This document shows, piece by piece, positions 1 to 64,000 of a stretch of 64,000 nt of DNA (the first letter of the stretch is position 1; every line of letters starts with the position of its first letter). The notes beneath the pieces were generated by a model. That model had not been told where the DNA came from. It did no database searches and saw only the letters and a list, made by a program, of their open reading frames with translations. The stretch comes from an uncultured cyanobacterium (lineage in GTDB: Bacteria; Cyanobacteriota; Cyanobacteriia; Leptolyngbyales; Leptolyngbyaceae), in the NCBI GenBank assembly GCA_963766075.1, contig CAVYAN010000072.1:64001-128000 (forward strand), written 5' to 3'. The position numbers and the translations under genes were made by a program.

Positions 1-201
1 TTGGGGAAGTATCCGGGGAATGGGCAGATTGCCTATCTCTAGGATCATTCATCGAGTGTCAAGGCGCGACTTCGGGCCCCTGTGATCCACAGGAACCTCA
101 AGGCGACAGCCCCCTAACCTCCCACCGTTGATTTCAAGAGCAATCCATTGATTCTTCAGTCACGTGTTCATTCAAGTGCCCATCCAGCAGGAGAGCGGTG
201 C

Positions 202-3200
202 ATGAAAGTGTCCTCCAACCTCAAGCCCAAAATTCTGGTCGTCGATGACGAACCCGATAATTTGGACTTGCTATATCGAACTTTCCACCGCGAATTTAAA
301 GTCCTTCGAGCAGAAAATGGTCCCGCAGCCCTGGACATTCTGGCGAATGAAGGGGATATCGCTGTGATCATTTCTGACCAGCGGATGCCGATGATGAGCG
401 GCACAGAATTTTTGAGTCTGACGGCGACCCAGTATCCGGACATTATTCGGATTATTTTGACGGGCTATACCGATGTGGAAGATTTAGTTGAGGCGATCAA
501 CTCGGGAAAAGTCTTCAAATACGTAACCAAGCCCTGGGACGACGACGAGCTTAAGGGCGTGGTGCGGCAGGCCGTGGATACCCACAACGTCTTGAAGGCG
601 CGGACACGGGAACTGCGGCGATCGCTGCGCCAAGAATCTCTGCTCAATACCGTCACCAACAGCATTCGCAGTGCCCTCAGCTATGACCAGATCTTGCAAA
701 CCATTGGCGAATCGGTTGGCCAGATGCTGGAAGTGAGCGCCTGTGTCGTTTGTCCGTTTCAAAATGGGCAAATGGGCGATCAATGGTTCGTCTACCTCAA
801 CCCACAGGAACCACAGCCCACCGGGACATTGCTGAATACCCTCAAGCTGACCCTGGCCCAAACCGTCTGGGAAACCCGCCATGTGCAAGCGATTTTAGAC
901 GTCAAAACCGACGATCGCCTCCAAGGCGATACCAGTAGCGCCCAGCGCCGTCGCCAAGCCTACGAGCAAGCCAACATTGCTTCTAGCCTGATTGTGCCTT
1001 TAATCTGTCAACAGGAATTAATTGCAGTGCTAGCCCTGCATCAGCGCCATACGCTACGCCTATGGCAGGATGAAGAGGTTCAACTCATGGATATGGTGGC
1101 CGACCAAGCGGCCCTCGCCTTGTCCCAAGCCCACGCCTATGAACAAGTGCGAGCACTGGCCAAACGGGAAGTGTTGATCAACACCATCACAACCGCGATT
1201 CGCTCCAGCTTGGATCCCCAAGATATTTTTGCCGCAATTACCCAGCAGTTGGGACAAGCCCTGCATGTGGACGGTTGTGCCCTGTCGCTGTGGACCGGTG
1301 AAGATGAGTATGTGCAGTGTGTCGGATTGCATGATTCCAGTCAGCCGGAGCCAGCAATCCTGGCGGCCACTGTGGAGGGCCAGGTTTGGCAAGCCACGGA
1401 TACCCCCTTTGATCCACCAAGCGGCGCGAATCAAACGGATCAAACGGATCAACAGATAGAAGATTTAGCGATCGCCGACCCGCGATCGCTGCCTCAATCG
1501 CGGGTGCCCATCGCCGGAAACCCTGTGCTGAAGCACCTCATGGATTCTCAGCAGCCCGTCGTACTGAACGATATGAGTGAGTATCCTGAGCTAGATGGTC
1601 CCGAACAACCCTTCCGCTCGAAATCTCAGGCGCTGTTGGTGGTGCCGCTCATCTCCGACGGCAAGATTATTGGCAGTATTTCTTTGAGGCAAAATAAATC
1701 ACCTCGGTTCTGGAAACTGGCAGAAATTGAATTAGCCCAAGCGGTGGCGGCCCAAGCGGCGATCGCCGTGCAACAGTCCCGCCTGTATCAAACGACCCGG
1801 CTGCAAGCTGAACAACTCTTGGCCTTGGACCGCCAAAAAACGGAGTTCTTTCAGAACATTAGCCACGAATTTCGGACGCCTCTAACACTCACCCTAGGTC
1901 CGTTGGAATCGGCAGTGGCGCAGCAGCAAGGACTCTCCTATGAGCAGTCGATGATTGCGCTGCGGAATTCGCGGCGCTTGCTGCGGCTGGTCAACCAACT
2001 GCTAGACCTGCAACGACTGGATGCGGGCCGCATGCAAGCCGTCTTCCGACCCTGCGACTTAGTCGATTTTGTCAGTCAAACTGTGGATGCCTTCCGGACC
2101 TATTGCGAAAAGAAAGGGATCCTTCTGAAAACGGATTTACAGCCCTGTCCTACGGTGTATCTGGACCTAGAGCGATTCGATAAAGTGCTGTACAACCTGC
2201 TGTCGAATGCGATGAAGTTCACACCAGACGATGGGTGCATTACCGTCACCTTGGCGGCAGTGGGCGATCGCTGTCTAATCCAGGTGATCGATACCGGGAT
2301 CGGCATTCGGGAGGATCAGCTCCCCCTGCTGTTCCAACGGTTTCGGCAGGCGGAAGGGTCGGCCAGCCGCAGCTACGAAGGCACGGGACTGGGACTGGCC
2401 TTGGTCAAGGAGCTGGTAGAACTGCACAACGGCACAGTGGATGTGACCTCGACCTACGGCTCCGGTACCACATTCACCGTCTCTCTGCCCAGCGGCTCCG
2501 AACATTTGACCGAGGAGCAAATTATTCCGGAGCAGGCAGAGGTGCAACCGTTGAGAGCAGCGGTAGAGTTGGCCGATTTAGAAATGGAGTTACAGGACAA
2601 TCAGGAAACAGCGGACACTGACGAGATTGGCCAGCCCAATGCCCCTGGGGACGGGGAGCACAAGGCCGCGAAAATTTTGATTGTGGACGATAATCCCGAC
2701 CTGCGGGTCTATCTTTCCAGCATTTTGCGCACCAAGGGGTACCAAGTGTGGACAGCGCGGAATGGGGCAGAGGGCTTGCAACGGGCATTGGAGCATCATC
2801 CCCAGTTAATCATCACGGATTTAATGATGCCCAAGGTTTCGGGATTGGACTTAATCCGGATGATTCGGGAGGATGAGGCACTCCAGGGCACGCCCGTGGT
2901 GCTGCTCACGGCCAAGGCAGACGAAGATACGCGGATTGATGGGGTGGAACAGGGCGCAGATGCCTATTTATCGAAGCCGTTTAGCGATCGCGAATTGTTG
3001 GCGGAGGTCCATAATCTGTTGGCGCTGAAGGCCAATGAGCAGCGGGTAGCGGAACTGAACACCTACCTCACCGAATCCGTCCTGAAACGATTTTTGCCCG
3101 CTTCGTTGGTCCAGCGGGCCGCCAAGGGCGATTTATCCCTCGATTTACGTCCGGAACCGCGCCTGCTGACGGTACTGTTTACCGACATTATTGGGTTTAC

Positions 3201-3717
3201 CCAGTTGTCGAACACGCTGCGATCGCGTCGAGTGGCGGAATTGCTGAACGAGTATCTGGCCGAGATGACCCAAGTGATTTTTACCAATGGCGGCACCATC
3301 GACAAGTTTATGGGGGATGCGATTTTGGCGCTGTTTGGCGCTCCGGAGGAATTGAACCCCAACGAGCAGGTCCGACGAGCCGTCCAAACCGCGCGCCAAA
3401 TGCGGCGATCGCTCAATTTACTGAACCAGCGCTGGCAAGAACAGGGCATTGGCCCCGTGCAGTTCCGCTGTGGCATCCATCAGGGCACAGCAGTGGTAGG
3501 GATGTTTGGCGGTGCAGAGCGATCGGACTATACGGCGATTGGTCCCAGCGTGAATATTGCCTCGCGGATTCAGGCCGTGGCAGAACCCGATACGATTTTG
3601 GTATCGGCGGCGGTGGCAGATTATCTTGCTGAGGACGAGATTACCAAGTTCAGTCCGCTACAACTGAAGGGCGTGGATGAAACGGTGCTGACATTTGCCG
3701 TGAGGCCGGAGTTGTAA
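202..3717 (+). CDS. cyaC: Hybrid sensor adenylate cyclase (REC-GAF-GAF-HisKA-HATPase-REC-AC)
   Basis: N-terminal REC (LVVDDE...SDQRMP), two GAF domains, SHEFRTPL H-box, GTGLGL, second REC, class III cyclase motifs FTDIIGFT, DKFMGDA, IGPSVNIASRIQ. Confidence 0.9.
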   Translation: MKVSSNLKPKILVVDDEPDNLDLLYRTFHREFKVLRAENGPAALDILANEGDIAVIISDQRMPMMSGTEFLSLTATQYPDIIRIILTGYTDVEDLVEAINSGKVFKYVTKPWDDDELKGVVRQAVDTHNVLKARTRELRRSLRQESLLNTVTNSIRSALSYDQILQTIGESVGQMLEVSACVVCPFQNGQMGDQWFVYLNPQEPQPTGTLLNTLKLTLAQTVWETRHVQAILDVKTDDRLQGDTSSAQRRRQAYEQANIASSLIVPLICQQELIAVLALHQRHTLRLWQDEEVQLMDMVADQAALALSQAHAYEQVRALAKREVLINTITTAIRSSLDPQDIFAAITQQLGQALHVDGCALSLWTGEDEYVQCVGLHDSSQPEPAILAATVEGQVWQATDTPFDPPSGANQTDQTDQQIEDLAIADPRSLPQSRVPIAGNPVLKHLMDSQQPVVLNDMSEYPELDGPEQPFRSKSQALLVVPLISDGKIIGSISLRQNKSPRFWKLAEIELAQAVAAQAAIAVQQSRLYQTTRLQAEQLLALDRQKTEFFQNISHEFRTPLTLTLGPLESAVAQQQGLSYEQSMIALRNSRRLLRLVNQLLDLQRLDAGRMQAVFRPCDLVDFVSQTVDAFRTYCEKKGILLKTDLQPCPTVYLDLERFDKVLYNLLSNAMKFTPDDGCITVTLAAVGDRCLIQVIDTGIGIREDQLPLLFQRFRQAEGSASRSYEGTGLGLALVKELVELHNGTVDVTSTYGSGTTFTVSLPSGSEHLTEEQIIPEQAEVQPLRAAVELADLEMELQDNQETADTDEIGQPNAPGDGEHKAAKILIVDDNPDLRVYLSSILRTKGYQVWTARNGAEGLQRALEHHPQLIITDLMMPKVSGLDLIRMIREDEALQGTPVVLLTAKADEDTRIDGVEQGADAYLSKPFSDRELLAEVHNLLALKANEQRVAELNTYLTESVLKRFLPASLVQRAAKGDLSLDLRPEPRLLTVLFTDIIGFTQLSNTLRSRRVAELLNEYLAEMTQVIFTNGGTIDKFMGDAILALFGAPEELNPNEQVRRAVQTARQMRRSLNLLNQRWQEQGIGPVQFRCGIHQGTAVVGMFGGAERSDYTAIGPSVNIASRIQAVAEPDTILVSAAVADYLAEDEITKFSPLQLKGVDETVLTFAVRPEL

Positions 3718-3837
3718 CAGACCGAAATCATGGGACCAATAGGACCGGCGTGACTTTTTAGGATGTACAGATTAGAGCGAGCAGACGGAGCATACTGACA
3801 AACAGACGGAACATACTATAGTTGTACAATTTGGCAG

Positions 3838-4302
3838 ATGGGTTCTGGGACCATGAGTACAACTGTGACAGCGCGGGTAACGAACGAAACGGAAACGACG
3901 GCTGATCTAACGCTCTGGCTGACGGCGGAGGAACGGACGCGATCGCGCCATCGCTTTGCCACTGCCGAAGGAGAGGTGGTGCATTTGCAGTTGCCCCGAG
4001 GTACGGTGTTGCAGGACGGAGACCTCTTGCGATCGGAGCCGGAAAATCGGATCGTGCGGGTGGTGGCCAAGCCCGAACCCGTGCTCACGGTGACGGCGGA
4101 TTCGGCGCTGACCCTCTTGCAAGCAGCGTATCACCTGGGCAATCGGCATGTGCCCTTAGAAATTACTGTGGCCTATTTGCGCCTATCCCCCGATCCCGTA
4201 CTGAAGGATTTACTGGAGCATCGCGGCTTGCAGGTGATGGAAGAGATTCAGCCCTTTGACCCGGAGACAGGGGCCTATGGGGGTGGCCATGGCCACGGGT
4301 AA
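3838..4302 (+). CDS. ureE: Urease accessory protein UreE
   Basis: [10 protein letters not shown] motif, His-rich tail GHGHG, adjacent to ureF and ureG. Confidence 0.95.
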
Positions 4303-4311
4303 CCCTACCCG

Positions 4312-4344
4312 GTTTAGATTTTAGATTGACGATTTTGGATTTTG
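4312..4344 (+). repeat. Short tandem heptamer repeat (TTAGATT/TTGGATT), STRR-like
   Basis: ttagatt ttagatt gacgatt ttggatt ttgg between ureE and ureF. Confidence 0.6.
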
Positions 4345-4421
4345 GGCGTCCGTTCCCAGCGCGTTGGCCTCCGCGCGCCATCCAAGAACCTTGAAGATTT
4401 TACATTGATGCAGGATCAGGT

Positions 4422-5105
4422 ATGCAGGATCAGGTGCTGTTAAGGCTCTTGCAGTTGGCGAGTTCGGCCTTGCCGATCGGGGCGTATAGTTACTCCGAAG
4501 GGTTGGAGGCCGTTATTGAAGCGGGACAGATGCCCACAGGAGCGATCTTGCAGGAGTGGTTGACCCAGGAGTTGAACGTTGGGGCGATGCGGACGGAGGC
4601 AGCGATTTTGGCGCGGGGCTATAGGGCAGTGGAACGGGAGGACTGGCTGGATTTGATTGCCTGGAATCAAAAGCTGTCGGCCTTACGAGAGGCCGAGGAA
4701 ATGCGATCGCAAAGTTGGCAGATGGGGCGATCGCTGCTGCGGCTTTTTCTCGATTTGGAACCGCAGTGCTTGGATAGTGATCTGGTGACCACGCTACAGG
4801 CTGACGGGTGCAATGGGGCGATCGCCTTTAGCTTAGTGGCAGCCCAGTGGCATCTGGGCGTGCAATCCACCGTCTTGGGATATTTACACAGTTGGGCCAC
4901 CAATTTAGTAGGCGCAGGGATTAAGCTGATTCCCCTGGGCCAAACCGCAGGGCAACGGCTATTGCTCGATCTGCATCCTGTGATCGCCGCCGCCGCCGCC
5001 GAGGCATTAGTGCTGCCAGAGGAGCAATTTGGCAGTTGTGGTTGGGGCTTAGCACTGGCGAGCATGGCCCACGAGACCCAATACAGTCGGCTCTTTCGGA
5101 GCTAA
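4422..5105 (+). CDS. ureF: Urease accessory protein UreF
   Basis: LQLASSALPIGAYSYSEGLE N-terminus and HETQYSRLFRS C-terminus. Confidence 0.95.
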   Translation: MQDQVLLRLLQLASSALPIGAYSYSEGLEAVIEAGQMPTGAILQEWLTQELNVGAMRTEAAILARGYRAVEREDWLDLIAWNQKLSALREAEEMRSQSWQMGRSLLRLFLDLEPQCLDSDLVTTLQADGCNGAIAFSLVAAQWHLGVQSTVLGYLHSWATNLVGAGIKLIPLGQTAGQRLLLDLHPVIAAAAAEALVLPEEQFGSCGWGLALASMAHETQYSRLFRS

Positions 5106-5249
5106 GGTTCCTCAATACTACAGGGAAATCCTGATTTAAATCTGGATGTCTAGTCGAGACGTTGAACTGGACGATAAGCACGGTAAGCTGGAAGGCAAAG
5201 TTGGTGATAAAACCGCAATCAAACCTATGACAAACACCTGTGACGACTT

Positions 5250-5852
5250 ATGACGAATACAGTGCGCATTGGGGTGGCGGGTCCGGTGGGTTCAGGAAAA
5301 ACGGCGTTGGTGGATGCGCTGTGTAAGGCGCTGCGGCAGGACTATAACCTGGCGGTAGTGACCAATGATATTTACACCCAAGAAGATGCCCAGTTTTTGG
5401 TGCAGAGTCAGGCGTTGACCGGCGATCGCATTGTGGGCGTGGAAACGGGGGGATGCCCCCATACGGCGATTCGGGAAGATGCCTCCATGAATTTGGCGGC
5501 GATCGAAAGTTTGGAACAACGGTTTCCCGGTCTAGATCTGATCTTTGTGGAAAGTGGTGGTGACAATCTGGCGGCCACCTTTAGTCCGGAATTGGTAGAC
5601 CTAACAATTTATGTAATTGATGTGGCCGGGGGCGACAAGATTCCCCGGAAAGGTGGGCCAGGAATTACGAAATCGGATTTGTTAGTGATTAATAAAACTG
5701 ACCTAGCGCCCTACGTGGGCGCAGATTTGGCCGTAATGGATCGGGATGCCCAGAAAATGCGGGGCGAGAAGCCCTTTGTGTTTACCAATCTAAAGACCCA
5801 AGCGGGACTGCCGGATGTGGTGCGTTTCGTGCAAAATTTCCACTCTACATAA
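5250..5852 (+). CDS. ureG: Urease accessory GTPase UreG
   Basis: GPVGSGKT P-loop, GGCPH, ESGGDNL, NKTD. Confidence 0.97.
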
Positions 5853-6036
5853 CGGGTTTGCAGCCGTTTGGCGACAGGGAAACTACGGATAGAGCGATCA
5901 CCCGATTCTAGGGTCAAGTGGGGAGCTATTTCTTCTGCCCAAGAAGATTTCAGCCTGAGATGCAGGTTCAAACCGGGCAATCCTCGCCCATACAGGAATT
6001 ATACTGAGTCGAGTTCCGAGGATCGAAATGGGAAAT

Positions 6037-6078
6037 TGTATAGACAGTTACATTTTTTCGATGAATTCACGCCATAAT
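6037..6078 (+). promoter_or_regulatory. NtcA-activated promoter of the urt operon
   Basis: tGTA-tagacagt-TACa (GTA-N8-TAC at 6038-6051) followed 21 nt later by the -10-like CATAAT at 6073-6078. Confidence 0.8.
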
Positions 6079-6148
6079 ACTCAGAGTTATCACCGAGAAC
6101 ATGTCATGGTTTTCGGACTCATTCTTTAGTGGGGAGCGCAACGTTCTA

Positions 6149-7468
6149 ATGTCAAATCAGTTTAATCGACGTGAGTTCATCTTGTTTGGGACTGCTGCGG
6201 CTGGGAGCATTCTCCTGAAGTCCTGCGCCAGTGCTCCAACCCCCAGCGGTTCTCCGGAGGCGTCCCCCTCTGCTTCTGCCTCCCCCGCAGCAGGCGGTGG
6301 CAACACCATCAAGGTGGGGATTTTGCATTCCTTGAGCGGCACCATGGCAATCTCTGAAAAGAGCGTGGTCGATGCCGAGAACTTGGCGATCGAAGAAATT
6401 AACAAAGCCGGCGGTGTTCTAGGCAAGCAAATCGAAGCAATCACCGAAGATGGTGCATCGGATTGGCCCACCTTTAACGAAAAGGCGAAGAAGCTCATTG
6501 ATCAAGATAAGGTCGTCACGGTGTTTGGCTGCTGGACTTCTGCTAGCCGCAAGGCCGTGTTGCCTACCTTTGAATCGAAAAACCACATGCTGTGGTACCC
6601 CGTCCAATACGAGGGTCAAGAATGCTCGAAGAATGTCTTTTACACTGGTGCCGCTCCCAACCAGCAAATTGAGCCCTCTGTAGACTGGCTGCTGGAAAAA
6701 TATAAGGGCAAGCCCTTCTTCTTGGTGGGTTCTGACTATGTCTTCCCCCGCACAGCTAACACTATCATCAAGGCTCAGCTCGCGGCTAAAGGCGGCAAGG
6801 TAGTTGGAGAAGATTACATCCCCTTGGGCAGTACTGAAGTTACCCCCATCATCTCCAAAATCAAGGCCGCATTGCCCGATGGCGGTGTGATTTATAACAG
6901 CTTGAATGGTGACAGTAACGTAGCGCTGTTTAAGCAAATGCAAGGTGCGGGCTTGGGTCCCGATAAGTATCCGTCCATGTCCGTGTCAATTGCCGAAGAA
7001 GAAGTGAAGGCGATCGGTGTGGAATACTTGAAGGGCCACTATGCCGCGTGGAACTACTTCCAAACCGTAGAGAGTCCTGAAAGCAAGAAGTTCGTCGAAG
7101 CCTTCAAAGCCAAATACGGTGCGGATCGGGTTGTGAACGATCCCATGGAAGCGGCCTACATCATGGTGTACCTGTGGAAGCAAGCCGTGGAAAAAGCCAA
7201 AACCTACGAGGATCTAGAAAAGGTGCGCATGGCGGCCCTGGGACAAACCTTTGCGGCTCCGGAAGGAGAGGTAACCTTGGAAAATAATCACCACTTGGCA
7301 AAGGTGGTGCGGATTGGCCAAGTGCGGGAAGATGGGCTGTTTAACATCGTTTATGACAGCAAAAAGGCTGTTAAGCCTGTGCCCTGGAACCAGTACGTTG
7401 CAGAAACCAAGGGCTTCTCTTGTGATTGGTCTGACCCTGCCAAGGGCGGCAAATACAAGGTGAGCTAG
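6149..7468 (+). CDS. urtA: Urea ABC transporter substrate-binding lipoprotein
   Basis: RREF twin-Arg plus LKSC lipobox; GILHSLSGTMAISE, GCWTSASRKAV, YPVQYEGQE. Confidence 0.95.
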   Translation: MSNQFNRREFILFGTAAAGSILLKSCASAPTPSGSPEASPSASASPAAGGGNTIKVGILHSLSGTMAISEKSVVDAENLAIEEINKAGGVLGKQIEAITEDGASDWPTFNEKAKKLIDQDKVVTVFGCWTSASRKAVLPTFESKNHMLWYPVQYEGQECSKNVFYTGAAPNQQIEPSVDWLLEKYKGKPFFLVGSDYVFPRTANTIIKAQLAAKGGKVVGEDYIPLGSTEVTPIISKIKAALPDGGVIYNSLNGDSNVALFKQMQGAGLGPDKYPSMSVSIAEEEVKAIGVEYLKGHYAAWNYFQTVESPESKKFVEAFKAKYGADRVVNDPMEAAYIMVYLWKQAVEKAKTYEDLEKVRMAALGQTFAAPEGEVTLENNHHLAKVVRIGQVREDGLFNIVYDSKKAVKPVPWNQYVAETKGFSCDWSDPAKGGKYKVS

Positions 7469-7497
7469 GATTCACGAGTCCGGTTACAGAGTGATAG

Positions 7498-7525
7498 CTC
7501 TGCGATTTCTGATGAAATCGCAGAG
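7498..7525 (+). terminator. 12-bp stem-loop after urtA (attenuating or mRNA-stabilising)
   Basis: ctctgcgatttc-tgat-gaaatcgcagag. Confidence 0.6.
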
Positions 7526-7895
7526 TTCGGCTATCTATAATCAGTCGCTAGACGCTCTGTGAATTACCGCTGAGATTCCTCTAGTTTCGCCATCCCACAA
7601 GGTGCTTCAAGCTGAATATTTTCAGAGCTACATTTTCAGAGCTAGAAGTTGGGAACTAATACGTTTAGAAGCCGTTTAAAAGCTTGTAATTTAGGCGTTT
7701 GTAATAGAGCCTTTCATTTTAAGCTTTCATGATGGCTCCGCAAACATTTTCAGGCGAATCTGAGTGGTATCCTGGCTGGTATAGTTGGTTGTGAAAATCC
7801 GATTATAATTTTGTTCGCAACGGCTATTGGTTCGGTGAGTTTTTAGTTTCCCAACTCGATGGTTTTCGGTTTCCTAACTTAAGGGGGATCTCGCA

Positions 7896-9047
7896 TTGTC
7901 TGCATTATTAGAATCCCTGTTTGGTGGACTCAGTATCGGGTCAGTATTGCTACTGTCAGCGCTTGGCCTAGCAATTGTGTTCGGACTGATGGGCGTGATT
8001 AATATGGCCCACGGTGAGTTGATGATGCTGGGCGCTTACACAACGTTTTTGGTGCAGAATGCCTTGAAGAAAACGCCGCTGTCAGAGATTTATATCTTTG
8101 TGGCATTGATTGCGGCCTTTTTGGTGACGGCAGCGATCGGCATTCTTTTAGAGAAATTGGTGGTGCGACATCTGTACGGCAGGCCACTGGAAACCCTTTT
8201 GGCGACTTGGGGTGTGAGTTTGATCCTGCAGCAGTTTGTCCGAAGTGTTGGCTGGCAAATGGTGGTGGGGGTGGGTTTATTTTCTGCACTCTTTTTTGGC
8301 GGATCCTGGCTGTTGGCCAAGCGCCCCAATTTTGAACGGATTCGTGCCCTAGCGACGCCCGCTCTGTTTGTCTTGTCGGGGGCGATCGCTCTCGTTGTTT
8401 CTAATGTTTTGGGAACGACCTATAAGCTCGCTTTTACGCGACCCTGGTTTGGGACTCAGGGTGTGGATGTGACCGCGCCGAAATGGCTGCGAGGCGGCCT
8501 GCCGTTGGGGACTTACCAGCTTCCCTATACACGCCTCTTTATTATTTTGTTGACCATTGCCTGCGTCTTGGGGGTCTATTGGTTTCTGAATAAAACACCC
8601 TGGGGTCTGCGAATTCGCTCTGTAACGCAAAATCGATCAATGAGTGCCTGTTTGGGCATTCCAACGAAACAGGTGGATGCCCTTACCTTTGCCATTGGCT
8701 CCGGGCTGGCGGGTGTAGCCGGATGTGCGGTCGCGCTGTTGGGGTCGGTAAGTTCCAATACCGGACAAGCCTATATCGTGGATACGTTTATGGTGGTCGT
8801 GGTTGGTGGCGTGGGCAAGCTGGTGGGCAGCATCGTGGCAGCTAGTGTGATTGGCACCTTGACCTATGTGATTGGCTCCAATACGTTGGGACCACTGGTG
8901 GGATTTAGTGATTTCCTCAAGAGCTTTTTTGAGTTTTTTGCTTCGACGCCAATGGCAAAGGTGATGATTTTTACCTTTATTGTGATTTTTCTACAGTTTC
9001 GTCCAGCAGGACTGTTTCCTCAACGGGGAAGAACTGCGGAGAATTGA
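7896..9047 (+). CDS. urtB: Urea ABC transporter permease
   Basis: GLMGVINMAHGELMMLGAY, RPLETLLATWG; operon position. Confidence 0.93.
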   Translation: MSALLESLFGGLSIGSVLLLSALGLAIVFGLMGVINMAHGELMMLGAYTTFLVQNALKKTPLSEIYIFVALIAAFLVTAAIGILLEKLVVRHLYGRPLETLLATWGVSLILQQFVRSVGWQMVVGVGLFSALFFGGSWLLAKRPNFERIRALATPALFVLSGAIALVVSNVLGTTYKLAFTRPWFGTQGVDVTAPKWLRGGLPLGTYQLPYTRLFIILLTIACVLGVYWFLNKTPWGLRIRSVTQNRSMSACLGIPTKQVDALTFAIGSGLAGVAGCAVALLGSVSSNTGQAYIVDTFMVVVVGGVGKLVGSIVAASVIGTLTYVIGSNTLGPLVGFSDFLKSFFEFFASTPMAKVMIFTFIVIFLQFRPAGLFPQRGRTAEN

Positions 9048-9108
9048 TCCAGGGGCGATGCTCCGAGATTGATGCGTTGATTAGGACTGGAATCCTTGCA
9101 GAGGCAGT

Positions 9109-10308
9109 ATGGTAGAAACAGTGGGGGTTGAGGATCAGGTGAGTCGTGGGGGCAAACGGCGGCGATCGCTGGCGATGGAAGTCGCTATTGTCGTTGGCTT
9201 GGCGCTGATTTTTCTGTTTGTGATTCCAGGAATTTTGGCGGCCACGGGTCAAGGGGTCCGAATTAATCAGCTAGGGCGATTTTTGGCCTTGGGCATTGTC
9301 GCCTTGGGCATCGATTTGATTTGGGGCTACACAGGAATGTTGAGCCTGGGGCACGGCGTATTTTTTGCCCTGGGTGGCTATGCCTTGGCCATGTATTTGT
9401 CGTTGCAGTTGCCTGCTGGACAAATACCAGAATTCTTTAACCTGTACGGGGTGACGGAGTTGCCGCTGTTTTGGCAGCCGTTTTACTCACTGCCCTTCAC
9501 GGCGCTGGCAATCTTTGTGATTCCGACGGTGGTGGCAGGCTTATTGGGCTACCTTGTGTTTCGCAACCGCATTCGGGGCGTCTATTTCTCGATCCTGACC
9601 CAGGCTTCACTGATCGTATTTTTCAACTTTTTTAATGGTCAGCAAAAGTTGATTAATGGCACCAACGGCCTGAAGACGGATACGGCCACCTTCCTGGGCA
9701 CCCAGGTAGCGGATCCGAAAATTCAGACTTTGTTTTATGGATTGAGCGTTTTGTTTCTGGTGGGCAGCTATGCGCTTTGTCGGTGGCTGACCAGTGGCCG
9801 ACTGGGACGTATTCTCGTTGCCATTCGCGATGATGAACCCCGGCTGCGGTTTTCGGGCTACAACCCCACCTGGTATAAAGTATTCGTATTTGCGATATCA
9901 GCAGGGTTGGCAGGCATTGCCGGTGCCCTCTTTACGGTACAGTCCGGCATCATTACTCCCAGTTCGTCGATGAGTGTGGCGGCTTCGATTGAAATGGTGA
10001 TTTGGGTGGCAGTAGGCGGACGCGGTACTTTAGTAGGGGCAATTCTGGGGACACTGCTGGTAAACTTTGCGCGGACGCTGTTGAGTGAAAAGTTTCCGGA
10101 AATTTGGCTGTTTTTCCAGGGCATGTTGTTCTTAGTGGTCGTGACGGTTTTGCCAGAGGGCATCCTCGGCTGGTTCCGGACAGAAGGCAAAGAGTGGCTG
10201 CGATCGCTGTCTCGCCGCCGTCGAATTTCAACTTATCCCAGTTTAGAAGAAGATTTGGATGTGCAGTATGAGCGCGAAACTGTTGGAAATCGAGAATCTG
10301 ACGGTTGA
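9109..10308 (+). CDS. urtC: Urea ABC transporter permease
   Basis: WGYTGMLSLGHG, IEMVIWVAVGGRGTL. Confidence 0.93.
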   Translation: MVETVGVEDQVSRGGKRRRSLAMEVAIVVGLALIFLFVIPGILAATGQGVRINQLGRFLALGIVALGIDLIWGYTGMLSLGHGVFFALGGYALAMYLSLQLPAGQIPEFFNLYGVTELPLFWQPFYSLPFTALAIFVIPTVVAGLLGYLVFRNRIRGVYFSILTQASLIVFFNFFNGQQKLINGTNGLKTDTATFLGTQVADPKIQTLFYGLSVLFLVGSYALCRWLTSGRLGRILVAIRDDEPRLRFSGYNPTWYKVFVFAISAGLAGIAGALFTVQSGIITPSSSMSVAASIEMVIWVAVGGRGTLVGAILGTLLVNFARTLLSEKFPEIWLFFQGMLFLVVVTVLPEGILGWFRTEGKEWLRSLSRRRRISTYPSLEEDLDVQYERETVGNRESDG

Positions 10309-11017
10309 TTTTGGCGGTTTTCGGGCCATTAATAACCTCAACTTCAGTCTGGATGAAGGCGAGTTGCGGGTGGTCATTGGTCCCAATGGAGCTGGCAAAA
10401 CCACCTTTATGGATGTAATCACGGGTAAAACAAAACCGACCCAGGGACGGGTCACGTTTAAGGGTAAGAACCTGCTGCCCTATGCGGAGTATCAAATCGC
10501 CCAGATGGGGATTGGCCGCAAGTTTCAAACGCCACGCGTGTATTTGAAGCTCACGCCTCGGGAGAACTTAGAACTTTCCTGTGCTAAACCCAAAAATGTG
10601 GTGTCCTCTCTACTGGGGCACGCTTCCACTGCGGAGCGGCGGACTGTCTCCGGGCTTCTGGAAACCATTGGGTTAGAAACCCGAGCAGATATTCCTGCCG
10701 AATTACTGTCCCACGGCGAAAAGCAGCGTTTGGAAATTGGCATGTTAGTGGCCCAGTCTCCGGATTTGCTGCTGGTGGATGAACCTGTGGCTGGCCTCAC
10801 GGATGAAGAAACGGAGAAAGTGGGAAACCTACTCCTGGCCCTGGCGGAAAGCCACGCCATTATGGTGATCGAACACGATATGGAGTTTGTCCGCCAAATT
10901 GCCCAGCAGGTGACCGTGTTGCATCAAGGCACGGTGCTGTGTGAAGGCACAATGGACGAGGTGCAGAGCGATCCCCGGGTGATCGAAGTGTATCTGGGCA
11001 GTGAGGAGGAAGAATAG
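10268..11017 (+). CDS. urtD: Urea ABC transporter ATP-binding protein
   Basis: GPNGAGKT, LSHGEKQRLEIGM, DEPVAG. Confidence 0.93.
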   Translation: MSAKLLEIENLTVDFGGFRAINNLNFSLDEGELRVVIGPNGAGKTTFMDVITGKTKPTQGRVTFKGKNLLPYAEYQIAQMGIGRKFQTPRVYLKLTPRENLELSCAKPKNVVSSLLGHASTAERRTVSGLLETIGLETRADIPAELLSHGEKQRLEIGMLVAQSPDLLLVDEPVAGLTDEETEKVGNLLLALAESHAIMVIEHDMEFVRQIAQQVTVLHQGTVLCEGTMDEVQSDPRVIEVYLGSEEEE

Positions 11018-11127
11018 CCTATTTCCCCCTGGGCATCTTTCCGGGGCATTTCTCCGGAGGATCTCTCCGAGGTATTCCACTGGAAATCTTGCTCAAAATC
11101 AATGCGCTAAGCTAGAGATAGTCTTCT

Positions 11128-11433
11128 ATGCAAATCCATCTAGGATTTGAGGCAGGTTTTATGAGTAGTCACGCGATCGGTCACCCGTTAGTTTGTAATC
11201 AACACTCGTTTTCAGAGGGTTGGAATGACGGCTGGGCAGGGCGAGATGCCGCCTTTCCCGAATGGGGCGACTATATGAGAGGCTGGCAGAAGGGCCACAC
11301 TGGACTTCTGCGATCGCAGATCAAAGAGCAGGAATTTCGGGTAGCCGACAATTTTCAGAATACCGCTAGCACTTCACTGCTGGGCAATTCGATTCACAGG
11401 CCAATTGTTCAAACTTCAACTACTACACCCTAA
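11128..11433 (+). CDS. Small hypothetical protein inserted between urtD and urtE (alternative start 11161)
   Basis: 90-101 aa ORF fills the gap co-directionally; GAGG upstream of ATG 11161; G/W-rich motif. Confidence 0.55.
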   Translation: MQIHLGFEAGFMSSHAIGHPLVCNQHSFSEGWNDGWAGRDAAFPEWGDYMRGWQKGHTGLLRSQIKEQEFRVADNFQNTASTSLLGNSIHRPIVQTSTTTP

Positions 11434-11454
11434 CTAAAACAGCGGATTTACACC

Positions 11455-12213
11455 ATGAGTGTCGCGAATGGGGCGATCGCCCACCAACCTTTGGCTACGG
11501 ATGTTCTGCCCATGCTGGAAATTTTGGGGCTGAATGTTTATTACGGTGAAAGTCATATTCTGCGGGATGTGGACTTAAGTGTGGCCCCAGGGAAAATGGT
11601 GTGCTTGATTGGGCGCAATGGGGTGGGCAAAACCACCTTGCTCAAAAGCTTGATGGGCTTACTCAGTCCGCGCAGTGGTGAGATCCGCCTTCAGGGTGAG
11701 GTCATTACGCGGCGATCGCCGGATCAGCGGGCGCGTTCTGGCATTGGCTATGTGCCCCAAGGTCGCGAAGTGATTCCCCGGCTGACCGTGAAGGAAAATC
11801 TGCTGCTGGGCTGGGAAGCTCTGGGCAAAAACCGCCCCAAGGGCCAAGAGATTCCAGAGGAAATTTTTGATCTGTTCCCGGTGCTGAAAACTATGCTGTG
11901 GCGCATGGGCGGGGACTTGAGCGGTGGGCAACAGCAGCAGTTGGCGATCGCTCGCGCGATGATGGGCCGCCCGCGCTTGCTCGTACTGGATGAGCCGACG
12001 GAAGGCATTCAACCCTCGATCATTCTTGAAATTGAAGCAGCGGTGCAGCGGATCGCCCGCGAGACAGGAATTTCGGTATTGCTGGTAGAACAGCATTTGC
12101 ACTTTGTCCGCAAAGCTGATTGGTACTACGCCATGCAAAAAGGCGGCATTGTGGCCTCTGGACCGACCCGCGAACTCAGCAATGAAGTGATTCAGCGGTT
12201 TTTGGCGGTTTAG
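11455..12213 (+). CDS. urtE: Urea ABC transporter ATP-binding protein
   Basis: GRNGVGKT, LSGGQQQQLAIAR, DEPTEGIQP. Confidence 0.93.
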   Translation: MSVANGAIAHQPLATDVLPMLEILGLNVYYGESHILRDVDLSVAPGKMVCLIGRNGVGKTTLLKSLMGLLSPRSGEIRLQGEVITRRSPDQRARSGIGYVPQGREVIPRLTVKENLLLGWEALGKNRPKGQEIPEEIFDLFPVLKTMLWRMGGDLSGGQQQQLAIARAMMGRPRLLVLDEPTEGIQPSIILEIEAAVQRIARETGISVLLVEQHLHFVRKADWYYAMQKGGIVASGPTRELSNEVIQRFLAV

Positions 12214-12295
12214 GAATCCGTATGCCGCGATCGCCATCCCCAAACGCCACCGACAAATATATCCCTTGCCTCAACAACGCTAACTCAGAAAACAC

Positions 12296-12335
12296 AAAAA
12301 ACGCTGTACCGCATCAGTCGCGGTACAGCATTTTT
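12296..12335. terminator. Bidirectional intrinsic terminator between convergent genes
   Basis: A-run, gctgtaccgc-N7-gcggtacagc, T-run. Confidence 0.7.
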
Positions 12336-12375
12336 CTATGCTCAATTTTTCTATGCCCAAGCATGGGCCACCCGA

Positions 12376-12416
12376 TCCCATCCACCCGATAGCGCTAACG
12401 TATCGGGTGGATGGGA
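12376..12416. terminator. 16-bp stem-loop downstream of the phosphatase gene
   Basis: tcccatccacccgata-N9-tatcgggtggatggga. Confidence 0.6.
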
Positions 12417-12429
12417 GGTTGTGCGTTCA

Positions 12430-15400
12430 TTAGGCAGTGACAAACTGGCTGCTAGTAATCGTATTGGCAGACACGGCCTTAATCGTTGCTAGCAGATCGG
12501 TACCCGCACTAATCGTAGTATCCAAACCGCTTTGAGCAATGGTAAGACCGCTGAAGGTCAAACCCGTGCCTAACCGGAAGCGATCGCCCGCCCCAAACCC
12601 GGTGCTAATGGTGACAAAACCAGTGCCGGAATTGAGTCCGAAAATGTCGCTCCCATTACCCGCAAACACCGTATCAATTCCCGTTCCGGTATTAATCACA
12701 TTGCTGCCTCCACCCGTGTAGATAGTGTCATCGCCAGCACCACTATTGATGATGTCATTTCCACTACCCGCAACGATCAAATCACTACCCGCTCCTGTGG
12801 TAACGGTGTTGTTCCCTTCTCCGGCATAGATTTGGTTGTTACCGTTGCCTAGAGCGATCTCATCATTGCCGTTGCCAGTCAATACCAGATTGTTGCCGTT
12901 GCCCGCCAAGATTCGATTATTGCCGTCACCCGCATAGAAGGTATTGTTACCGCCAGCACCATCCATGAGGTTGTTCCCATTGCCCGCAAACAATGTATCG
13001 TTGCCATCACCAGCCCGCAAGGTGTTATTGCCTTCCCCCGCAAAGAAGCGATCATCGCCACCCAAACCCAAGATGGTGTCATCGCCATTGTCGCCAAACA
13101 GAGTATCACTACTCGCGGTACCGCGATTGCCCGTGAGTTTGGCATTCACTTCAAACTGGCTAAGGATGCGGGGGGTGCGGCTGGTAATGGCTGCCGGATT
13201 CGCCAACAGTTCCGCTTCCGTGTAGGCATCAATCCCGTAGGTGGTAACGGTGAGTTTTGAGTGGCTTGATCGATATCAAACTCAGACCAACTGTAGCTAT
13301 GTCCAACAAAGTAGTCACCCTGCAACAGCTTGGCATCAATCAGGCCATTCGCCTGGGGCAAATTATCATCTAACCCCAGTGGATCAAAGCCCAGGGGCTT
13401 CAGTAAGGTGTTATTCACCGCCTGCTTGACGAAATCATCTTTATCGTTGGCGATGTTGTCTGTATCGGGGGCGATCCGCAGGGAATCGTAGAGCGCCTTT
13501 AACTGCGGATTGGTAGCCGTGAACAAATTCGCCAGGAATGCTCCGGTCGGCTGTTCGTAGGCCACTGCCCCAGTGGTGATTTCAAAGACGCTGGTGGCAA
13601 TTTGTGGCCCAAAGGGCACTTCCTGATACGTCAGATTGTTGACAAAGGTGGTGTGCACATCTGCGGCTACAAAGACCACATTGGTGAGTTTGTTGTCGTT
13701 GATGAACTTCAACAGTTCCGTACGCTCCGCATTGTAGCCCTCAAAGGCATCGGTGTTGATGCCGGGGAAGATGTTTTGGATAGGCTCGGGCACCATCACA
13801 AATTTCCAACTGATGCCATTCCGTTCGGCTGTCAGCAGGTCCTGCTTCAGATCTTCAAGCTGAATTTTGCCCAGCAGGGTACGACCGGGGGCAAAAGTTT
13901 GCACCAAAACGTTCCCAACTTGCTGTGGATTGGTGAAATCCGTTGGGCCTGGAATTTCTGCATCCCGGAAGGAGCGGGTATCCAGAATAAACGTGGCCGC
14001 GTCATTGCCATAGGTGTTGTAGCGGTAGATTTTGCGCTCACCCGCGGTGCGCGGATCGCCGGTATTCCCGTAGAAGTCATTCCGAATCGGATTGTATTCC
14101 TGAAAGGCTTGGAGACCATTCTCAAACAACGCCGTGTCATTAATTAAACGACCGGGGGTGCTGTCCTTAAAGCGCGGGTCAGAGGCCGCTAACTCACCAC
14201 CCGCAAAGTCATTGGTGACTTCATGGTCATCAAAGGTAACCAAAACAGAGGTTGAAGCCCGCAAGTCCGCCCACGTGTTTTGACCAAAGCGATCGCTATA
14301 GACTTCAATGTGCTTCGCCCGATATTCATCCAAGGTTTCTGCTTGGGCCTTCGGCAACCCAGTGGCAGGATCCAGCAGGCCGGGAGAGGCATCATCGGCA
14401 TAAATGGTATCGCCGTGCTCCACAAAGAACTTAAGGTTGCGATCGTCCGCATTGGAGATGGCTGGATAGGGAGCCAGTTCACCGCGCCAGTCACCGGAAA
14501 CACCGAACCGTAAACCCGTTTGGGTCCCGATCGCCGCTGCCGTGCTAAATTTCCCAACTTCGCTATCCTGGGCCGCATCCGTCACCCGATAGAAATATTG
14601 CGTATTGGGTTGCAAGCCATTGACTTCCACCTTTACGGGTTGCAGCGGATTGGTGACAGTGGCGGTGGCGGTCCCAGCAATCGTCTTGAAGCTGGCATCG
14701 GTGGAGTATTCAAACGTCACCCCTCCCGTAAAGTTGCTGCGAGCCCACAGGACCGTCGAAGTTTGGGTAGTATCGCCACTGGCAATGCCGTTCAGTAAGG
14801 ATTGAGCTTGGGGCGTGCGGGGATTGTAGCTGCGGGTATCAATATTCAACGGATTTGGAAACGCGTTGGCAATGTTTTCCCAGGGCACAAACTTAAAGTT
14901 GGTATTGATGTTTTCACCCTCCAGAATCTGGGCAGGCAGGTTGCTGCCATCTTGGGTGACAAACAAGCCAAAGGGAAAGTTCGGGCCGAGAGGCAGGTTA
15001 ATCACATCGGCCCCATCGGATTCCTGGACACCGTCAATGCTGCCGTTAGGACCCACCGCAAACTGTCCCAAGTAAGCGTTGTTGCCTTCGCGACTGTAGA
15101 CCGCAAAGGTGTTGTCGCCCTGACTGGAAGCCAACAGGTAGCCTGTGCCGTTGGGTCCATAGTAGATCGTCAATCCTTCCACATCATCGGTCAGGCGGTT
15201 GCCCCCCAGGGTACGCACGCGGTCAATCAGCGTCCCAGTACTACCGCCATTGGGTTCCGCGAAATACTTCCAGATGCCCACATTTTCTTGCCCAATGTAA
15301 AGGAAGCCCGTTTCCTGATCCACGACCATGCCCTCAAGCTGGGGATCGGTGGTAGTCGGTGCGTTGGGGGGAATAGGCACCGTAAAGGCGCGTACTCGCT

Positions 15401-18385
15401 CGGCCCCAATCGTGCCGTTCCCCGCGTCCATTAAGCGGTACTGTGCCACATCCCCGGTTTGCCGCCGGTTGACAAAGGCATAGTAGTCGCCCGTGACGGG
15501 ACTGCGGTATAGGGCAGTGCCGTAGGCGCTGCGGGTTGACGTGGAATAGGGTGGGTTGAAGGGGGCCGCCTGGAACAGGGTGCCCAGGCTGGGGCTGGTG
15601 ATGTCCACTAGGTACTTGCCATCGGTGGCATTGGGATTGATCTTGAAGATCACCAGTTTGTCGTTGTTGCGATCGCTCGCAACGGCAATGTCAATGGCCT
15701 GCCCACCTAACTTAAACCCGTACTGCAAGTCCACATTGTTGTAGCGAACGCTGACGGGGTTGACCGTCTGCAAGCCGGGATTGATGGTCTGCAACAACTC
15801 GCCCGCCAGGTTATAGACCTGCAGACCGCCATTCTTGATCGCCGTGACCACCAAACTGTTAGCCGGGTTAGTCGCATTGACGTAAATCGCCGGATCATCA
15901 GAATCGGCCCGTTGGCTAAAGGGCAAGGTGGAATCATCCAGGTTGGCCTTGTTGGTTTCCAGCGCCGGAGCGATCGTGGGTATAAATCAGCGCCCAAGGC
16001 CAAAATTTGGGTAAACTGGGTGGCGCTAAAGTTGTTGTCACTCACCAGCACAATCGATTGACGACCATCCGCTAGTTTGGGGCCAAATTCGATGCCTTCA
16101 ACGTTATCTAAACCAGTGCTCAGTTTGAGATCATCCAAGTTCAGCACAAGGCGCTTTTGCACCGGTTGGATAGCAGCACGTTCAGCCGAGGTCAGGCGAG
16201 TGAGCGAGTCGTACGCGCTAATGTCAGTCGCCCCTTGCAGGCTGATTTCGTAAATCCGAATTGTGTTACCTTTGCCAACGGCAAACGATCGCTCCAAGGC
16301 TAAAAATGTGCCTCGGTTATCCAGCGCCAACAGATCGACTAGGCCGTTATCGGCAGACCCCGTGACCGGATCCGGCGCTTTGGCGATCGCTGCCACAGGG
16401 TAGAGATATTCTTTCTCAGGCTGCCCAGTCACCAAGTTGTATTGGATGATTCGCGCTGCGCTACCACTGGTGAGCGTCGAAATCGGTCCATCCTGGAACA
16501 AGGCACTTTCTGTTGCCGAATACAGGGTCTTTTGGTCGGGCGTAATCGTTAAGCTCTCGAAGGCTAAGTTATTGCGGACTCCAGCCATTTGCAAGTCGCC
16601 AGAATCTACCACACCATTCCCATTTGTGTCTTGAACCTTGGGCAAAAACTTAGTGGGCAAGGCCAGAGTGCGAATTTCCTGGCCCGTGGTTAGATTGAAT
16701 TCTTTAATGAACGGATTGGTGACGCGGGTCGCGCCCAAATCGGGGCGAACTTCCCCTTCCGAAGACACAAAGACAGTCCCATTCTGGGTTAATGCAATGT
16801 CTTCGGGATCCAGGCTAAAGCGAGGAAAGGTATTGCCATTGGTATCCTTCAACGTCGTCACGCCCGTGAAGGTCGCACCATTAGTCCCCAAGGTCGCTGG
16901 GTTTGCCGTGAAGGTATAGAAGCGGGCAGGGGCAATATCGGAGCGATCGTCGGAAATCGCATAGTATTGGTTCTTCACAGCATCATAGGTAACGCCCGAC
17001 AGGCCCCCCAGGGGAGTAGGTGCACCATTGACACTGCCAGCAGTTCCCGCAGGAATAGTGCCCGTGGGAATTACAGTCTGTCCCAAAAAGCCGGGGGTGC
17101 CGACAACCGTTTTGCCTGCTTCAGTTGCACCAACCTGGATATCCGCATAGACCAAACGGTGATCGGAGCTGGGATAGCCGTTCAAGAACGTTGGCGCAAA
17201 GGTCCCCACAGGCGTAAACGTGGGATCGGTATTCAATGGCCAAAACACGCGGGAATTGGTAATTGTCAGGTCCGTGGAGGGCAGCACATAATCTGCCCGC
17301 AGGTTACCCGGCGTGGTATCGGCAAAGTCAGCGGTATCAAACGCTGGGTTGCCCGTCTGGGTGGCATTAGCTCCTCCCTGCAAAGCATTTTGCTGCGGCC
17401 CGCCAAGGCTGGTTGGAATAAAATTGGTGTTGATGTTGGGACTTTGCAGGAGTTGCAGCACGGCCCGATTGTAGCTGTCACCATCGTAGGGATCGGCATT
17501 TTGATCGCCCATGATCACAAAGCTGGCCCCCGCCGCTAAACCGCCCAGGTTGCCTTTGTCGTCGTAAATGTAGCTGCCTTGGCCGGGGGCAACGTAGTCT
17601 GCCCAAAAGCGAATTTCATCGGCGTTGCGCTTGCCGTTGCGATCTTCCGTTCCATCAAAGACGGGCGGCGTGGGATGGCTCACCAGCGCATGTACCGTCT
17701 GGCCATTGATTTGAATCGGCACATCCCAATGGCTCTTGGAGGAGAGGCGCAAAATCGCCTGCTCTTCTGTAGAGTAAAAGCCACCGAGGTTTTCATTCAC
17801 GGGGGTCGCGGGGTTATCCAACGTAGGGTCATTGGTTAGCAAATTTCCCGGCATATCCTTCCACAGAAAATTCTGGAAGGTCCGGATATTGGCCACGTCA
17901 ATCGGATACTTTGACAGCAGCACCAGGCCAAACTGTCCGGGGAAATTGCCAAACCCAAAGGCATCGTCGCCATAGCCCGCTGCCCCAATGCCATCCGTCA
18001 CCGTGGTGACCGTCGCCCCGTTGTTGTTGAGGTCAAAACCCGTGGGAATCCCAGTATTTGAGGGGGCGATGTAGAAGTAGGGATAGCTAACCGGAGCCGC
18101 ACCATTTTGGGCGATCGCCAAAAAGTTCTGCTGAAACAGACGAACAGCCTCGGCAGGATTGGCGGCAAAAAAGTCAAACTCGTTAATCAGCAGGACATCG
18201 GGGTTGGCCCGTTGAATGATTTCGGCCACATTTCTGACCTGTTGCACCCGCACGGCCTGCGAAATAGTCGTGCCCCGGCTGTCGGGAATGGCGGGATTAG
18301 AGAAATCATTGATGATTTGCCCCACCGCATTGCGGTTAAGGGAGGCATTAAATTGAGAGAACCGAACGGTAGTGGTAGTAACCAT
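12430..18385 (-). CDS. Giant secreted multidomain phosphatase: EEP domain, phytase-like esterase, beta-propeller phytase, PhoD alkaline phosphatase, RTX Ca-binding repeats (~1985 aa; two apparent frameshifts near 15983 and 13256)
   Basis: Three overlapping track ORFs join into one frame with one base restored at each junction; motifs SSKSHWDV, SSDHRLV, ISDDRS, DNVEG, DDPAIY, SSQGDN, GIASGD, FDDHEVTND, GGxGxD repeats. Confidence 0.85.
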
Positions 18386-18425
18386 GGGGGCTTTTAGGTG
18401 AGATTAGTTTGAAAATCCCACGCCA

Positions 18426-18455
18426 ACTTTAAGGGCTGTCTAACGTGCTCTTAAG
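18426..18455 (-). promoter_or_regulatory. Possible Pho (SphR) box upstream of the phosphatase gene
   Basis: Minus strand CTTAAGAG-cac-GTTAGACA-gcc-CTTAAAGT, three 11-nt-period units loosely matching PyTTAAPyPy(T/A). Confidence 0.35.
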
Positions 18456-18783
18456 CTCCAAAAACGCTCCGGAAACCTCATCATTTCTTAATCCATATGA
18501 AGCAGAGATGAATTATTTATTTACTAGACAATACAAACAATAACATTTAATTATTTTTGTTAAATATATTTAAATCAACTGTGTTTTTCTCCGCACAATG
18601 GTCCGTTTTGGCGGAGGTAGGCCCCCCTAGCCCTTCTCCCAATAAACTTTTTGCGAGAAATTGCTGAAGAAAGGGGTGTCGATGATGAAGGTGGGTTAAA
18701 GAACAAGCAAGCCATCCTGAGCAACCCCGCAGATTCCCGTAAGAACGAACAGAGCAAGTTATGCTGCAAATCAGGAGGGCAAT

Positions 18784-19227
18784 TTGACAACGGTAACTTT
18801 GCAAAGACGGTGTGACCGAAATCGCAAGCGATCGCAGCGGCGGGCCATAAATTGCCCGATTCATGGCTGTTCTCTACACAGCGTGAGCCAGAAGCATCGA
18901 TTATTCCTGGATCAGGCCATGCAATTGCAGCAACGGGGTGTCAGTCGCCGCAATGCCCTCATGCTGATTGCCACCCAAACCACCGTAGCCTTAAACGATG
19001 AGTGGCTCGAAGCGTTTTGGTGCGAGCAATGCCAATCGACCGAATGGTTTCATGTCCACAAAGTGGGGGCACGTGATTATCAACTCTCTCTCGCGCCATC
19101 CCCGCTATGGCAACAGGTCATGGGAGTGGTGGACCCCCGTGGCAACCCGTCAGTCGGTGAGTTTACTCGCAGACAGTCGCGCATGGTGGGGTATGGCGGC
19201 GTGAAAGACTTTAGGTTTGTCAGATGA
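18784..19227 (+). CDS. Conserved-type cyanobacterial hypothetical protein with CxxH and CxxC (possible Zn-binding)
   Basis: CPIH...EWLEAFWCEQC...GNPSVGEFTRR; start codon uncertain. Confidence 0.7.
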   Translation: MTTVTLQRRCDRNRKRSQRRAINCPIHGCSLHSVSQKHRLFLDQAMQLQQRGVSRRNALMLIATQTTVALNDEWLEAFWCEQCQSTEWFHVHKVGARDYQLSLAPSPLWQQVMGVVDPRGNPSVGEFTRRQSRMVGYGGVKDFRFVR

Positions 19228-19320
19228 GTCAGGAACTTCTTCGAGGTTTCTCAGTCAGCTTTGCAGGGGTGCGTTCAATGAGTTGCTCAATCAACATCAT
19301 CAATGGATTAATCCCTAACC

Positions 19321-20754
19321 ATGGTACCTCTAACGTTACAGGCTACGTATCCGCGCGATGTGCGATCGCCCGCCTTTGGCCAACTGGGCAAAGCGGTTTC
19401 CATGAAAGGAATGCGGGTGATTGCTTTGCTAGCACTGGACATTTTCTCGCTGTGTCTAGCAGAACTCATTTCAGGACTGTTGGGAACACCTTGGTCAACA
19501 TCTTGGTCGATGCCGAGTCATCTCCTAGCCGTGTTGTTTCCCATGCTCAGCATTCAAGTCACGCTGCTGATCGCCGGTAGTTTTTATAAGCCTGGAGAAG
19601 CATGGCGAGACTATACCGGCGTGGCGAAGTCTCTGACCCTCGGCGCAATTTTACTGCTGTTGTTTCTCTATTTTGATCATCCCAGTCAACTGATTTCGCG
19701 ATCGCAGTTCCTTTGGTTTTGGATCTTGAGTATTGCCTTGGTCCTGACCGGACGCTTCTGCATCAACTGTGGGATCAACCAATTACGCCAACGGGGATAC
19801 GCCCGCTACGCTGTCTTCTTGATTGCCGACGCGGAGCACCGGGAGCGATCGGTGGATATCATTCAATGCCGGAATCAGTATCACTTGGCAGGCACCAGTG
19901 GCGCAGCGGCACTCGACGCCGATCAGCAGGAAACCACCCTAGAACACCTGCGGCAACTGGGAGTGGCGGAGGTCTTTGTGTCCTGGAGCGCGATTCAAGA
20001 TCGCCTGTATTTGTGCTGGCAGTTTCAGGCTGCCGGGATCCAACTTCATGTGATTCCCGACAATCTCGATACGCTGTTGCAAAGCTCAACTTCGTGGGCC
20101 TTAAGCACACCACCCACGCTAAGTTTTACGCCGCAATTGATTACCAACAGTGATTTTTGGATTAAGCGCATCTTGGACTTCTGTGGGGCGCTGTTGATAT
20201 TGACGATTTTCTCACCCCTGTATGGGCTGATTGCGTTATTGGTTAAGTTAGATTCTCCAGGGGCCGTGTTTTATCGCCAAACGCGCATTGGCCTGCATGG
20301 CCAACCTTTCCAAGTCTGGAAGTTTCGCACCATGGTCACCAATGCCGATCAACTGCAAGCGAACCTAGAAGCCCAAAACGAATCCAAAGATGGCATCTTA
20401 TTCAAATTAAAGTCTGATCCACGAATTACGCGGGTGGGGAAGTGGCTGCGGCAATATAGCCTGGATGAATTGCCCCAGATCGTGAATGTACTGCTAGGCG
20501 AAATGAGTTTCGTCGGGCCTCGGCCCTTGCCGGTGCGCGATGTTGAGAAGTTTTCCCAGCACCATTTTGTCCGACATCAAGTATTGCCAGGAATTACTGG
20601 ACTTTGGCAGGTTTCCGGGCGATCAGATATTATTAACTTTGAGGATGTGATTCAGTTGGATTTGACTTATATCCAAAATTGGTCACTGTGGTTAGATTTA
20701 CGCATCTGCCTGCAAACAGTTAAGGTCGTATTACAGAAGACCGGGGCCTACTAG
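19321..20754 (+). CDS. Priming sugar transferase (WcaJ/CpsE-type polyprenyl glycosylphosphotransferase)
   Basis: N-terminal TM helices; KFRTM, DPRITRVG, SLDELPQ, GEMSFVGPRP, PGITGLWQV. Confidence 0.92.
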   Translation: MVPLTLQATYPRDVRSPAFGQLGKAVSMKGMRVIALLALDIFSLCLAELISGLLGTPWSTSWSMPSHLLAVLFPMLSIQVTLLIAGSFYKPGEAWRDYTGVAKSLTLGAILLLLFLYFDHPSQLISRSQFLWFWILSIALVLTGRFCINCGINQLRQRGYARYAVFLIADAEHRERSVDIIQCRNQYHLAGTSGAAALDADQQETTLEHLRQLGVAEVFVSWSAIQDRLYLCWQFQAAGIQLHVIPDNLDTLLQSSTSWALSTPPTLSFTPQLITNSDFWIKRILDFCGALLILTIFSPLYGLIALLVKLDSPGAVFYRQTRIGLHGQPFQVWKFRTMVTNADQLQANLEAQNESKDGILFKLKSDPRITRVGKWLRQYSLDELPQIVNVLLGEMSFVGPRPLPVRDVEKFSQHHFVRHQVLPGITGLWQVSGRSDIINFEDVIQLDLTYIQNWSLWLDLRICLQTVKVVLQKTGAY

Positions 20755-21100
20755 ATGTCTAAAGAGCATGTCTAAAGAGCCCGCATCTACCGGATCGGGG
20801 CTGGGGGATGGCCCCTTGCCGCTCCTGCCCAATACCACTACGCGCATAGGGTTCCCCTCGTCCCGTCTCTGCCAAAAGACATTCCCACAGCACGCGCCCA
20901 AAGCATTCTCTGAGTTCATCCCTGGATTGAGTTCATTTCTGCATTAAGTGTATTCCTGGATTGGGTTTATTCCTAGATTGATTGGCCATCGGCATCGCCC
21001 GTCGCCATCGCTGGAAGCACGCAATCTACAGGCTTGTCAGCCCATCGGAAATCAACTCAATCTATCGCCTAGTCCACATTATCGCCATTCAGCCAATATC

Positions 21101-22666
21101 ATGACAGATTCAACTGATTGCACTCCAAGGCTTCCCAGTGACGCGATGATGACCGCGCCCACCGAGACCAGTCCTGCGCCTGAGCAGCTTGCCGTCCCGC
21201 TCAATCTTGAGGGCACACCCGACTCTCGGGCGATCGCCCAGGATTTTCTGGAACACTATGAATCCTTTGTCGATGGGGCTCATGATCATTGGCTGTCTTG
21301 GCAAACACCGCCCTTCTACGTGGAGGATACCCCGGTCACCGAATCGCGGGTCTGGGCTAAGGCGGGCGTAGCGGGCATGGTGGGGCTAGCTGCCATGACT
21401 GCCGCCAGTGTGCTGCTGCCACAGGATACCGTGTCCGCGATCGCCCAAGTGCCCCAAAAGCTCCCCTCGCCTGCGGTCGCACCGAATTCTGCGACCTCCT
21501 CACCCCAAGTGGCACTGCCCGCCCTACCGAGCATAACGGCGATCGCCCCCGCCGAAGTCCTGCCGCAGGTTTCGTCTTTCACCGCCACAGCCGCAGACCC
21601 CGCCCCAACATTGACCATTCCGGCAGTAAGCAGTCCAGCAATTCGCTCCCCCTGGCCCGCTGGACAAGTTATTGGGCAGCAACCGTCTGGTGTGGCACAG
21701 GCGGGCCTGCCCCAGGCTCAATTCGCCTTAACAAAATTACCGCAGCTCGCATTACCCAAAATCAACTTACCTCAGATTCAATCGTCACAAATTCAGTCGT
21801 CACAGATTGAGTCAACAAAGATTGAGTCAACAAAGATTGAATCAACAAAGATTAAATCAACAAAGATTGAATCGTCACAGGCCAATCTATCGTCGGTACA
21901 ATTACCACAGCCTGAATCGTTCCAGAGAAAATCATCCCTAGGCGAATCATCCACAACAGCATCACCACAGCCGGCATTATTACGGGAGATAGGTGCCCCC
22001 TTGACCATTGGCACTCCCCAAGCCATGCCATCGACAGAATGGTCACCAGGAAGCGGCCTCAATGCCATCCAAAGTCCTTCGTCGGCAGAGCCTGAGCCCA
22101 CCACCACCTTCCACCCCCCAGCAGAGCCGAGTACTGAAAAACAGCCAACGCTGGCTGCACCGGGGGCCTCCGGGGTGTTGCCACAGCCCAGCACACCCGT
22201 TGTTCCTGAGTTCACCGAAACCCACCTAAATCAAACGGGGAATCCGTCTTTGGCCGCAATCAAACTGCCGGGAGTGTTCTCAATCAATCCATCGCCACAG
22301 GTCCATCAGGCGATCGCCACGGCCCAGACGTTGCAAGACTTCCTGAAACTATCCCAGAAAATCCCCGAAAACGCCCAGGCGGTGCTATCGCTGACGCCCC
22401 AAGCAGCGCTAGCTGTACCCAATGCGCCGATGGTAGCGAATCTACCTGCCACCGGTGAGCAGAGCGGCCCCCAGGATCAGACAGGATCCCAGAATCAGAC
22501 CCCAGCCACTGAGCACTCTCTACCGTCATTCCAGGTCTTTCGATTGCCAGCCACCTTATATCAAAAAGCCTGGATCGCGCTAACGCAGACCAATGGCCAA
22601 GCCGCTGTACCCACGCATGGCTTCATCGACTATCAAGAACGAGCCATTGTTTTGCCCTCTCTCTAA
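21101..22666 (+). CDS. Pro/Ser/Ala-rich hypothetical membrane-anchored protein
   Basis: Long ORF in the EPS locus with one hydrophobic segment and a low-complexity body; start uncertain (track 20948). Confidence 0.65.
   Translation: MTDSTDCTPRLPSDAMMTAPTETSPAPEQLAVPLNLEGTPDSRAIAQDFLEHYESFVDGAHDHWLSWQTPPFYVEDTPVTESRVWAKAGVAGMVGLAAMTAASVLLPQDTVSAIAQVPQKLPSPAVAPNSATSSPQVALPALPSITAIAPAEVLPQVSSFTATAADPAPTLTIPAVSSPAIRSPWPAGQVIGQQPSGVAQAGLPQAQFALTKLPQLALPKINLPQIQSSQIQSSQIESTKIESTKIESTKIKSTKIESSQANLSSVQLPQPESFQRKSSLGESSTTASPQPALLREIGAPLTIGTPQAMPSTEWSPGSGLNAIQSPSSAEPEPTTTFHPPAEPSTEKQPTLAAPGASGVLPQPSTPVVPEFTETHLNQTGNPSLAAIKLPGVFSINPSPQVHQAIATAQTLQDFLKLSQKIPENAQAVLSLTPQAALAVPNAPMVANLPATGEQSGPQDQTGSQNQTPATEHSLPSFQVFRLPATLYQKAWIALTQTNGQAAVPTHGFIDYQERAIVLPSL
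21776..21880 (+). repeat. Seven 15-bp coding tandem repeats (IQSSQ/IESTK)
   Basis: attgagtcaacaaag-like units x7. Confidence 0.9.
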
Positions 22667-22712
22667 ATCACCCTGAATCCTACCATCACATCTCACCACC
22701 CGGACTACGCCC

Positions 22713-24884
22713 ATGGATACTACTGACTTCTCAGAAGAATTAAATTTTGGCAAATACTGGCTCGTGCTCAAACGGCGTTGGCTGCTGATTGCATTGATTT
22801 CCGGCACGACGTTAGGATTGGCCACGGTCTGGACCCTCCGACAACCTCCCATTTACGAAGCAACAGGGAAATTGTTATTTAAAGCCAACAAAACCTCCAA
22901 CCTGATTGGGATTCAGGCCGATTCCGGCAAACTGGAAGCCCTGACCCAAAAAGGCGATCCGCTGAGCACAGAAGCGGAAATTTTGCGATCGCAGCCGATC
23001 ATCGAAGCCGCCCTAAAAGGGTCAAATTTGCGCAATTCCCGAGGCCAACGCCTAGATCCAAAGGCTGTAGCGGGTAGACTCAGCGTTAAGCCAGTTGTGG
23101 GCACCGATATTTTACAAGTTAACTACACAGCCAATGATGCCCAATTGGCGGCAGCGGTGATTAATCAAGTTATGAAGGCGTATCTCAACAACAATGTTGT
23201 GGTCAATCGAGCCGAAGCCGTCGCCGCCCGAAAGTTTATTATCGATCAATTGCCCGCTACGGAAGCGGCGGTCAATCGGGCTGAAGCTAATCTACGGCAG
23301 TTTAAAGAAGCTAATGGCATTGTGGTGCTCGATCAAGAAGCGATCGCTTCAGTCCAAGGACTATCAGCCCTCGACAAAGAAATCACCACAGCCCGAGCGG
23401 CCCTCGGCAAAGCCAATGCCCAAACCTCGGCCCTGCGTAGCCAAGTGGGAATGGATGCCCGCACTGCCCTAACCCTGAATTCTTTAAACCAGTCTGACGG
23501 CGTTCAAAAAGCACTCACCGAGTGGCAGTTGGTGCAGTCGCAACTGGCTAAACAAAAGACGCTGTACCGTGATGGCTATCCAGTGGTGTCGCAGTTACAG
23601 CGACAAGAAGCTGCTGCCAAGTCTGTTTTACAGGATCGGGTCGCTGGCATTGTGGGGCAGAATATCACGGTCGATCCCGGCAGTCTCCAATTGGGCACCA
23701 CGCGTCAAGAACTCGTCCTTTCCCTGGCGCAGGCGGAGACCGAGCGGTTGGGGTTAGCCAATACCCTAGATTCCCTGACCCAATCCCAGGCGACCTTTGC
23801 GGCGCGATCGCAAAGTATTCCGGCCTTAGAAAAAACCCAGCGACAACTCGAACGAAAACTCGATGCCGCCCAAACCACCTACAAAACGCTCTTGACCAAA
23901 CTCCAAGAGGTCCAAGTCACGGAAAATCAAACCATTGGCAATGCCCGAATTGTGGCCACTGCCGATGTTCCCGAATTTCCGATTGGGCCGAAGGTGTTGA
24001 TTAATTTGCTAGCGGGCGGGATCGTGGGCGTGCTATTGGGCATATCCGCCGCGTTTCTGCTGGACTATGCGGATCAGTCTGTTAAAACCTTGGGTGAAGC
24101 CAAAACGCTGTTTCCTTATCCCTTATTGGGGGTGATTCCGACGATCGCCACCGCGAGCAAAGCAGCAACGGCCTCCGCCATGCCCCAATTGGTCACCCGC
24201 GATCGCCCCGATTTCGGGGCACAGGAAGCCTACCAAATGCTCCAGGCCAATTTACGCTTCTTGACCTCCGATCAGCCTTTGCGAGCGATCGTCGTCACCA
24301 GTACCATGCGTCAGGAAGGCAAGTCCACCGTAGCTGCCAACTTAGCCACCGCCATGGCCCAGGGACAACGGCGGGTACTGTTGGTGGATGCCGATTTGCG
24401 GCATCCCTGCCAGCACCATGTTTGGGATATCAATAATTTGATTGGCCTGAGCAATGTGATTGTAGGTCAAGTTGAATTCACACGAGCCATCCAGTCCGTA
24501 ACCTCCCATTTGGATGTGCTATCAGCAGGGGTCACGCCCCCCAATCCCATTGCCTTACTCGATTCCCAGCGGATGGCCAGCTTGATTGCCACAGCAGTGG
24601 AACAGTATGACTTTGTGATTTTGGATGCCCCGGCGTTATCGGGCACGGCAGATGCCACAGTCCTCAATAAAATGACCGATGGCAGTTTGCTGGTGGTGCG
24701 CCCCGGAGCCATCCAGGCCAGTGCTGGCAAAACGGCCATCCAGTTTCTAGCCCAGTCCGGCCAAACGGTGTTAGGCATGGTGATTAATCATTTTGATGTG
24801 CGAAAAGAACCCGATAGCTATTTCTACTACACCCAAGAGCAACAATTGCAGACTCCAGTCAGTGCTGATGCCGTGAATGGGTAG
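22713..24884 (+). CDS. wzc: Polysaccharide co-polymerase/tyrosine autokinase (Wzc/GumC)
   Basis: Two TM segments, coiled coil, EGKST Walker A, DADLR, C-terminal Tyr cluster SYFYY. Confidence 0.9.
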   Translation: MDTTDFSEELNFGKYWLVLKRRWLLIALISGTTLGLATVWTLRQPPIYEATGKLLFKANKTSNLIGIQADSGKLEALTQKGDPLSTEAEILRSQPIIEAALKGSNLRNSRGQRLDPKAVAGRLSVKPVVGTDILQVNYTANDAQLAAAVINQVMKAYLNNNVVVNRAEAVAARKFIIDQLPATEAAVNRAEANLRQFKEANGIVVLDQEAIASVQGLSALDKEITTARAALGKANAQTSALRSQVGMDARTALTLNSLNQSDGVQKALTEWQLVQSQLAKQKTLYRDGYPVVSQLQRQEAAAKSVLQDRVAGIVGQNITVDPGSLQLGTTRQELVLSLAQAETERLGLANTLDSLTQSQATFAARSQSIPALEKTQRQLERKLDAAQTTYKTLLTKLQEVQVTENQTIGNARIVATADVPEFPIGPKVLINLLAGGIVGVLLGISAAFLLDYADQSVKTLGEAKTLFPYPLLGVIPTIATASKAATASAMPQLVTRDRPDFGAQEAYQMLQANLRFLTSDQPLRAIVVTSTMRQEGKSTVAANLATAMAQGQRRVLLVDADLRHPCQHHVWDINNLIGLSNVIVGQVEFTRAIQSVTSHLDVLSAGVTPPNPIALLDSQRMASLIATAVEQYDFVILDAPALSGTADATVLNKMTDGSLLVVRPGAIQASAGKTAIQFLAQSGQTVLGMVINHFDVRKEPDSYFYYTQEQQLQTPVSADAVNG

Positions 24885-24958
24885 TTTTGCTTGCTGATTC
24901 AATGGGTTGTTAAGGAGCTTGGTTATTCAGGAGTTGGGTTGTTAAGGAGCAAAGGTTA

Positions 24959-26011
24959 ATGGTCAAGACAAAGCAATTTTTAAGTTCGGCGTGGGCGATC
25001 GCCGTTGTTCTCGGCGCAACGGCGATTTGTCCGCCGCCAGCCCAGGCCGTCACCCTGGAGCAGCCGTCACCAAAGACGATCTATTCCGGTTACCTGCTGG
25101 GTGCAGGAGATCAAATTGAAATCTCGGTCCCTGGCTACCAGGATTTTACCGGACCCCGCGTGATTCTACCCGATGGCACGATTTCCTTACCGGTGATCGG
25201 CTCGGTGATGGCCATTGATCGCACGTCTGATCAATTAGCGAAGGACCTTCAGGCGAAATTAGGATCATTTTTAGTGGATCCGATCGTCACTGTCAGCTTG
25301 TCTACGTTACGTCCCGTAGTGGTGAATGTAGCGGGAGAAGTGCAACGTCCAGGCCCACTTCAGCTTCGGAGCCTGACCACGACTACGTTTAAGACCTCGG
25401 GCAGTAGTGTGACCAGTGGACTGGAGGGCGTGCCCACACTCAGCTCAGCTCTCACGGAAGCGGGCGGTGTGACCCGCAATGCTGACATTCGTCAGGTAAT
25501 ATTGCGGCGTACCCTCCCCGGAGGGCAGACCACCAGCGTGACGGTGAATCTGTGGGATGCAATTTGGTCTGACAAGCAACCCGAAGATCTGGTGCTGCGG
25601 GCGGGCGATGCCATTTATGTTCCCAAGTTACCCGAGGGCGCGGTCTTCGATCGCCGATTGCTGGCGCGATCGCGCTTGGCCCCGGCCACGGTGCGGGTGC
25701 GCGTCGTCGGCGAAGTCAACCGACCGGGAGAACTGCTGATTTCACCGGACAGTACCTTATCGAGTGCGATCGCCAATGCGGGCGGTTTTACCAAGGATGC
25801 TAGACCCAGGGAAGTGCGGTTAGTGCGGCTGAATGACCAGGGGCAAATCGATACGCAGGCAATTGATTTAACCCGCCTCAATGACACGCTCCAGGTCCAG
25901 GAAGGAGATGTCCTGGTTGTCCCGGAGAAAGGGCGATCGTCCTTCCTGCGGGTGTTAGGTCAGGTGTTGAGTCCCGTCGGCAGTTTGCTGAATATTATCC
26001 GGGGTTTCTGA
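24959..26011 (+). CDS. wza: Polysaccharide export protein (Wza-like, SLBB domains)
   Basis: YLLGAGDQI...PDGTISLPVIG, GEVQRPG, GEVNRPG. Confidence 0.88.
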   Translation: MVKTKQFLSSAWAIAVVLGATAICPPPAQAVTLEQPSPKTIYSGYLLGAGDQIEISVPGYQDFTGPRVILPDGTISLPVIGSVMAIDRTSDQLAKDLQAKLGSFLVDPIVTVSLSTLRPVVVNVAGEVQRPGPLQLRSLTTTTFKTSGSSVTSGLEGVPTLSSALTEAGGVTRNADIRQVILRRTLPGGQTTSVTVNLWDAIWSDKQPEDLVLRAGDAIYVPKLPEGAVFDRRLLARSRLAPATVRVRVVGEVNRPGELLISPDSTLSSAIANAGGFTKDARPREVRLVRLNDQGQIDTQAIDLTRLNDTLQVQEGDVLVVPEKGRSSFLRVLGQVLSPVGSLLNIIRGF

Positions 26012-26372
26012 TCGGCGAGGCCCTTTCCCCAGAGCTTCAGGTCTCTCGTCAACGCTCAATCCACCCCTCGGCATTCGGCGCGGGGAAGACTTGATATTTT
26101 CAATTTTTCCGCCAAGGAAATAGTCCGGACTATTGCGTGAAAATATACGGCAATGAGTTAGAACCCAAATCGGTTTAAAGCTTAGGTGAACTTCCGGAAG
26201 TTACCAAGATAGGGTGAAATCTATATACATAATGAACGTAATAGGGAACACCTTTTAACCGACGACAAAATAGCCAACAGCAAAAATAGAGAATTAACCT
26301 GGAATAGTTTTTCATGCACCCGGTTACCCTGCGGGAAGCAAGCTAAGACTCCACTCAACCCTAATTGTCCCA

Positions 26373-26398
26373 GTGGGCTGAGCGTAGTCGAAGCCCAC
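26373..26398 (+). repeat. REP-like small dispersed palindrome
   Basis: GTGGGCT-GAGCGTAGTCGA-AGCCCAC; the same loop recurs at 45783-45947. Confidence 0.75.
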
Positions 26399-26609
26399 GA
26401 CAGGGTACCACTGCCAGATCTTTGTTTGCCCAGTTAATCGCTACCAATCCCTAGCCCGCAACCTGAAATTATCGATTAGACATCTACCCCAAAAGCGTAA
26501 CGCTGGACGCATTTTCACCCCGGCCTTGTCATTCTACTATCTTTCATTCCAGCCGACTATAGGGCTACACGATCGCAGAACGCTTCTCTTACTTCATTAG
26601 CACCTGGAA

Positions 26610-26924
26610 ATGAACCCGCTAACATCCAATTTTGAACTCTTAAAAACGGCTTCGGTGGTTGCATCCAGCGACCAGATTTCATCTGACTTGGGGGGCGAGT
26701 CTGTCATCCTCAATTTAAAGTCTGGCACCTATTTCGGCTTGAATGAAGTGGGCAGCCGGGTGTGGGAGCTGATTCAATCGCCCCGCCGCTTTGCCGACCT
26801 GTCCATGACGCTTTGCCATGAGTATCTAGTGGACTCTGAGGTTTGCGATCGCGACTTGATGACACTTTTACAAGAGCTGCATACAGCAGGCTTAATTCAG
26901 GTGAGTCATGGAGAAGCTACGTAG
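26610..26924 (+). CDS. Lasso peptide B1 protein (PqqD-family RiPP recognition element)
   Basis: DLGGESVILNLKSGTYFGLNEVGSRVWELI...LLQELHTAGLI; directly upstream of B2 and C. Confidence 0.92.
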   Translation: MNPLTSNFELLKTASVVASSDQISSDLGGESVILNLKSGTYFGLNEVGSRVWELIQSPRRFADLSMTLCHEYLVDSEVCDRDLMTLLQELHTAGLIQVSHGEAT

Positions 26925-27363
26925 AAAACTGCATCGGCTGCGGCAGATAGGCGGACACGGTGTCTGGCTATTGATGATGGCGTTTATCGTGCTGGGAGCC
27001 GTGCGATTGGGGCTTTGGCTGTTGCCCTTTCATCGGGTGCTGCGGGGGTGCGAGACAGTCAGCCAACTCTCGATTCTGCGCCGCCAAGCTTGCTTCGCGG
27101 TGGCCGATCTCATTTGGGCGGTGAATTGCAGCAGTCGCTACATGCCGGGTGGCGTGAAATGTCTAGCCCGCGCGTTAACCACAAAGGTACTGATGCAGCA
27201 GCAAGGGTATGTTCCAGAGTTGAAAATTGGTGTCCGCAAGAGCAGTCAAGGTCACCTAGAGGCCCATGCCTGGATTGACTATAACGGTCACATCGTGATG
27301 GGCAATGTAATGGATTTACCGCGCTATCTGCCGTTACCCTCGCTGGGAGGGATACAACCATGA
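26908..27363 (+). CDS. Lasso peptide B2 leader peptidase (transglutaminase-like)
   Basis: KCLARAL (catalytic Cys), IGV, EAHAWID (His); overlaps both B1 and C. Confidence 0.92.
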   Translation: MEKLRRKLHRLRQIGGHGVWLLMMAFIVLGAVRLGLWLLPFHRVLRGCETVSQLSILRRQACFAVADLIWAVNCSSRYMPGGVKCLARALTTKVLMQQQGYVPELKIGVRKSSQGHLEAHAWIDYNGHIVMGNVMDLPRYLPLPSLGGIQP

Positions 27364-29379
27364 GTGGGATTGTTGGCTTTTATCACTTCAATCCGCCTCG
27401 CTTAAACCCGCCCGCGATCGCCACCAAGGCCCTGCAACACATGGTGGCAGCCCTAAAGCATCGGGGGCCAGATGGATCAGACGTCTGGCAATCGGGCGCA
27501 ATTGGGCTGGGGCATTGTCTGCTACGGACAACGCCCGAGTCTTTGGTGGAATCAATGCCCTATCACCACAACAATTTAGTCATCACCGCCGATGCCCGCA
27601 TTGACAATCGTGAAGAATTGCAGGTTCTTTTAGGGCTATCCCCGCAGTCCTTGGCAAAAATGCCCGATAGCCAGTTTATTTTAGCGGCCTATGAGAAATG
27701 GGGAACAGCCTGTCCCGAATATCTTTTGGGTGACTTTGCCTTTGCCATTTGGGATGGCGATCGGCAACAGCTTTTCTGTGCGCGGGATCACCTGGGGGTG
27801 AAGCCATTTTACTACTATGCCTCGCCTCAACTCTTTGTTTTTGCCTCAGAAATTAAAGCGCTATTTTGTTTGCCAGAAGTGCCCCGGCGGCTGAACGAAG
27901 TGCGGATGGGCGACTTTTTGGCCCTGAGTTTGGATGATCTGGTCCTGACCAGCTATCAAGATATTGTGCGGTTGCCGCCCGCCACTGGCATGATCGTGAA
28001 TGCAGCGGGTGTCCGACTGCAAACCTACTGGACGCTGGATCCCCAGCGGGAGTTGCGTCTAGACTCTGATGAAGCCTATGCCCAAACCTTTCGGCATATT
28101 TTTACTGAAGCGGTTCGCTGTCGGCTGCGGAGTGCGTTTCCCATCGGCAGTCACCTGAGCGGCGGCTTGGATTCGTCGTCGGTGGCCTGTGTGGCTCGTA
28201 ATCTGTTGCAGGCGGAGCAGCAACCATTGCATACGCTGTCTTTAATCTTTGACGCCGTGCCACAGTGTGATGAGCGTTCCTATATCAATACTGTGCTCGC
28301 CCAAGGCGGCATGATCCCCCACTTTATTCATGGCGATCAGTTCAGCGCTTTGTCCAATCTGGATGAAGTGTTTGAGTATGAAGATGAGGCCCTGCTGGGT
28401 CCGAGCCATAGCTATCCCTGGTATCTGAATCAGTTGGCCAGTCAACACAATTTGCGTGTCTGCTTAGATGGTTTCGATGGCGATACGGCGGTGGGACATG
28501 GCGTCCGACGGCTGACGGAATTGGCGCTGCACCTGCAATGGGAGACCTTTGCCCATGAAGCCCGCAGTGTGGCGATTCACTTTGCGGGGTTGGGAGCGTC
28601 GCCCCAGGGCTTACTCGTGAACCATGGGTTTCCAGCATTGCGGCAGTTTGCGCGGCGGGGGCAGTGGCTGAAGTTTGGGCGATCGCTGAATCAAATCCAC
28701 CGCCATTTCAACATTTCACGCAAGGCACTCCTGAAGGAATGCGGCCTCAAAGCCTTGATTCCCGCTGGGCTACAACGGCACTGGCAGCGGCGACAGACAT
28801 CATCCCCGGCCCGTCTTAGCCCCCTTGGCGAATCGGGCCTTTGCCAAGCGGATTGGCCTGGAGCAACGTCTGGGGAAATTGAACACCGCTGTCCCCATGA
28901 CCGTGCGCCAAGAGCAGTGGCAAGCCCTGACCCAGGGCTGCATGGCCTACACCCTGGAACAGGTCGATCAATTTGCCGCCCGGTTTGGAGTGGAAATGCG
29001 CCATCCGTTCATGGACAAGCGGCTAGTGGAGTTTTGCTTGGCGCTCCCGGCAGAGCAAAAGCTGTGCGACGGCTGGACGCGGATGATTATGCGGCGAGGG
29101 TTGGAGGGAATATTGCCGGAGGAAATTCAGTGGCGGGGCGGCAAAATGAATGCTACGCCTAACTTTGTGGATGGGTTGGTGAATCGCGATCGCCAGCTTC
29201 TGGACGCGGTCATGACGTCTAAACTGACGTATCTCCAGGATATGGCGGATTTAGAGGTCCTGACTGCGGCTTACCAGCGCATTACGGCTCAGTCCCCCGC
29301 TCCAGAGGCCGATCACATCCTGGTGTGGCAAGGGGCGAGTCTGGCCGCTTGGCTAGAGCATCACGACTCGATGTTCTAG
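27360..29379 (+). CDS. Lasso cyclase (asparagine synthetase-like isopeptide bond-forming enzyme); one apparent extra C at 28820-28824
   Basis: MSGIVG start (no catalytic Cys1), HRGPDG, ARDHLGVKP, LSGGLDSS, DGFDGD; C-terminal RHPFMDKRLVEFCLALP in the next frame. Confidence 0.9.
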
Positions 29380-29532
29380 GTCATGGGCTCAGGCGAGCGG
29401 GTTCAAGTTTCGGGGTGTATTTGGAGTGGATTCAGGGGTGGATCTGTAGGGTTTTCATTAGATTTAACCTCTGCCCATTCAACGACAATGGATTGACGAT
29501 AGCAATTTAAAAAGAAAAAAGAGGAAAAACCT

Positions 29533-29694
29533 ATGAAACCCTACAATCGGCCCCAACTGACGGTCTACGGCACGGCCAAAACGATCACGCAAGGGTTTGA
29601 TCACCACAATGATAAGGAGATGGCTCCGCTCGTGGCAGAAGCAATGCACGACCGCGACCACCGCCCCCGGAACGGTTCCTGCGATTTCGGTTGA
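29533..29694 (+). CDS. Lasso precursor A1, 53 aa: MKPYNRPQLTVYGTAKTITQ-GFDHHNDKEMAPLVAEAMHDRDHRPRNGSCDFG
   Basis: Hand-translated, not in the ORF track; GAGG RBS, YxxPxL leader motif, Thr at -2, Gly1, Asp7/Glu9. Confidence 0.88.
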   Translation: MKPYNRPQLTVYGTAKTITQGFDHHNDKEMAPLVAEAMHDRDHRPRNGSCDFG

Positions 29695-29844
29695 TGCGCG
29701 CTTGAAAAGTTGGGCAAGCACCCTTGGCAGGCCCAAATAAAGCATGGAAGCGATTCCTGTCTTGATCTGGGCCGTAAGTCCAATCAGAAAGGGGCACTAC
29801 CGGACCATGTTTGACATTCAATCTACGAAAATTAGGAGACTCCT

Positions 29845-30069
29845 ATGAAGAAGTACAAAAGTCCCCGGTTGGTGACCTACGGCAACGTAGAAACCTTAAC
29901 CCAAGCCAATGGAAACGGCTCAGCTAACGATTTCTTTATCTTTACGGGTGATATTACTGGTCAGGTTCCAGGCTCAACCTTTGGAGCATCTGGATCAGGT
30001 AACGTAAATGCAACACCACCTTCCATAAAAAATAGCCTGTTTCTAGCCTTAGAAGCGTTAATACGTTAG
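29845..30069 (+). CDS. Lasso precursor A2, 74 aa: MKKYKSPRLVTYGNVETLTQ-ANGNGSANDFFIFTG...
   Basis: AGGAG RBS, YxxPxL leader, Thr at -2, Ala1, Asp9; leader 10/20 identical to A1. Confidence 0.88.
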   Translation: MKKYKSPRLVTYGNVETLTQANGNGSANDFFIFTGDITGQVPGSTFGASGSGNVNATPPSIKNSLFLALEALIR

Positions 30070-30425
30070 CGGATTGGAGGGTTATCTACGGATACACCCA
30101 AAACCAAGACCAGGGACCAATACATTGGGGTAGTTTGGGGGAGGCAATTGGCACTTGCCCCGTGCCAATTACTCAACGCCAGAGAGCCACTTTTATTGGT
30201 CCCTTTTCTCACTCCATTAGTTCTTTTCCAGCCTATTCTTTTCCACCCTATTGATTCTATTGAATCGCTCAGTCATTCGTTATCAACGTGCATTACAGAA
30301 GACGATGTAACACAGATGCTTTCCAAAATTGAAGCAAATAACACGAGGCCATGAACCTAATCCCTAGATAGTTTATTGAATCAAAACTCAATTCGACTTG
30401 TAACTTTATGTAAAACTAATAATCT

Positions 30426-31394
30426 ATGAAAATTTATCATGCCTATAACTTAGTGATTTATTCAGAGCTATCCATCCCAGAACTGACGCCCTATTCTGGA
30501 GCTTCATCAACGGATTGGCCTCGCCGATCCTCTGACGTGCTAGCCACTGATGTGCCCTTTGCACCCGATGCCGATGTCGTCATTCGCTTTGGCAATGTCC
30601 AGCGGGAAGCCGACCACTATGTTGACCCCACGCGAGACGATCCAAGCTACTTGTTTGTCCGTGAGGATGGCGTGGGCGCATTCTTTATCCGTCAAGGTTG
30701 TGAGATTGTGATTGACCCAGTGAAACATTTCGATGCGGGCTACCTGCGAACCTTGTTGCTGGGTCCGGTTTTTGCAATTTTGCTCCGGCAGCGGGGGCTG
30801 TTGGTACTGCATGCCAGCGCTGTCAAAATGGGTGACTGTGCCGTGGCGTTTCTAGGGGGATCGGGCTGGGGTAAATCAACCCTGGTGACGGCCTTTCACC
30901 AGCGGGGAAATACGGTGCTGACGGATGATGTAATGCCCTTGCAGATGGATGGAGGGTTGTCGCTGGTGCTGCCATCCTATCCCCAATTTAAATTGTGTCC
31001 GGATGCGGCAGCGTCCTTTGGCAAAGAAGAAGAACTGGTACCCATTTTTCAGGGCGCGGGCAAACTCGCCTACAGCATTACCGATGGATTTCAGCACACC
31101 CCACTGCCACTCCAGCACATTTATATTTTGGGCAAAGGCGATCGCCATGCCATTGTTCCTGTTGCCCCACAACTGGCATTTATGGAACTGGTGCAACACA
31201 CCCGGGCCATGATTAGCCTGACTCAAGCCCCATTTCTGGCCGCGCATTTTCAACTCTGTACCCAACTGGTGAAAACGGTTCCGGTTTCGCGCTTTATCCG
31301 CAGGCCCGCCCTGGAAGAGTTGCCCCGCCTGATGGACATGATCGAGGCGGATGTGGCGCAATCGGTAAAACCAGATTTGGTCGGAGTGCCCTAG
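30426..31394 (+). CDS. HPr kinase-like lasso peptide kinase
   Basis: LHASAV, GGSGWGKST P-loop, LTDD; position in the lasso cluster. Confidence 0.85.
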   Translation: MKIYHAYNLVIYSELSIPELTPYSGASSTDWPRRSSDVLATDVPFAPDADVVIRFGNVQREADHYVDPTRDDPSYLFVREDGVGAFFIRQGCEIVIDPVKHFDAGYLRTLLLGPVFAILLRQRGLLVLHASAVKMGDCAVAFLGGSGWGKSTLVTAFHQRGNTVLTDDVMPLQMDGGLSLVLPSYPQFKLCPDAAASFGKEEELVPIFQGAGKLAYSITDGFQHTPLPLQHIYILGKGDRHAIVPVAPQLAFMELVQHTRAMISLTQAPFLAAHFQLCTQLVKTVPVSRFIRRPALEELPRLMDMIEADVAQSVKPDLVGVP

Positions 31395-31457
31395 GCATCG
31401 GCCCCAGATGCCCCTACCCCTCAATTCGCTTAGTTCACTCTCTAGAAGCCGCCCCCC

Positions 31458-33339
31458 GTGAACGCCACCCTCCGCCATGCCAAAACCATCCTCCGCCAGG
31501 GACACAACACTGGCTCCCTAATTTGGGCCGCTGCCCGCTACTGGAGCTGTGTCTGGGTGGGCCTATTGGTGATTCAAGGCATCCTGCCCGGAATGACCGT
31601 ATACCTAACGCGGCACGTCGTCGATAGCCTGGTCGGAGCCGTGGGTGCAGGCATCTCCTGGCACAGTATCCAATCGGTGCTGCTGCCCGCCAGTGTGATG
31701 GCTGGAGTCCTGGTTTTGCAGCAGGTGCTGGATGGCGTCAGCAGTTGGGTCAATACGGCCCAGTCGGAACTGATTCAAGACCATGTGAGCGATCTGATTC
31801 AGAAAAAATCCGTCGAAATTGACTTCTCTCGCTATGACAGCTCTGACTACTATGACCAGCTCGAACGGGCGCGGGGCGGAGCCGCAGGGCGATCGCTGGC
31901 CATGCTGGGCAATGTCGGGGGCATCGTGCAAAACAGCATTACTCTGCTCACCCTGGCCGCAATTTTATTGCCCTATGGCCTCTGGCTGCCGATCATTCTG
32001 GTCCTGAGTGCGCTGCCCGCATTCTATATTGTGCTGCGACTCAATCGGCAGCAGTATCAGTGGAACCAAAAAATCACCACCGATCAGCGCTGGCTGATGT
32101 ACTACGAATTACTGCTGACCAACAGCGCCGTAGCCGCCGAAGTCCGCCTGTTTGACTATGGTGACTACATTCGCACCGCTTACCAACGGATTCGTAAACG
32201 CCTGCGGCAAGAACGATTGGCGCTGGTTCAGAGCCAAGGACTAGGCCGATTCGGGGCGGGCCTGATTGCCCTCACGCTCTCTAGCTTAGCCCTAGTGTGG
32301 ATGGGACATCAATTGCTTTTGGGTGTGCTCAAGCTGGGTGATCTGGCGCTGTTTTATCAGGCGTTTACCCGAGGCCAGGGCATGGTCAGCGCTATTTTTG
32401 GGGGACTCGGGCAGCTCTATCAAAATAGTTTATTTATGGGTGACTTGTTTGATTTCCTGAAGCTGCAGCCCCAAATTGTCGATCCACCCCAGCCATTGCC
32501 CCTGCCGCAGTCCATGCAGTCCGGCATTCAGTTTAAAGGGGTGCGATTTTGCTATCCTGGGGCACCCCAGTCCCACCTTGGATAACTTTAATTTAACGAT
32601 TCCGGCAGGCCAGATTGTGGCGATCGTGGGCGACAATGGCGCGGGCAAAAGCACACTGATTAAGTTACTCTGCCGACTCTACGATCCCCAGGCTGGATGC
32701 ATCGAAATCGATGGGCAAGATATCCGCCAATTTTCCGTCAAGGCGCTGCGGCGATTCATTACCGTGCTGTTTCAGTCTCCCATTCCCTACTACACGACGG
32801 CCACGGAGAACATCACCCTCAGTGATATTCACACGCCACCGCCCGCCGGGGCCATTGAAGCTGCGGCTAGGGCCGCTGGCATCCACGACAAGCTGCTGAG
32901 TTTGCCCAGTGGGTACCAAACCCTATTGGGCAAGCTGTTTCCCGAAGGTACGGAGTTGAGTGGTGGCCAGTGGCAGCGGTTGGCTCTCGCCCGAGCTTTT
33001 TTCCGTCAGGCTCCGCTGATTATTTTGGATGAGCCGACCAGTGCCATGGATTCCTGGGCCGAGTTTGACTGGTTAAAGCGGTTTCGTCACCTGGCCCACG
33101 GGCGCACGGCGGTGGTGATTACCCATCGGTTTACCTTGGCCATGCAGGCGGATGTGATCCATGTGATGCGGGCGGGCCAAATTGTGGAAACGGGCACCCA
33201 CCGTGAGCTGTTGGATCAGGCTGGAATCTATGCCCAATCGTGGCGATCGCAAATGGAAACGCCTGCCGATGCAGCAGTTGAAGCCCTGGACACCGCCAAT
33301 AGCCCTGCTCAAAATCTCGCCGGAAAATTCTCACCATAG
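31458..33339 (+). CDS. ABC exporter (TMD+NBD), lasso cluster D protein; apparent extra G at 32559-32562
   Basis: Multi-TM N-terminal half, then GDNGAGKST, LSGGQWQRLALAR, ILDEPT in the second frame. Confidence 0.88.
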
Positions 33340-33371
33340 GGTTTTCTCGGGCAAACCATGCCGCCATCCCC

Positions 33372-34097
33372 ACACTGTCGTCTCATCCTCAAGGCCATGT
33401 GAATCCTATGCAAACAACCCGCTTGCCGCATTCGCCCGATCTACCTTCGCCAGACCCGCTACAGTCGGTGCCCCAGAACGTTCAGCCGCCCATCTCGCCA
33501 GAAATGAATTTGCTGATCGACTGTGCCCGCACCCAGATTGCCGATCCAATGGCGCAACACATTCGGGCGCTCTGTGGCTCGGCGTTGGATTGGGCGGTGC
33601 TGTTGCAGCTTGCCCAGCAGCATCGCCTGCTGCCCTTGCTGTACATTAACCTGAACACCATTTGTCCGGAGTTAGTGCCCGCGCCCATACTGCAAGAGTT
33701 GCAAAGGCTCTATCGACAAAACGGGCTACACTGTCGTCTCATCCTCAAGGTCATGTCCTCCAGGTCATGTGAATCCTATGCCAACACCCTGCTTGCCGCA
33801 TTCGCCCAATCTAGATTCGCCAGATCGGCTACAGTCAGTGCCCCAGAACGTTCAGCCGCCCATCTCGCCAGAAATGAATTTGCTGATCGACTGTGCCCGC
33901 ACCCAGATTGCCGATCCAATGGCGCAACACATTCGGGCGCTCTGTGGCTCGGCGTTGGATTGGACGGTGCTGTTGCAGCTTGCCCATCAGCATCGCCTGC
34001 TGCCCTTGCTGTACATTAACTTGAACACCATTTGTCCGGAGTTAGTGCCCGCGCCCATACTGCAAGAGTTGCAGAGCCTCTATCGACAAAACGGACT
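33372..34097 (+). repeat. Diverged tandem duplication (356 bp + 370 bp) of the nucleotidyltransferase 5' region
   Basis: Copy 1 33372-33727 and copy 2 33728-34097 nearly identical; copy 2 has an extra 14 bp. Confidence 0.9.
33399..33727 (+). pseudogene. Truncated duplicate of the nucleotidyltransferase N-terminus
   Basis: Encodes the same first ~110 aa, then runs out of frame into copy 2. Confidence 0.7.
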
Positions 34098-35074
34098 GCA
34101 TAATCTCCGCTTTACAGGGGAGCTGATCCAACTCTTGAAGAGCTTAAAGGCACAGGGGTTTGAGGCGGTGCCCTTTAAAGGCCCGGTGTTGGCGATCGCG
34201 GCCTATGGAAATTTGAACCTGCGGATGTTTGGCGATCTGGATATTTTGGTACAGACCAAAGACTATCTGCCCGTCCGGAACTTCCTGATCAGCCAAGGCT
34301 ATAGGACGGGTGAATCATGGCATTTTTCCAAAGCAGAAGAAGAAGCCCATATCACCTGGTTTGGTGAATGTGCCCTCATCCACCCGGAGCGGCGGGTCTC
34401 GATTGACCTGCATCAACGTTTAGTCGCGGGCTATTTATTTCGACTTTCTAGAAACTTTGATGCGATCTGGACGCGGCTAAAACCGATCGCGATCTTAGAA
34501 AAAACGGTGGAAAGCCTCAAGCCGGAGGACTTGCTTTTATATCTATGCATCCATGGCACCAAGGATTTCTGGCAACGCCTCACTTGGATCTGTGATATTT
34601 CCGAATTGATTGAGAGACACCCCACACTGCAATGGGATGAAGTGTTCGAGCAAGCCAAAGAACACGGGCAGAGCGGATGCTGCGCTTAGGGCTGGCCCTC
34701 GCGCATCAGATTTTAGGCACAGTCTTACCCTCCTGAAATTCAGGCCAAGATCCGAACGGATGTCTCCCTGGAGCGGGTAGTCTAGCGACCTCCGCCAGAA
34801 GATATACCACAACACAAACACACCACCCGGCAGGGTGACACCCAATGAGTTTTGGTACTACATGCAAGTGATGGACAATTGGCTAGAGCGCTTACATCTT
34901 AGCCGCCTCTACCTATGGCATTGGACGTTCTTTTCAGTGCAGAAATGGATTCGGCCCACCGCTAACGATCGCCTGTTTTGTCAATTGCCGGATGCTTGGT
35001 ACGGTCTGTACTATCTGATTCGTCCTTTCCGCTTAACAACTAAACTGCTGGGTTTAGCGAGACGGCACCCGTAA
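33769..35074 (+). CDS. Nucleotidyltransferase family protein (NTP_transf_5-like); about three apparent frameshifts at 34665-34790
   Basis: FKGPVLA..AYGNLNLRMFGDLDILV, IDLH, LYLCIHG.K..W.RL.WICDI; C-terminal LYYLIRPFRL in ORF 34835-35074. Confidence 0.82.
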
Positions 35075-35194
35075 TGCACTGGGCGGATCGCGCGATCGCC
35101 CGCTTTCGGGGAAAGGAGTACGCCAGAACTGGCCTATACTTGAAGGTGACTAAGATCTGATATTTCCTTCCGCTCCCGCAGGGGAGAGCGAGTT

Positions 35195-36031
35195 GTGATG
35201 TACCAACCGACTTATCCAAGCAATGCCCCCCGACCTCCGGCGGAAACGTTGCCCACGATGTACGATTTGCCCAGTGAAGATCCGGAGGATCTTGATCTGA
35301 GCAATGCGCCGCGACCTCCGGCAGAAGTGCTGCCCACGATGTACGATTTGCCCAGTGAAGATCCGGAGGAGCCCGGTTTGCCCGATGAATTTCATGATTT
35401 TCAGCCGAAGTTGCTGCGTGAGACGTATCAGCGGATCGGGGAGGGTGTGGAGCCAGTGTTTATCGGGGCTGACCTGAATCTTTATTACGATGCCCGCCAT
35501 CCGCGTTGGTATAAACGCCCGGATTGGTTTTTGGTGTTGGGGGTGATCTCGGGAACGCAGCAAAGCGATTTGCGGTTGAGCTATGTGACGTGGCAAGAGG
35601 GCGTTGACCCATTTTTAGTGGTGGAGCTGCTGTCACCGGGAACGGAGGCGGAGGATTTGGGGCAGACGTTGCGCGAGGTGAATCAGCCGCCAACAAAGTG
35701 GCATGTGTATGAGCAAATTTTGCGGATTCCTTACTATGCCGTGTTTGACCGCTACACGATGCAGTTTCGCTTGTTTCGGCTAGTGGCCACGCACTATGAA
35801 GAACTCCCACTGGACGATCGCCGCTATTGGTTTGCGGAGTTGCAGTTGGGTCTGGGGGTGTGGTCGGGCCGGTATAGCGGCGTGGAGGGCCAATGGTTGC
35901 GTTGGTATGACGGGGCGGGGCATTGGCTGGCGACGGCGGTGGAGCGGGCGGAACAGGAAGCCCAACGGGCGGACCGATTGGCGGCTCGGTTGCGATCGCT
36001 CGGCATTGATCCGGACCAAATTGATGACTAA
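35195..36031 (+). CDS. Uma2 family (DUF820) endonuclease-like protein
   Basis: LPTMYDLPSEDPEEPGLPDEFH, RPDWF, VELLSPGT, C-terminal AEQEAQRADRLAARLRSLGIDP. Confidence 0.88.
   Translation: MMYQPTYPSNAPRPPAETLPTMYDLPSEDPEDLDLSNAPRPPAEVLPTMYDLPSEDPEEPGLPDEFHDFQPKLLRETYQRIGEGVEPVFIGADLNLYYDARHPRWYKRPDWFLVLGVISGTQQSDLRLSYVTWQEGVDPFLVVELLSPGTEAEDLGQTLREVNQPPTKWHVYEQILRIPYYAVFDRYTMQFRLFRLVATHYEELPLDDRRYWFAELQLGLGVWSGRYSGVEGQWLRWYDGAGHWLATAVERAEQEAQRADRLAARLRSLGIDPDQIDD
35219..35370 (+). repeat. In-frame 81-bp-period duplication in the Uma2 N-terminus
   Basis: SNAPRPPAE(T/V)LPTMYDLPSEDPE(D/E) twice. Confidence 0.9.
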
Positions 36032-36183
36032 TATTGATGACCAAATTGAGGCGTAGGCGATCGCGTTGGGGGCGGCGAGACTCCGATCCATTGCACGGCC
36101 TCGGGGTGATGGCGTCGCTTGGGCGATAGAATAAAATAAGCAGGGCTAGAATCAGCAGAACTTGCGTCACCCATGAGGACTGC

Positions 36184-36764
36184 ATGATTTCCCTTCAGTA
36201 CTTCGTTCCAGAGGGTTTCCGCGATCGCGCCACAACCGATTACAGGACCGCCTGGTATTGTACTGCGGGGGATTAGTTGGGCAACCTATCAAGCACTGGT
36301 GCGCGAACTTGAGTGCCAACCAACCAAACGCTTCACCTATGATCAGGGTCTGCTGGAAATTTTCATGCCCCTACCCCCTCATGAAAGCTATAAGCGCTGG
36401 ACCGGTCGTTATTCAAAACGAGGCCACCATCCGGGGGAAAATGAACATCGATTTAGCGATCGACCCACCACCGGATTTGGCCATCGAAATTGATATCACG
36501 AGTCCGTCACTGCCTCGCTTACCGATCTATGGAGCGCTGGGGATTCCTGAGGTCTGGCGGTTTGATGGAGAAAACATGGTGCTGCTTGCCCTTGTCGGTG
36601 GTAGCTATCAGGAAATCCAAACTTCGATCGCGCTGCCCAGGGTGACTCCAGCCGTTTTGCAAACCTGGCTGAGCCAAGCAATCACGATGGGCGAAACCCA
36701 TTGGGCCAAGGCCCTGCGTCGCTGGGTCCGGGAGCAATCAACTCGGGCAACAGAGCTGAATTAA
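36184..36764 (+). pseudogene. Degenerate Uma2 family gene with frameshifts and an internal deletion near 36410
   Basis: Fragments RFTYDQGLLEIFMPLPPHE and IQNE...DPPPDLAIEIDITS...GIPEVWRFDG in different frames; the central PD segment is absent. Confidence 0.7.
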
Positions 36765-36788
36765 ACAGGCAAAACGTCACGGTGGGGC

Positions 36789-37173
36789 TTGAGACGGATT
36801 ATACCGGTGCCGATTTTCTCTACCAATACTCCGGACACTTTTGCCGACGTTTGCCATGCGGGTTTGAAGCACCTGGCGGTCATCTCAGAGGGGATGGCTG
36901 TGAAGTTAAGCGAGTATTGGTTGTGCGAAGTCTGTAGGGGATATGACTTTGAGGTGCCCTTTGATAACAATCAAGCGGAGCGCGATATTCGCATGATGAA
37001 GTTGAAGCAGAAAATCTCAGGTTCGTTTCGCTCTCAGGCTGGGGCTCAGATGTTCTGTCGCATTCGCGGCTATCTCTCTACTCTCAGGAAACAAGGCATT
37101 GATGTGTTGGATGCCTTGACGAGTCTTTTTATGGGCGATCTTATCGTCCCCGACTTCTCCGCTGAGTAGTTAC
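36789..37173 (+). mobile_element. IS66-family transposase 3' remnant with right end
   Basis: [27 protein letters not shown]...[15 protein letters not shown]; ends GCTGAGTAGTTAC (GTAA on the reverse strand). Confidence 0.8.
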
Positions 37174-37295
37174 CGCCTATCAATGAATGGGGGCGCTGGA
37201 TGAGTGCAGGCGGGCGATCGCCTAGGCCCTGTTATCTGCTTAGCCCGAACAACTTAACCCCAACACCTCACCCGAACACCTGAGGTCAAATTAAC

Positions 37296-37796
37296 TTAGC
37301 CCGGAACAAACCGTAACGACACCCCATTGATGCAGTAGCGTTTCCCTGTGGGCTTCGGTCCATCTTCAAATACATGTCCCAGGTGCCCGCCGCAGCGCCG
37401 ACACTTCACTTCCACCCGCGTCATCGCAAAGGATTTGTCGATGGTGGTTTCCACAGCCCCGTCAATCGGCGCATAGAAGCTAGGCCAACCGGTCGTACTG
37501 CTATATTTGGTTTTTGCAGTGAATAGTGGCAATTCGCAACCGGCACAAAAAAAAGTCCCCTGACCCCGTTCCTGATCTAAAGGACTGCTGCCAGCACGCT
37601 CTGTACCCTGCTGACGCAACACCCGAAATTGCTCTGGAGTAAGAATTTTGCGCCATTCCTGTTCGGTTTTAACAATTTTGAATGCCGGGTTTGCTGTTGT
37701 TGCTAGGGATTCTCTAGCTCTTCGCGGTACATAGTGGGACAAGCCGACGGTGCCAACTATCGCGGTGGCTGTCCATAGGAAATATCGTCTTTTCAT
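37296..37796 (-). CDS. msrB: Peptide-methionine (R)-S-oxide reductase with Tat-like signal
   Basis: GTERA, CxxC twice, GWPSF, HLGHVFEDGP, RYCING; MKRRYFL. Confidence 0.95.
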   Translation of the reverse strand: MKRRYFLWTATAIVGTVGLSHYVPRRARESLATTANPAFKIVKTEQEWRKILTPEQFRVLRQQGTERAGSSPLDQERGQGTFFCAGCELPLFTAKTKYSSTTGWPSFYAPIDGAVETTIDKSFAMTRVEVKCRRCGGHLGHVFEDGPKPTGKRYCINGVSLRFVPG

Positions 37797-38079
37797 GGGG
37801 CAGTGTGTTCCTGTTGCGGTTCAGAAGATAATTTCAGGGGGTAATTTAGCTGCTAACTCAACGGGGACTGACGCAATCGCAATCGCGCAATCGTACTCTC
37901 AATGAAATGATGCGCAAATACTCTGAATGGGTGGTGAGGAATATCTGAAAGTCCGCTAAGAATAGCGCGATCGCACCTGCGTCTGGTGAGTCAAATATCA
38001 GCTATCGGGTATCAACTATCACGCTTTCAACGTCATTATCTATGCCATGATCCAGAGACAGGCGCGATCGCAGAACTAG

Positions 38080-39135
38080 ATGAAGGACTCCCTCAAACGC
38101 ATTCAAGTCGGGGCCACCTGCTTTGCCCTTATTTTCGGCATGGCCGTCACCGGCTATCGGATGGCGGGTTGGAGTCTATTGGATGCCATTTACATGGTCG
38201 TGATTACAGTATTTGGCGTGGGCTTTGGCGAAGTCAGGCCCATGAGTCCTTATCTGCGCATTTTTACCATTTTTGTCATCGTGTCAGGATATACCGCCGT
38301 CGCCTATATCGTCGGTGGATTTCTGCAACTGATTACCGAAGGCGAAATTAACCGAGCATTGGGAGCCAGACGCATGAAAAAGGACATTGCGACCCTCAAA
38401 CAGCATGTGATTATCTGTGGCTACGGGCGACTGGGACAAATCCTCGCGCACAAAATGGTGGAATCTCAACAGCCCTTTGTCATTATTGACAATAGCCTCA
38501 ACCGGGTGGAAACCGTGGCGGCCATGGGCTATTTGGTTTGTCACGGTAATGCCACAGATGAAGAAATTTTGGAAGCGGCGGGCATTCAACAGGCCAAGGC
38601 CCTGACGACGGTATTGCCAGATGATGCGGCCAATGTGTTCATTACTCTGACCGCGCGCAGCCTCAATCCGAATTTGGTGATTCTGGCACGGGGGGAGTTT
38701 CCTTCTACTGAAAAAAAGCTGAAGCAAGCGGGGGCGGATCATGTCGTCCTGCCTGCCACGATCGGGGCGCTGCGCATGGCTCACATGATTACGCATCCGG
38801 CGGCGATCGAGTTCCTGGACCAAAACGATGGCCGGAGCAATCTGGATGAACTGCTGGCTCAAATCGACGTGCAATTGGACGAGTTTGCCATTCCTCCCCA
38901 TTCGCCCCTAGTGGGGACCAGTCTGGGGGATCTGCTCGTGCGGGGCAAGCGTAATTTTATTATTGTGGCGTTGCGCCGTGCTACTGGGAAAACCTTGACT
39001 AACCCCAGCGATACCATTCGTCTATCCGAAGGAGATACGCTGATTTTGATGGGCCATAAGGGGGATATTCCGCAAATTGCACAGCATTATGCACTGCAAC
39101 GACAAATGAAGTACCGGGGAATCCGAGCGCGGTAG
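38080..39135 (+). CDS. 2-TM potassium channel with RCK (TrkA-N/TrkA-C) domains
   Basis: Pore loop ITVFGVGFGEV, ICGYGRLG Rossmann motif. Confidence 0.88.
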   Translation: MKDSLKRIQVGATCFALIFGMAVTGYRMAGWSLLDAIYMVVITVFGVGFGEVRPMSPYLRIFTIFVIVSGYTAVAYIVGGFLQLITEGEINRALGARRMKKDIATLKQHVIICGYGRLGQILAHKMVESQQPFVIIDNSLNRVETVAAMGYLVCHGNATDEEILEAAGIQQAKALTTVLPDDAANVFITLTARSLNPNLVILARGEFPSTEKKLKQAGADHVVLPATIGALRMAHMITHPAAIEFLDQNDGRSNLDELLAQIDVQLDEFAIPPHSPLVGTSLGDLLVRGKRNFIIVALRRATGKTLTNPSDTIRLSEGDTLILMGHKGDIPQIAQHYALQRQMKYRGIRAR

Positions 39136-39202
39136 GAAGCCCCATCGTAGCCCTTGGGAATTAGCTGGGGGATTCTAATGGGGGAATTTATGGATGCCGT
39201 GT

Positions 39203-40198
39203 TTAGTTGTCTGACTTGGTCTCTGACTTGCTTTCTGGCTGGCGACTCAAACTTCGCACGATCGCCAGATATTGGCCTAAGAAGGGTAATCCACCGATCG
39301 CGGGTAACACATACCGCGATGTGCACAACACGCCCAAAGCGGCTGCGGTTTGGGCATTAAAAAACGGTTGATAGAACACAATCAGGGCGGCATCCCGTGT
39401 CCCGACACCCGCAAAGGTTAGCGGTAGTAAACCCGCCAAAATCGCCAACGGCGACAGGGCTAAATTGGTGATAAACGGCGTCCAGGCTTTGAGGGCCAGG
39501 ATAAAAAACCAGATTTGCAGCAAATGCAGAAACCAAATAAAGATCGACGTGAGGGTGATGGTGAGAAATTGGCGGCGATCGCCCCAGAAGTACCCATGCA
39601 TCTCGAGCCAAGAATCGCGGAGTTTGGAGAGCTTTAGCTTGATTTTTGGTGGGGCGATCGCTTGGACTATATCAAAAAACAACCGGGCAAACCCTTGGGA
39701 CCCTAGGAGCAACGCCAACAGTAAAAATCCCCCCAGCACACTGGCCGTCATCACGCCAAACAGCCAGTCCTTGTGGGGATACAGGACCAACCCAAAGGCG
39801 CACCACAGCAGCAGCGATAGCATGTCACACGCTTTCTCAAAAATCACCAGCGACAGGGACAGAGCGCCACTCAAATGACCGCGCTCCCGCATGAAATAGG
39901 CTTTGGCAATGTCACCCATTTTCGAGGGCAGCACCATATTCAGGACACTGGCCACCAAAATGAGGCGATTGGCCTCGCCAAAGCTCAGACTGGCGTTTTT
40001 GCCCCGTTGCCGATTTGGCATGAGCTGCTGCAATCGCCAAGCTGTGATCAGGGTAATCGGGATCACCATAGCCAGACTGATGGCCATCCACGGGCGATCG
40101 CACTGCTGCAACACAGCCACCAATCCACGAGCATCAATCTTCCAGTAGATCACCCCCAAAATCAAAAGGCTAACGGCGATGGAAACTAAACGCTTCAT
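39203..40198 (-). CDS. Lysylphosphatidylglycerol synthase TM-domain (UPF0104) flippase-like protein
   Basis: Multi-TM; LPSKMGDIAKAY, LPLTFAGVGTRD. Confidence 0.8.
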   Translation of the reverse strand: MKRLVSIAVSLLILGVIYWKIDARGLVAVLQQCDRPWMAISLAMVIPITLITAWRLQQLMPNRQRGKNASLSFGEANRLILVASVLNMVLPSKMGDIAKAYFMRERGHLSGALSLSLVIFEKACDMLSLLLWCAFGLVLYPHKDWLFGVMTASVLGGFLLLALLLGSQGFARLFFDIVQAIAPPKIKLKLSKLRDSWLEMHGYFWGDRRQFLTITLTSIFIWFLHLLQIWFFILALKAWTPFITNLALSPLAILAGLLPLTFAGVGTRDAALIVFYQPFFNAQTAAALGVLCTSRYVLPAIGGLPFLGQYLAIVRSLSRQPESKSETKSDN

Positions 40199-40313
40199 GA
40201 CAATTTTGGTAAAGGGGGCGGGCCAGCAGCAGCCTCTGTTAAGGCTACCATTCCTCACCGAGCGCTTGGCTCCTAAACCGGGGCTTCTAAACCTCGGGCC
40301 TAAGCCTCGGGGC

Positions 40314-42639
40314 CTAAACCTTGGCCACCGCGATCGCCCGCACCTCAGCCGCGCGATCAAAGAGCACACGAGGTTTTAGCAAAATGCGACAGAGCAGCCA
40401 CAGCGATCGCAGTTCGCCGGGACTGTTATAGCGTTGCCACTGTCCGGGACGGCAGAAGAGCATTTCCACTAAGCGACGCTGTTGGGCAAGCTCGACGGTT
40501 TGAAATTGCACCCGTACCGAGGGAAATCCCTCATCCACACCGCTATGGGTGACGACGCCCTTCAGGGGCAGATCCTCCTCCAAAATTTCTAGGGTTACGG
40601 GCAGTTCGGCACCGGGAGCCAGAGGAGGGGAATCCAGATTGAGTCAACTGCACTTCGGCTCCTCCCTCGGACATCATGGTGGTGATTCCCAAAAACTGAC
40701 GGCGTTGGGGCTGTGTCGATGCCGGTTGCTCGGCTGGCATCGGTTCCGGCGTATCCACCCGCAACCAGATGGTTCGGCGTAAATCAAACCAGTCATTCGG
40801 ATCGGGTTTGGGCACATCCAGCAAAATTAATAGGGCAATGCCGATCATCACCAGGTTGTATAGACTCCAGAGCCAGCCGAGGCCGATCCCTTTGACTTGG
40901 AGGGCAATGTCCGGAGACACGGTGGTTTGCCATGCCCCTTTAACCATGCACAGGCCCAGATTGCGCCACAGGCTGACGGCAGTCATCCCGAACAGCCCAA
41001 TCAGCGGCAGAGCTAGATTCCAGTTGAAGGAAAAGCGATCGCGGGAGCCCCCCTTTGGCGTCACCTGAAACCCTTTAGAAAAAGGATTCAGGAACACTTG
41101 CAACACCGTCAACGCGAGGGGAAAGGTCAACACGAGGGAATAAATATCCGACAGCAGGGCCGAACGCGATCGATGGTTTAACCAGGCAAACACCGTCAAC
41201 TGCACCAAGTAGTAGGGCAGAAAGAAATACATCGTCTCTTCTGGAGTGGCCCGCAGGGGAATAATGCCCACAGAATAGACCAAGGGCACCAGCAGATAAC
41301 CGACGCGGGACAAACTCGTAAACCAGTGCAGCAAGCCTTCCAGATGGGCCAACCGCTGCAACGGCGTCAAGCCGGGAATCGTCAGGGGATTGGCTTCGAT
41401 GAAAAAGGCTTGCAGCGTGCCCCGCGCCCAACGCAGGCGTTGGGTAGCATGGGCAGCCATGTCATCGGCGGCCAGTCCAGCACTGAGCTTTTCATCCAGA
41501 TACACAAGCTGATAGCCCTGGGCCGACAGGCGAATGCCCGTGAAGTAGTCTTCGCTGAGGGAATCGGTAACAAAGCCTCCCGTGGCTTCCAGGGCTTTAC
41601 GGCGCACCACAAAGGAGGTGCCGGAGCAAATGACACTGCCAGCACCATCCCGAATGGGTTGAATTTGGCGATAGAAGACTTCTTCTTCCGGGGTGAGGAT
41701 GTTTTCTAAGCCGAGATTGCGGGCGATCGGGTCGGAATTATAGAAGCTCTGGGGGGTCTGGACGAGGCCGATGGTATCATCCTGGAAAAATCCGACGGTG
41801 CGGGTGAGAAAGTTGCGGGTGGGAACAAAGTCGGCATCAAAGACAACAATCAAGTCGCCATCGGTTTGGGCGATCGCGTGATTCAGATTTCCCGCTTTGG
41901 CATGGAGATTATCCGGTCGGGTCCGGTACTCACAGCCCAAGTCGGCGGCCAGGGCCTGAATTTCGGGACGGCGGGTGTCGTCTAGTAAATAGATCCGTTT
42001 ATGGGCATAGTCCAGGGCCTGACAGCCAATGATCGTCCGACGCAGAATAAAGGGCGGTTCGTTATAGGTCGGAATGAAAATATCAACGCTGGGCGTAAAT
42101 TGACCGGATTGGACGGCGACCGCGCAGGCATCGGCCTGCTGCCGGCGATCGCGCACTCGGAGCATCAGAAAAAGTTGAATGGTGCCGCTGCTCAACATCA
42201 CCAACTCCAGCACAAATAAGCCCACACTGACGAGGCCAGTTGTGGCATTGGAGAGGTTCAGGGTGGAGAGCGATCGCCACAGCAAATAGCGCCCGGTCAA
42301 CACCAGCAAAATGGTAACGACGATGGTGCGGGACCAGGGACGGGGGACGGGGGAAACTTTCATAATCCCCCAGGCGACTACAAACAAAATCACGGTTGGT
42401 GCAATCAAGTATTCCCCGGCCACCATGGGTACGGCTAACCACAGGGGCGGGGACTCCTGCATCCGATTCAGTTGCCAGAAAATGCGCCCAATCGTATTCT
42501 CATGGGCAAACCAGGCCGCACAAATGCCCGCCGTCAGCAACAGTACAGCCACCATCACCAGCGTGGCCGTGGGGGGGCGTAAGGGCGATCGCCGTCGCGG
42601 TTTCGGGATCACAGGTTGACTCACGTCCGAAATTGTCAT
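40314..42639 (-). CDS. Cellulose synthase-like GT2 with degenerate PilZ-like C-terminus; apparent extra base at 40627-40630
   Basis: IPTYNE, LLDD, HAKAGNLN, FDAD, QTPQ, SED, QRLRW, FQVTPK. Confidence 0.88.
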
Positions 42640-42836
42640 GCCGGGAATTCTCCAACAGAGGGTGATCACGCATTCATCTTGGGCCTTGTAGCGCCCAAAA
42701 CAGAGCCGGCCAAGGGGTTCAAGGTAACTACGTCAAGGCATTGGACTTAGATTCACGGGAGACAGCGAGATTCCACCTTAAAACAGATGCCAAACCAGAT
42801 GCCTGCCTCCCCCGCTACAGACTACAGAATTTTTCA

Positions 42837-44120
42837 TCACGTGTGTTGAATAGGAACCTGGAGCCAGGTCGATAGTTCATAGGCGAGCCAGTCTAATTCT
42901 TGCTCCGTCAAGGGAGGATTTTCGCCCAGCTCAAAGGCGTGATTGCCTGCCCACAGCGTCAAGAGCGGGGCCACTAGGGGCGCGCTTGCCTCCTCCTGGT
43001 GGCGATAATTGAGGTGCTGGGGAGCAGTCCGGGCTGCTGTCAGCGATTGCCCCAGCCCTAGCCTTGGGCCAAGAGAAATTGTTTGGGCATCAATATAAAG
43101 CCGCATTTGTCCCCATAGTGGCGGGATCAGTGGAGCGGGGATCAGAATTTCTAGGGATTCTGCGTCCTTAATCAGCACAACCTGCGTACTGGGGGGCTGA
43201 GCCACGGGTACGCCCTGGGTGAGTAACCGATGCTCCAATGTTTGTAGTGCGTCTTGGGCCGAGCGCGCCCGCAGATCCAAATTCATCTCTGTCAGCCATT
43301 GCAGCCAGGTGGCAAACTCTGGGCTGATGTTGGACATCTGGCTAAAGTCAATCCGCCCGCCCTGATGGGGAAAGTTGGATGGCTGGGTCGCCGTTAGCAA
43401 CGCCGTCAGGGTCATGCCCACACTGTATAGGTCCGAAGCCAGCACGGCTCGTCCCAAAAATTGCTCCGGCGGCATATAGCCATAGGTGCCCACCACAGTA
43501 AACTCGTCGGGATGGTGGTGTCCCTCCGTGCGGACAGAGCCAAAGTCCACCAGATGAATCCGTCGGTTGGCCACCAGAATATTTCCGGGTTTAATATCCC
43601 GATGCACCACAGGGGGCGACTGGCTATGGAGGTAAATCAGAATTTTGAGCAACCCGCGGGCGACCTGGATGGCGTTAGCCTCGGACAGGGGTATCCCCTG
43701 TTGCAACCGCTGACCGAGGGATTGCCCCGCCACATAGCTACGGACTAGGGCGATCGCCTTGGCCCCTGGGAGCGGCTGCTCAAAGAAATCCAGATAGCGG
43801 GGAATGGCTGGATGAGACAGCGATCGCAAAATCTCTACTTCCCGCTCAAACAGCTTCAGATCGTCCCAGTCTAGGTGTTCATCTAAACGCAATATCTTGA
43901 TGACCACGGGGGTTTGGGTTATCTGATCCAGGGCCAACAGAGTCCAGCGCCCAGATTGTTGCCCCCCAGATTGTTGCCCCAGATATTGCTGGACGATGTA
44001 GCGATCGCCCAAAATTTTTCCAACCATGATTGCGGTGCACTCCTCATTTCCTGGGTCAGACCCGTTTTCCCCCGGACCGGAATAATTCGGGGTAGCCTGT
44101 CCAAGTTTCTGAACAGGCAC
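42837..44120 (-). CDS. Serine/threonine protein kinase (start possibly 44027)
   Basis: VVIK, HRDIKPGN, DFG, GTYGYMPPEQ, SDLYS. Confidence 0.9.
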   Translation of the reverse strand: MPVQKLGQATPNYSGPGENGSDPGNEECTAIMVGKILGDRYIVQQYLGQQSGGQQSGRWTLLALDQITQTPVVIKILRLDEHLDWDDLKLFEREVEILRSLSHPAIPRYLDFFEQPLPGAKAIALVRSYVAGQSLGQRLQQGIPLSEANAIQVARGLLKILIYLHSQSPPVVHRDIKPGNILVANRRIHLVDFGSVRTEGHHHPDEFTVVGTYGYMPPEQFLGRAVLASDLYSVGMTLTALLTATQPSNFPHQGGRIDFSQMSNISPEFATWLQWLTEMNLDLRARSAQDALQTLEHRLLTQGVPVAQPPSTQVVLIKDAESLEILIPAPLIPPLWGQMRLYIDAQTISLGPRLGLGQSLTAARTAPQHLNYRHQEEASAPLVAPLLTLWAGNHAFELGENPPLTEQELDWLAYELSTWLQVPIQHT

Positions 44121-44253
44121 AGGGTCAGACCCTGGCGTTCTCTAAATTTCTGACAGACCGACGAATTTCTAAACGTTGAAGCTGCACCGCTGACTCTATT
44201 CCTTAATAACTCATAACGCAAAACTTAACACCTGTTCCTTTATCTTTATATTT

Positions 44254-44982
44254 ATGACTGTTTCCAAATCCTCCCTGCGCGAGCAACAACACCCCGCGAT
44301 TCGTCACCTTGCCGATCGCATTGAGACGCAATGGCATCGCTATTTAGATCTGTCGCCCTATCCCTTCCCGGCTGAACTGGGCTATGTCGAAGGGCGGTTG
44401 GAAGGCGAAAAGCTGGTGATTGAAAATAGGTGCTACCAAACCCCCCAATTCCGCAAACTGCACCTGGAGTTGGCCCGAGTCGGCACAGCCTTGGATATCT
44501 TGCACTGCGTCATGTTTCCCCGTCCAGAATATGACCTGCCCATGTTTGGCACGGATCTGGTCGGGGGCCGGGGCCAAATTAGTGCGGCGATCGCTGACCT
44601 GTCCCCCACTAATCCAGATCGCCGCCTGCCTGTCTATTACCAGAGCGCCCTGAAAGCGTTGCCGCCGATCGCATTCGCCCAGCCTCGGGATCTGCCGGAG
44701 TGGGGAAATATTTTCTCGGAATTTTGCCTGTTTGTCCGGCCCAGTAGTGGAGCTGAGGAAACGGCCTTTGTGGATCGGGTGACGGCGCTACTGCAACTGC
44801 ACTGTCAGCAGGCGATTGCCACTCCTGCCACTCCGGAACGCCAAGCCGAACTTCTGCGCGGCCAGCGGCATTACTGCACGCAGCAGCAGCAAAACGACAA
44901 AACCCGTCGGGTTCTCGAAAAAGCCTTCGGCACCGATTGGGCAGATTATTATATGACCACTGTTTTGTTTGACAGTGTATAG
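44254..44982 (+). CDS. pcyA: Phycocyanobilin:ferredoxin oxidoreductase
   Basis: [35 protein letters not shown]. Confidence 0.96.
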
Positions 44983-45016
44983 ATTTAGGGCATAGAGTCT
45001 GCGTAGCCTGAGCGGG

Positions 45017-45634
45017 TTAGCGATCGCCAAAGCGTGCCCCCGTCCGCCCGGTGAACAACCACAGCATAGACCGTCCACAGTCCCGCAGCGTGCGGGCCCA
45101 GGATTCGGACCGGCCTGGACTGGAGGCCAGGGGCATAGGCGTAACAGCAATGCCCTGACTGCCAAATACCAGGGTGGCGATCGCCTGGGCACGGAGCATG
45201 TGGAAGTCGGATGTAATCAGGTAAACGTGTTGAATGTGGCGCTGTTTAAAATCAGGCACCAGGGTTGTAAAGTTGGTGACGGTGTCGGTGGCGCGTCGGT
45301 CTAGGTGCACCCGATCATCCGCAATGCCTACCTGCCGAAATATCCCCTGGGCATAGTCATGGGCGGTGCCTGAGGAGACCCAAATGTCCAGTTGGGGATA
45401 GCGCTGGGCAAACTGGGCGGCAAAAAATTCCCGGTCTGGGCCGCCACCGAGGACCAGAATGGTTTGGGGGAGAGGGGCTTGGTGGAGGGCGATCGCAATA
45501 CGGAGGGGAATGATGCTCCACATTACCAGCAGGGCTATTCCCAAGGCCCAAATTAATTGAGACCGTCTTAACTGAGACCGCTGGTGGAGCCATTTCTGCC
45601 ACCGCTGGAGTATGGCGTTGCGCTTGGTCATCAT
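45017..45634 (-). CDS. YdcF/DUF218 family protein
   Basis: LVLGGG, ATDTVTNF, LITSDFHMLRA. Confidence 0.85.
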   Translation of the reverse strand: MMTKRNAILQRWQKWLHQRSQLRRSQLIWALGIALLVMWSIIPLRIAIALHQAPLPQTILVLGGGPDREFFAAQFAQRYPQLDIWVSSGTAHDYAQGIFRQVGIADDRVHLDRRATDTVTNFTTLVPDFKQRHIQHVYLITSDFHMLRAQAIATLVFGSQGIAVTPMPLASSPGRSESWARTLRDCGRSMLWLFTGRTGARFGDR

Positions 45635-45782
45635 GGCTATCCGTTAACCCAGCAATGGCCCAGCAATGGCCCAAGAATAGCAAGAGTGCTCAATAAAAAA
45701 AGTGCTCAGATCACTTCTCTCAAAGTATGGCACATCCACAGGTTGCGGCGGAAACCTATGAGGGACGGGCAAAAAACCAACA

Positions 45783-45947
45783 GTGGATTTCGGCTGCGCT
45801 CAATCCACAGGCCAATCGACGAGGAGACCAATCGATGAGGAGACCAATCGACGAGGGCTGAGCGCAGTGGATTTCGACTACGCTCAATCCACAGGCCAAT
45901 ACCCAATCTACGTGCCAATCGATGAGGGCTGAGCGTAGTCGAAGCCC
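45783..45947. repeat. Cluster of REP-like palindromes interleaved with CCAATCGAYGAGG direct repeats
   Basis: Hairpins at 45783-45808, 45867-45892, 45926-45947; 13-mers at 45812, 45828, 45844, 45915. Confidence 0.85.
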
Positions 45948-45994
45948 GGTTGCAAGAACTCTATTAACCCGCAAGCTCAGTGCCATTGCTGGAT

Positions 45995-48621
45995 TTATGG
46001 CGTGGTCAATACTTCCGACGACAGGCGCTTGAATTCCAGGCGTTCGGTATCTCCCACGTCTACAAAAATGGTATCACCGTCAGCAAAGTCGCCCCGCAGA
46101 ATGGATTTGGCGATCGCCGTTTCCAACTCCCGCTGGATTGCCCGCTTCAGCGGACGGGCCCCGTAGACAGGATCGTAGCCCACATCGGCGAGAAAATCGA
46201 GGGAGGCATCGGAGAGCTTCAGGGACATCTTGCGATCGCTTAACCGACGGCTCAACCGAGCCACCTGCAGTTGCACGATCTTGCGCAATTCAGACTTTTG
46301 CAAGCTGTGGAAAATGATCGTGTCATCAATCCGGTTAAGGAATTCCGGACGGAAATTGCTACGCATCGCTTCCATCACCCGACTGCGCATCTCAGCATAG
46401 CGATTCTCATCTCCGGCCACATCGAGGATGTACTGTGAGCCAATATTACTGGTCATGATGATCACACAGTTTTTGAAGTCCACCGTGTGGCCCTGGGCAT
46501 CAGTGACCCGCCCATCATCCAGAATTTGCAGCATGATGTTGAACACATCGGGATGCGCTTTCTCAATTTCATCAAACAGGATGACGGCGTAGGGACGGCG
46601 GCGAATGGCTTCGGTAAGTTGTCCCCCTTCGTCATAACCCACATAACCAGGAGGCGCACCGATCAATCGAGCTACTGAGTGCTTTTCCATGTATTCCGAC
46701 ATGTCAATCCGCACCATGGCTTCGTCGGTATCGAACATATAGGTGGCCAGGGCTTTGGCCAGCTCCGTTTTGCCCACGCCCGTGGGTCCCAGAAAGATGA
46801 AGCTAGCAATAGGCCGATTGGGATCAGCGAGGCCCGCCCGCGATCGCTCGAATGGCATCTGCTACTGCCGTGACGGCTTCTTCCTGTCCCACCACCCGCT
46901 GGTGCAATTCTTCCTCTAGGTGCAACAGTTTTTCCATTTCTGAGGCCACCAATTTGCTAATCGGAATCCCCGTCCACTTGGAAATAATTTCGGCAACGTC
47001 AGACTCCGTGACTTCCTCTCGCAGCAGGGATTTGCCGCTGGTTTGAGTCTCGGCCAGTTTGGCTTCGGCTTCTTGCAGCTTGCGGTTGAGTTCGGTCATC
47101 TTGCCGTATTTCAACTCAGCGGCCCGATTCAGGTCATAATCCCGTTCTGCTTGGGCCACTTCAGTGTTGACACGATCAATTTCTTCCTTCAAGGTCTGGA
47201 TGTCATTAATGATGCCTTTTTCAGATTGCCATTGGGCATTAAACGTGGATTGCTCCTGTTTCAGATCAGCAAGCTCTCGTTCCAATTTTTCCAGGCGATC
47301 GCGGGAGGCGCGATCGCTTTCCTTCTGCAAAGACAGCCGCTCCATTTCCAATTGCAGAATTTTGCGATCGACCTCATCCAAATGTTCAGGTTTGGAGGTG
47401 ATTTCCATTTTCAATTTAGCGGCAGCTTCGTCCACCAAATCGATGGCTTTGTCGGGGAGAAAGCGATCGCGTAATGTAGCGCGTGGATAATGTAGCCGCA
47501 GCGACCAAGGCATTATCAGCAATCTTCACCCCATGATGCACTTCATAGCGCTCCTTCAGGCCCCGCAAAATTGAAATCGTATCTTCGACGCTAGGCTGAT
47601 CAACATACACCTGTTGGAAGCGCCGTTCCAACGCTGCATCCTTTTCCAAATATTTGCGATATTCATCCAGGGTTGTGGCACCCACACAGCGCAGTTCCCC
47701 TCGAGCCAACAGCGGCTTCAGCAGATTACCCGCATCCATGGCCCCTTGGCTGGCCCCGGCCCCCACCACAGTATGAATTTCGTCAATAAATAGAATAATG
47801 TGTCCCCGGGAATCCATGACTTCCTTCAGCACGGCCTTGAGGCGTTCTTCAAATTCCCCCCGATACTTGGCTCCGGCAATCAAGGCTCCCATATCTAAGG
47901 CGATCAGCTTCCGATCCTGCAAGGATTGGGGCACATCGCCATTGATGATGCGCTGGGCCAGTCCTTCGGCGATCGCAGTTTTACCTACACCAGGCTCCCC
48001 AATCAGCACGGGATTATTCTTCGTGCGGCGCGACAGGATTTGGATCGTGCGGCGAATTTCGTCATCTCGCCCAATCACCGGGTCCAATTTGCCCTGGCGG
48101 GCGGCTTCTGTCAGGTCGCGCCCATATTTTTCCAATGCCTCATATTTGCCTTCCGGGTTCTGGTCCGTCACTTTCTGGCTACCTCGAATTTGCGTGATTG
48201 CTTGTTTGAGTTTTTCGGGATCGAGTTTCAGTTCGGCAAATAGCCCTTTACCAAAGCGGGCATCCTCGCCGTAGGACAACAGCACATGCTCTACAGAAAT
48301 GAAATCATCGCCATACTGTTTTTTCACGGCATCGGCCCGGTCCAACAGTGTGTCCAAGCTGCGGCCCATGTAGACAGATCCCGCACTGTTCCCAGACACC
48401 TTCGGTTGGCGCTGAATAAAGCTGTCCGTATAGTCGCGCACGCGCTGCACACTCACGTCGAGCTTACTGAAAACGCTGTTGGTGATGCCTTCCTGCTCAA
48501 CCAACGCCTTCATTAGATGTTCCGTTTCAATCTGCTGTTGCTGGGCCTGCTTAACAATCTCCATGGTGCGGACGATCGCTTCCCAGGCTTTTTCAGTCAT
48601 TTGGGATTGGTTCGGTTGCAT
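45995..48621 (-). CDS. clpB: ATP-dependent chaperone ClpB; two apparent frameshifts near 47472 and 46850
   Basis: [26 protein letters not shown], coiled-coil middle domain, [16 protein letters not shown]. Confidence 0.95.
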
Positions 48622-48748
48622 GGTGCCATTCCCCCTAGCGTAATAGTTCTATTTAACGTCATTGTAGGGAATGCGACACCATTGCGGGGATCGGCGCTTA
48701 CGAATGGGTGAGGGGGGATTACCGGAGTTGGAGATGCCAAGCGATCGC

Positions 48749-49201
48749 TCAAGAGACCCGAGACACCAGAAAAGAGGCCACATAGCTGGGCGCACTGCTC
48801 GGCTGATGCGCCACCGGATAGGGCAGCAAATTCACCAACTTTACCCGGTGGCCCACCAGCGGCTTGCTGACAGCGGTGGACTGATTCGGCCCCTGGGTCA
48901 GTTCGAGGGTGCCTAGGGACTTACCATTCTGCATCACCTTCACGACCACCGTCGCCTGTCCAGCCCACAAACAAGCAGTGCCCTGGGGACAGCGCGAATC
49001 CTCTTTGACCTTGAGAAATTGTACGATTAGCCCCCGCTGCTTCACCACAGCTTTTTCACCCAGCTTGAGCTGAAAGGGCTGATCGGGATTCACCACGCGG
49101 ATACTGGTGTGGACCGGGGGCCGAAAAATGGGAGTAGCCATGACGGGCCCGCCCCCAAGGATCACGGTGAGGGCGATCGCCCACAGTAAGGAATAACGCA
49201 T
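48749..49201 (-). CDS. Secreted hypothetical protein with EDSRCPxxxxCxWAG motif
   Basis: Signal peptide MRYSLLWAIALTVIL; C-terminal part of track ORF 48749-49531. Confidence 0.7.
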   Translation of the reverse strand: MRYSLLWAIALTVILGGGPVMATPIFRPPVHTSIRVVNPDQPFQLKLGEKAVVKQRGLIVQFLKVKEDSRCPQGTACLWAGQATVVVKVMQNGKSLGTLELTQGPNQSTAVSKPLVGHRVKLVNLLPYPVAHQPSSAPSYVASFLVSRVS

Positions 49202-49221
49202 GGTAGAAAAGGGAAAAAGGA

Positions 49222-49531
49222 TTAGGTGCGCGCTGTAAAGGCCAGATCGCGCAATTTGGTTAGAAGTGGCTGCAACGGTGCTGGCGCGGTAATGTCGTTC
49301 AGAGATCGCGTGACTTGGCGATCGCCGTCCTGTATCGCCAATGTGTAGGAAATGATGTCGGGAATGGCGATCGGAGCGGGGAAATCCGCATCCGATCGCT
49401 CTCGAGATTCCCGACGTCGCCACTAGCAGAGAAAGTTCCTCGGCCAGATCTGGAGATAAATGAGCTGTATCTGCCTCATAGCTGAGTTGCAGATTGGCGT
49501 ACCCACCGGAACAGGTGAAATAGATGTGCAT
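49222..49531 (-). CDS. Protealysin inhibitor emfourin-like protein (one frameshift near 49400)
   Basis: SGGYANL N-terminus; second frame PDIISYTLAIQDGDRQVT...PAPLQPLL; immediately downstream of the M4 gene. Confidence 0.72.
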
Positions 49532-49600
49532 CTCTCGAGTTTAGATAGCGCCGCTACGCTAGAGGATTTTGGATTTTGCCGCTAGGTGAAAGGTGTCCAA

Positions 49601-50652
49601 TCAGGGGGCACTCGGCAATCCCACCGCTCGAAAAGCGGCTCTGATCTTTTGGGGAGAGCCTACGGGCACTTTGCCATCCCGAGTCAGGCTGCGAGCCGAG
49701 TCTACAATCACTTGCACCGCATCGTTGAATTTGGCTGTGGCCCATAGCTTTTGCAGAGCGGTGTACCATACCAGTCCAGCCTTATCGGTGCCAATTTCCA
49801 TTGCGCTAAGGTAAAATGCCTTGTTCAAGATGCCGCTGTTAATATGGACGCCCTGATTATCCTCTGGGCCTTTGAAGTAGTCCTTCATGTGGGCCGGTTG
49901 CGGATCTTTGCCCAGGAGTTTGTTGTCGTAGGCGGTGCCAGGTTCTTTCATGGAGCGCAGCGCCTCTCCGTACAGATCCGGTCCCATGATTTCATCGCCA
50001 ATCAGCCAGTCGGCATCGTGGGCGGTTTGGCCGGCGGCGTACTGGGTGATGACGGTACCAAATACATCGGACATGTGCTCGTTGAGGGCTCCGGATTGGC
50101 TCTTATATTCTAGTTTGGCGGTATATTGGGTGACGCCGTGGGTTAATTCGTGGGCGATGACGTCCAGCGATCGCGAAAAGCTGATAAAGATTTTGCCATC
50201 TCCATCGCCAAAGGTCATCTCGTCGCCATCCCAAAAGGCATTCAGATAATTGACCCCGTAGTGCACATTCAGAATCAGATCCAAGCCTAAATTGTCCACG
50301 GAGTTGCGATCCAGGACATTTTTAAATAGTCCCGCACCACACCAGCATAGTCGTAGACTTGGTTGACGGTATCGTCAGGCGTGGCGGGTTGCCCCTCGGT
50401 GCGGACGGAAAGGACGCGCTGTTTCCAGGTGCGCTGGGAGTCGAATACTTGGCGATTGGCGGTACCTACGGCGGCGGCGGTCCCGGCAAAGGTTTCAATG
50501 CCGACGACACTCTGGGCCCGTTGGATGCGAAATTGGCTGCTTTGTTGAAAGCTGACACGGGCGTTTTCAATGCCGTTGCGGGCCAAGTTTTCGGCAGCAT
50601 AGGGTGGAATGAACTGGCAGCAGCATTTTGTGCTGGGGCAAATATGAACCAT
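49601..50652 (-). CDS. M4 family protealysin-like metallopeptidase (one frameshift near 50324)
   Basis: FIPPY propeptide motif, NAFWDG, HELTH, GALNEHMSD, GVHINSGI. Confidence 0.9.
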
Positions 50653-51270
50653 ATAGCCTCGTTTTGGGGTGTATCCCGGTGGGGACTGACAAACTCCAGA
50701 GTCTCGGGGGCGTGCCCCTGATTTCACCGGGTTGAACGTTTCTATTATGGAAGGCATGAACGGATTTTCACGGAAGCCTTAATGATGCTTATCGCTATTC
50801 CGCAACTTCGGCCTGGTACGGCAATGTGCCAGAGTCGAGGCGGATCCCCAGAGGACGGTAGTTCAGAAGGGGTTCACAACCTAGAGCGTTTATTAAGCTG
50901 TGTGCGCAGAGATTGAATTGATTGCATATCCCCCTTACACTACGGGTATGGTTGTAAGACACGTCCAAATCCTAATTGTAGTTATCGTGTCGTTGACAAT
51001 ACCGAGCTACAGGCTTGCAAATACGGTTGATTAACAGTTGATTAACGCCTTTGCTGATCTTCTCAGGATCGTTTAAACGCAGTGGCGATTAAGCAAAGTT
51101 CTTTCCGAGCCCCATTGGGTCTGCATCTGCGGTTGTGTTGGTTTTGAGTGTGGCCGATTCGATTGGTCCGCACTACCAAGACTTATGCGTCCAGAATGCC
51201 TCGATTCAGCGGAGGTTCGCGATCGACTCGCGCATCCAGTTTGTTTTATTGTTTCAAGAGAGAACCCACC

Positions 51271-51495
51271 ATGATGTCTATCGAAGCATTGCCCCCCTCA
51301 AGCAAAGTTGGCTCCTATCGGGATCAACTGCTGCGCTGGTGTGTGCTCAGGGTTCTACCCAGTGGCGAAACCCAGGAAGTTATCCGTTTTCGTCGCCATA
51401 GCGATGCGGAAGCCCGCGTTCAGATTTTGCGCCGCACTCATCCGGAGTGGAATTACACTATGGGTTTTGATGCCCCATCGGCGGAGCAAGTCTAG
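51271..51495 (+). CDS. Small cyanobacterial hypothetical protein (74 aa)
   Basis: YRDQL..WCVLRVLP...RFRRHSDAE...LRR..P pattern resembling a recurring cyanobacterial small-protein family. Confidence 0.65.
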   Translation: MMSIEALPPSSKVGSYRDQLLRWCVLRVLPSGETQEVIRFRRHSDAEARVQILRRTHPEWNYTMGFDAPSAEQV

Positions 51496-51680
51496 CCCCC
51501 AACGGCAGGAGCGAACAGGCAGTAGGTTAATACTCTGCCGAGAGGGAATCGTCCACGCCCTCTCGGCAGAGCTATTGCCGTTGGCGAAATTCTCTCCATT
51601 GGCATCCATCTAGCGCGAAATCAACTAGTCTAGGAAGTGCAAAAGATGCGGTCAGCATCGCTGTGATGGGTTACGGGCAG

Positions 51681-51975
51681 TTAGTGTTGCCTGCTGTCTT
51701 GACAAAATTTTCGATCGGCGGGGTCAGCGTTGGGGTTGGTGAGCAGGTAGTCGTGCAGCCAACTACAACTGCGATTCACCAATGTTGCCAAACTCAAACT
51801 GTCCAATGTCCACAGCACGACATGGCGATCGTCACTAGCCGTGGCCAAGGTTTTGCCATCCGGGTTGAATTCAAGTCGTAGACGCTGGTGGTATATCCTG
51901 TCAGGGTGGCTTTGAGGGTGCCGTCTAGATTCCAGAGTTTGACGGTGCGATCGCCCCTAGCCGAGCTAAAACTTG
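51681..51975 (-). pseudogene. C-terminal remnant of a WD40-repeat protein
   Basis: DRTVKLWNLDGTLKATLTG, then frameshifted FNPDGKTLATASDD..VVLW...CSWLHDYL; no N-terminus. Confidence 0.7.
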
Positions 51976-52070
51976 ACCGCAAGTTCTCCAGATTGAGTCT
52001 ACTCATTCTCTAAAGGCATCCAATTCTTAACCCATGCCCGTGCCAGGAGCTTTACCCGTAGAGCCTCTGG

Positions 52071-52754
52071 CTAGGATTCTATCCATCGCCAGTTGGGCCG
52101 GTTCCAATCATAGATGGCCGGGATTTCGTATTCGCTGCCCGTGTCAAAGCGAACGATGCCGGTAATTTGGGGATTGGCGGGAAATGGTGGCACTGGCTCC
52201 GATGGAATTGGCGGGCCTGTTGTCGGTTTTAAGTCAGTCACTTGTTTCAGGCCAATCACCGTACAGGGGAACCATTCGCGCCTACAGGGTCCAGCCTCCT
52301 GCACCCATTCCCAGAGGGCGTTGGTAACTTCGATGCGATCGCCCACCTGTAACCGCATCTGCTCCCGATCTAGGGCATTCAGGTAAGGGGCCAGATGGAT
52401 TGGCTGCACGAGATCGAGCCAGGAAATGCCGTAGCGATCGCGAATCACCTGCACCGCGCCGGAATCGATCCCTTGCAGCCAATCGTTCAGCAGGGTGGTT
52501 TTCCAGGATTGATTTTCCTGGCTTTGGCGTTGGACAAAGTCGATAAAAATTTGCCGCTCTTGGGGATTCAGTTGATCTAAGGGATTGGTTTGGAGCTGGG
52601 CGAACTCTTGGGCAAAGGTTTGCAGCGTGTGGTGCAGCACCTCCAGTTGGCGATCGCTGAGGGGACATTCGGCTTCAGTACACGCATGCCGTGCAGCCTG
52701 CAATAGGTCCTCCAGATCCATATGTTCCAGATCCATGCGATTACCATCACCCAC
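52071..52754 (-). CDS. Hypothetical protein
   Basis: 227-aa ORF with normal composition; LWEWVQ...EWFPCTV...IYDWNRPNWR. Confidence 0.7.
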   Translation of the reverse strand: MGDGNRMDLEHMDLEDLLQAARHACTEAECPLSDRQLEVLHHTLQTFAQEFAQLQTNPLDQLNPQERQIFIDFVQRQSQENQSWKTTLLNDWLQGIDSGAVQVIRDRYGISWLDLVQPIHLAPYLNALDREQMRLQVGDRIEVTNALWEWVQEAGPCRREWFPCTVIGLKQVTDLKPTTGPPIPSEPVPPFPANPQITGIVRFDTGSEYEIPAIYDWNRPNWRWIES

Positions 52755-53147
52755 TGCCGCCTATTTTAAGCCAAACAGTGGGGAGTAGCGCATTCCCTAG
52801 AACCTGTTGCATTAGCTTGGCAGCCTGACTTGACAACTGGACTTGGCATCTAGACTCTGGGCCTACCATCATTGTCCCGAACATTGTCCCGAACTTGCCC
52901 TGGGAAAGGGGGGGGGATAGTCCGATCAATGGCCCAGAACTTAGGAAACCCCACGGCTCAGGCTAATGGGGCGGGTGGAGGAACAGCAACGGGCGATTTA
53001 GGACGCTCAGGGCACCTGCCCAACTTCCATCAGCACATTAAATGAAGCGCATTGATGGACGGTCGATAGGAAAGCCAAAATCACGGTAAGCTGATCGCAG
53101 GTGCTCCTACGCGCCGCTATTTCTTGCCCCCTTCGCCCCCCTTGGCT

Positions 53148-53579
53148 ATGAAGTTTCCTGCCGTTGCGATCGCCCTAGTCACTGCCTTTTTTTGGCTTTG
53201 CACCAGTTGGATGACCCCGCCCGCCTGGGCCCTGACTCAAATTCGTCTGTTTGACGTGGACTACCACATTTGTCCCGAAGAAATTGGCGCAGGTACAGTG
53301 GGCAGTGGTAGCTCCGCAGCCGCTAACTGCTTCATCATCACCGGCAAAGCGGAAAATAAATCGGGCAAACCCGTCACCAATGCTGATATTTTTGGCCGCA
53401 TCTACGACGCTAATGACGATTCCGTTATGCAGAACCGCACTCGCCTGGGTTCCGTTGACGAATTTCCCCCAGGCATCAGCGACTTTGAAATGCGAATTTC
53501 TGTACCTGCAAATCAGCCCACGCCGTTGAAGTTGACTCAGTTCAAAGCCGCTGGCTTTACGGGTGCAGTACGACGATAG
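53148..53579 (+). CDS. Secreted conserved hypothetical protein
   Basis: Signal peptide ending AWA; ADIFGRIYDAN..QNRTRLG. Confidence 0.75.
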   Translation: MKFPAVAIALVTAFFWLCTSWMTPPAWALTQIRLFDVDYHICPEEIGAGTVGSGSSAAANCFIITGKAENKSGKPVTNADIFGRIYDANDDSVMQNRTRLGSVDEFPPGISDFEMRISVPANQPTPLKLTQFKAAGFTGAVRR

Positions 53580-53730
53580 ACGTTGTGGGGAAGCCAAATG
53601 TTTTTGACCCACACTATAAAGCATTGAGAGAAAACCGTCAGCAAAGTGTCTCAGAAACCGCATTTATCGTAGCAGAGGCTTTCTCTGGTGGAGCTTGTGG
53701 TTGTTGCTCAGGTAGAACATGCAGCCCAGC

Positions 53731-53770
53731 AAAGTATCCCCGGAATTTCTAGAAATTCCGGGGATACTTT
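53731..53770. terminator. Perfect 40-bp palindrome, likely bidirectional terminator
   Basis: aaagtatccccggaatttct|agaaattccggggatacttt between convergent genes. Confidence 0.75.
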
Positions 53771-53788
53771 TGATTTTAATCGCTAAAA

Positions 53789-54088
53789 CTAGAAAACAAG
53801 GCTTGCTTGCATTACGCTTTGGCTGAGGGCACCCAACAGAGGTTTTACCACCATCGACAGCAGCAGCAGCGCCAGCAGGGGCGAAAAATCCATGCCGCCC
53901 AAGGGGGGGATGATACTTCGAAAAATGTTTAAGTAGGGATCCGTCAACTGTGCCAAGGTCGCAAAGGGTTGACTAAACCAATTGACTTGGGGAAACCAGG
54001 TGAGCAAAATCCGTACCAGCAGCAATGCTGTGTAGATATTGATAAAGGTTAACAGGGTGGTGACAACTAATCCGACTAATGAACTCAT
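53789..54088 (-). CDS. YggT/YlmG family membrane protein
   Basis: RILLTWFP...TDPYLNIFRSIIPPLGGMDFSP. Confidence 0.9.
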   Translation of the reverse strand: MSSLVGLVVTTLLTFINIYTALLLVRILLTWFPQVNWFSQPFATLAQLTDPYLNIFRSIIPPLGGMDFSPLLALLLLSMVVKPLLGALSQSVMQASLVF

Positions 54089-54258
54089 AGCAGCAGTGCT
54101 TCCTTCTTTAAGAGACTTAGAATAGGGGCCTAAATGGAGAGTCCATAAATACTGAACTCAATGTAATGGATATTGGTAGATTTTGGATCGGGGTGTGCCG
54201 AATGGGGTGTGGCGGATATCCCGTCAGGTATGATCATCCATCCTGGGAACAGGTATGA

Positions 54259-54600
54259 TCACCCATCTTTGGAATAGGCGCGATCGCCCACAGACTTCTT
54301 AGGCGAAGTGCCGTTAACCCCGCCTAACTGTTGACGGACCTCGTCAATCGCTTCGTTGAGCTGGGCAATTTTATCCTCTAAGCCGCGCCGAGAAGCTTCA
54401 ATGTCGCCCTGGCCCCGACTCGATTTCAGTGATCGGCGTTGGGTGGCCTGGATGGCTTTTTCCTCCGGGGTCAAATTCTCTTCCGCCGTCAACTCCGCCA
54501 GTTTGCCCGAAGCCAAGAGCGCTCCAACTAAGCCTCCCACAAGCCCCCCCACGAAGGTGCCCAACAGAAAACCACCCGAAAAATTATCTTGCTGACTCAT
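54259..54600 (-). CDS. Conserved hypothetical protein (Gly-rich TM plus coiled coil)
   Basis: FSGGFLLGTFVGGLVGG, RRGLEDKIAQLNEAID; lies between upp and yggT. Confidence 0.8.
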   Translation of the reverse strand: MSQQDNFSGGFLLGTFVGGLVGGLVGALLASGKLAELTAEENLTPEEKAIQATQRRSLKSSRGQGDIEASRRGLEDKIAQLNEAIDEVRQQLGGVNGTSPKKSVGDRAYSKDG

Positions 54601-54779
54601 GGTCGTCCCGAAATAGAGTTCATCCAGGAGGCCATCGGATTGCCCTTGGCATGGCTTCTCCCTGCCTATAGCTTAGCTCTAGACCTGGCGCTTAGACTGA
54701 CAACATTGGGCCGCCAACATCGGGCCTATAAAATCAACCCGGCTAACCACATAGAGCCTTCACCGATGGTGCCGGATTA

Positions 54780-55430
54780 CTAGGTGCCAAAGGTGCGATC
54801 GCCCGCATCCCCCAACCCAGGAACAATAAAGCCCTGCTCGTTTAATCCCTCATCGATCGCCGCCGCATAAATCGTCAGACTGGGATAGGTCGCACTCAGC
54901 TTTTGCAGGGCTGCTGGAGCCGCCACCACTGAAATAATCCGCACCATCGCCGGATCGGCACCCCGCCGGATCAATTCCGCCATTGCCGCTACGCTGGTGC
55001 CCCCCGTAGCCAGCATCGGCTCAGTAATCAAGATCCGCGTGTTGGGATCAAGCTGGTCTGGGAGACGATTGAGATAGCAGGACGGTTCTAGGGTTTCCTC
55101 ATCACGGACAAACCCCACGTGATAAATCGAGGCCAAGGGTAGCACTGCCTGTGCCCCCTCTAGCAAAGCAAGCCCCGCCCGCAAAATCGGCATGACAGCC
55201 ACAGGGACTTCGGGATTGATAAAGGCGGCTGGACAGGGGGCCAAGGGGGTCTGGACGGTGGTTTCCGTCATCGGTAGCCAGTCTCGAATCGCCTCATAGG
55301 TCAACCAGCGCCCTAGCTCAGTCATGGCACTGCGAAACAGGGTGGAAGGGGTGGCCTCATCCCGTGCGACAGCCAACCAATGTTTAACCAAAGGGTGGGG
55401 GGGGACATAGATCCGAAGTTGGAGGGTCAT
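54780..55430 (-). CDS. upp: Uracil phosphoribosyltransferase
   Basis: PILRAGL, PMLATGG, IVPGLGDAGDRTFGT. Confidence 0.96.
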   Translation of the reverse strand: MTLQLRIYVPPHPLVKHWLAVARDEATPSTLFRSAMTELGRWLTYEAIRDWLPMTETTVQTPLAPCPAAFINPEVPVAVMPILRAGLALLEGAQAVLPLASIYHVGFVRDEETLEPSCYLNRLPDQLDPNTRILITEPMLATGGTSVAAMAELIRRGADPAMVRIISVVAAPAALQKLSATYPSLTIYAAAIDEGLNEQGFIVPGLGDAGDRTFGT

Positions 55431-55764
55431 AGCAAGAAGTGATGCTAAACAAATCAGACCCCTTATTTTACTCGGTTAACTCTGTTCAGCACTCACAGAA
55501 ATGCCAGTTTTACCGGGAAGCCTCACCGTTGCACCGCCAAAACCCTTACCGATCGCAACATCAAGAACCCCGACCTCAAGAACTCTGGTGCCCCCAGTCA
55601 AGACCCCTGGCACCCCCACCGGGCTTCCCACCGGACAACAGCAAGCCCCACTCAAAACTTTCTCCAGGGCGCGTTGGGGCGGGGCACTTCCGGATACACT
55701 AAAAATTGGTATTTTTGTTTAAGTATCTATTAAGTCTTGTTCGTTGCGCTCTTCTCCAGAACTT

Positions 55765-57325
55765 ATGCCGAATTCCGCTCCGCCATCGTCAGAAGTGACT
55801 CCCAATTCTGGTCTGCCCCTGACTACAGCCTTGACAGAGTCTCTAGATGTCATCGTGATTGGGTCTGGGATTGGCGGACTGGTGACGGCTACCCAGTTGG
55901 CGGCGAAGGGAGCCAAGGTACTGGTGTTAGAGAGCTACCTGATTCCGGGGGGCAGTTCTGGCTATTTTGAACGCAGTGGTTATCGCTTTGATGTCGGGGC
56001 ATCAATGATTTTTGGGTTTGGTACCCAGGGGACAACAAATTTGCTGACTCGGGCGCTGGAGGCCGTGCAGGTGAGCCTGGAAACCATTCCCGATCCGGTG
56101 CAGATTCACTACCATTTGCCCAATGGTCTGGAACTTAAGGTTCATAAGGATTACGAGAAATTTTTATCCGAACTGACCGCCAAGTTTCCCCATGAAGCCC
56201 AAGGGATTCGCCAGTTTTACGATGAATGCTGGCGGGTGTTCAACTGTCTGAATGTGATGGATTTGTTGTCCCTGGAGGAGCCGCGCTACCTGGCTCGGGT
56301 GTTTTTTCAGCATCCGTTGGCTTGCCTGGGTTTGGTGAAGTATTTGCCCCAGAATGCCGGGGATATTGCCCGCCGATTCATTCGGGATCCGGACTTGCTG
56401 CGGTTTATTGATATGGAGTGCTATTGCTGGTCGGTGGTGCCTGCCGATCGCACCCCGATGATTAATGCGGGCATGGTGTTTAGCGATCGCCACTACGGCG
56501 GCATCAACTATCCCAAAGGCGGCGTCGGGCAAATTGCTCAGAAATTAGTGGAAGGTTTGGTCCAGTGCGGCGGCAGCATTCGCTACAAGGCCAGAGTGAC
56601 CGAAATTCTGCGGGAACGGGGACGGGCGATCGGGGTGAAATTGGCCTCAGGGGAAACCTATCGCGCGAAGCGGATCGTCTCCAACGCCACCCGCTGGGAC
56701 ACCTTTGAAAAATTGATCCCCGCTACAGAAATGCCGATCGCCGAACAAAAATGGCAGCGGCGCTATCAAAAGTCTCCCAGCTTTTTGAGTCTGCATTTGG
56801 GCGTCAAAGCCACTGCCCTGCCCTCTGGCACGGAATGCCACCATATTCTGCTGGAGGACTGGACCCGCATGGAAGCCGAAGCGGGACTATATTTGTTTCC
56901 ATCCCCACGCTGTTGGATCCCAGTCTGGCTCCCCCAGATCACCACATCATCCATGCGTTTACGCCGTCCTGGTTGGAATCGTGGCAGGGACTGTCTCCCC
57001 AGGACTATCAGGAGAAAAAAGAAGAGGCAGCAGCGGCTTTAATCACGCGCCTCAAAAAATCTTTCCAGATCTATCCCGCCATCTGGACTATCAAGAAGTG
57101 GGTACACCGCGCACCCATCGCCGGTTTTTGGGGCGGCAAGATGGGACCTATGGCCCGATCCCCACCCGCAAATTGCCGGGATTGTTGGGGATGCCGTTTA
57201 ACCGCACGGCGATCGCGGGCTTCTACCGCGTAGGCGACAGCACATTTCCGGGGCAGGGATTAAACGCCGTTGCTTTTTCGGGATTTGCCTGTGCCCATCG
57301 GATTGCGGTGGATCTGGGCCTATAG
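55765..57325 (+). CDS. crtH: Carotenoid isomerase; apparent frameshifts near 56884 and 57055
   Basis: GSGIGG FAD motif, [51 protein letters not shown]. Confidence 0.92.
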
Positions 57326-57486
57326 GAGAACTGGGCCTATAGGATCTCGATTCCAACGGGCCCACGCTCCAGGGTTGTCGGGTGATCTACCATAGGGAGG
57401 TATGGCCAGAGAGTCGGGATACAGATTCGGGGCACAGAGTCGGGACGTAACGTCAGAAAATTGCTGCAAATGAGGTTTGGTTAAAC

Positions 57487-57714
57487 ATGGAAAATCCCCT
57501 GTCGGAAGACATCGGCACCGCCCCTACTGCGGCACTGCTTCCATCGGATCCGGAGATCGCTGTCCCCGTTGTGGCTTCTGAGCCACCCCCGAGTTATGTC
57601 AAACTGGCAATGCGGAACATGGTCCGTAAGCGGGGTCAGTCGCTGCGGCACTTTTTTTTGACGGCCACAGGACTTTTGGCAGTATTTGTGGGACTGGCTT
57701 ATTTAACGCGCTAG
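57487..57714 (+). CDS. DUF3285-like small membrane protein
   Basis: PSYVKLAMRNMVRKRGQSLRHFFLT. Confidence 0.8.
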   Translation: MENPLSEDIGTAPTAALLPSDPEIAVPVVASEPPPSYVKLAMRNMVRKRGQSLRHFFLTATGLLAVFVGLAYLTR

Positions 57715-57726
57715 TGGGTAAAACCT

Positions 57727-58377
57727 TTGGATCAGCAAACCTTGGCACAACAGCCCGTGGGCATACCGCTTGGGCCTCAAGCCCTAGAACATCAAGATCT
57801 AGGCGATCGCGATTTAAGACAGGACAATCGGGTACGAGACGCCTCTGTCCGTGGGGTTGAGGTGTGCGTGCAGGACTGTTGGACAGAGATTATGGATGCC
57901 AGTCATGCCACGGCTTACGGGGTGCCATCGGCCACCTGGGAACAGTGGTTTCAGACCTGGCTCACCAGCTTGGAGCCGGATTTATCATCGGATCTCCTGC
58001 CGGAGGGCGGCTATGAACTCAGCCTGCGGTTGACGGGCGATCGCGACATGCAAGCCTTCAACCGTGATTACCGCCACCAAGACAAACCCACGGATGTGTT
58101 AGCCTTTGCTGCTCTGGAAACTGAAATCCCCATCACAGAGGAATGGCCCATCTCTCAACCCCTCTACCTGGGTGACATTGTGATCTCCATAGAAACAGCA
58201 CAAGCCCAGGCCCATCGGGCTGGCCATTCCCTAGAGGTGGAACTGGCGTGGCTTGCTGCCCATGGGTTGTTGCATCTCCTGGGTTGGGATCACCCCGATG
58301 AGGAGCAGTTACAGGACATGTTAGATCGCCAGGAAGCCCTGCTCCATGCCGTGGGGATCACGCTAGCGAGTCGATAA
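57727..58377 (+). CDS. ybeY: rRNA maturation RNase YbeY
   Basis: DKPTDVLAF, LGDIVIS, HGLLHLLGWDH; start uncertain. Confidence 0.93.
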   Translation: MDQQTLAQQPVGIPLGPQALEHQDLGDRDLRQDNRVRDASVRGVEVCVQDCWTEIMDASHATAYGVPSATWEQWFQTWLTSLEPDLSSDLLPEGGYELSLRLTGDRDMQAFNRDYRHQDKPTDVLAFAALETEIPITEEWPISQPLYLGDIVISIETAQAQAHRAGHSLEVELAWLAAHGLLHLLGWDHPDEEQLQDMLDRQEALLHAVGITLASR

Positions 58378-58510
58378 GATCTACCTGCGTACCGCTCCAA
58401 ACAAATGGATCGTATTACGTAGATTGAGTAGATCGTATTTGGATTTAGATCTCATCCCGAATTTGATTATTTACTGATGTAACCTTTATTGTGTTTTCCT
58501 TTTGTGGTCT

Positions 58511-58996
58511 ATGCCCTCTGAACTTCCCACTTCGTCACCGGAACAAGCTGCGCCAGAGCATCCCCTGCATCAGCCCCATGCCCTCAACCGAGATTTTGCC
58601 CTACAGACGGCCCCGAGCCTATTGATTAGCTTTAAGTATGCTTGGGCGGGGGTAAGCTATGCCTTTCAAACCCAGCGAAATTTTCGGGTCCATGTCGGGC
58701 TAGGGACGGTGGCGATCGCCCTCAGTCTCTATCTGCACCTCCCCTCAACGGAACTGGCCATCATTGGGCTGACCACAGGGGCTGTACTGACGATGGAATT
58801 GTTGAATACGGCGATCGAGTCAGTGGTAGATCTGACGGTAAAGCAGTCGTACCACGAGTTGGCTAAGATTGCCAAAGACTGCGCCGCAGCGGCAGTCCTG
58901 ATTTCGGCGGCGGCAGCCGTTGGGGTGGCGGGCTCTCTGATTTTGCCGAAACTGTGGCTGGCGATCGCGCTCCTGGTTGCCCCCTACCTGGCTTAG
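58511..58996 (+). CDS. dgkA: Diacylglycerol kinase family protein
   Basis: SFKYAWAG, QRNFRVH, ELLNTAIESVVDL, AKIAKD. Confidence 0.88.
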   Translation: MPSELPTSSPEQAAPEHPLHQPHALNRDFALQTAPSLLISFKYAWAGVSYAFQTQRNFRVHVGLGTVAIALSLYLHLPSTELAIIGLTTGAVLTMELLNTAIESVVDLTVKQSYHELAKIAKDCAAAAVLISAAAAVGVAGSLILPKLWLAIALLVAPYLA

Positions 58997-59161
58997 TCCT
59001 GTGGTGCCTGCCGCACTATAGAGGAATGCAAAATTAAACGTGAAAAATTAAAAATGACGGATGGTGTGAACGGGAAGACTCCGGGCCGCCTTGCCAGCAG
59101 ATTTTTAATTGCGATTTTAATTGCGATCGCTCATGTCCTCCCATTCAAAGGGCTCAATTCC

Positions 59162-59812
59162 ATGATTCTCGTCATTGATAACTACGACAGCTTTACCTAC
59201 AACTTGGTGCAATATCTCGGTGAGCTGGGCACAGAATTTCCTGTTGCCGCTGATATTCAGGTCTATCGCAACGACCAAATTTCTCTGGAGCAGGTGCGCG
59301 CCCTCTGGCCCGATGGCATTGTCATTTCTCCCGGCCCCGGTCGGCCCGACGATGCCGGAATCTCCTTGCAGTTGATTCAAGCCCTCGGCCCTGAACTGCC
59401 GATCCTAGGCGTGTGCTTGGGACATCAAAGCATCGGGCAGGTGTTTGGCGGCACCATTACGGCGGCTCCAGTCCTCATGCATGGCAAAACATCCCCCGTC
59501 GAGCACACCAACGTAGGCGTATTCGCAGGCTTGGACAATCCCTTTACGGCTACCCGCTACCACAGCCTTGTGATTGAACAGCAGACCTGCCCTGACGTGT
59601 TAGAGGTCACTGCCTGGGTCGCCGATGGCACGATTATGGGCGTGCGCCACCGCCAATATCCCCATATTCAAGGCGTGCAGTTTCATCCTGAAAGTGTGCT
59701 GACGCTGTCGGGCAAGCCATTGCTCAGGAATTTCCTTGCGGCGTTATCGGGGGCATCCCCTGACGAACTGCGCGGAGAATCTACGGTGCCGATGTCGGCC
59801 ACAGAGCGCTGA
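59162..59812 (+). CDS. trpG: Anthranilate/aminodeoxychorismate synthase component II
   Basis: IDNYDSFTYNL, SPGPG, GVCLGHQ, GVQFHPES. Confidence 0.92.
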   Translation: MILVIDNYDSFTYNLVQYLGELGTEFPVAADIQVYRNDQISLEQVRALWPDGIVISPGPGRPDDAGISLQLIQALGPELPILGVCLGHQSIGQVFGGTITAAPVLMHGKTSPVEHTNVGVFAGLDNPFTATRYHSLVIEQQTCPDVLEVTAWVADGTIMGVRHRQYPHIQGVQFHPESVLTLSGKPLLRNFLAALSGASPDELRGESTVPMSATER

Positions 59813-59927
59813 TGGCATCCCTGCGGCGCAGGTAAAACGACAAACTGGCCCAAAAACAGACAACTTGGTTTTACCTTTTGGCAGTTGCCCTGTACGCTAA
59901 TTCCTAGTGGTTTTGCGAGGACGCGAT

Positions 59928-60707
59928 ATGAAACGACGGCAGCTAATACGCTATGCAGGAGCCGGATTGCTGGCAACTATCGGCACGGGCATCGGTTCAG
60001 ACTGGGCTGACCTCGGACAGAAGGCGCAGGCGCAGACGGGCGGGGTGTCTATCCAGTTTTTGGGGCACACCTGCTTTTTGATTACAGGCGGGGGGCATCG
60101 GGTATTGGTGAACCCCTTTAAGCCCATTGGCTGTACAGCGGGCTATCGCGCACCAAAGGTGGGATCGGATTTAGTGCTGATTAGCAGCCAATTGTTTGAT
60201 GAGGGGTTTGTGGACGGACTGCCGGGAAATCCTCAGATTTTGTTTGAACCGGGAGAATACAAGGTTGGCAATCAGAATGTCCGGGGTGTCCGTACGGAAC
60301 ACGATCGCGTCAAAGGCAAGCGCTTTGGTGTGAATGTGGCGTGGCAATGGCAGCAGGGCGGACTGAATATCCTGCACCTGGGCGGAATTGCGGGTCCGAT
60401 TTCTGTTGAACAAAAGATTTTGATGGGTCGCCCAGATGTGTTGATGATTCCGGTGGGGGGCGGTCCCAAAGCCTACACGGCGGCAGAGGCCCAGCAGGCG
60501 ATTCAGTTACTGAATCCGAAGCTGATTATTCCGACGCACTACCGCACGACGGCGGCGGCTAAGAATACCTGCGATATTGTCGGCGTAGACGAATTCCTGA
60601 AGCTGATGTCGGGAACCCCGGTGCGCAAGGGCGGCAGTGGCTTAAGCGTGGGCCGGGGTGATTTGCCCAGCAGCGGCTCGGTGATTCAGGTGATGAGTTA
60701 CGGTTAA
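59928..60707 (+). CDS. MBL-fold metallo-hydrolase-like protein with Tat signal
   Basis: MKRRQLI; FLGHTCFL, LHLGG, IIPTHY. Confidence 0.8.
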   Translation: MKRRQLIRYAGAGLLATIGTGIGSDWADLGQKAQAQTGGVSIQFLGHTCFLITGGGHRVLVNPFKPIGCTAGYRAPKVGSDLVLISSQLFDEGFVDGLPGNPQILFEPGEYKVGNQNVRGVRTEHDRVKGKRFGVNVAWQWQQGGLNILHLGGIAGPISVEQKILMGRPDVLMIPVGGGPKAYTAAEAQQAIQLLNPKLIIPTHYRTTAAAKNTCDIVGVDEFLKLMSGTPVRKGGSGLSVGRGDLPSSGSVIQVMSYG

Positions 60708-60962
60708 AGCCCTGCGCACAAAAATCAGGTGGGGGTATGTCCGTATCCATGAAGACGAGTTGGATTATGGATTGAGTTGGGGGGTAACCCGTGTTTGAGA
60801 CGGTGGGCCTATTAATTTATCCTAGAAAATCAACACTATCGTCCTCAAAAGCCTGCCCCCATTTCCTTTGTTTATTTACGAAGGTTTATTTACGAACTTT
60901 GTCAATGCAGGGGTATCCTGCGTTATCAATACAGGTGTAGTGGGCATCGGTACACAGGTTTT

Positions 60963-62729
60963 CTAGCGCGCCGGACTCGTCCACCAGGCGATCGCATAGG
61001 GCTGTTGATCAGTATTGACTTGCCGCTGAAACTGAACCCGCAGCTTGTAACGTCCGGTGGCAGGCACCTGATGAAAAATATGCTCCACACTATCAACCGC
61101 ACTCACTGAAGACCAAATACTCTGGTTGACATCATTGTCTTCGACCCGCATAAGGTAAAGATTGAGATCATTTAAGCCGCGATCGCGAAAGCCTTCGCCC
61201 ATATCAAAAGCACCATTTCGGTTAGAGTCCACCAACTCTACCAAACGATTCCAGACCAACGTGACCGAGACAAAGCTGCCCTGCTGCAGGGGCCGTTCTA
61301 AAACATAATCTTGCACACCCGCGATCGCCGGCCTCGACAGATCGGGGCTAACGCTTTTCTGACTCTGAGTCCCCGCAGCCACTTGGCCATAATCCCACCC
61401 CAGCGGCGGCACTGCTGCCCGAGCTGGCCATTGTCCCGCGCTAAACTGTTGCATGGCCCGAGACGCATTCAACTGCCCTGTCCCCATTTGGATATGCAGC
61501 GGAATTTGGACATTTTGGGCAGCATCCGATTCCAGCCAAGTGCGGTTATTTTTATCCAAAATCGTGCGGCTCATGCCCAGATATGCGCCATTCCCCGTAT
61601 CTTGGACTTTGTCCGTTGCATTCATCAACACCGCCTTCATCACCTCCTGACGGCGTGCATCCAAACTCCATGGGGGCAAGCAACCCGGCGCAACCAGACA
61701 ACTGGATAGTTTTTGCTGCCGCAAATTCTGCACAATCGCGCGATCGCCATATTCCTGCAACAGCGCCACCGTCGCCGTTACATGGGGAGCCGCAAAGCTC
61801 GTACCACTGGAACGGGTGAGCGTGCCATCCATTTTCATCATCGCAATATCACTGCCGGGAGCAGTCAGTGAAATCGCCCGCCGTGCCCCCACATTGCTTT
61901 CCTGACCAATGATTGCCGTGCCCCCCACCGCCATCGGATCGCCCAAATTGGCAAAATCAACCTTGCGAAACACTCCCTCAACGCGCGTGGTAAAGGACAC
62001 ATTCATGCCATTAAAATTATCCGTTGGCACCGAAATGCCCCCTTTACCCTGATTGCCCGCCACCACGTACAGCACATTGTGCTGCCGTGCCGACCAATCG
62101 ATGCACTGCGTCAACAGGGCATTGCCATCCAACACCGGGCTAGTTCGCGGATCCTGTCGCAAGGACTCCCCAAAGCTGAAGTTAATCGCCCGCACATCAC
62201 CGCCATTTTGCAACGCCACATGCTGTGCCGCTAAACATTCCTCCGGCTGCCCATAGCGTTTAGGAGTCCCAGCGGCTGAGGAATACAGCCGTGCACCGGG
62301 AGCAATGCCCCGCATCGCCTTGGCCAGACTCAGCATCACGCTGGCCACATTAAAGGCATGCCCATCCACATTCGCGTTGAATCGCGGCGGGCGATCGCGA
62401 AAAAACACTCGAGTCACCCCCAGATTGCGCGGCTGGGTCAGCGCCTTATCAATGCCGAACTGTCCCGGACGGCCAATTTCCACTTGACCGATCGCCACCT
62501 TGCGTCCAGTTACGTTAAATGGCGGCTCATGTAGTCGCAGAGCGTCAATACCCGACGCTCCAGCAGAACTGGATTGCAGCAGCGTCGAGGAATTTTTCGG
62601 CGTCCGTCCGGCGATCGCGCCTGTGGCCCACCCCAGCATACCTAGTCCCACCAGTCCCAGACTGCCCACCAGTCTCACTCGCCCGCCACCCCTGCCTTCG
62701 GTCCGTCCCCCTTTACCCATCCCCGCCAC
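60963..62729 (-). CDS. S8 family serine peptidase
   Basis: DGHA (His), AGNQG oxyanion Asn, SGTSFAAPHV (Ser). Confidence 0.85.
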   Translation of the reverse strand: MAGMGKGGRTEGRGGGRVRLVGSLGLVGLGMLGWATGAIAGRTPKNSSTLLQSSSAGASGIDALRLHEPPFNVTGRKVAIGQVEIGRPGQFGIDKALTQPRNLGVTRVFFRDRPPRFNANVDGHAFNVASVMLSLAKAMRGIAPGARLYSSAAGTPKRYGQPEECLAAQHVALQNGGDVRAINFSFGESLRQDPRTSPVLDGNALLTQCIDWSARQHNVLYVVAGNQGKGGISVPTDNFNGMNVSFTTRVEGVFRKVDFANLGDPMAVGGTAIIGQESNVGARRAISLTAPGSDIAMMKMDGTLTRSSGTSFAAPHVTATVALLQEYGDRAIVQNLRQQKLSSCLVAPGCLPPWSLDARRQEVMKAVLMNATDKVQDTGNGAYLGMSRTILDKNNRTWLESDAAQNVQIPLHIQMGTGQLNASRAMQQFSAGQWPARAAVPPLGWDYGQVAAGTQSQKSVSPDLSRPAIAGVQDYVLERPLQQGSFVSVTLVWNRLVELVDSNRNGAFDMGEGFRDRGLNDLNLYLMRVEDNDVNQSIWSSVSAVDSVEHIFHQVPATGRYKLRVQFQRQVNTDQQPYAIAWWTSPAR

Positions 62730-63024
62730 TCCCCGACTCCCGCCCGATTTTCCTTCAGTGTAAATCCTCTGCCGTGGTCAGGGGGAAACACTGATGAACA
62801 ATATCCTAGAAGCCCCCACCATCCTGTAGAGTGGAGGATAATCCACAAAAAATTCCACTTTTCTTAAGAAGCTATTCTCAACACCACCCCTACTGCCATT
62901 AGTGGTGCATCTCCGCGCATTCCCCCTGAATGAAAAGATGAAAAGAAGTTGAGCTGAGCGTATTTATCAAATTTTGTGAATTTGTTACAATTACTACACC
63001 CGTTACTAGGAGGCTCTGCGCACC

Positions 63025-63726
63025 ATGCCCTCATCCCCAAAATCCGTCGTTATTTCTCCCTCAATTCTGTCCGCTGACTTTAGCCGCTTGGGCGAAGAAA
63101 TTCGTGCCGTGGATGCGGCAGGTGCCGATTGGATTCACGTCGATGTCATGGATGGGCGGTTCGTGCCCAACATCACCATTGGTCCATTGATTGTCGAAGC
63201 CATCCGTCCTTATACGACCAAGCCCCTGGATGTGCATTTGATGATTGTCGAACCCGAAAAGTATGTAGCCGACTTCGCCAAAGCGGGTGCTGACATCATC
63301 TCGGTCCATGCAGAGCATAATGCTTCCCCCCACCTGCACCGCACTCTTGGCCAAATCCGCGAATTGGGCAAGCAAGCTGGAGTGGTATTGAATCCCGGTA
63401 CGCCTCTGGAACTGATTGACAACGTTCTGGACCTGTGCGACTTAGTGCTGATCATGAGCGTCAACCCTGGTTTCGGTGGCCAAAGCTTTATCCCGACCAT
63501 GGTGCCCAAAATCCGTAAGCTGCGCCAAATGTGTGATGAGCGTGGTTTGAATCCCTGGATTGAAGTAGACGGTGGCTTGAAGGTAAACAACACCTGGCAA
63601 GTGCTAGAAGCGGGTGCCAATGCCATTGTGGCCGGTTCCGCCGTATTCAACGCCCCTGACTACGCCACGGCGATCGCAGGCATCCGCAACAGCAAACGCC
63701 CCGTACCCGAACTTGCGGCTGTTTAA
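63025..63726 (+). CDS. rpe: Ribulose-phosphate 3-epimerase
   Basis: [36 protein letters not shown]. Confidence 0.97.
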
Positions 63727-63790
63727 TTTTCTCAGTCAATCGATTCTGCACTTGGCTAGCTCTAAGACCGGTTGATTAGTCAGGCTTTGC

Positions 63791-63824
63791 AAATAAGCGG
63801 CCCCTCGGGGGCCGCTTATTTTTT
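63791..63824. terminator. Bidirectional intrinsic terminator
   Basis: aaataagcggcccc-tcg-ggggccgcttattt-ttt between convergent rpe and aroF. Confidence 0.85.
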
Positions 63825-63863
63825 ATGGAACGGTGGTCTTGGCCTCCCGATTAAACCTGGGAA

Positions 63864-64000
63864 TTAAACATGGGACAAAACAGGTTCAGGACGCCAGCGC
63901 CCCACGGCTTTGCCGACAACGGCCAACTCCCGCATCAGGCTATCGAAGCGATCCGGGGTCAAGGATTGGGGGCCATCGGACAGAGCTTTCTTGGGATTGG
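63864..64000 (-). CDS. aroF: 3' end of 3-deoxy-7-phosphoheptulonate (DAHP) synthase, partial
   Basis: Hand translation NPKKALSDGPQSLTPDRFDSLMRELAVVGKAVGRW... Confidence 0.8.
   Translation of the reverse strand, partial: NPKKALSDGPQSLTPDRFDSLMRELAVVGKAVGRWRPEPVLSHV

Follow-up and report, generated by a model that had tools for sequence, protein, structure and literature searches.

Which residue does a lasso-peptide kinase modify when its precursor has no terminal serine? This question is posed by a biosynthetic cluster in a 64,000-nucleotide stretch of DNA from an uncultured cyanobacterium (hereafter the window). The reading that we favour, and to which we give slightly better than even credence, is that the locus encodes a lasso cluster in which the likely target of the kinase is a conserved serine of the precursor tail (Ser29 of A1, Ser31 of A2), that the nucleotidyltransferase may then add a sugar to the phosphate, and that the frameshifts in the assembled genes are probably assembly errors.

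Gene content and prevalence of the cluster

Sequence and profile matches placed all named genes on the + strand within 26610..35074, in the order B1-B2-C-A-A-K-D-N. A first-pass annotation of this DNA had proposed a co-directional series of B1, B2, cyclase, two precursors, kinase, exporter and nucleotidyltransferase over the same span, and every member was recovered. B1 (26610..26924, +; 104 aa), a RiPP recognition element of the PqqD family, passed the PF05402 threshold (E 4e-18) and scored 76.8 bits against NF033536, just below the cut-off of 80. The B2 leader peptidase (26908..27363, +; 151 aa) matched NF033537 (100 bits, cut-off 33) and PF13471 and carries CLARA and HAWID motifs. The lasso cyclase, a macrolactam synthetase (27360..29379, +), passed the NF033535 cut-off in two frames (696 bits over positions 1-477 and 220 bits over 487-668); it retains the SGGLDSS loop, and its N-terminus reads MSG, with no N-terminal Cys. 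The claimed overlap of B1, B2 and C was confirmed in the sequence (17 nt for B1/B2, 4 nt for B2/C). A B1 recognition element, a transglutaminase-like B2 and an asparagine-synthetase-like cyclase, the gene set that marks a lasso pathway, are all present, and with the precursor features described below the lasso assignment stands.

Judged by its sequence, the cluster is of a common cyanobacterial type encoding predicted lasso peptides. Its layout is ordinary: among 80 cyclase loci, 72 have a kinase, 58 an ABC ATPase and 48 a nucleotidyltransferase, and an NCBIfam precursor model, lasso_cyano (NF033528), already exists. The kinase turned up in 61 of the 400 genomes sampled from the class. In the genome studied here, which is 85% complete, no lasso cyclase locus was found besides that of the window. 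A2 and the cyclase score above the cut-offs of lasso_cyano and lass_lactam_cya (NF033535), which are annotation models only, and our literature search found no characterised product behind either.

Frameshifts and duplication in the assembled sequence

The cluster had been described as complete, which as assembled it is not: it contains six frameshifts, in the cyclase (~28797), A2 (~30014), the ABC exporter (~32564) and the nucleotidyltransferase (~34670, ~34733 and ~34785), and a duplication of ~360 bp. The cyclase and exporter breaks reported in the first-pass annotation were confirmed; the A2 shift, the three nucleotidyltransferase shifts and the duplication had gone unmentioned. The exporter (permease plus ATPase; 31458..33339, +) was recognised by profile matches across its split reading frame, and the nucleotidyltransferase (33769..35074, +), PsmN-like with 212 bits to PF14907 and a GDLD motif, is the most damaged gene of the cluster, its profile match changing frame three times within ~34670-34790. 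The tandem duplicate (33372..33727, +) repeats the 5′ end of this gene, the second copy lying at 33728-34097; the two are 95% identical over 300 nt. They reflect either a genuine duplication or versions from two strains that the assembly placed one after the other.

Our search for reads returned no source reads and four sequencing runs sharing 6-13% of the window's words, all from related strains; no RNA data set was among the hits. The single extra base near 28797 that splits the cyclase is absent from contigs of the related runs X1, X2 and X3, and the one near 32564 that splits the exporter is absent from a contig of X1 (one run). At 30014, in A2, the X2 contig has one base more. No relative's contig spans 33264-33899, the duplication region, and an X1 contig gives no alignment over 34664-34860 in the nucleotidyltransferase.

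A strain in which the cluster is decaying, with real frameshifts and duplication and no peptide made while close relatives keep the open frame, is unlikely in our view, although it is the strongest of the alternatives. Six frameshifts and a duplication within 8.5 kb exceed the background even when the shifts are counted as four separate events (0.6-1.2 expected, P 0.004-0.03). The dicodon frameshift screen, which yields false positives such as the B2/C overlap, serves only as a rough rate. The duplicate differs from its copy mainly by substitutions, fragments of Uma2 and IS66 genes follow directly, and a cyclase was found in only one of 36 genomes of the same family, where the cluster is evidently dispensable. 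Housekeeping genes, however, are broken likewise: 6 of 96 orthologues are frameshifted, including pgi, uvrC, icd and an aspartate aminotransferase, and clpB and crtH are split within the window. Deviations of the cluster at conserved columns also stay within the range of intact homologues, 24 of the 36 codon differences to relatives (among the differences listed) are silent, and the three nucleotidyltransferase shifts are confined to a single patch of 120 bp, the pattern expected from a faulty piece of consensus. Given that pgi, icd, uvrC and clpB suffer splits too, and that the surplus bases in the cyclase and the exporter are missing from the contigs of relatives, most of the breaks are probably assembly errors.

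Precursors and kinase compared with characterised systems

Both precursors combine a YxxPxL leader with Thr at -2 and Asp or Glu at core positions 7-9, and Thr19 is invariant in alignment A4. Precursor A1 (29533..29694, +; 53 aa) falls under the NF033528 cut-off (22.4 against 33 bits); its reading frame agrees with relatives, and contigs X3 and X4 cover it gap-free. The 33-residue A1 core begins with Gly, offers Asp7 and Glu9 as possible ring acceptors and ends in Gly. Precursor A2 (29845..30069, +) passes the same model with 41.3 bits, and its core of ~41 residues begins with Ala and has Asp9 as candidate acceptor. Beyond ~30014 the A2 tail is probably read in the wrong frame, the true length likely being ~61 aa, as in its orthologue P0003 (61 aa, 89% identical, Pro at the end); the last residue is Arg (the frameshifted tail) or Pro in A2 and the three homologues closest to it. 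Neither precursor has the C-terminal Ser that characterises paeninodin-type substrates.

The kinase (30426..31394, +; 322 aa) is intact and was identified as HPrK-like from motif spacing, homologue conservation and a fold model (pLDDT 92, PEPCK/HPrK fold). Its motif residues H129, G144, G147, G149, K150, S151, D167 and D168 are spaced as in BsfK, and the catalytic H, K, S, D and D are invariant in 134 kinase homologues. With its fold and the His-Lys-Asp-Asp motif (H129, K150, D167, D168), the enzyme has the hallmarks of a paeninodin-type kinase. A profile search for characterised lasso kinases returned no named enzyme, a sequence search of solved structures with the window kinase gave nothing below E 0.45, a metagenome scan with it produced 56 pattern matches and 0 confirmed cases, and a PadeA-family search in 301 genomes found nothing.

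As described in PMC9266682, the paeninodin (PadeK) and ThcoK/SyanK clusters resemble the window cluster in their split B1/B2, cyclase, HPrK-like kinase with His-Lys-Asp-Asp and ABC exporter, and their kinases modify a C-terminal Ser, which both window precursors lack. The psm cluster likewise pairs a kinase with an uncharacterised nucleotidyltransferase bearing a D-x-D metal motif, and PsmN is reported as required for the hexose on the phosphate of pseudomycoidin, again at a C-terminal Ser (PMC6993621). The D-x-D nucleotidyltransferase typical of pseudomycoidin-type clusters is present in the window, frameshifted, partly duplicated and PsmN-like by family and motif only, and its precursors have no C-terminal Ser on which a hexose-phospho-Ser could form. 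The paeninodin/pseudomycoidin model advanced in the first-pass annotation depends on that residue, according to these two accounts (PMC9266682, PMC6993621), whereas A1 ends in Gly and A2 orthologues in Pro; with no Ser at the end of either precursor, the analogy breaks down at the substrate.

Two further systems point to internal sites. The bsf cluster of Bradymonas sediminis (BsfK, BsfN) has the same seven gene types, a precursor without C-terminal Ser and identical catalytic motif spacing, and BsfK is described as acting on the ring residue Ser3 of a core of 21 residues that is preceded by Ile at -2 (PMC10368454). The window precursors instead have Thr at -2 and Asp3 (A1) or Gly3 (A2), so that the Bsf-type combination of Ser/Thr at core position 3 with Ile/Val at -2 is absent; position 3 is never Ser in the clade, and the candidate Ser lies deep in the tail. 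LppK, from Bacillota, is reported to phosphorylate internal Ser3 of linear polyphosphorylated peptides in a system that shares an HprK-like kinase, RRE, NTP transferase and MsbA-like exporter with the window cluster and, unlike it, has no cyclase or B2 (PMC13381572). BsfK and LppK provide a precedent for the use of an internal Ser by related kinases.

A conserved serine motif in the precursor tail

The A1 core contains a single Ser, Thr or Tyr, namely Ser29 (29677..29679, +) in G-S-C-D, a predicted phospho-acceptor that aligns with a near-invariant Ser column. The corresponding candidate in A2 is Ser31 (29995..29997, +) in G-S-G-N, near-invariant as S51 in alignment A4. In a kinase tree of 138 rows, constructed without the characterised kinases PadeK, PsmK and BsfK, the window kinase belongs to a 63-row clade (support 98); a quick IQ-TREE reconstruction placed it in starred sets of 16 and 18 rows and a wider 26-row group at 90. 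All 63 clade kinases keep H129, K150, S151, D167, D168, K213 and R292, and the clade is marked by Arg260 (61/63) and Arg121 (53/63). Genomes L013, L025 and L043 have members of this clade as well as of the other one.

Among the 61 cores adjoining clade kinases, an internal [GDN]-S-x-[DN] motif occurs in 49 and a terminal Ser in three, against one and 35, respectively, of 73 cores outside the clade, where 38 also lack a C-terminal Ser. Shuffling the cores 2000 times gave a mean of 9.6 motif occurrences and a maximum of 21, and loci fetched after the motif was first noticed showed the same split (21/27 in the clade, 1/21 outside). Across 67 aligned rows, the Ser column holds Ser in 64 and the ring Asp column Asp in 66, and Asp or Asn stands two residues after the motif Ser in 58. 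Twelve of the 61 in-clade cores miss the strict motif, most of them still with Ser in the aligned column. The candidate Ser occupies core positions 23-38. Position 3 is Ser or Thr in none of the 61 cores and Gly in 57; 29 cores have no Ser in positions 1-8, while all 61 have one after position 12. This distribution suggests that the mid-tail Ser is the likely phosphorylation site and that the kinase substrate site has probably moved into the tail, a point that the first-pass annotation missed.

The motif might instead be structural, serving cyclase recognition, plugging or target binding while unphosphorylated, with the kinase acting on another substrate or on variable residues; this ranks next among the alternatives and we likewise consider it unlikely. 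The cyclase tree splits in the same way as the kinase tree, so both splits amount to a single evolutionary event, and the role of the motif could lie with the cyclase, the fold or a target rather than with the kinase. (An apparent mismatch between the two trees in FastTree disappeared with IQ-TREE on 35 rows and was unsupported, AU test p 0.68; we therefore do not take it to show that the motif tracks the kinase.) Of the 61 cores, moreover, 17 have Ser at ring position 5 and 18 at ring position 6, and some clade kinases stand alone: no precursor was detected within 2.2 kb upstream of 14, and wider stretches around six of these showed no cyclase, B1 or B2 nearby. Against a purely structural role, the kinase immediately follows the precursors in 48 of the other 62 rows of the clade, A1 offers the kinase no second hydroxyl residue, and in one core the Ser column holds Thr, a replacement to be expected at a phospho-acceptor site. 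Small Gly-Ser residues, moreover, make a poor steric plug. A predicted kinase-precursor complex reached a median of 0.24 against a mark of 0.32, in a comparison that had no folded controls, and counts neither for nor against either reading.

Proposed pathway and product topology

The pathway can be sketched by analogy with known systems. B1 would bind the leader and present the precursor, the kinase would act on the uncut precursor, B2 would cleave after Gln20, the cyclase would join the new N-terminus to Asp9 (A2) or to Glu9 or Asp7 (A1), and the ABC transporter would export the product. Addition of a sugar to the tail phosphate by the nucleotidyltransferase would be the weakest step, its gene being damaged in the assembly. 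Of the decorated products foreseen in the first-pass annotation, a modified peptide is still to be expected; of all the claims, that of a second decoration in this strain stands on the least secure ground, because the nucleotidyltransferase is the most damaged gene. Extended to the clade, this reading describes a widespread, mostly cyanobacterial lasso subfamily with phosphate, possibly phospho-sugar, on the mid-tail Ser of G-S-x-D, a proposal that we regard as evenly balanced. The added group is bulky and would be placed so that it could lock the long tail in the 9-residue ring, and the two clade-specific kinase Arg residues would read the motif Asp.

It is also conceivable, at a distinctly low probability, that the products are cyclised but unthreaded (branched-cyclic), or that A1 is drifting away from the A2 type and serves poorly as a substrate. 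Cores of 33 and ~41 residues with 9-residue rings are long-tailed, and pseudomycoidin without its tail modifications is reported as unthreaded (PMC6993621); A2, on the other side, has Phe10-Phe11 behind the ring, as does most of the clade. A1 scores below the NCBIfam cut-offs and has one known homologue (P0001, which carries the tail motif and also ends in Ser), but both copies, though variable in the middle, keep the leader and tail motifs, Thr at -2 and an acidic residue at each of positions 7 and 9. Very unlikely, finally, is a protease that first trims the tail so that the motif Ser becomes a new C-terminus for ordinary paeninodin-type chemistry: the stretch beyond the motif does vary from 5 to 28 residues like a disposable follower, and the out-of-clade precursor L023 has a typical ...LTFS end plus six extra residues, but no peptidase recurs among the neighbour families of 14 scanned representatives, and the Asp/Asn conserved two residues after the Ser, with at least two Cys in 23 of 61 cores, mostly beyond the motif, suggests that the tail is kept.

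Taken alone, the cluster is one of many; the comparison provides a precise and cheap test for a large uncharacterised group, and A1, with a single hydroxyl residue in its core, is a clean probe whose gene, like those of B1 and the kinase, has an unbroken frame in the assembly. The monoisotopic masses computed for the A1 core are 3742.63 when cyclised, 3822.60 with phosphate (+79.966 Da) and 3984.65 with hexose as well. Should the mid-tail assignment hold, it would add a third site class for lasso kinases after C-terminal Ser and Ser3, offer lasso engineering an internal kinase directed by sequence, perhaps with a site for phosphoglycosylation, test whether decoration of the tail locks the knot, as has been proposed, and guide mass searches in cultured strains, for instance Fischerella thermalis PCC 7521 (L018) or Calothrix sp. 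PCC 7716 (L023).

Genomic surroundings

A scan for promoters and terminators gave counts that chance would explain (5 against 7.2 and 10 against 9.9). Downstream, the cluster is bordered directly by the Uma2 fragments and the IS66 fragment. Directly upstream on the same strand, outside the cluster and of interest as context only, lies a polysaccharide export locus (19321..26011, +) comprising a WcaJ-type transferase, a 572-aa unknown ORF, Wzc and Wza.

Gene content and layout of the lasso peptide cluster

All eight genes named in the first-pass annotation lie at 26610..35074 on the + strand, in the order B1-B2-C-A1-A2-kinase-ABC-nucleotidyltransferase (B1, RRE protein; B2, leader peptidase; C, cyclase; A1 and A2, precursors), and the lasso-peptide assignment is upheld by this gene set together with the lasso leaders of the precursors. 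A1 and A2 each carry a YxxPxL leader with Thr at position -2, and core position 9 is acidic in both. The A1 core (29593-29691), rich in His, Asp and Arg, departs behind the ring from the consensus of the kinase clade described below and has a single homologue, P0001, in the protein collection searched. At 85% completeness, the genome yielded no other lasso cyclase locus.

A cyclase query matched at least 590 of 601 candidate stretches; 78 loci were kept and two added. Among the 80 loci listed, many of which end at contig ends, we found B1 in 72, B2 in 69, the kinase in 72, the ABC ATPase in 58 and the nucleotidyltransferase in 48. The kinase gave matches (E 1e-25 or better) in 61 of the 400 further genomes searched within the class and in none of 39 genomes of the window's own family, where the cyclase matched in 1 of 36. 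These counts indicate a layout that is ordinary among cyanobacteria and patchy near the window genome; the locus is a real lasso cluster of common layout. Related cyclase, kinase and precursor genes also occur in three archaeal records (L064, L066 and L070; two Methanobacterium, one Euryarchaeota).

A conserved mid-tail serine in precursor cores

Where characterised, paeninodin-type kinases are described as targeting a C-terminal Ser (PMC9266682; PMC6993621), and the phosphorylated lasso peptides listed in the consulted text of PMC12639078 are paeninodin and pseudomycoidin alone. Neither A1 nor A2 ends in Ser, so the cluster falls outside the paeninodin and pseudomycoidin types, cited in the first-pass annotation, by substrate site. 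Internal phosphorylation at Ser3 is reported for the kinases BsfK (PMC10368454) and LppK (PMC13381572); the cluster also differs in substrate site from the bsf type of Bradymonas sediminis, since the Ser3 of the BsfK substrate is absent from all in-clade cores.

Precursors within 2.2 kb upstream of a kinase were paired with it, and their cores were compared inside and outside the 63-member clade that holds the window kinase. C-terminal Ser occurs in 3 of 61 in-clade cores versus 35 of 73 out-of-clade cores, the other 38 of which likewise lack it. Conversely, the motif [GDN]-S-x-[DN] after core position 12 is present in 49/61 in-clade versus 1/73 out-of-clade cores, while shuffled versions of the 61 in-clade cores yielded a mean of 9.6. 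The motif was first spotted in an initial set (28/34 versus 0/48), and loci fetched afterwards gave 21/27 versus 1/21. When the cores are aligned, conservation of the Ser column (64/67) is close to that of the ring Asp (66/67); the motif there reads G-S-C-D in A1, where this Ser is the sole Ser/Thr/Tyr of the core, and G-S-G-N in A2. P0001 combines the motif with a terminal Ser.

Two or more Cys, mostly beyond the motif, occur in 23/61 in-clade cores (e.g., L005, L009, L017 and L018) versus 6/67 outside, and tail disulfides are possible in these Cys-rich cores. Of 67 distinct out-of-clade cores, 21 (e.g., L076, L165 and L156) lack Asp/Glu at positions 7-10, and Gln is the first residue in 22; rings of unusual size or a displaced cleavage site may account for this. 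Beside out-of-clade kinases, L128 and L129 hold precursor-like ORFs with poly-Arg cores and terminal Ser, lacking an acidic ring residue.

Phylogeny of the kinases

The tree comprised 138 kinase rows from the fetched loci, with none of the characterised lasso kinases among them; 6 duplicate rows were left out, as were 2 whose length fell outside 230-420 aa. The window kinase falls in a 63-row clade (FastTree support 98), many of whose rows come from related Nostocales. Catalytic H129, K150, S151, D167 and D168 are kept in 63/63 clade kinases, and Arg260 and Arg121 are common among them and absent from most of the 34 terminal-Ser kinases. The window kinase shares the catalytic motif spacing of BsfK, and its model adopts a PEPCK/HPrK fold (pLDDT 92).

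The cyclases divide into matching clades, and because of this identical division we regard the clade as one evolutionary event; the motif may therefore serve the cyclase, the fold or the target instead. We favour phosphorylation of the mid-tail Ser, a site predicted from conservation only.

Upstream of 14 clade kinases no precursor was detected, and around the clade kinases L195-L200 the cyclase, B1 and B2 are all absent from the 10-16 kb stretches; in L195 a precursor-like ORF lies 1.3 kb downstream. Four loci carry two tandem lasso clusters: L013 has both kinases from the window's clade, and L023, L025 and L043 each have one kinase from each clade, offering natural material for cross-specificity testing.

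Proposed pathway

On the model of the pade, psm and bsf systems, B1 would bind the leader, the kinase would phosphorylate the uncut precursor, B2 would cleave after Gln20, and the cyclase would close a 9-residue ring (a 7-residue ring being possible for A1). The PF14907 nucleotidyltransferase may then transfer a hexose onto the phosphate, and the product would leave through the ABC transporter, much as in known pathways with both kinase and nucleotidyltransferase. The new element would be the phosphate on the mid-tail Ser.

Earlier work has noted lasso clusters in cyanobacterial genomes (PMC9332814; PMC6993621), and the RODEO data set may already list in-clade cores. Searches of openly accessible full texts listed neither a cyanobacterial lasso peptide that has been characterised nor a mid-tail site; the consulted text of a 2026 review names C-terminal Ser phosphorylation and nowhere contains 'cyanobacteri' (PMC13352647). 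The cluster itself is ordinary, and the mid-tail site is a sharp prediction, cheap to test and applicable to a large uncharacterised group.

Frameshifts and duplication

Although first annotated as complete, the cluster as assembled carries six frameshifts (cyclase, ~28797; A2, ~30014; ABC, ~32564; three in the nucleotidyltransferase within ~34670-34790) and a tandem duplicate of the start of the nucleotidyltransferase gene. We consider assembly error the likely source of these breaks, the nucleotidyltransferase gene being set aside from that estimate, and the cluster is probably intact in nature. Splits of clpB (46824-48621, -) and the carotenoid isomerase gene crtH (55744-57325, +) in the window count as evidence for such error. 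Of 96 orthologues (filtered from 219 long ORFs of one complete relative), 6 are frameshifted in the window genome, with 8 shifts over about 107 kb. Four of these genes are pgi, uvrC, icd and an aspartate aminotransferase; the other two matched no family at the threshold applied. Among related-strain contigs, which are of low depth and from other samples, those of three runs lack the extra cyclase base, those of one run lack the extra ABC base, and one contig has a further base in A2, whose closest orthologue is 61 aa with a C-terminal Pro.

Counting against assembly error, the cluster holds 4 separate break events versus 0.6-1.2 expected (P 0.004-0.03), and none of the related-strain contigs spans the duplication. 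On the side of assembly error, silent codons numbered 24/36 among the 40 base differences to relatives listed (154 more exist). Deviations of window proteins at conserved columns lie inside the range of intact homologues (at most 30 per protein), yet above the median for most pieces.

Genomic surroundings

Directly upstream, 19321-26011 (+) encodes a WcaJ-type sugar transferase, Wzc and Wza, together with a low-complexity ORF of 572 aa that matches nothing in Pfam or NCBIfam. Polysaccharide genes lie near 13/18 long in-clade loci versus 8/27 out-of-clade loci and 2/20 control stretches from one relative. Kinship may explain this proximity; a tie to sugar supply is speculation. At 12430-18385 (-), three overlapping ORFs probably represent one large secreted protein broken by two frameshifts; its phytase-like part, PhoD-like part and RTX-type tail each score under the family cut-offs. 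After the cluster, 35195-37169 (+) holds a Uma2 gene in which 81 bp are duplicated internally, plus one further Uma2 fragment and a fragment of an IS66 transposase.

Follow-up and report, generated by a model that had tools for sequence, protein, structure and literature searches.

The window analysed here, 64,000 nucleotides of a contig from an uncultured cyanobacterium of the Leptolyngbyaceae, carries a short reading frame, A1, which an earlier note on the sequence had described as an unannotated lasso peptide precursor with a His/Asp-rich core, possibly metal-binding. The locus raises the question of whether A1 is a genuine precursor and, if it is, what kind of peptide its unusual core would give. 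The explanation that we prefer, with a probability of roughly 0.55, is that A1 would be a divergent second precursor of a lasso cluster of the kinase/nucleotidyltransferase type, giving a phosphorylated, exported peptide with a nine-residue ring and not a purpose-built chelator. The cluster type is already known; it is as a second precursor that A1 is divergent within it.

Reading frame, gene cluster and relatives of A1

Translation of the forward strand at 29533-29694 gave the 53-residue peptide that had been proposed, with a TGA stop, and the composition reported for its core was reproduced (33 residues, with 4 His, 5 Asp, 2 Glu, 2 Met and 1 Cys). The label "unannotated" also fits, as the exact sequence of A1 was absent from a collection of 15 billion proteins, in which A2, the other precursor of the same contig, was present. 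The elements of A1 are as follows.

29520..29525, + strand: ribosome-binding-site-like sequence AGAGGA, 7 nt upstream of the ATG of A1
29533..29592, + strand: leader of A1, 20 residues, with YxxPxL, Gly at -8 and Thr at -2; 19/20 identical in the homolog P0003
29593..29694, + strand: core of A1, 33 residues, and stop; ring predicted between Gly1 and Glu9 (codon 29617-29619), followed by a hydrophobic run at positions 10-15
29677..29685, + strand: Ser29-Cys30-Asp31, fitting the SxD motif of the cyclase clade and kept in P0003; predicted kinase site

A1 belongs to a cluster of the order B1-B2-C-A1-A2-kinase-ABC-nucleotidyltransferase, which stands behind wcaJ/wzc/wza-like genes on one strand and is the only lasso cluster of the assembly (85% complete).

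19321..26011, + strand: upstream polysaccharide genes (WcaJ-like sugar transferase, unknown ORF, Wzc-like, Wza-like)
19321-20754, + strand: WcaJ-like sugar transferase
22713-24884, + strand: Wzc-like gene
24959-26011, + strand: Wza-like gene
26610..26924, + strand: B1, leader-binding RRE of the PqqD family (NF033536, 76.8 bits, cut-off 80); single copy in the genome by tblastn
26908..27363, + strand: B2, leader peptidase (NF033537, 100 bits, above cut-off)
27360..29379, + strand: lasso cyclase C, far above the cut-off of NF033535 (lass_lactam_cya); profile positions 1-477 and 487-668 in two frames of the assembly
29845..30069, + strand: A2, family-typical precursor, above the cut-off of NF033528
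30426..31394, + strand: HprK-like kinase, intact (TIGR04352, E 9e-7, far under cut-off)
31458..33339, + strand: ABC exporter, two frames, with a switch near 32560
33386..33724, + strand: duplicate, 339 bp, of the start of the nucleotidyltransferase gene (95% identical, 16 mismatches, no gaps)
33769..35075 (end approximate), + strand: PsmN-like nucleotidyltransferase, NTP_transf_5 (PF14907, 211.9 bits)

The two copies of the 339-bp duplication lie in tandem at 33386-33724 and 33756-34094. Between the WcaJ-like and Wzc-like genes, a Pro/Ser/Gln-rich ORF of 572 residues (20948-22666) gave no Pfam or NCBIfam match. Five-residue units form a short repeat in it, and one stretch is hydrophobic.

The assignment of A1 to the lasso-type precursors is supported by its leader motif, its B1-B2-C neighbours and one homolog. 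The leader has Thr at -2 and the [YW]xxPx[LVIFA] motif given for lasso leaders in excerpts of PMC13381572 and PMC7549694; the core offers an acid within positions 7 to 9 (Asp7, Glu9), and the RRE, peptidase and cyclase genes adjoin directly upstream. A1 resembles the lasso_cyano family (NF033528) in its leader match, the acid at 9, the hydrophobic run and the SxD near the end, but it scored 22.4 bits against a cut-off of 33, with a match confined to residues 2-22, whereas A2 reached 41.3; it also differs in having no Gly/Ser/Thr-rich core, 4 His and one Cys. NF033521 behaved similarly (16.7 bits, cut-off 19, residues 2-22 only), the leader alone scored 21.9 bits in the leader profile search, and comparisons of A1 with Pfam and PDB gave no match. 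The first ESM Atlas matches to A1 at 0.90 were unnamed clusters, a lead only.

The search for relatives that the earlier note had suggested yielded a single homolog, P0003 (49 residues, JGI), in the protein collection and none among the cyanobacterial genomes scanned. P0003 aligns with A1 from end to end at 34/53 identical positions (64%), with an in-frame gap of four residues and the stop in the same place; identity amounts to 19/20 in the leader, 10/15 at core positions 1-15 and 5/14, plus the gap, in the rest. A1 and P0003 have in common Gly1-Phe2, Asn6-Asp7-Lys8, an acid at 9, Met10-Ala11, Leu13-Val14-Ala15, Asp20-Arg21 and Ser29-Cys30-Asp31, and the core of P0003 has Asp7, Asp9, one His and a C-terminal Ser. 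Since an independent homolog ends at the same stop, A1 is not a chance ORF. A DNA search in 40 relatives found no homolog, and word-indexed protein searches returned one candidate each, none beyond P0003. A profile scan of 1.84 billion representatives gave six matches, namely P0003, one leader-only match and four long proteins. Scanning metagenome, genome and viral contigs for patterns produced no further homolog of A1, and a loose leader-plus-GF..acid9 pattern matched genome contigs 88 times with nothing A1-like. Among 400 genomes of the class, five weak matches comprised three unrelated lasso precursors and two cases without a precursor, and the cyclase end matched one distant locus in a scan of metagenomes. 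The A1-type sequences thus number two, which, together with a core off the family profile, counts against the preferred explanation. These sequence comparisons lead us to regard A1 as a genuine, overlooked second precursor of a predicted lasso peptide.

A frameshift artefact within A1 was considered and rejected, because P0003 agrees with it in frame and stop and none of the single-shift readings gave a family-like core, the best reaching 3.2 bits on the family profile vs 2.7 for A1 as read; the chance of an indel within its 162 nt is 2-8%. Frame switches do occur in the cyclase (around 28810-28825, where five C stand in a row), in the exporter and, two or three times, in the nucleotidyltransferase (about 34670-34790), and these broken genes also count against our explanation. 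They raise the alternative that the cluster is decaying, or that A1 is a drifting, unprocessed spare whose odd composition is accumulated change. At least four frame switches and the 339-bp duplication fall within 8.5 kb, compared with about 0.13 switches per kb genome-wide (27 in 208 kb), which places the cluster above the genome mean (Poisson P 0.026 for four switches, 0.006 for five). Drift would also suit Glu at core position 9 where the clade has Asp, Ala at leader position -6, found in only 2 of 59 other precursors, and a core far less conserved than the leader between A1 and P0003 (15/29 vs 19/20 identical, p 0.0013). Four His in 33 residues have a probability of about 0.02 with random codons and 0.006 at the His frequency of the genome, although such odds are modest for a feature singled out in hindsight.

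Against decay, the frameshifts are spread over the genome (20/181 conserved genes, vs 7/222 genes and 11 switches in 322 kb in control genomes). They are clumped, with four in one 3-kb gene, and, in the manner of sequencing errors, often fall on short base runs; the breaks in the cluster can be explained without any in-frame stop, and the ribosome-binding site, leader, frame and stop of A1 are kept in a second organism. Nor is A1 clearly less constrained than A2, since the same leader-to-tail gradient appears when A2 is compared with P0011 (leader 19/20, core start 14/15, rest 9/24) and P0012 (19/20, 9/15, 6/24); for P0010 the values are 18/20, 15/15 and 18/24. We place sequencing error well ahead of real decay as the probable cause of the breaks, and consider a decaying cluster or an idle A1 unlikely. 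Broken genes or odd C-termini in this genome should be treated as possible sequencing errors. The last ~15 codons of A2, on record as 74 residues, are probably frameshift read-through, as its homologs P0010 (61 residues) and P0011 (64 residues) are shorter and end near residue 60. Elsewhere in the window, ClpB lies in three pieces (45998-48621) and phytase/PhoD in several (13149-18385). The ORF run at 12433-18385 carries endonuclease/phosphatase, phytase-like, phytase, PhoD and RTX-repeat domains; it probably represents a single large secreted phosphatase that frameshifts have split.

Composition of the core and metal binding

The core was compared with those of other cyanobacterial lasso loci, using 58 cyclase loci, 47 of which contained 59 precursors with 55 distinct cores, and a wider set of 67 cores obtained by a leader-profile search. 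The core of A1 had been called longer and more charged than known lasso cores, and only the second part held. Unusual length was rejected, as the cyanobacterial cores have a median of 35 residues (range 21-58, with 31/55 at 33 or more) and those of A1's cyclase clade measure 31-58; the range of 13-33 residues stated in the available text of PMC13352647 has the 33 residues of A1 at its top. Charged residues plus His make up 0.455 of the core of A1 and 0.345 of that of P0003, vs a maximum of 0.333 in the 55 cores, and one 18-residue core of the wider set is charged at 0.44. The net charge of -3 is typical. The four His stand against none in 54 of the 55 cores and one in the remaining core (none in 65 and one in 2 of the wider set), and the single Cys against none in 42 and two in 13 (none in 52 and two in 15 of the 67, with an odd count in none). 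The fraction of His, Asp, Glu, Cys and Met reaches 0.42, vs a maximum of 0.26 in the 55 cores, and that of Gly plus Ser, 0.12, is below them all. On two core profiles of the family, A1 scored 2.7 and -0.3 bits, values equalled by 1 and 9 of 200 shuffles, compared with 23-25 bits for A2 and 12.9-52.5 for family members left out one at a time. The core of A1 is a true compositional outlier. A1 and A2 have one machinery in common and cores without similarity, and the pair shows how far one cyclase may stretch. Among other lasso-type sequences, 16-residue cores with one His were seen at loci L072, L087, L113, L148 and L150, from Kitasatospora where titled.

The composition had suggested chelation of Cu, Ni or Zn rather than a typical antibiotic. 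The latter remark is plausible, since the cluster is of the kinase/NTP-transferase type and adjoins polysaccharide genes, but dedicated chelation is, on sequence comparison, unsupported and is the weakest part of that reading. It would make A1 a lasso peptide selected for binding Cu, Ni or Zn, whose His, Asp, Met and Cys buffer sheath metals from a locked scaffold. The high ligand fraction, the His19-x-x-x-His23 spacing and the charge of P0003, above that of any of the 55 cores, fit this proposal, and a precedent for RiPP metallophores exists in the bufferins, which buffer copper (PMC11626156, in part).

The histidines themselves argue against selection for metal, as 0/4 of them are identical in P0003 in BLAST and MAFFT alignments and at most 1/4 with a hand-shifted gap (n=2), and P0003 does not have the four-residue stretch that gives A1 its HxxxH spacing. 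The potential ligands kept in both sequences are Asp7, Met10, Asp20, Cys30 and Asp31. An ATCUN-type site combines a His at position 3 with the N-terminal amine; A1 has no such site, as there is no His at 3 and the amine would be consumed. The cluster contains no metal transporter, metal regulator or enzyme that builds a metal site, and the nearest metal genes are ureEFG, 20-23 kb upstream and ahead of a urea transporter. A Cys-containing core is common to A1 and the bufferins; according to the excerpts of PMC11626156, however, these depend on MNIO/DUF692 enzymes, on thiooxazoles and on a Sec signal, and neither such an enzyme nor a Sec signal was seen among the window ORFs of at least 120 residues that were scanned. 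A literature search by title or abstract start returned no metal-binding lasso peptide. Some metal binding by an A1-like peptide is chemically likely, with no sign of selection for it, and a dedicated metallophore appears decidedly unlikely.

Predicted ring and kinase site

The cyclase of the window falls in a clade of 28 rows (SH-aLRT 99 in a quick IQ-TREE run), and the statistics below compare 32 cores from the other 27 loci of the clade with 23 cores from outside it. Both Gly1-Asp7 and Gly1-Glu9 had been offered as rings. The latter is likelier and the former disfavoured, because an acid stands at position 9 in P0003 and in the clade (Asp in P0003 and in 28/32 cores) and none stands at 7 in the 55 other cores. 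Asp7 is kept in both A1-type cores, and Glu at 9 is found in 0/32 clade cores, a further point against the preferred explanation.

An SxD motif past position 14 is present in 29/32 clade cores, 26 of them as GSxD, vs 1/23 outside, and a C-terminal Ser in 2/32 vs 8/23. A1 ends in Gly and carries GSCD in its tail; apart from Ser29, its core has no Ser, Thr or Tyr. In shuffled tails of A1, GSxD arose by chance in 1.6% and SxD with a small or hydrophobic residue in 5%, and the SxD match arose in 10% of shuffled tails of P0003, so that the match of A1 to the motif is suggestive only. The kinase of the cluster is 29-48% identical to proteins in 56/58 other lasso loci. Because nearly all clade loci carry the kinase while few of their cores end in Ser, we infer that Ser29 is the phosphate acceptor; Ser29 within SxD is the likely kinase site of A1, and GSxD/SxD a candidate internal kinase site throughout the clade. 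An internal Ser target of a lasso kinase was not described in the literature searched. The kinase of the LPPs (linear polyphosphorylated peptides) of Bacillota, which acts on Ser3 (PMC13381572, in part), indicates that an internal target is possible. A1 would be a clean test of internal-serine use by these kinases, since it has exactly one hydroxyl residue in its core, and this residue lies within the motif characteristic of its cyclase clade.

The same enzymes might serve a linear product, in that A1 would be cut by B2 and phosphorylated yet left uncyclised, as a charged linear phosphopeptide like the LPPs. The core of A1 resembles no family core, its middle part is charged and helix-favouring, and the LPPs illustrate that sets of kinase, transferase and exporter can serve linear peptides in polysaccharide loci (excerpts of PMC13381572). 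Both A1-type sequences nevertheless retain Gly1, an acidic residue at 9 and the hydrophobic run that follows. The scanned ORFs of the window include neither a signal peptidase nor a second RRE, and the core does not have Ser3; a linear product therefore seems improbable to us.

The lone Cys30 could likewise be a selected feature, as a disulfide-linked dimer or a thiol tie to another molecule. Cys occupies the same place in 2/2 A1-type cores, and an odd Cys count has no parallel among the 67 others. Two related sequences, however, are too few to tell selection from shared descent, A2 offers no Cys as a partner, and the cluster contains no thiol-modifying enzyme. A dimer or thiol adduct through Cys30 is possible, but as the explanation of A1 this is a very long shot; it can be combined with the preferred reading as an add-on. 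A broader combination would make A1 a second, lineage-specific class of surface lasso peptide, phosphorylated at its internal SxD Ser and tethered or dimerised through Cys30, whose His, Asp and Met form a metal-buffering coat of the sheath. We regard this as doubtful, at about one chance in ten. If true, it would make A1 a metal-binding lasso peptide of a kind not found in the literature searched, and would fix SxD as the kinase site for the whole, uncharacterised cyanobacterial clade.

Relation to known systems and predicted pathway

The closest likeness is to pseudomycoidin of Bacillus pseudomycoides (cluster psmC-A-K-B1-B2-N-D), in which PsmK places a phosphate on the C-terminal Ser and hexose addition requires PsmN (PMC6993621, as far as its excerpts go). 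The two systems share split B1 and B2, a cyclase, an HprK-like kinase, an NTP transferase, an ABC exporter and a predicted nine-residue ring. They differ in that PsmA ends in a phosphorylated, hexosylated Ser, whereas A1 ends in Gly with one internal Ser, and in that two unlike precursors are present here, the core of A1 being long, charged and His-rich. The gene set of the paeninodin/pseudomycoidin type (kinase, NTP transferase, ABC exporter) is complete in the window, with the transferase and exporter frameshifted in the assembly; the C-terminal Ser of this type is replaced by Gly in A1 and present in P0003. From its genes, the A1 system would work like the pseudomycoidin type, yet A1 has no C-terminal Ser and falls below the NF033528 cut-off.

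According to the available text of PMC13381572, paeninodin-like clusters and LPPs of Bacillota are located in loci for capsular polysaccharide, with which they are co-induced, and the biological role of kinase/transferase-type lasso peptides in such loci is stated to be unknown. The present locus resembles these in its kinase, NTP transferase and exporter adjoining polysaccharide genes. Paeninodins, in those excerpts, have WxxP in the leader where A1 has YxxP, and the signal peptidase I, second RRE and Ser3 of the LPPs are missing here: no signal peptidase family was found among the scanned window ORFs, the genome has one B1, and Asp stands at core position 3. Genes like wcaJ, wzc or wza lay within ~7 kb of 16/58 other cyanobacterial lasso loci vs 3/40 arbitrary 20-kb stretches (Fisher p 0.018, with controls from two genomes and kin loci that are not independent). 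Pandonodin (class IV), in the parts of PMC13352647 and PMC7549694 available, shares with A1 its core length of 33 residues and differs in its tail disulfide. No characterised product of the cyanobacterial lasso_cyano group was found in the literature searched, and a phrase search for cyanobacterial lasso peptides returned no paper.

Under the preferred reading, the early steps would follow known pathways: B1 would bind the YxxPxL motif of the A1 leader, B2 would cut past Thr-Gln at -2/-1, and C would join Gly1 to Glu9 to close the nine-residue ring. The HprK-like kinase would then phosphorylate Ser29 of SxD, and the nucleotidyltransferase may add a hexose onto the phosphate, both steps being proposed here. 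The ABC pump would export the peptide, as in known pathways, and the exported peptide may work together with cell-surface polysaccharide, again our own proposal. The histidines of A1 would be lineage-specific changes at variable positions of ring and linker.

A further lasso-type arrangement was observed in many marine Gammaproteobacteria, including Alteromonas, Colwellia, Paraglaciecola, Parahaliea, Reinekea, Catenovulum and others (within loci L066-L153, e.g., L066, L068, L099-L101, L133-L135 and L140). A lasso-type core of 21 residues there starts with GF, has Asp8-Glu9 and mostly ends in NPFQG, with no C-terminal Ser; its neighbours often include genes for a cyclase and an HprK-like kinase together with a WcaJ-like gene, and it occurs in up to three copies per locus. 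This core is nearly invariant, which is unusual for such cores.
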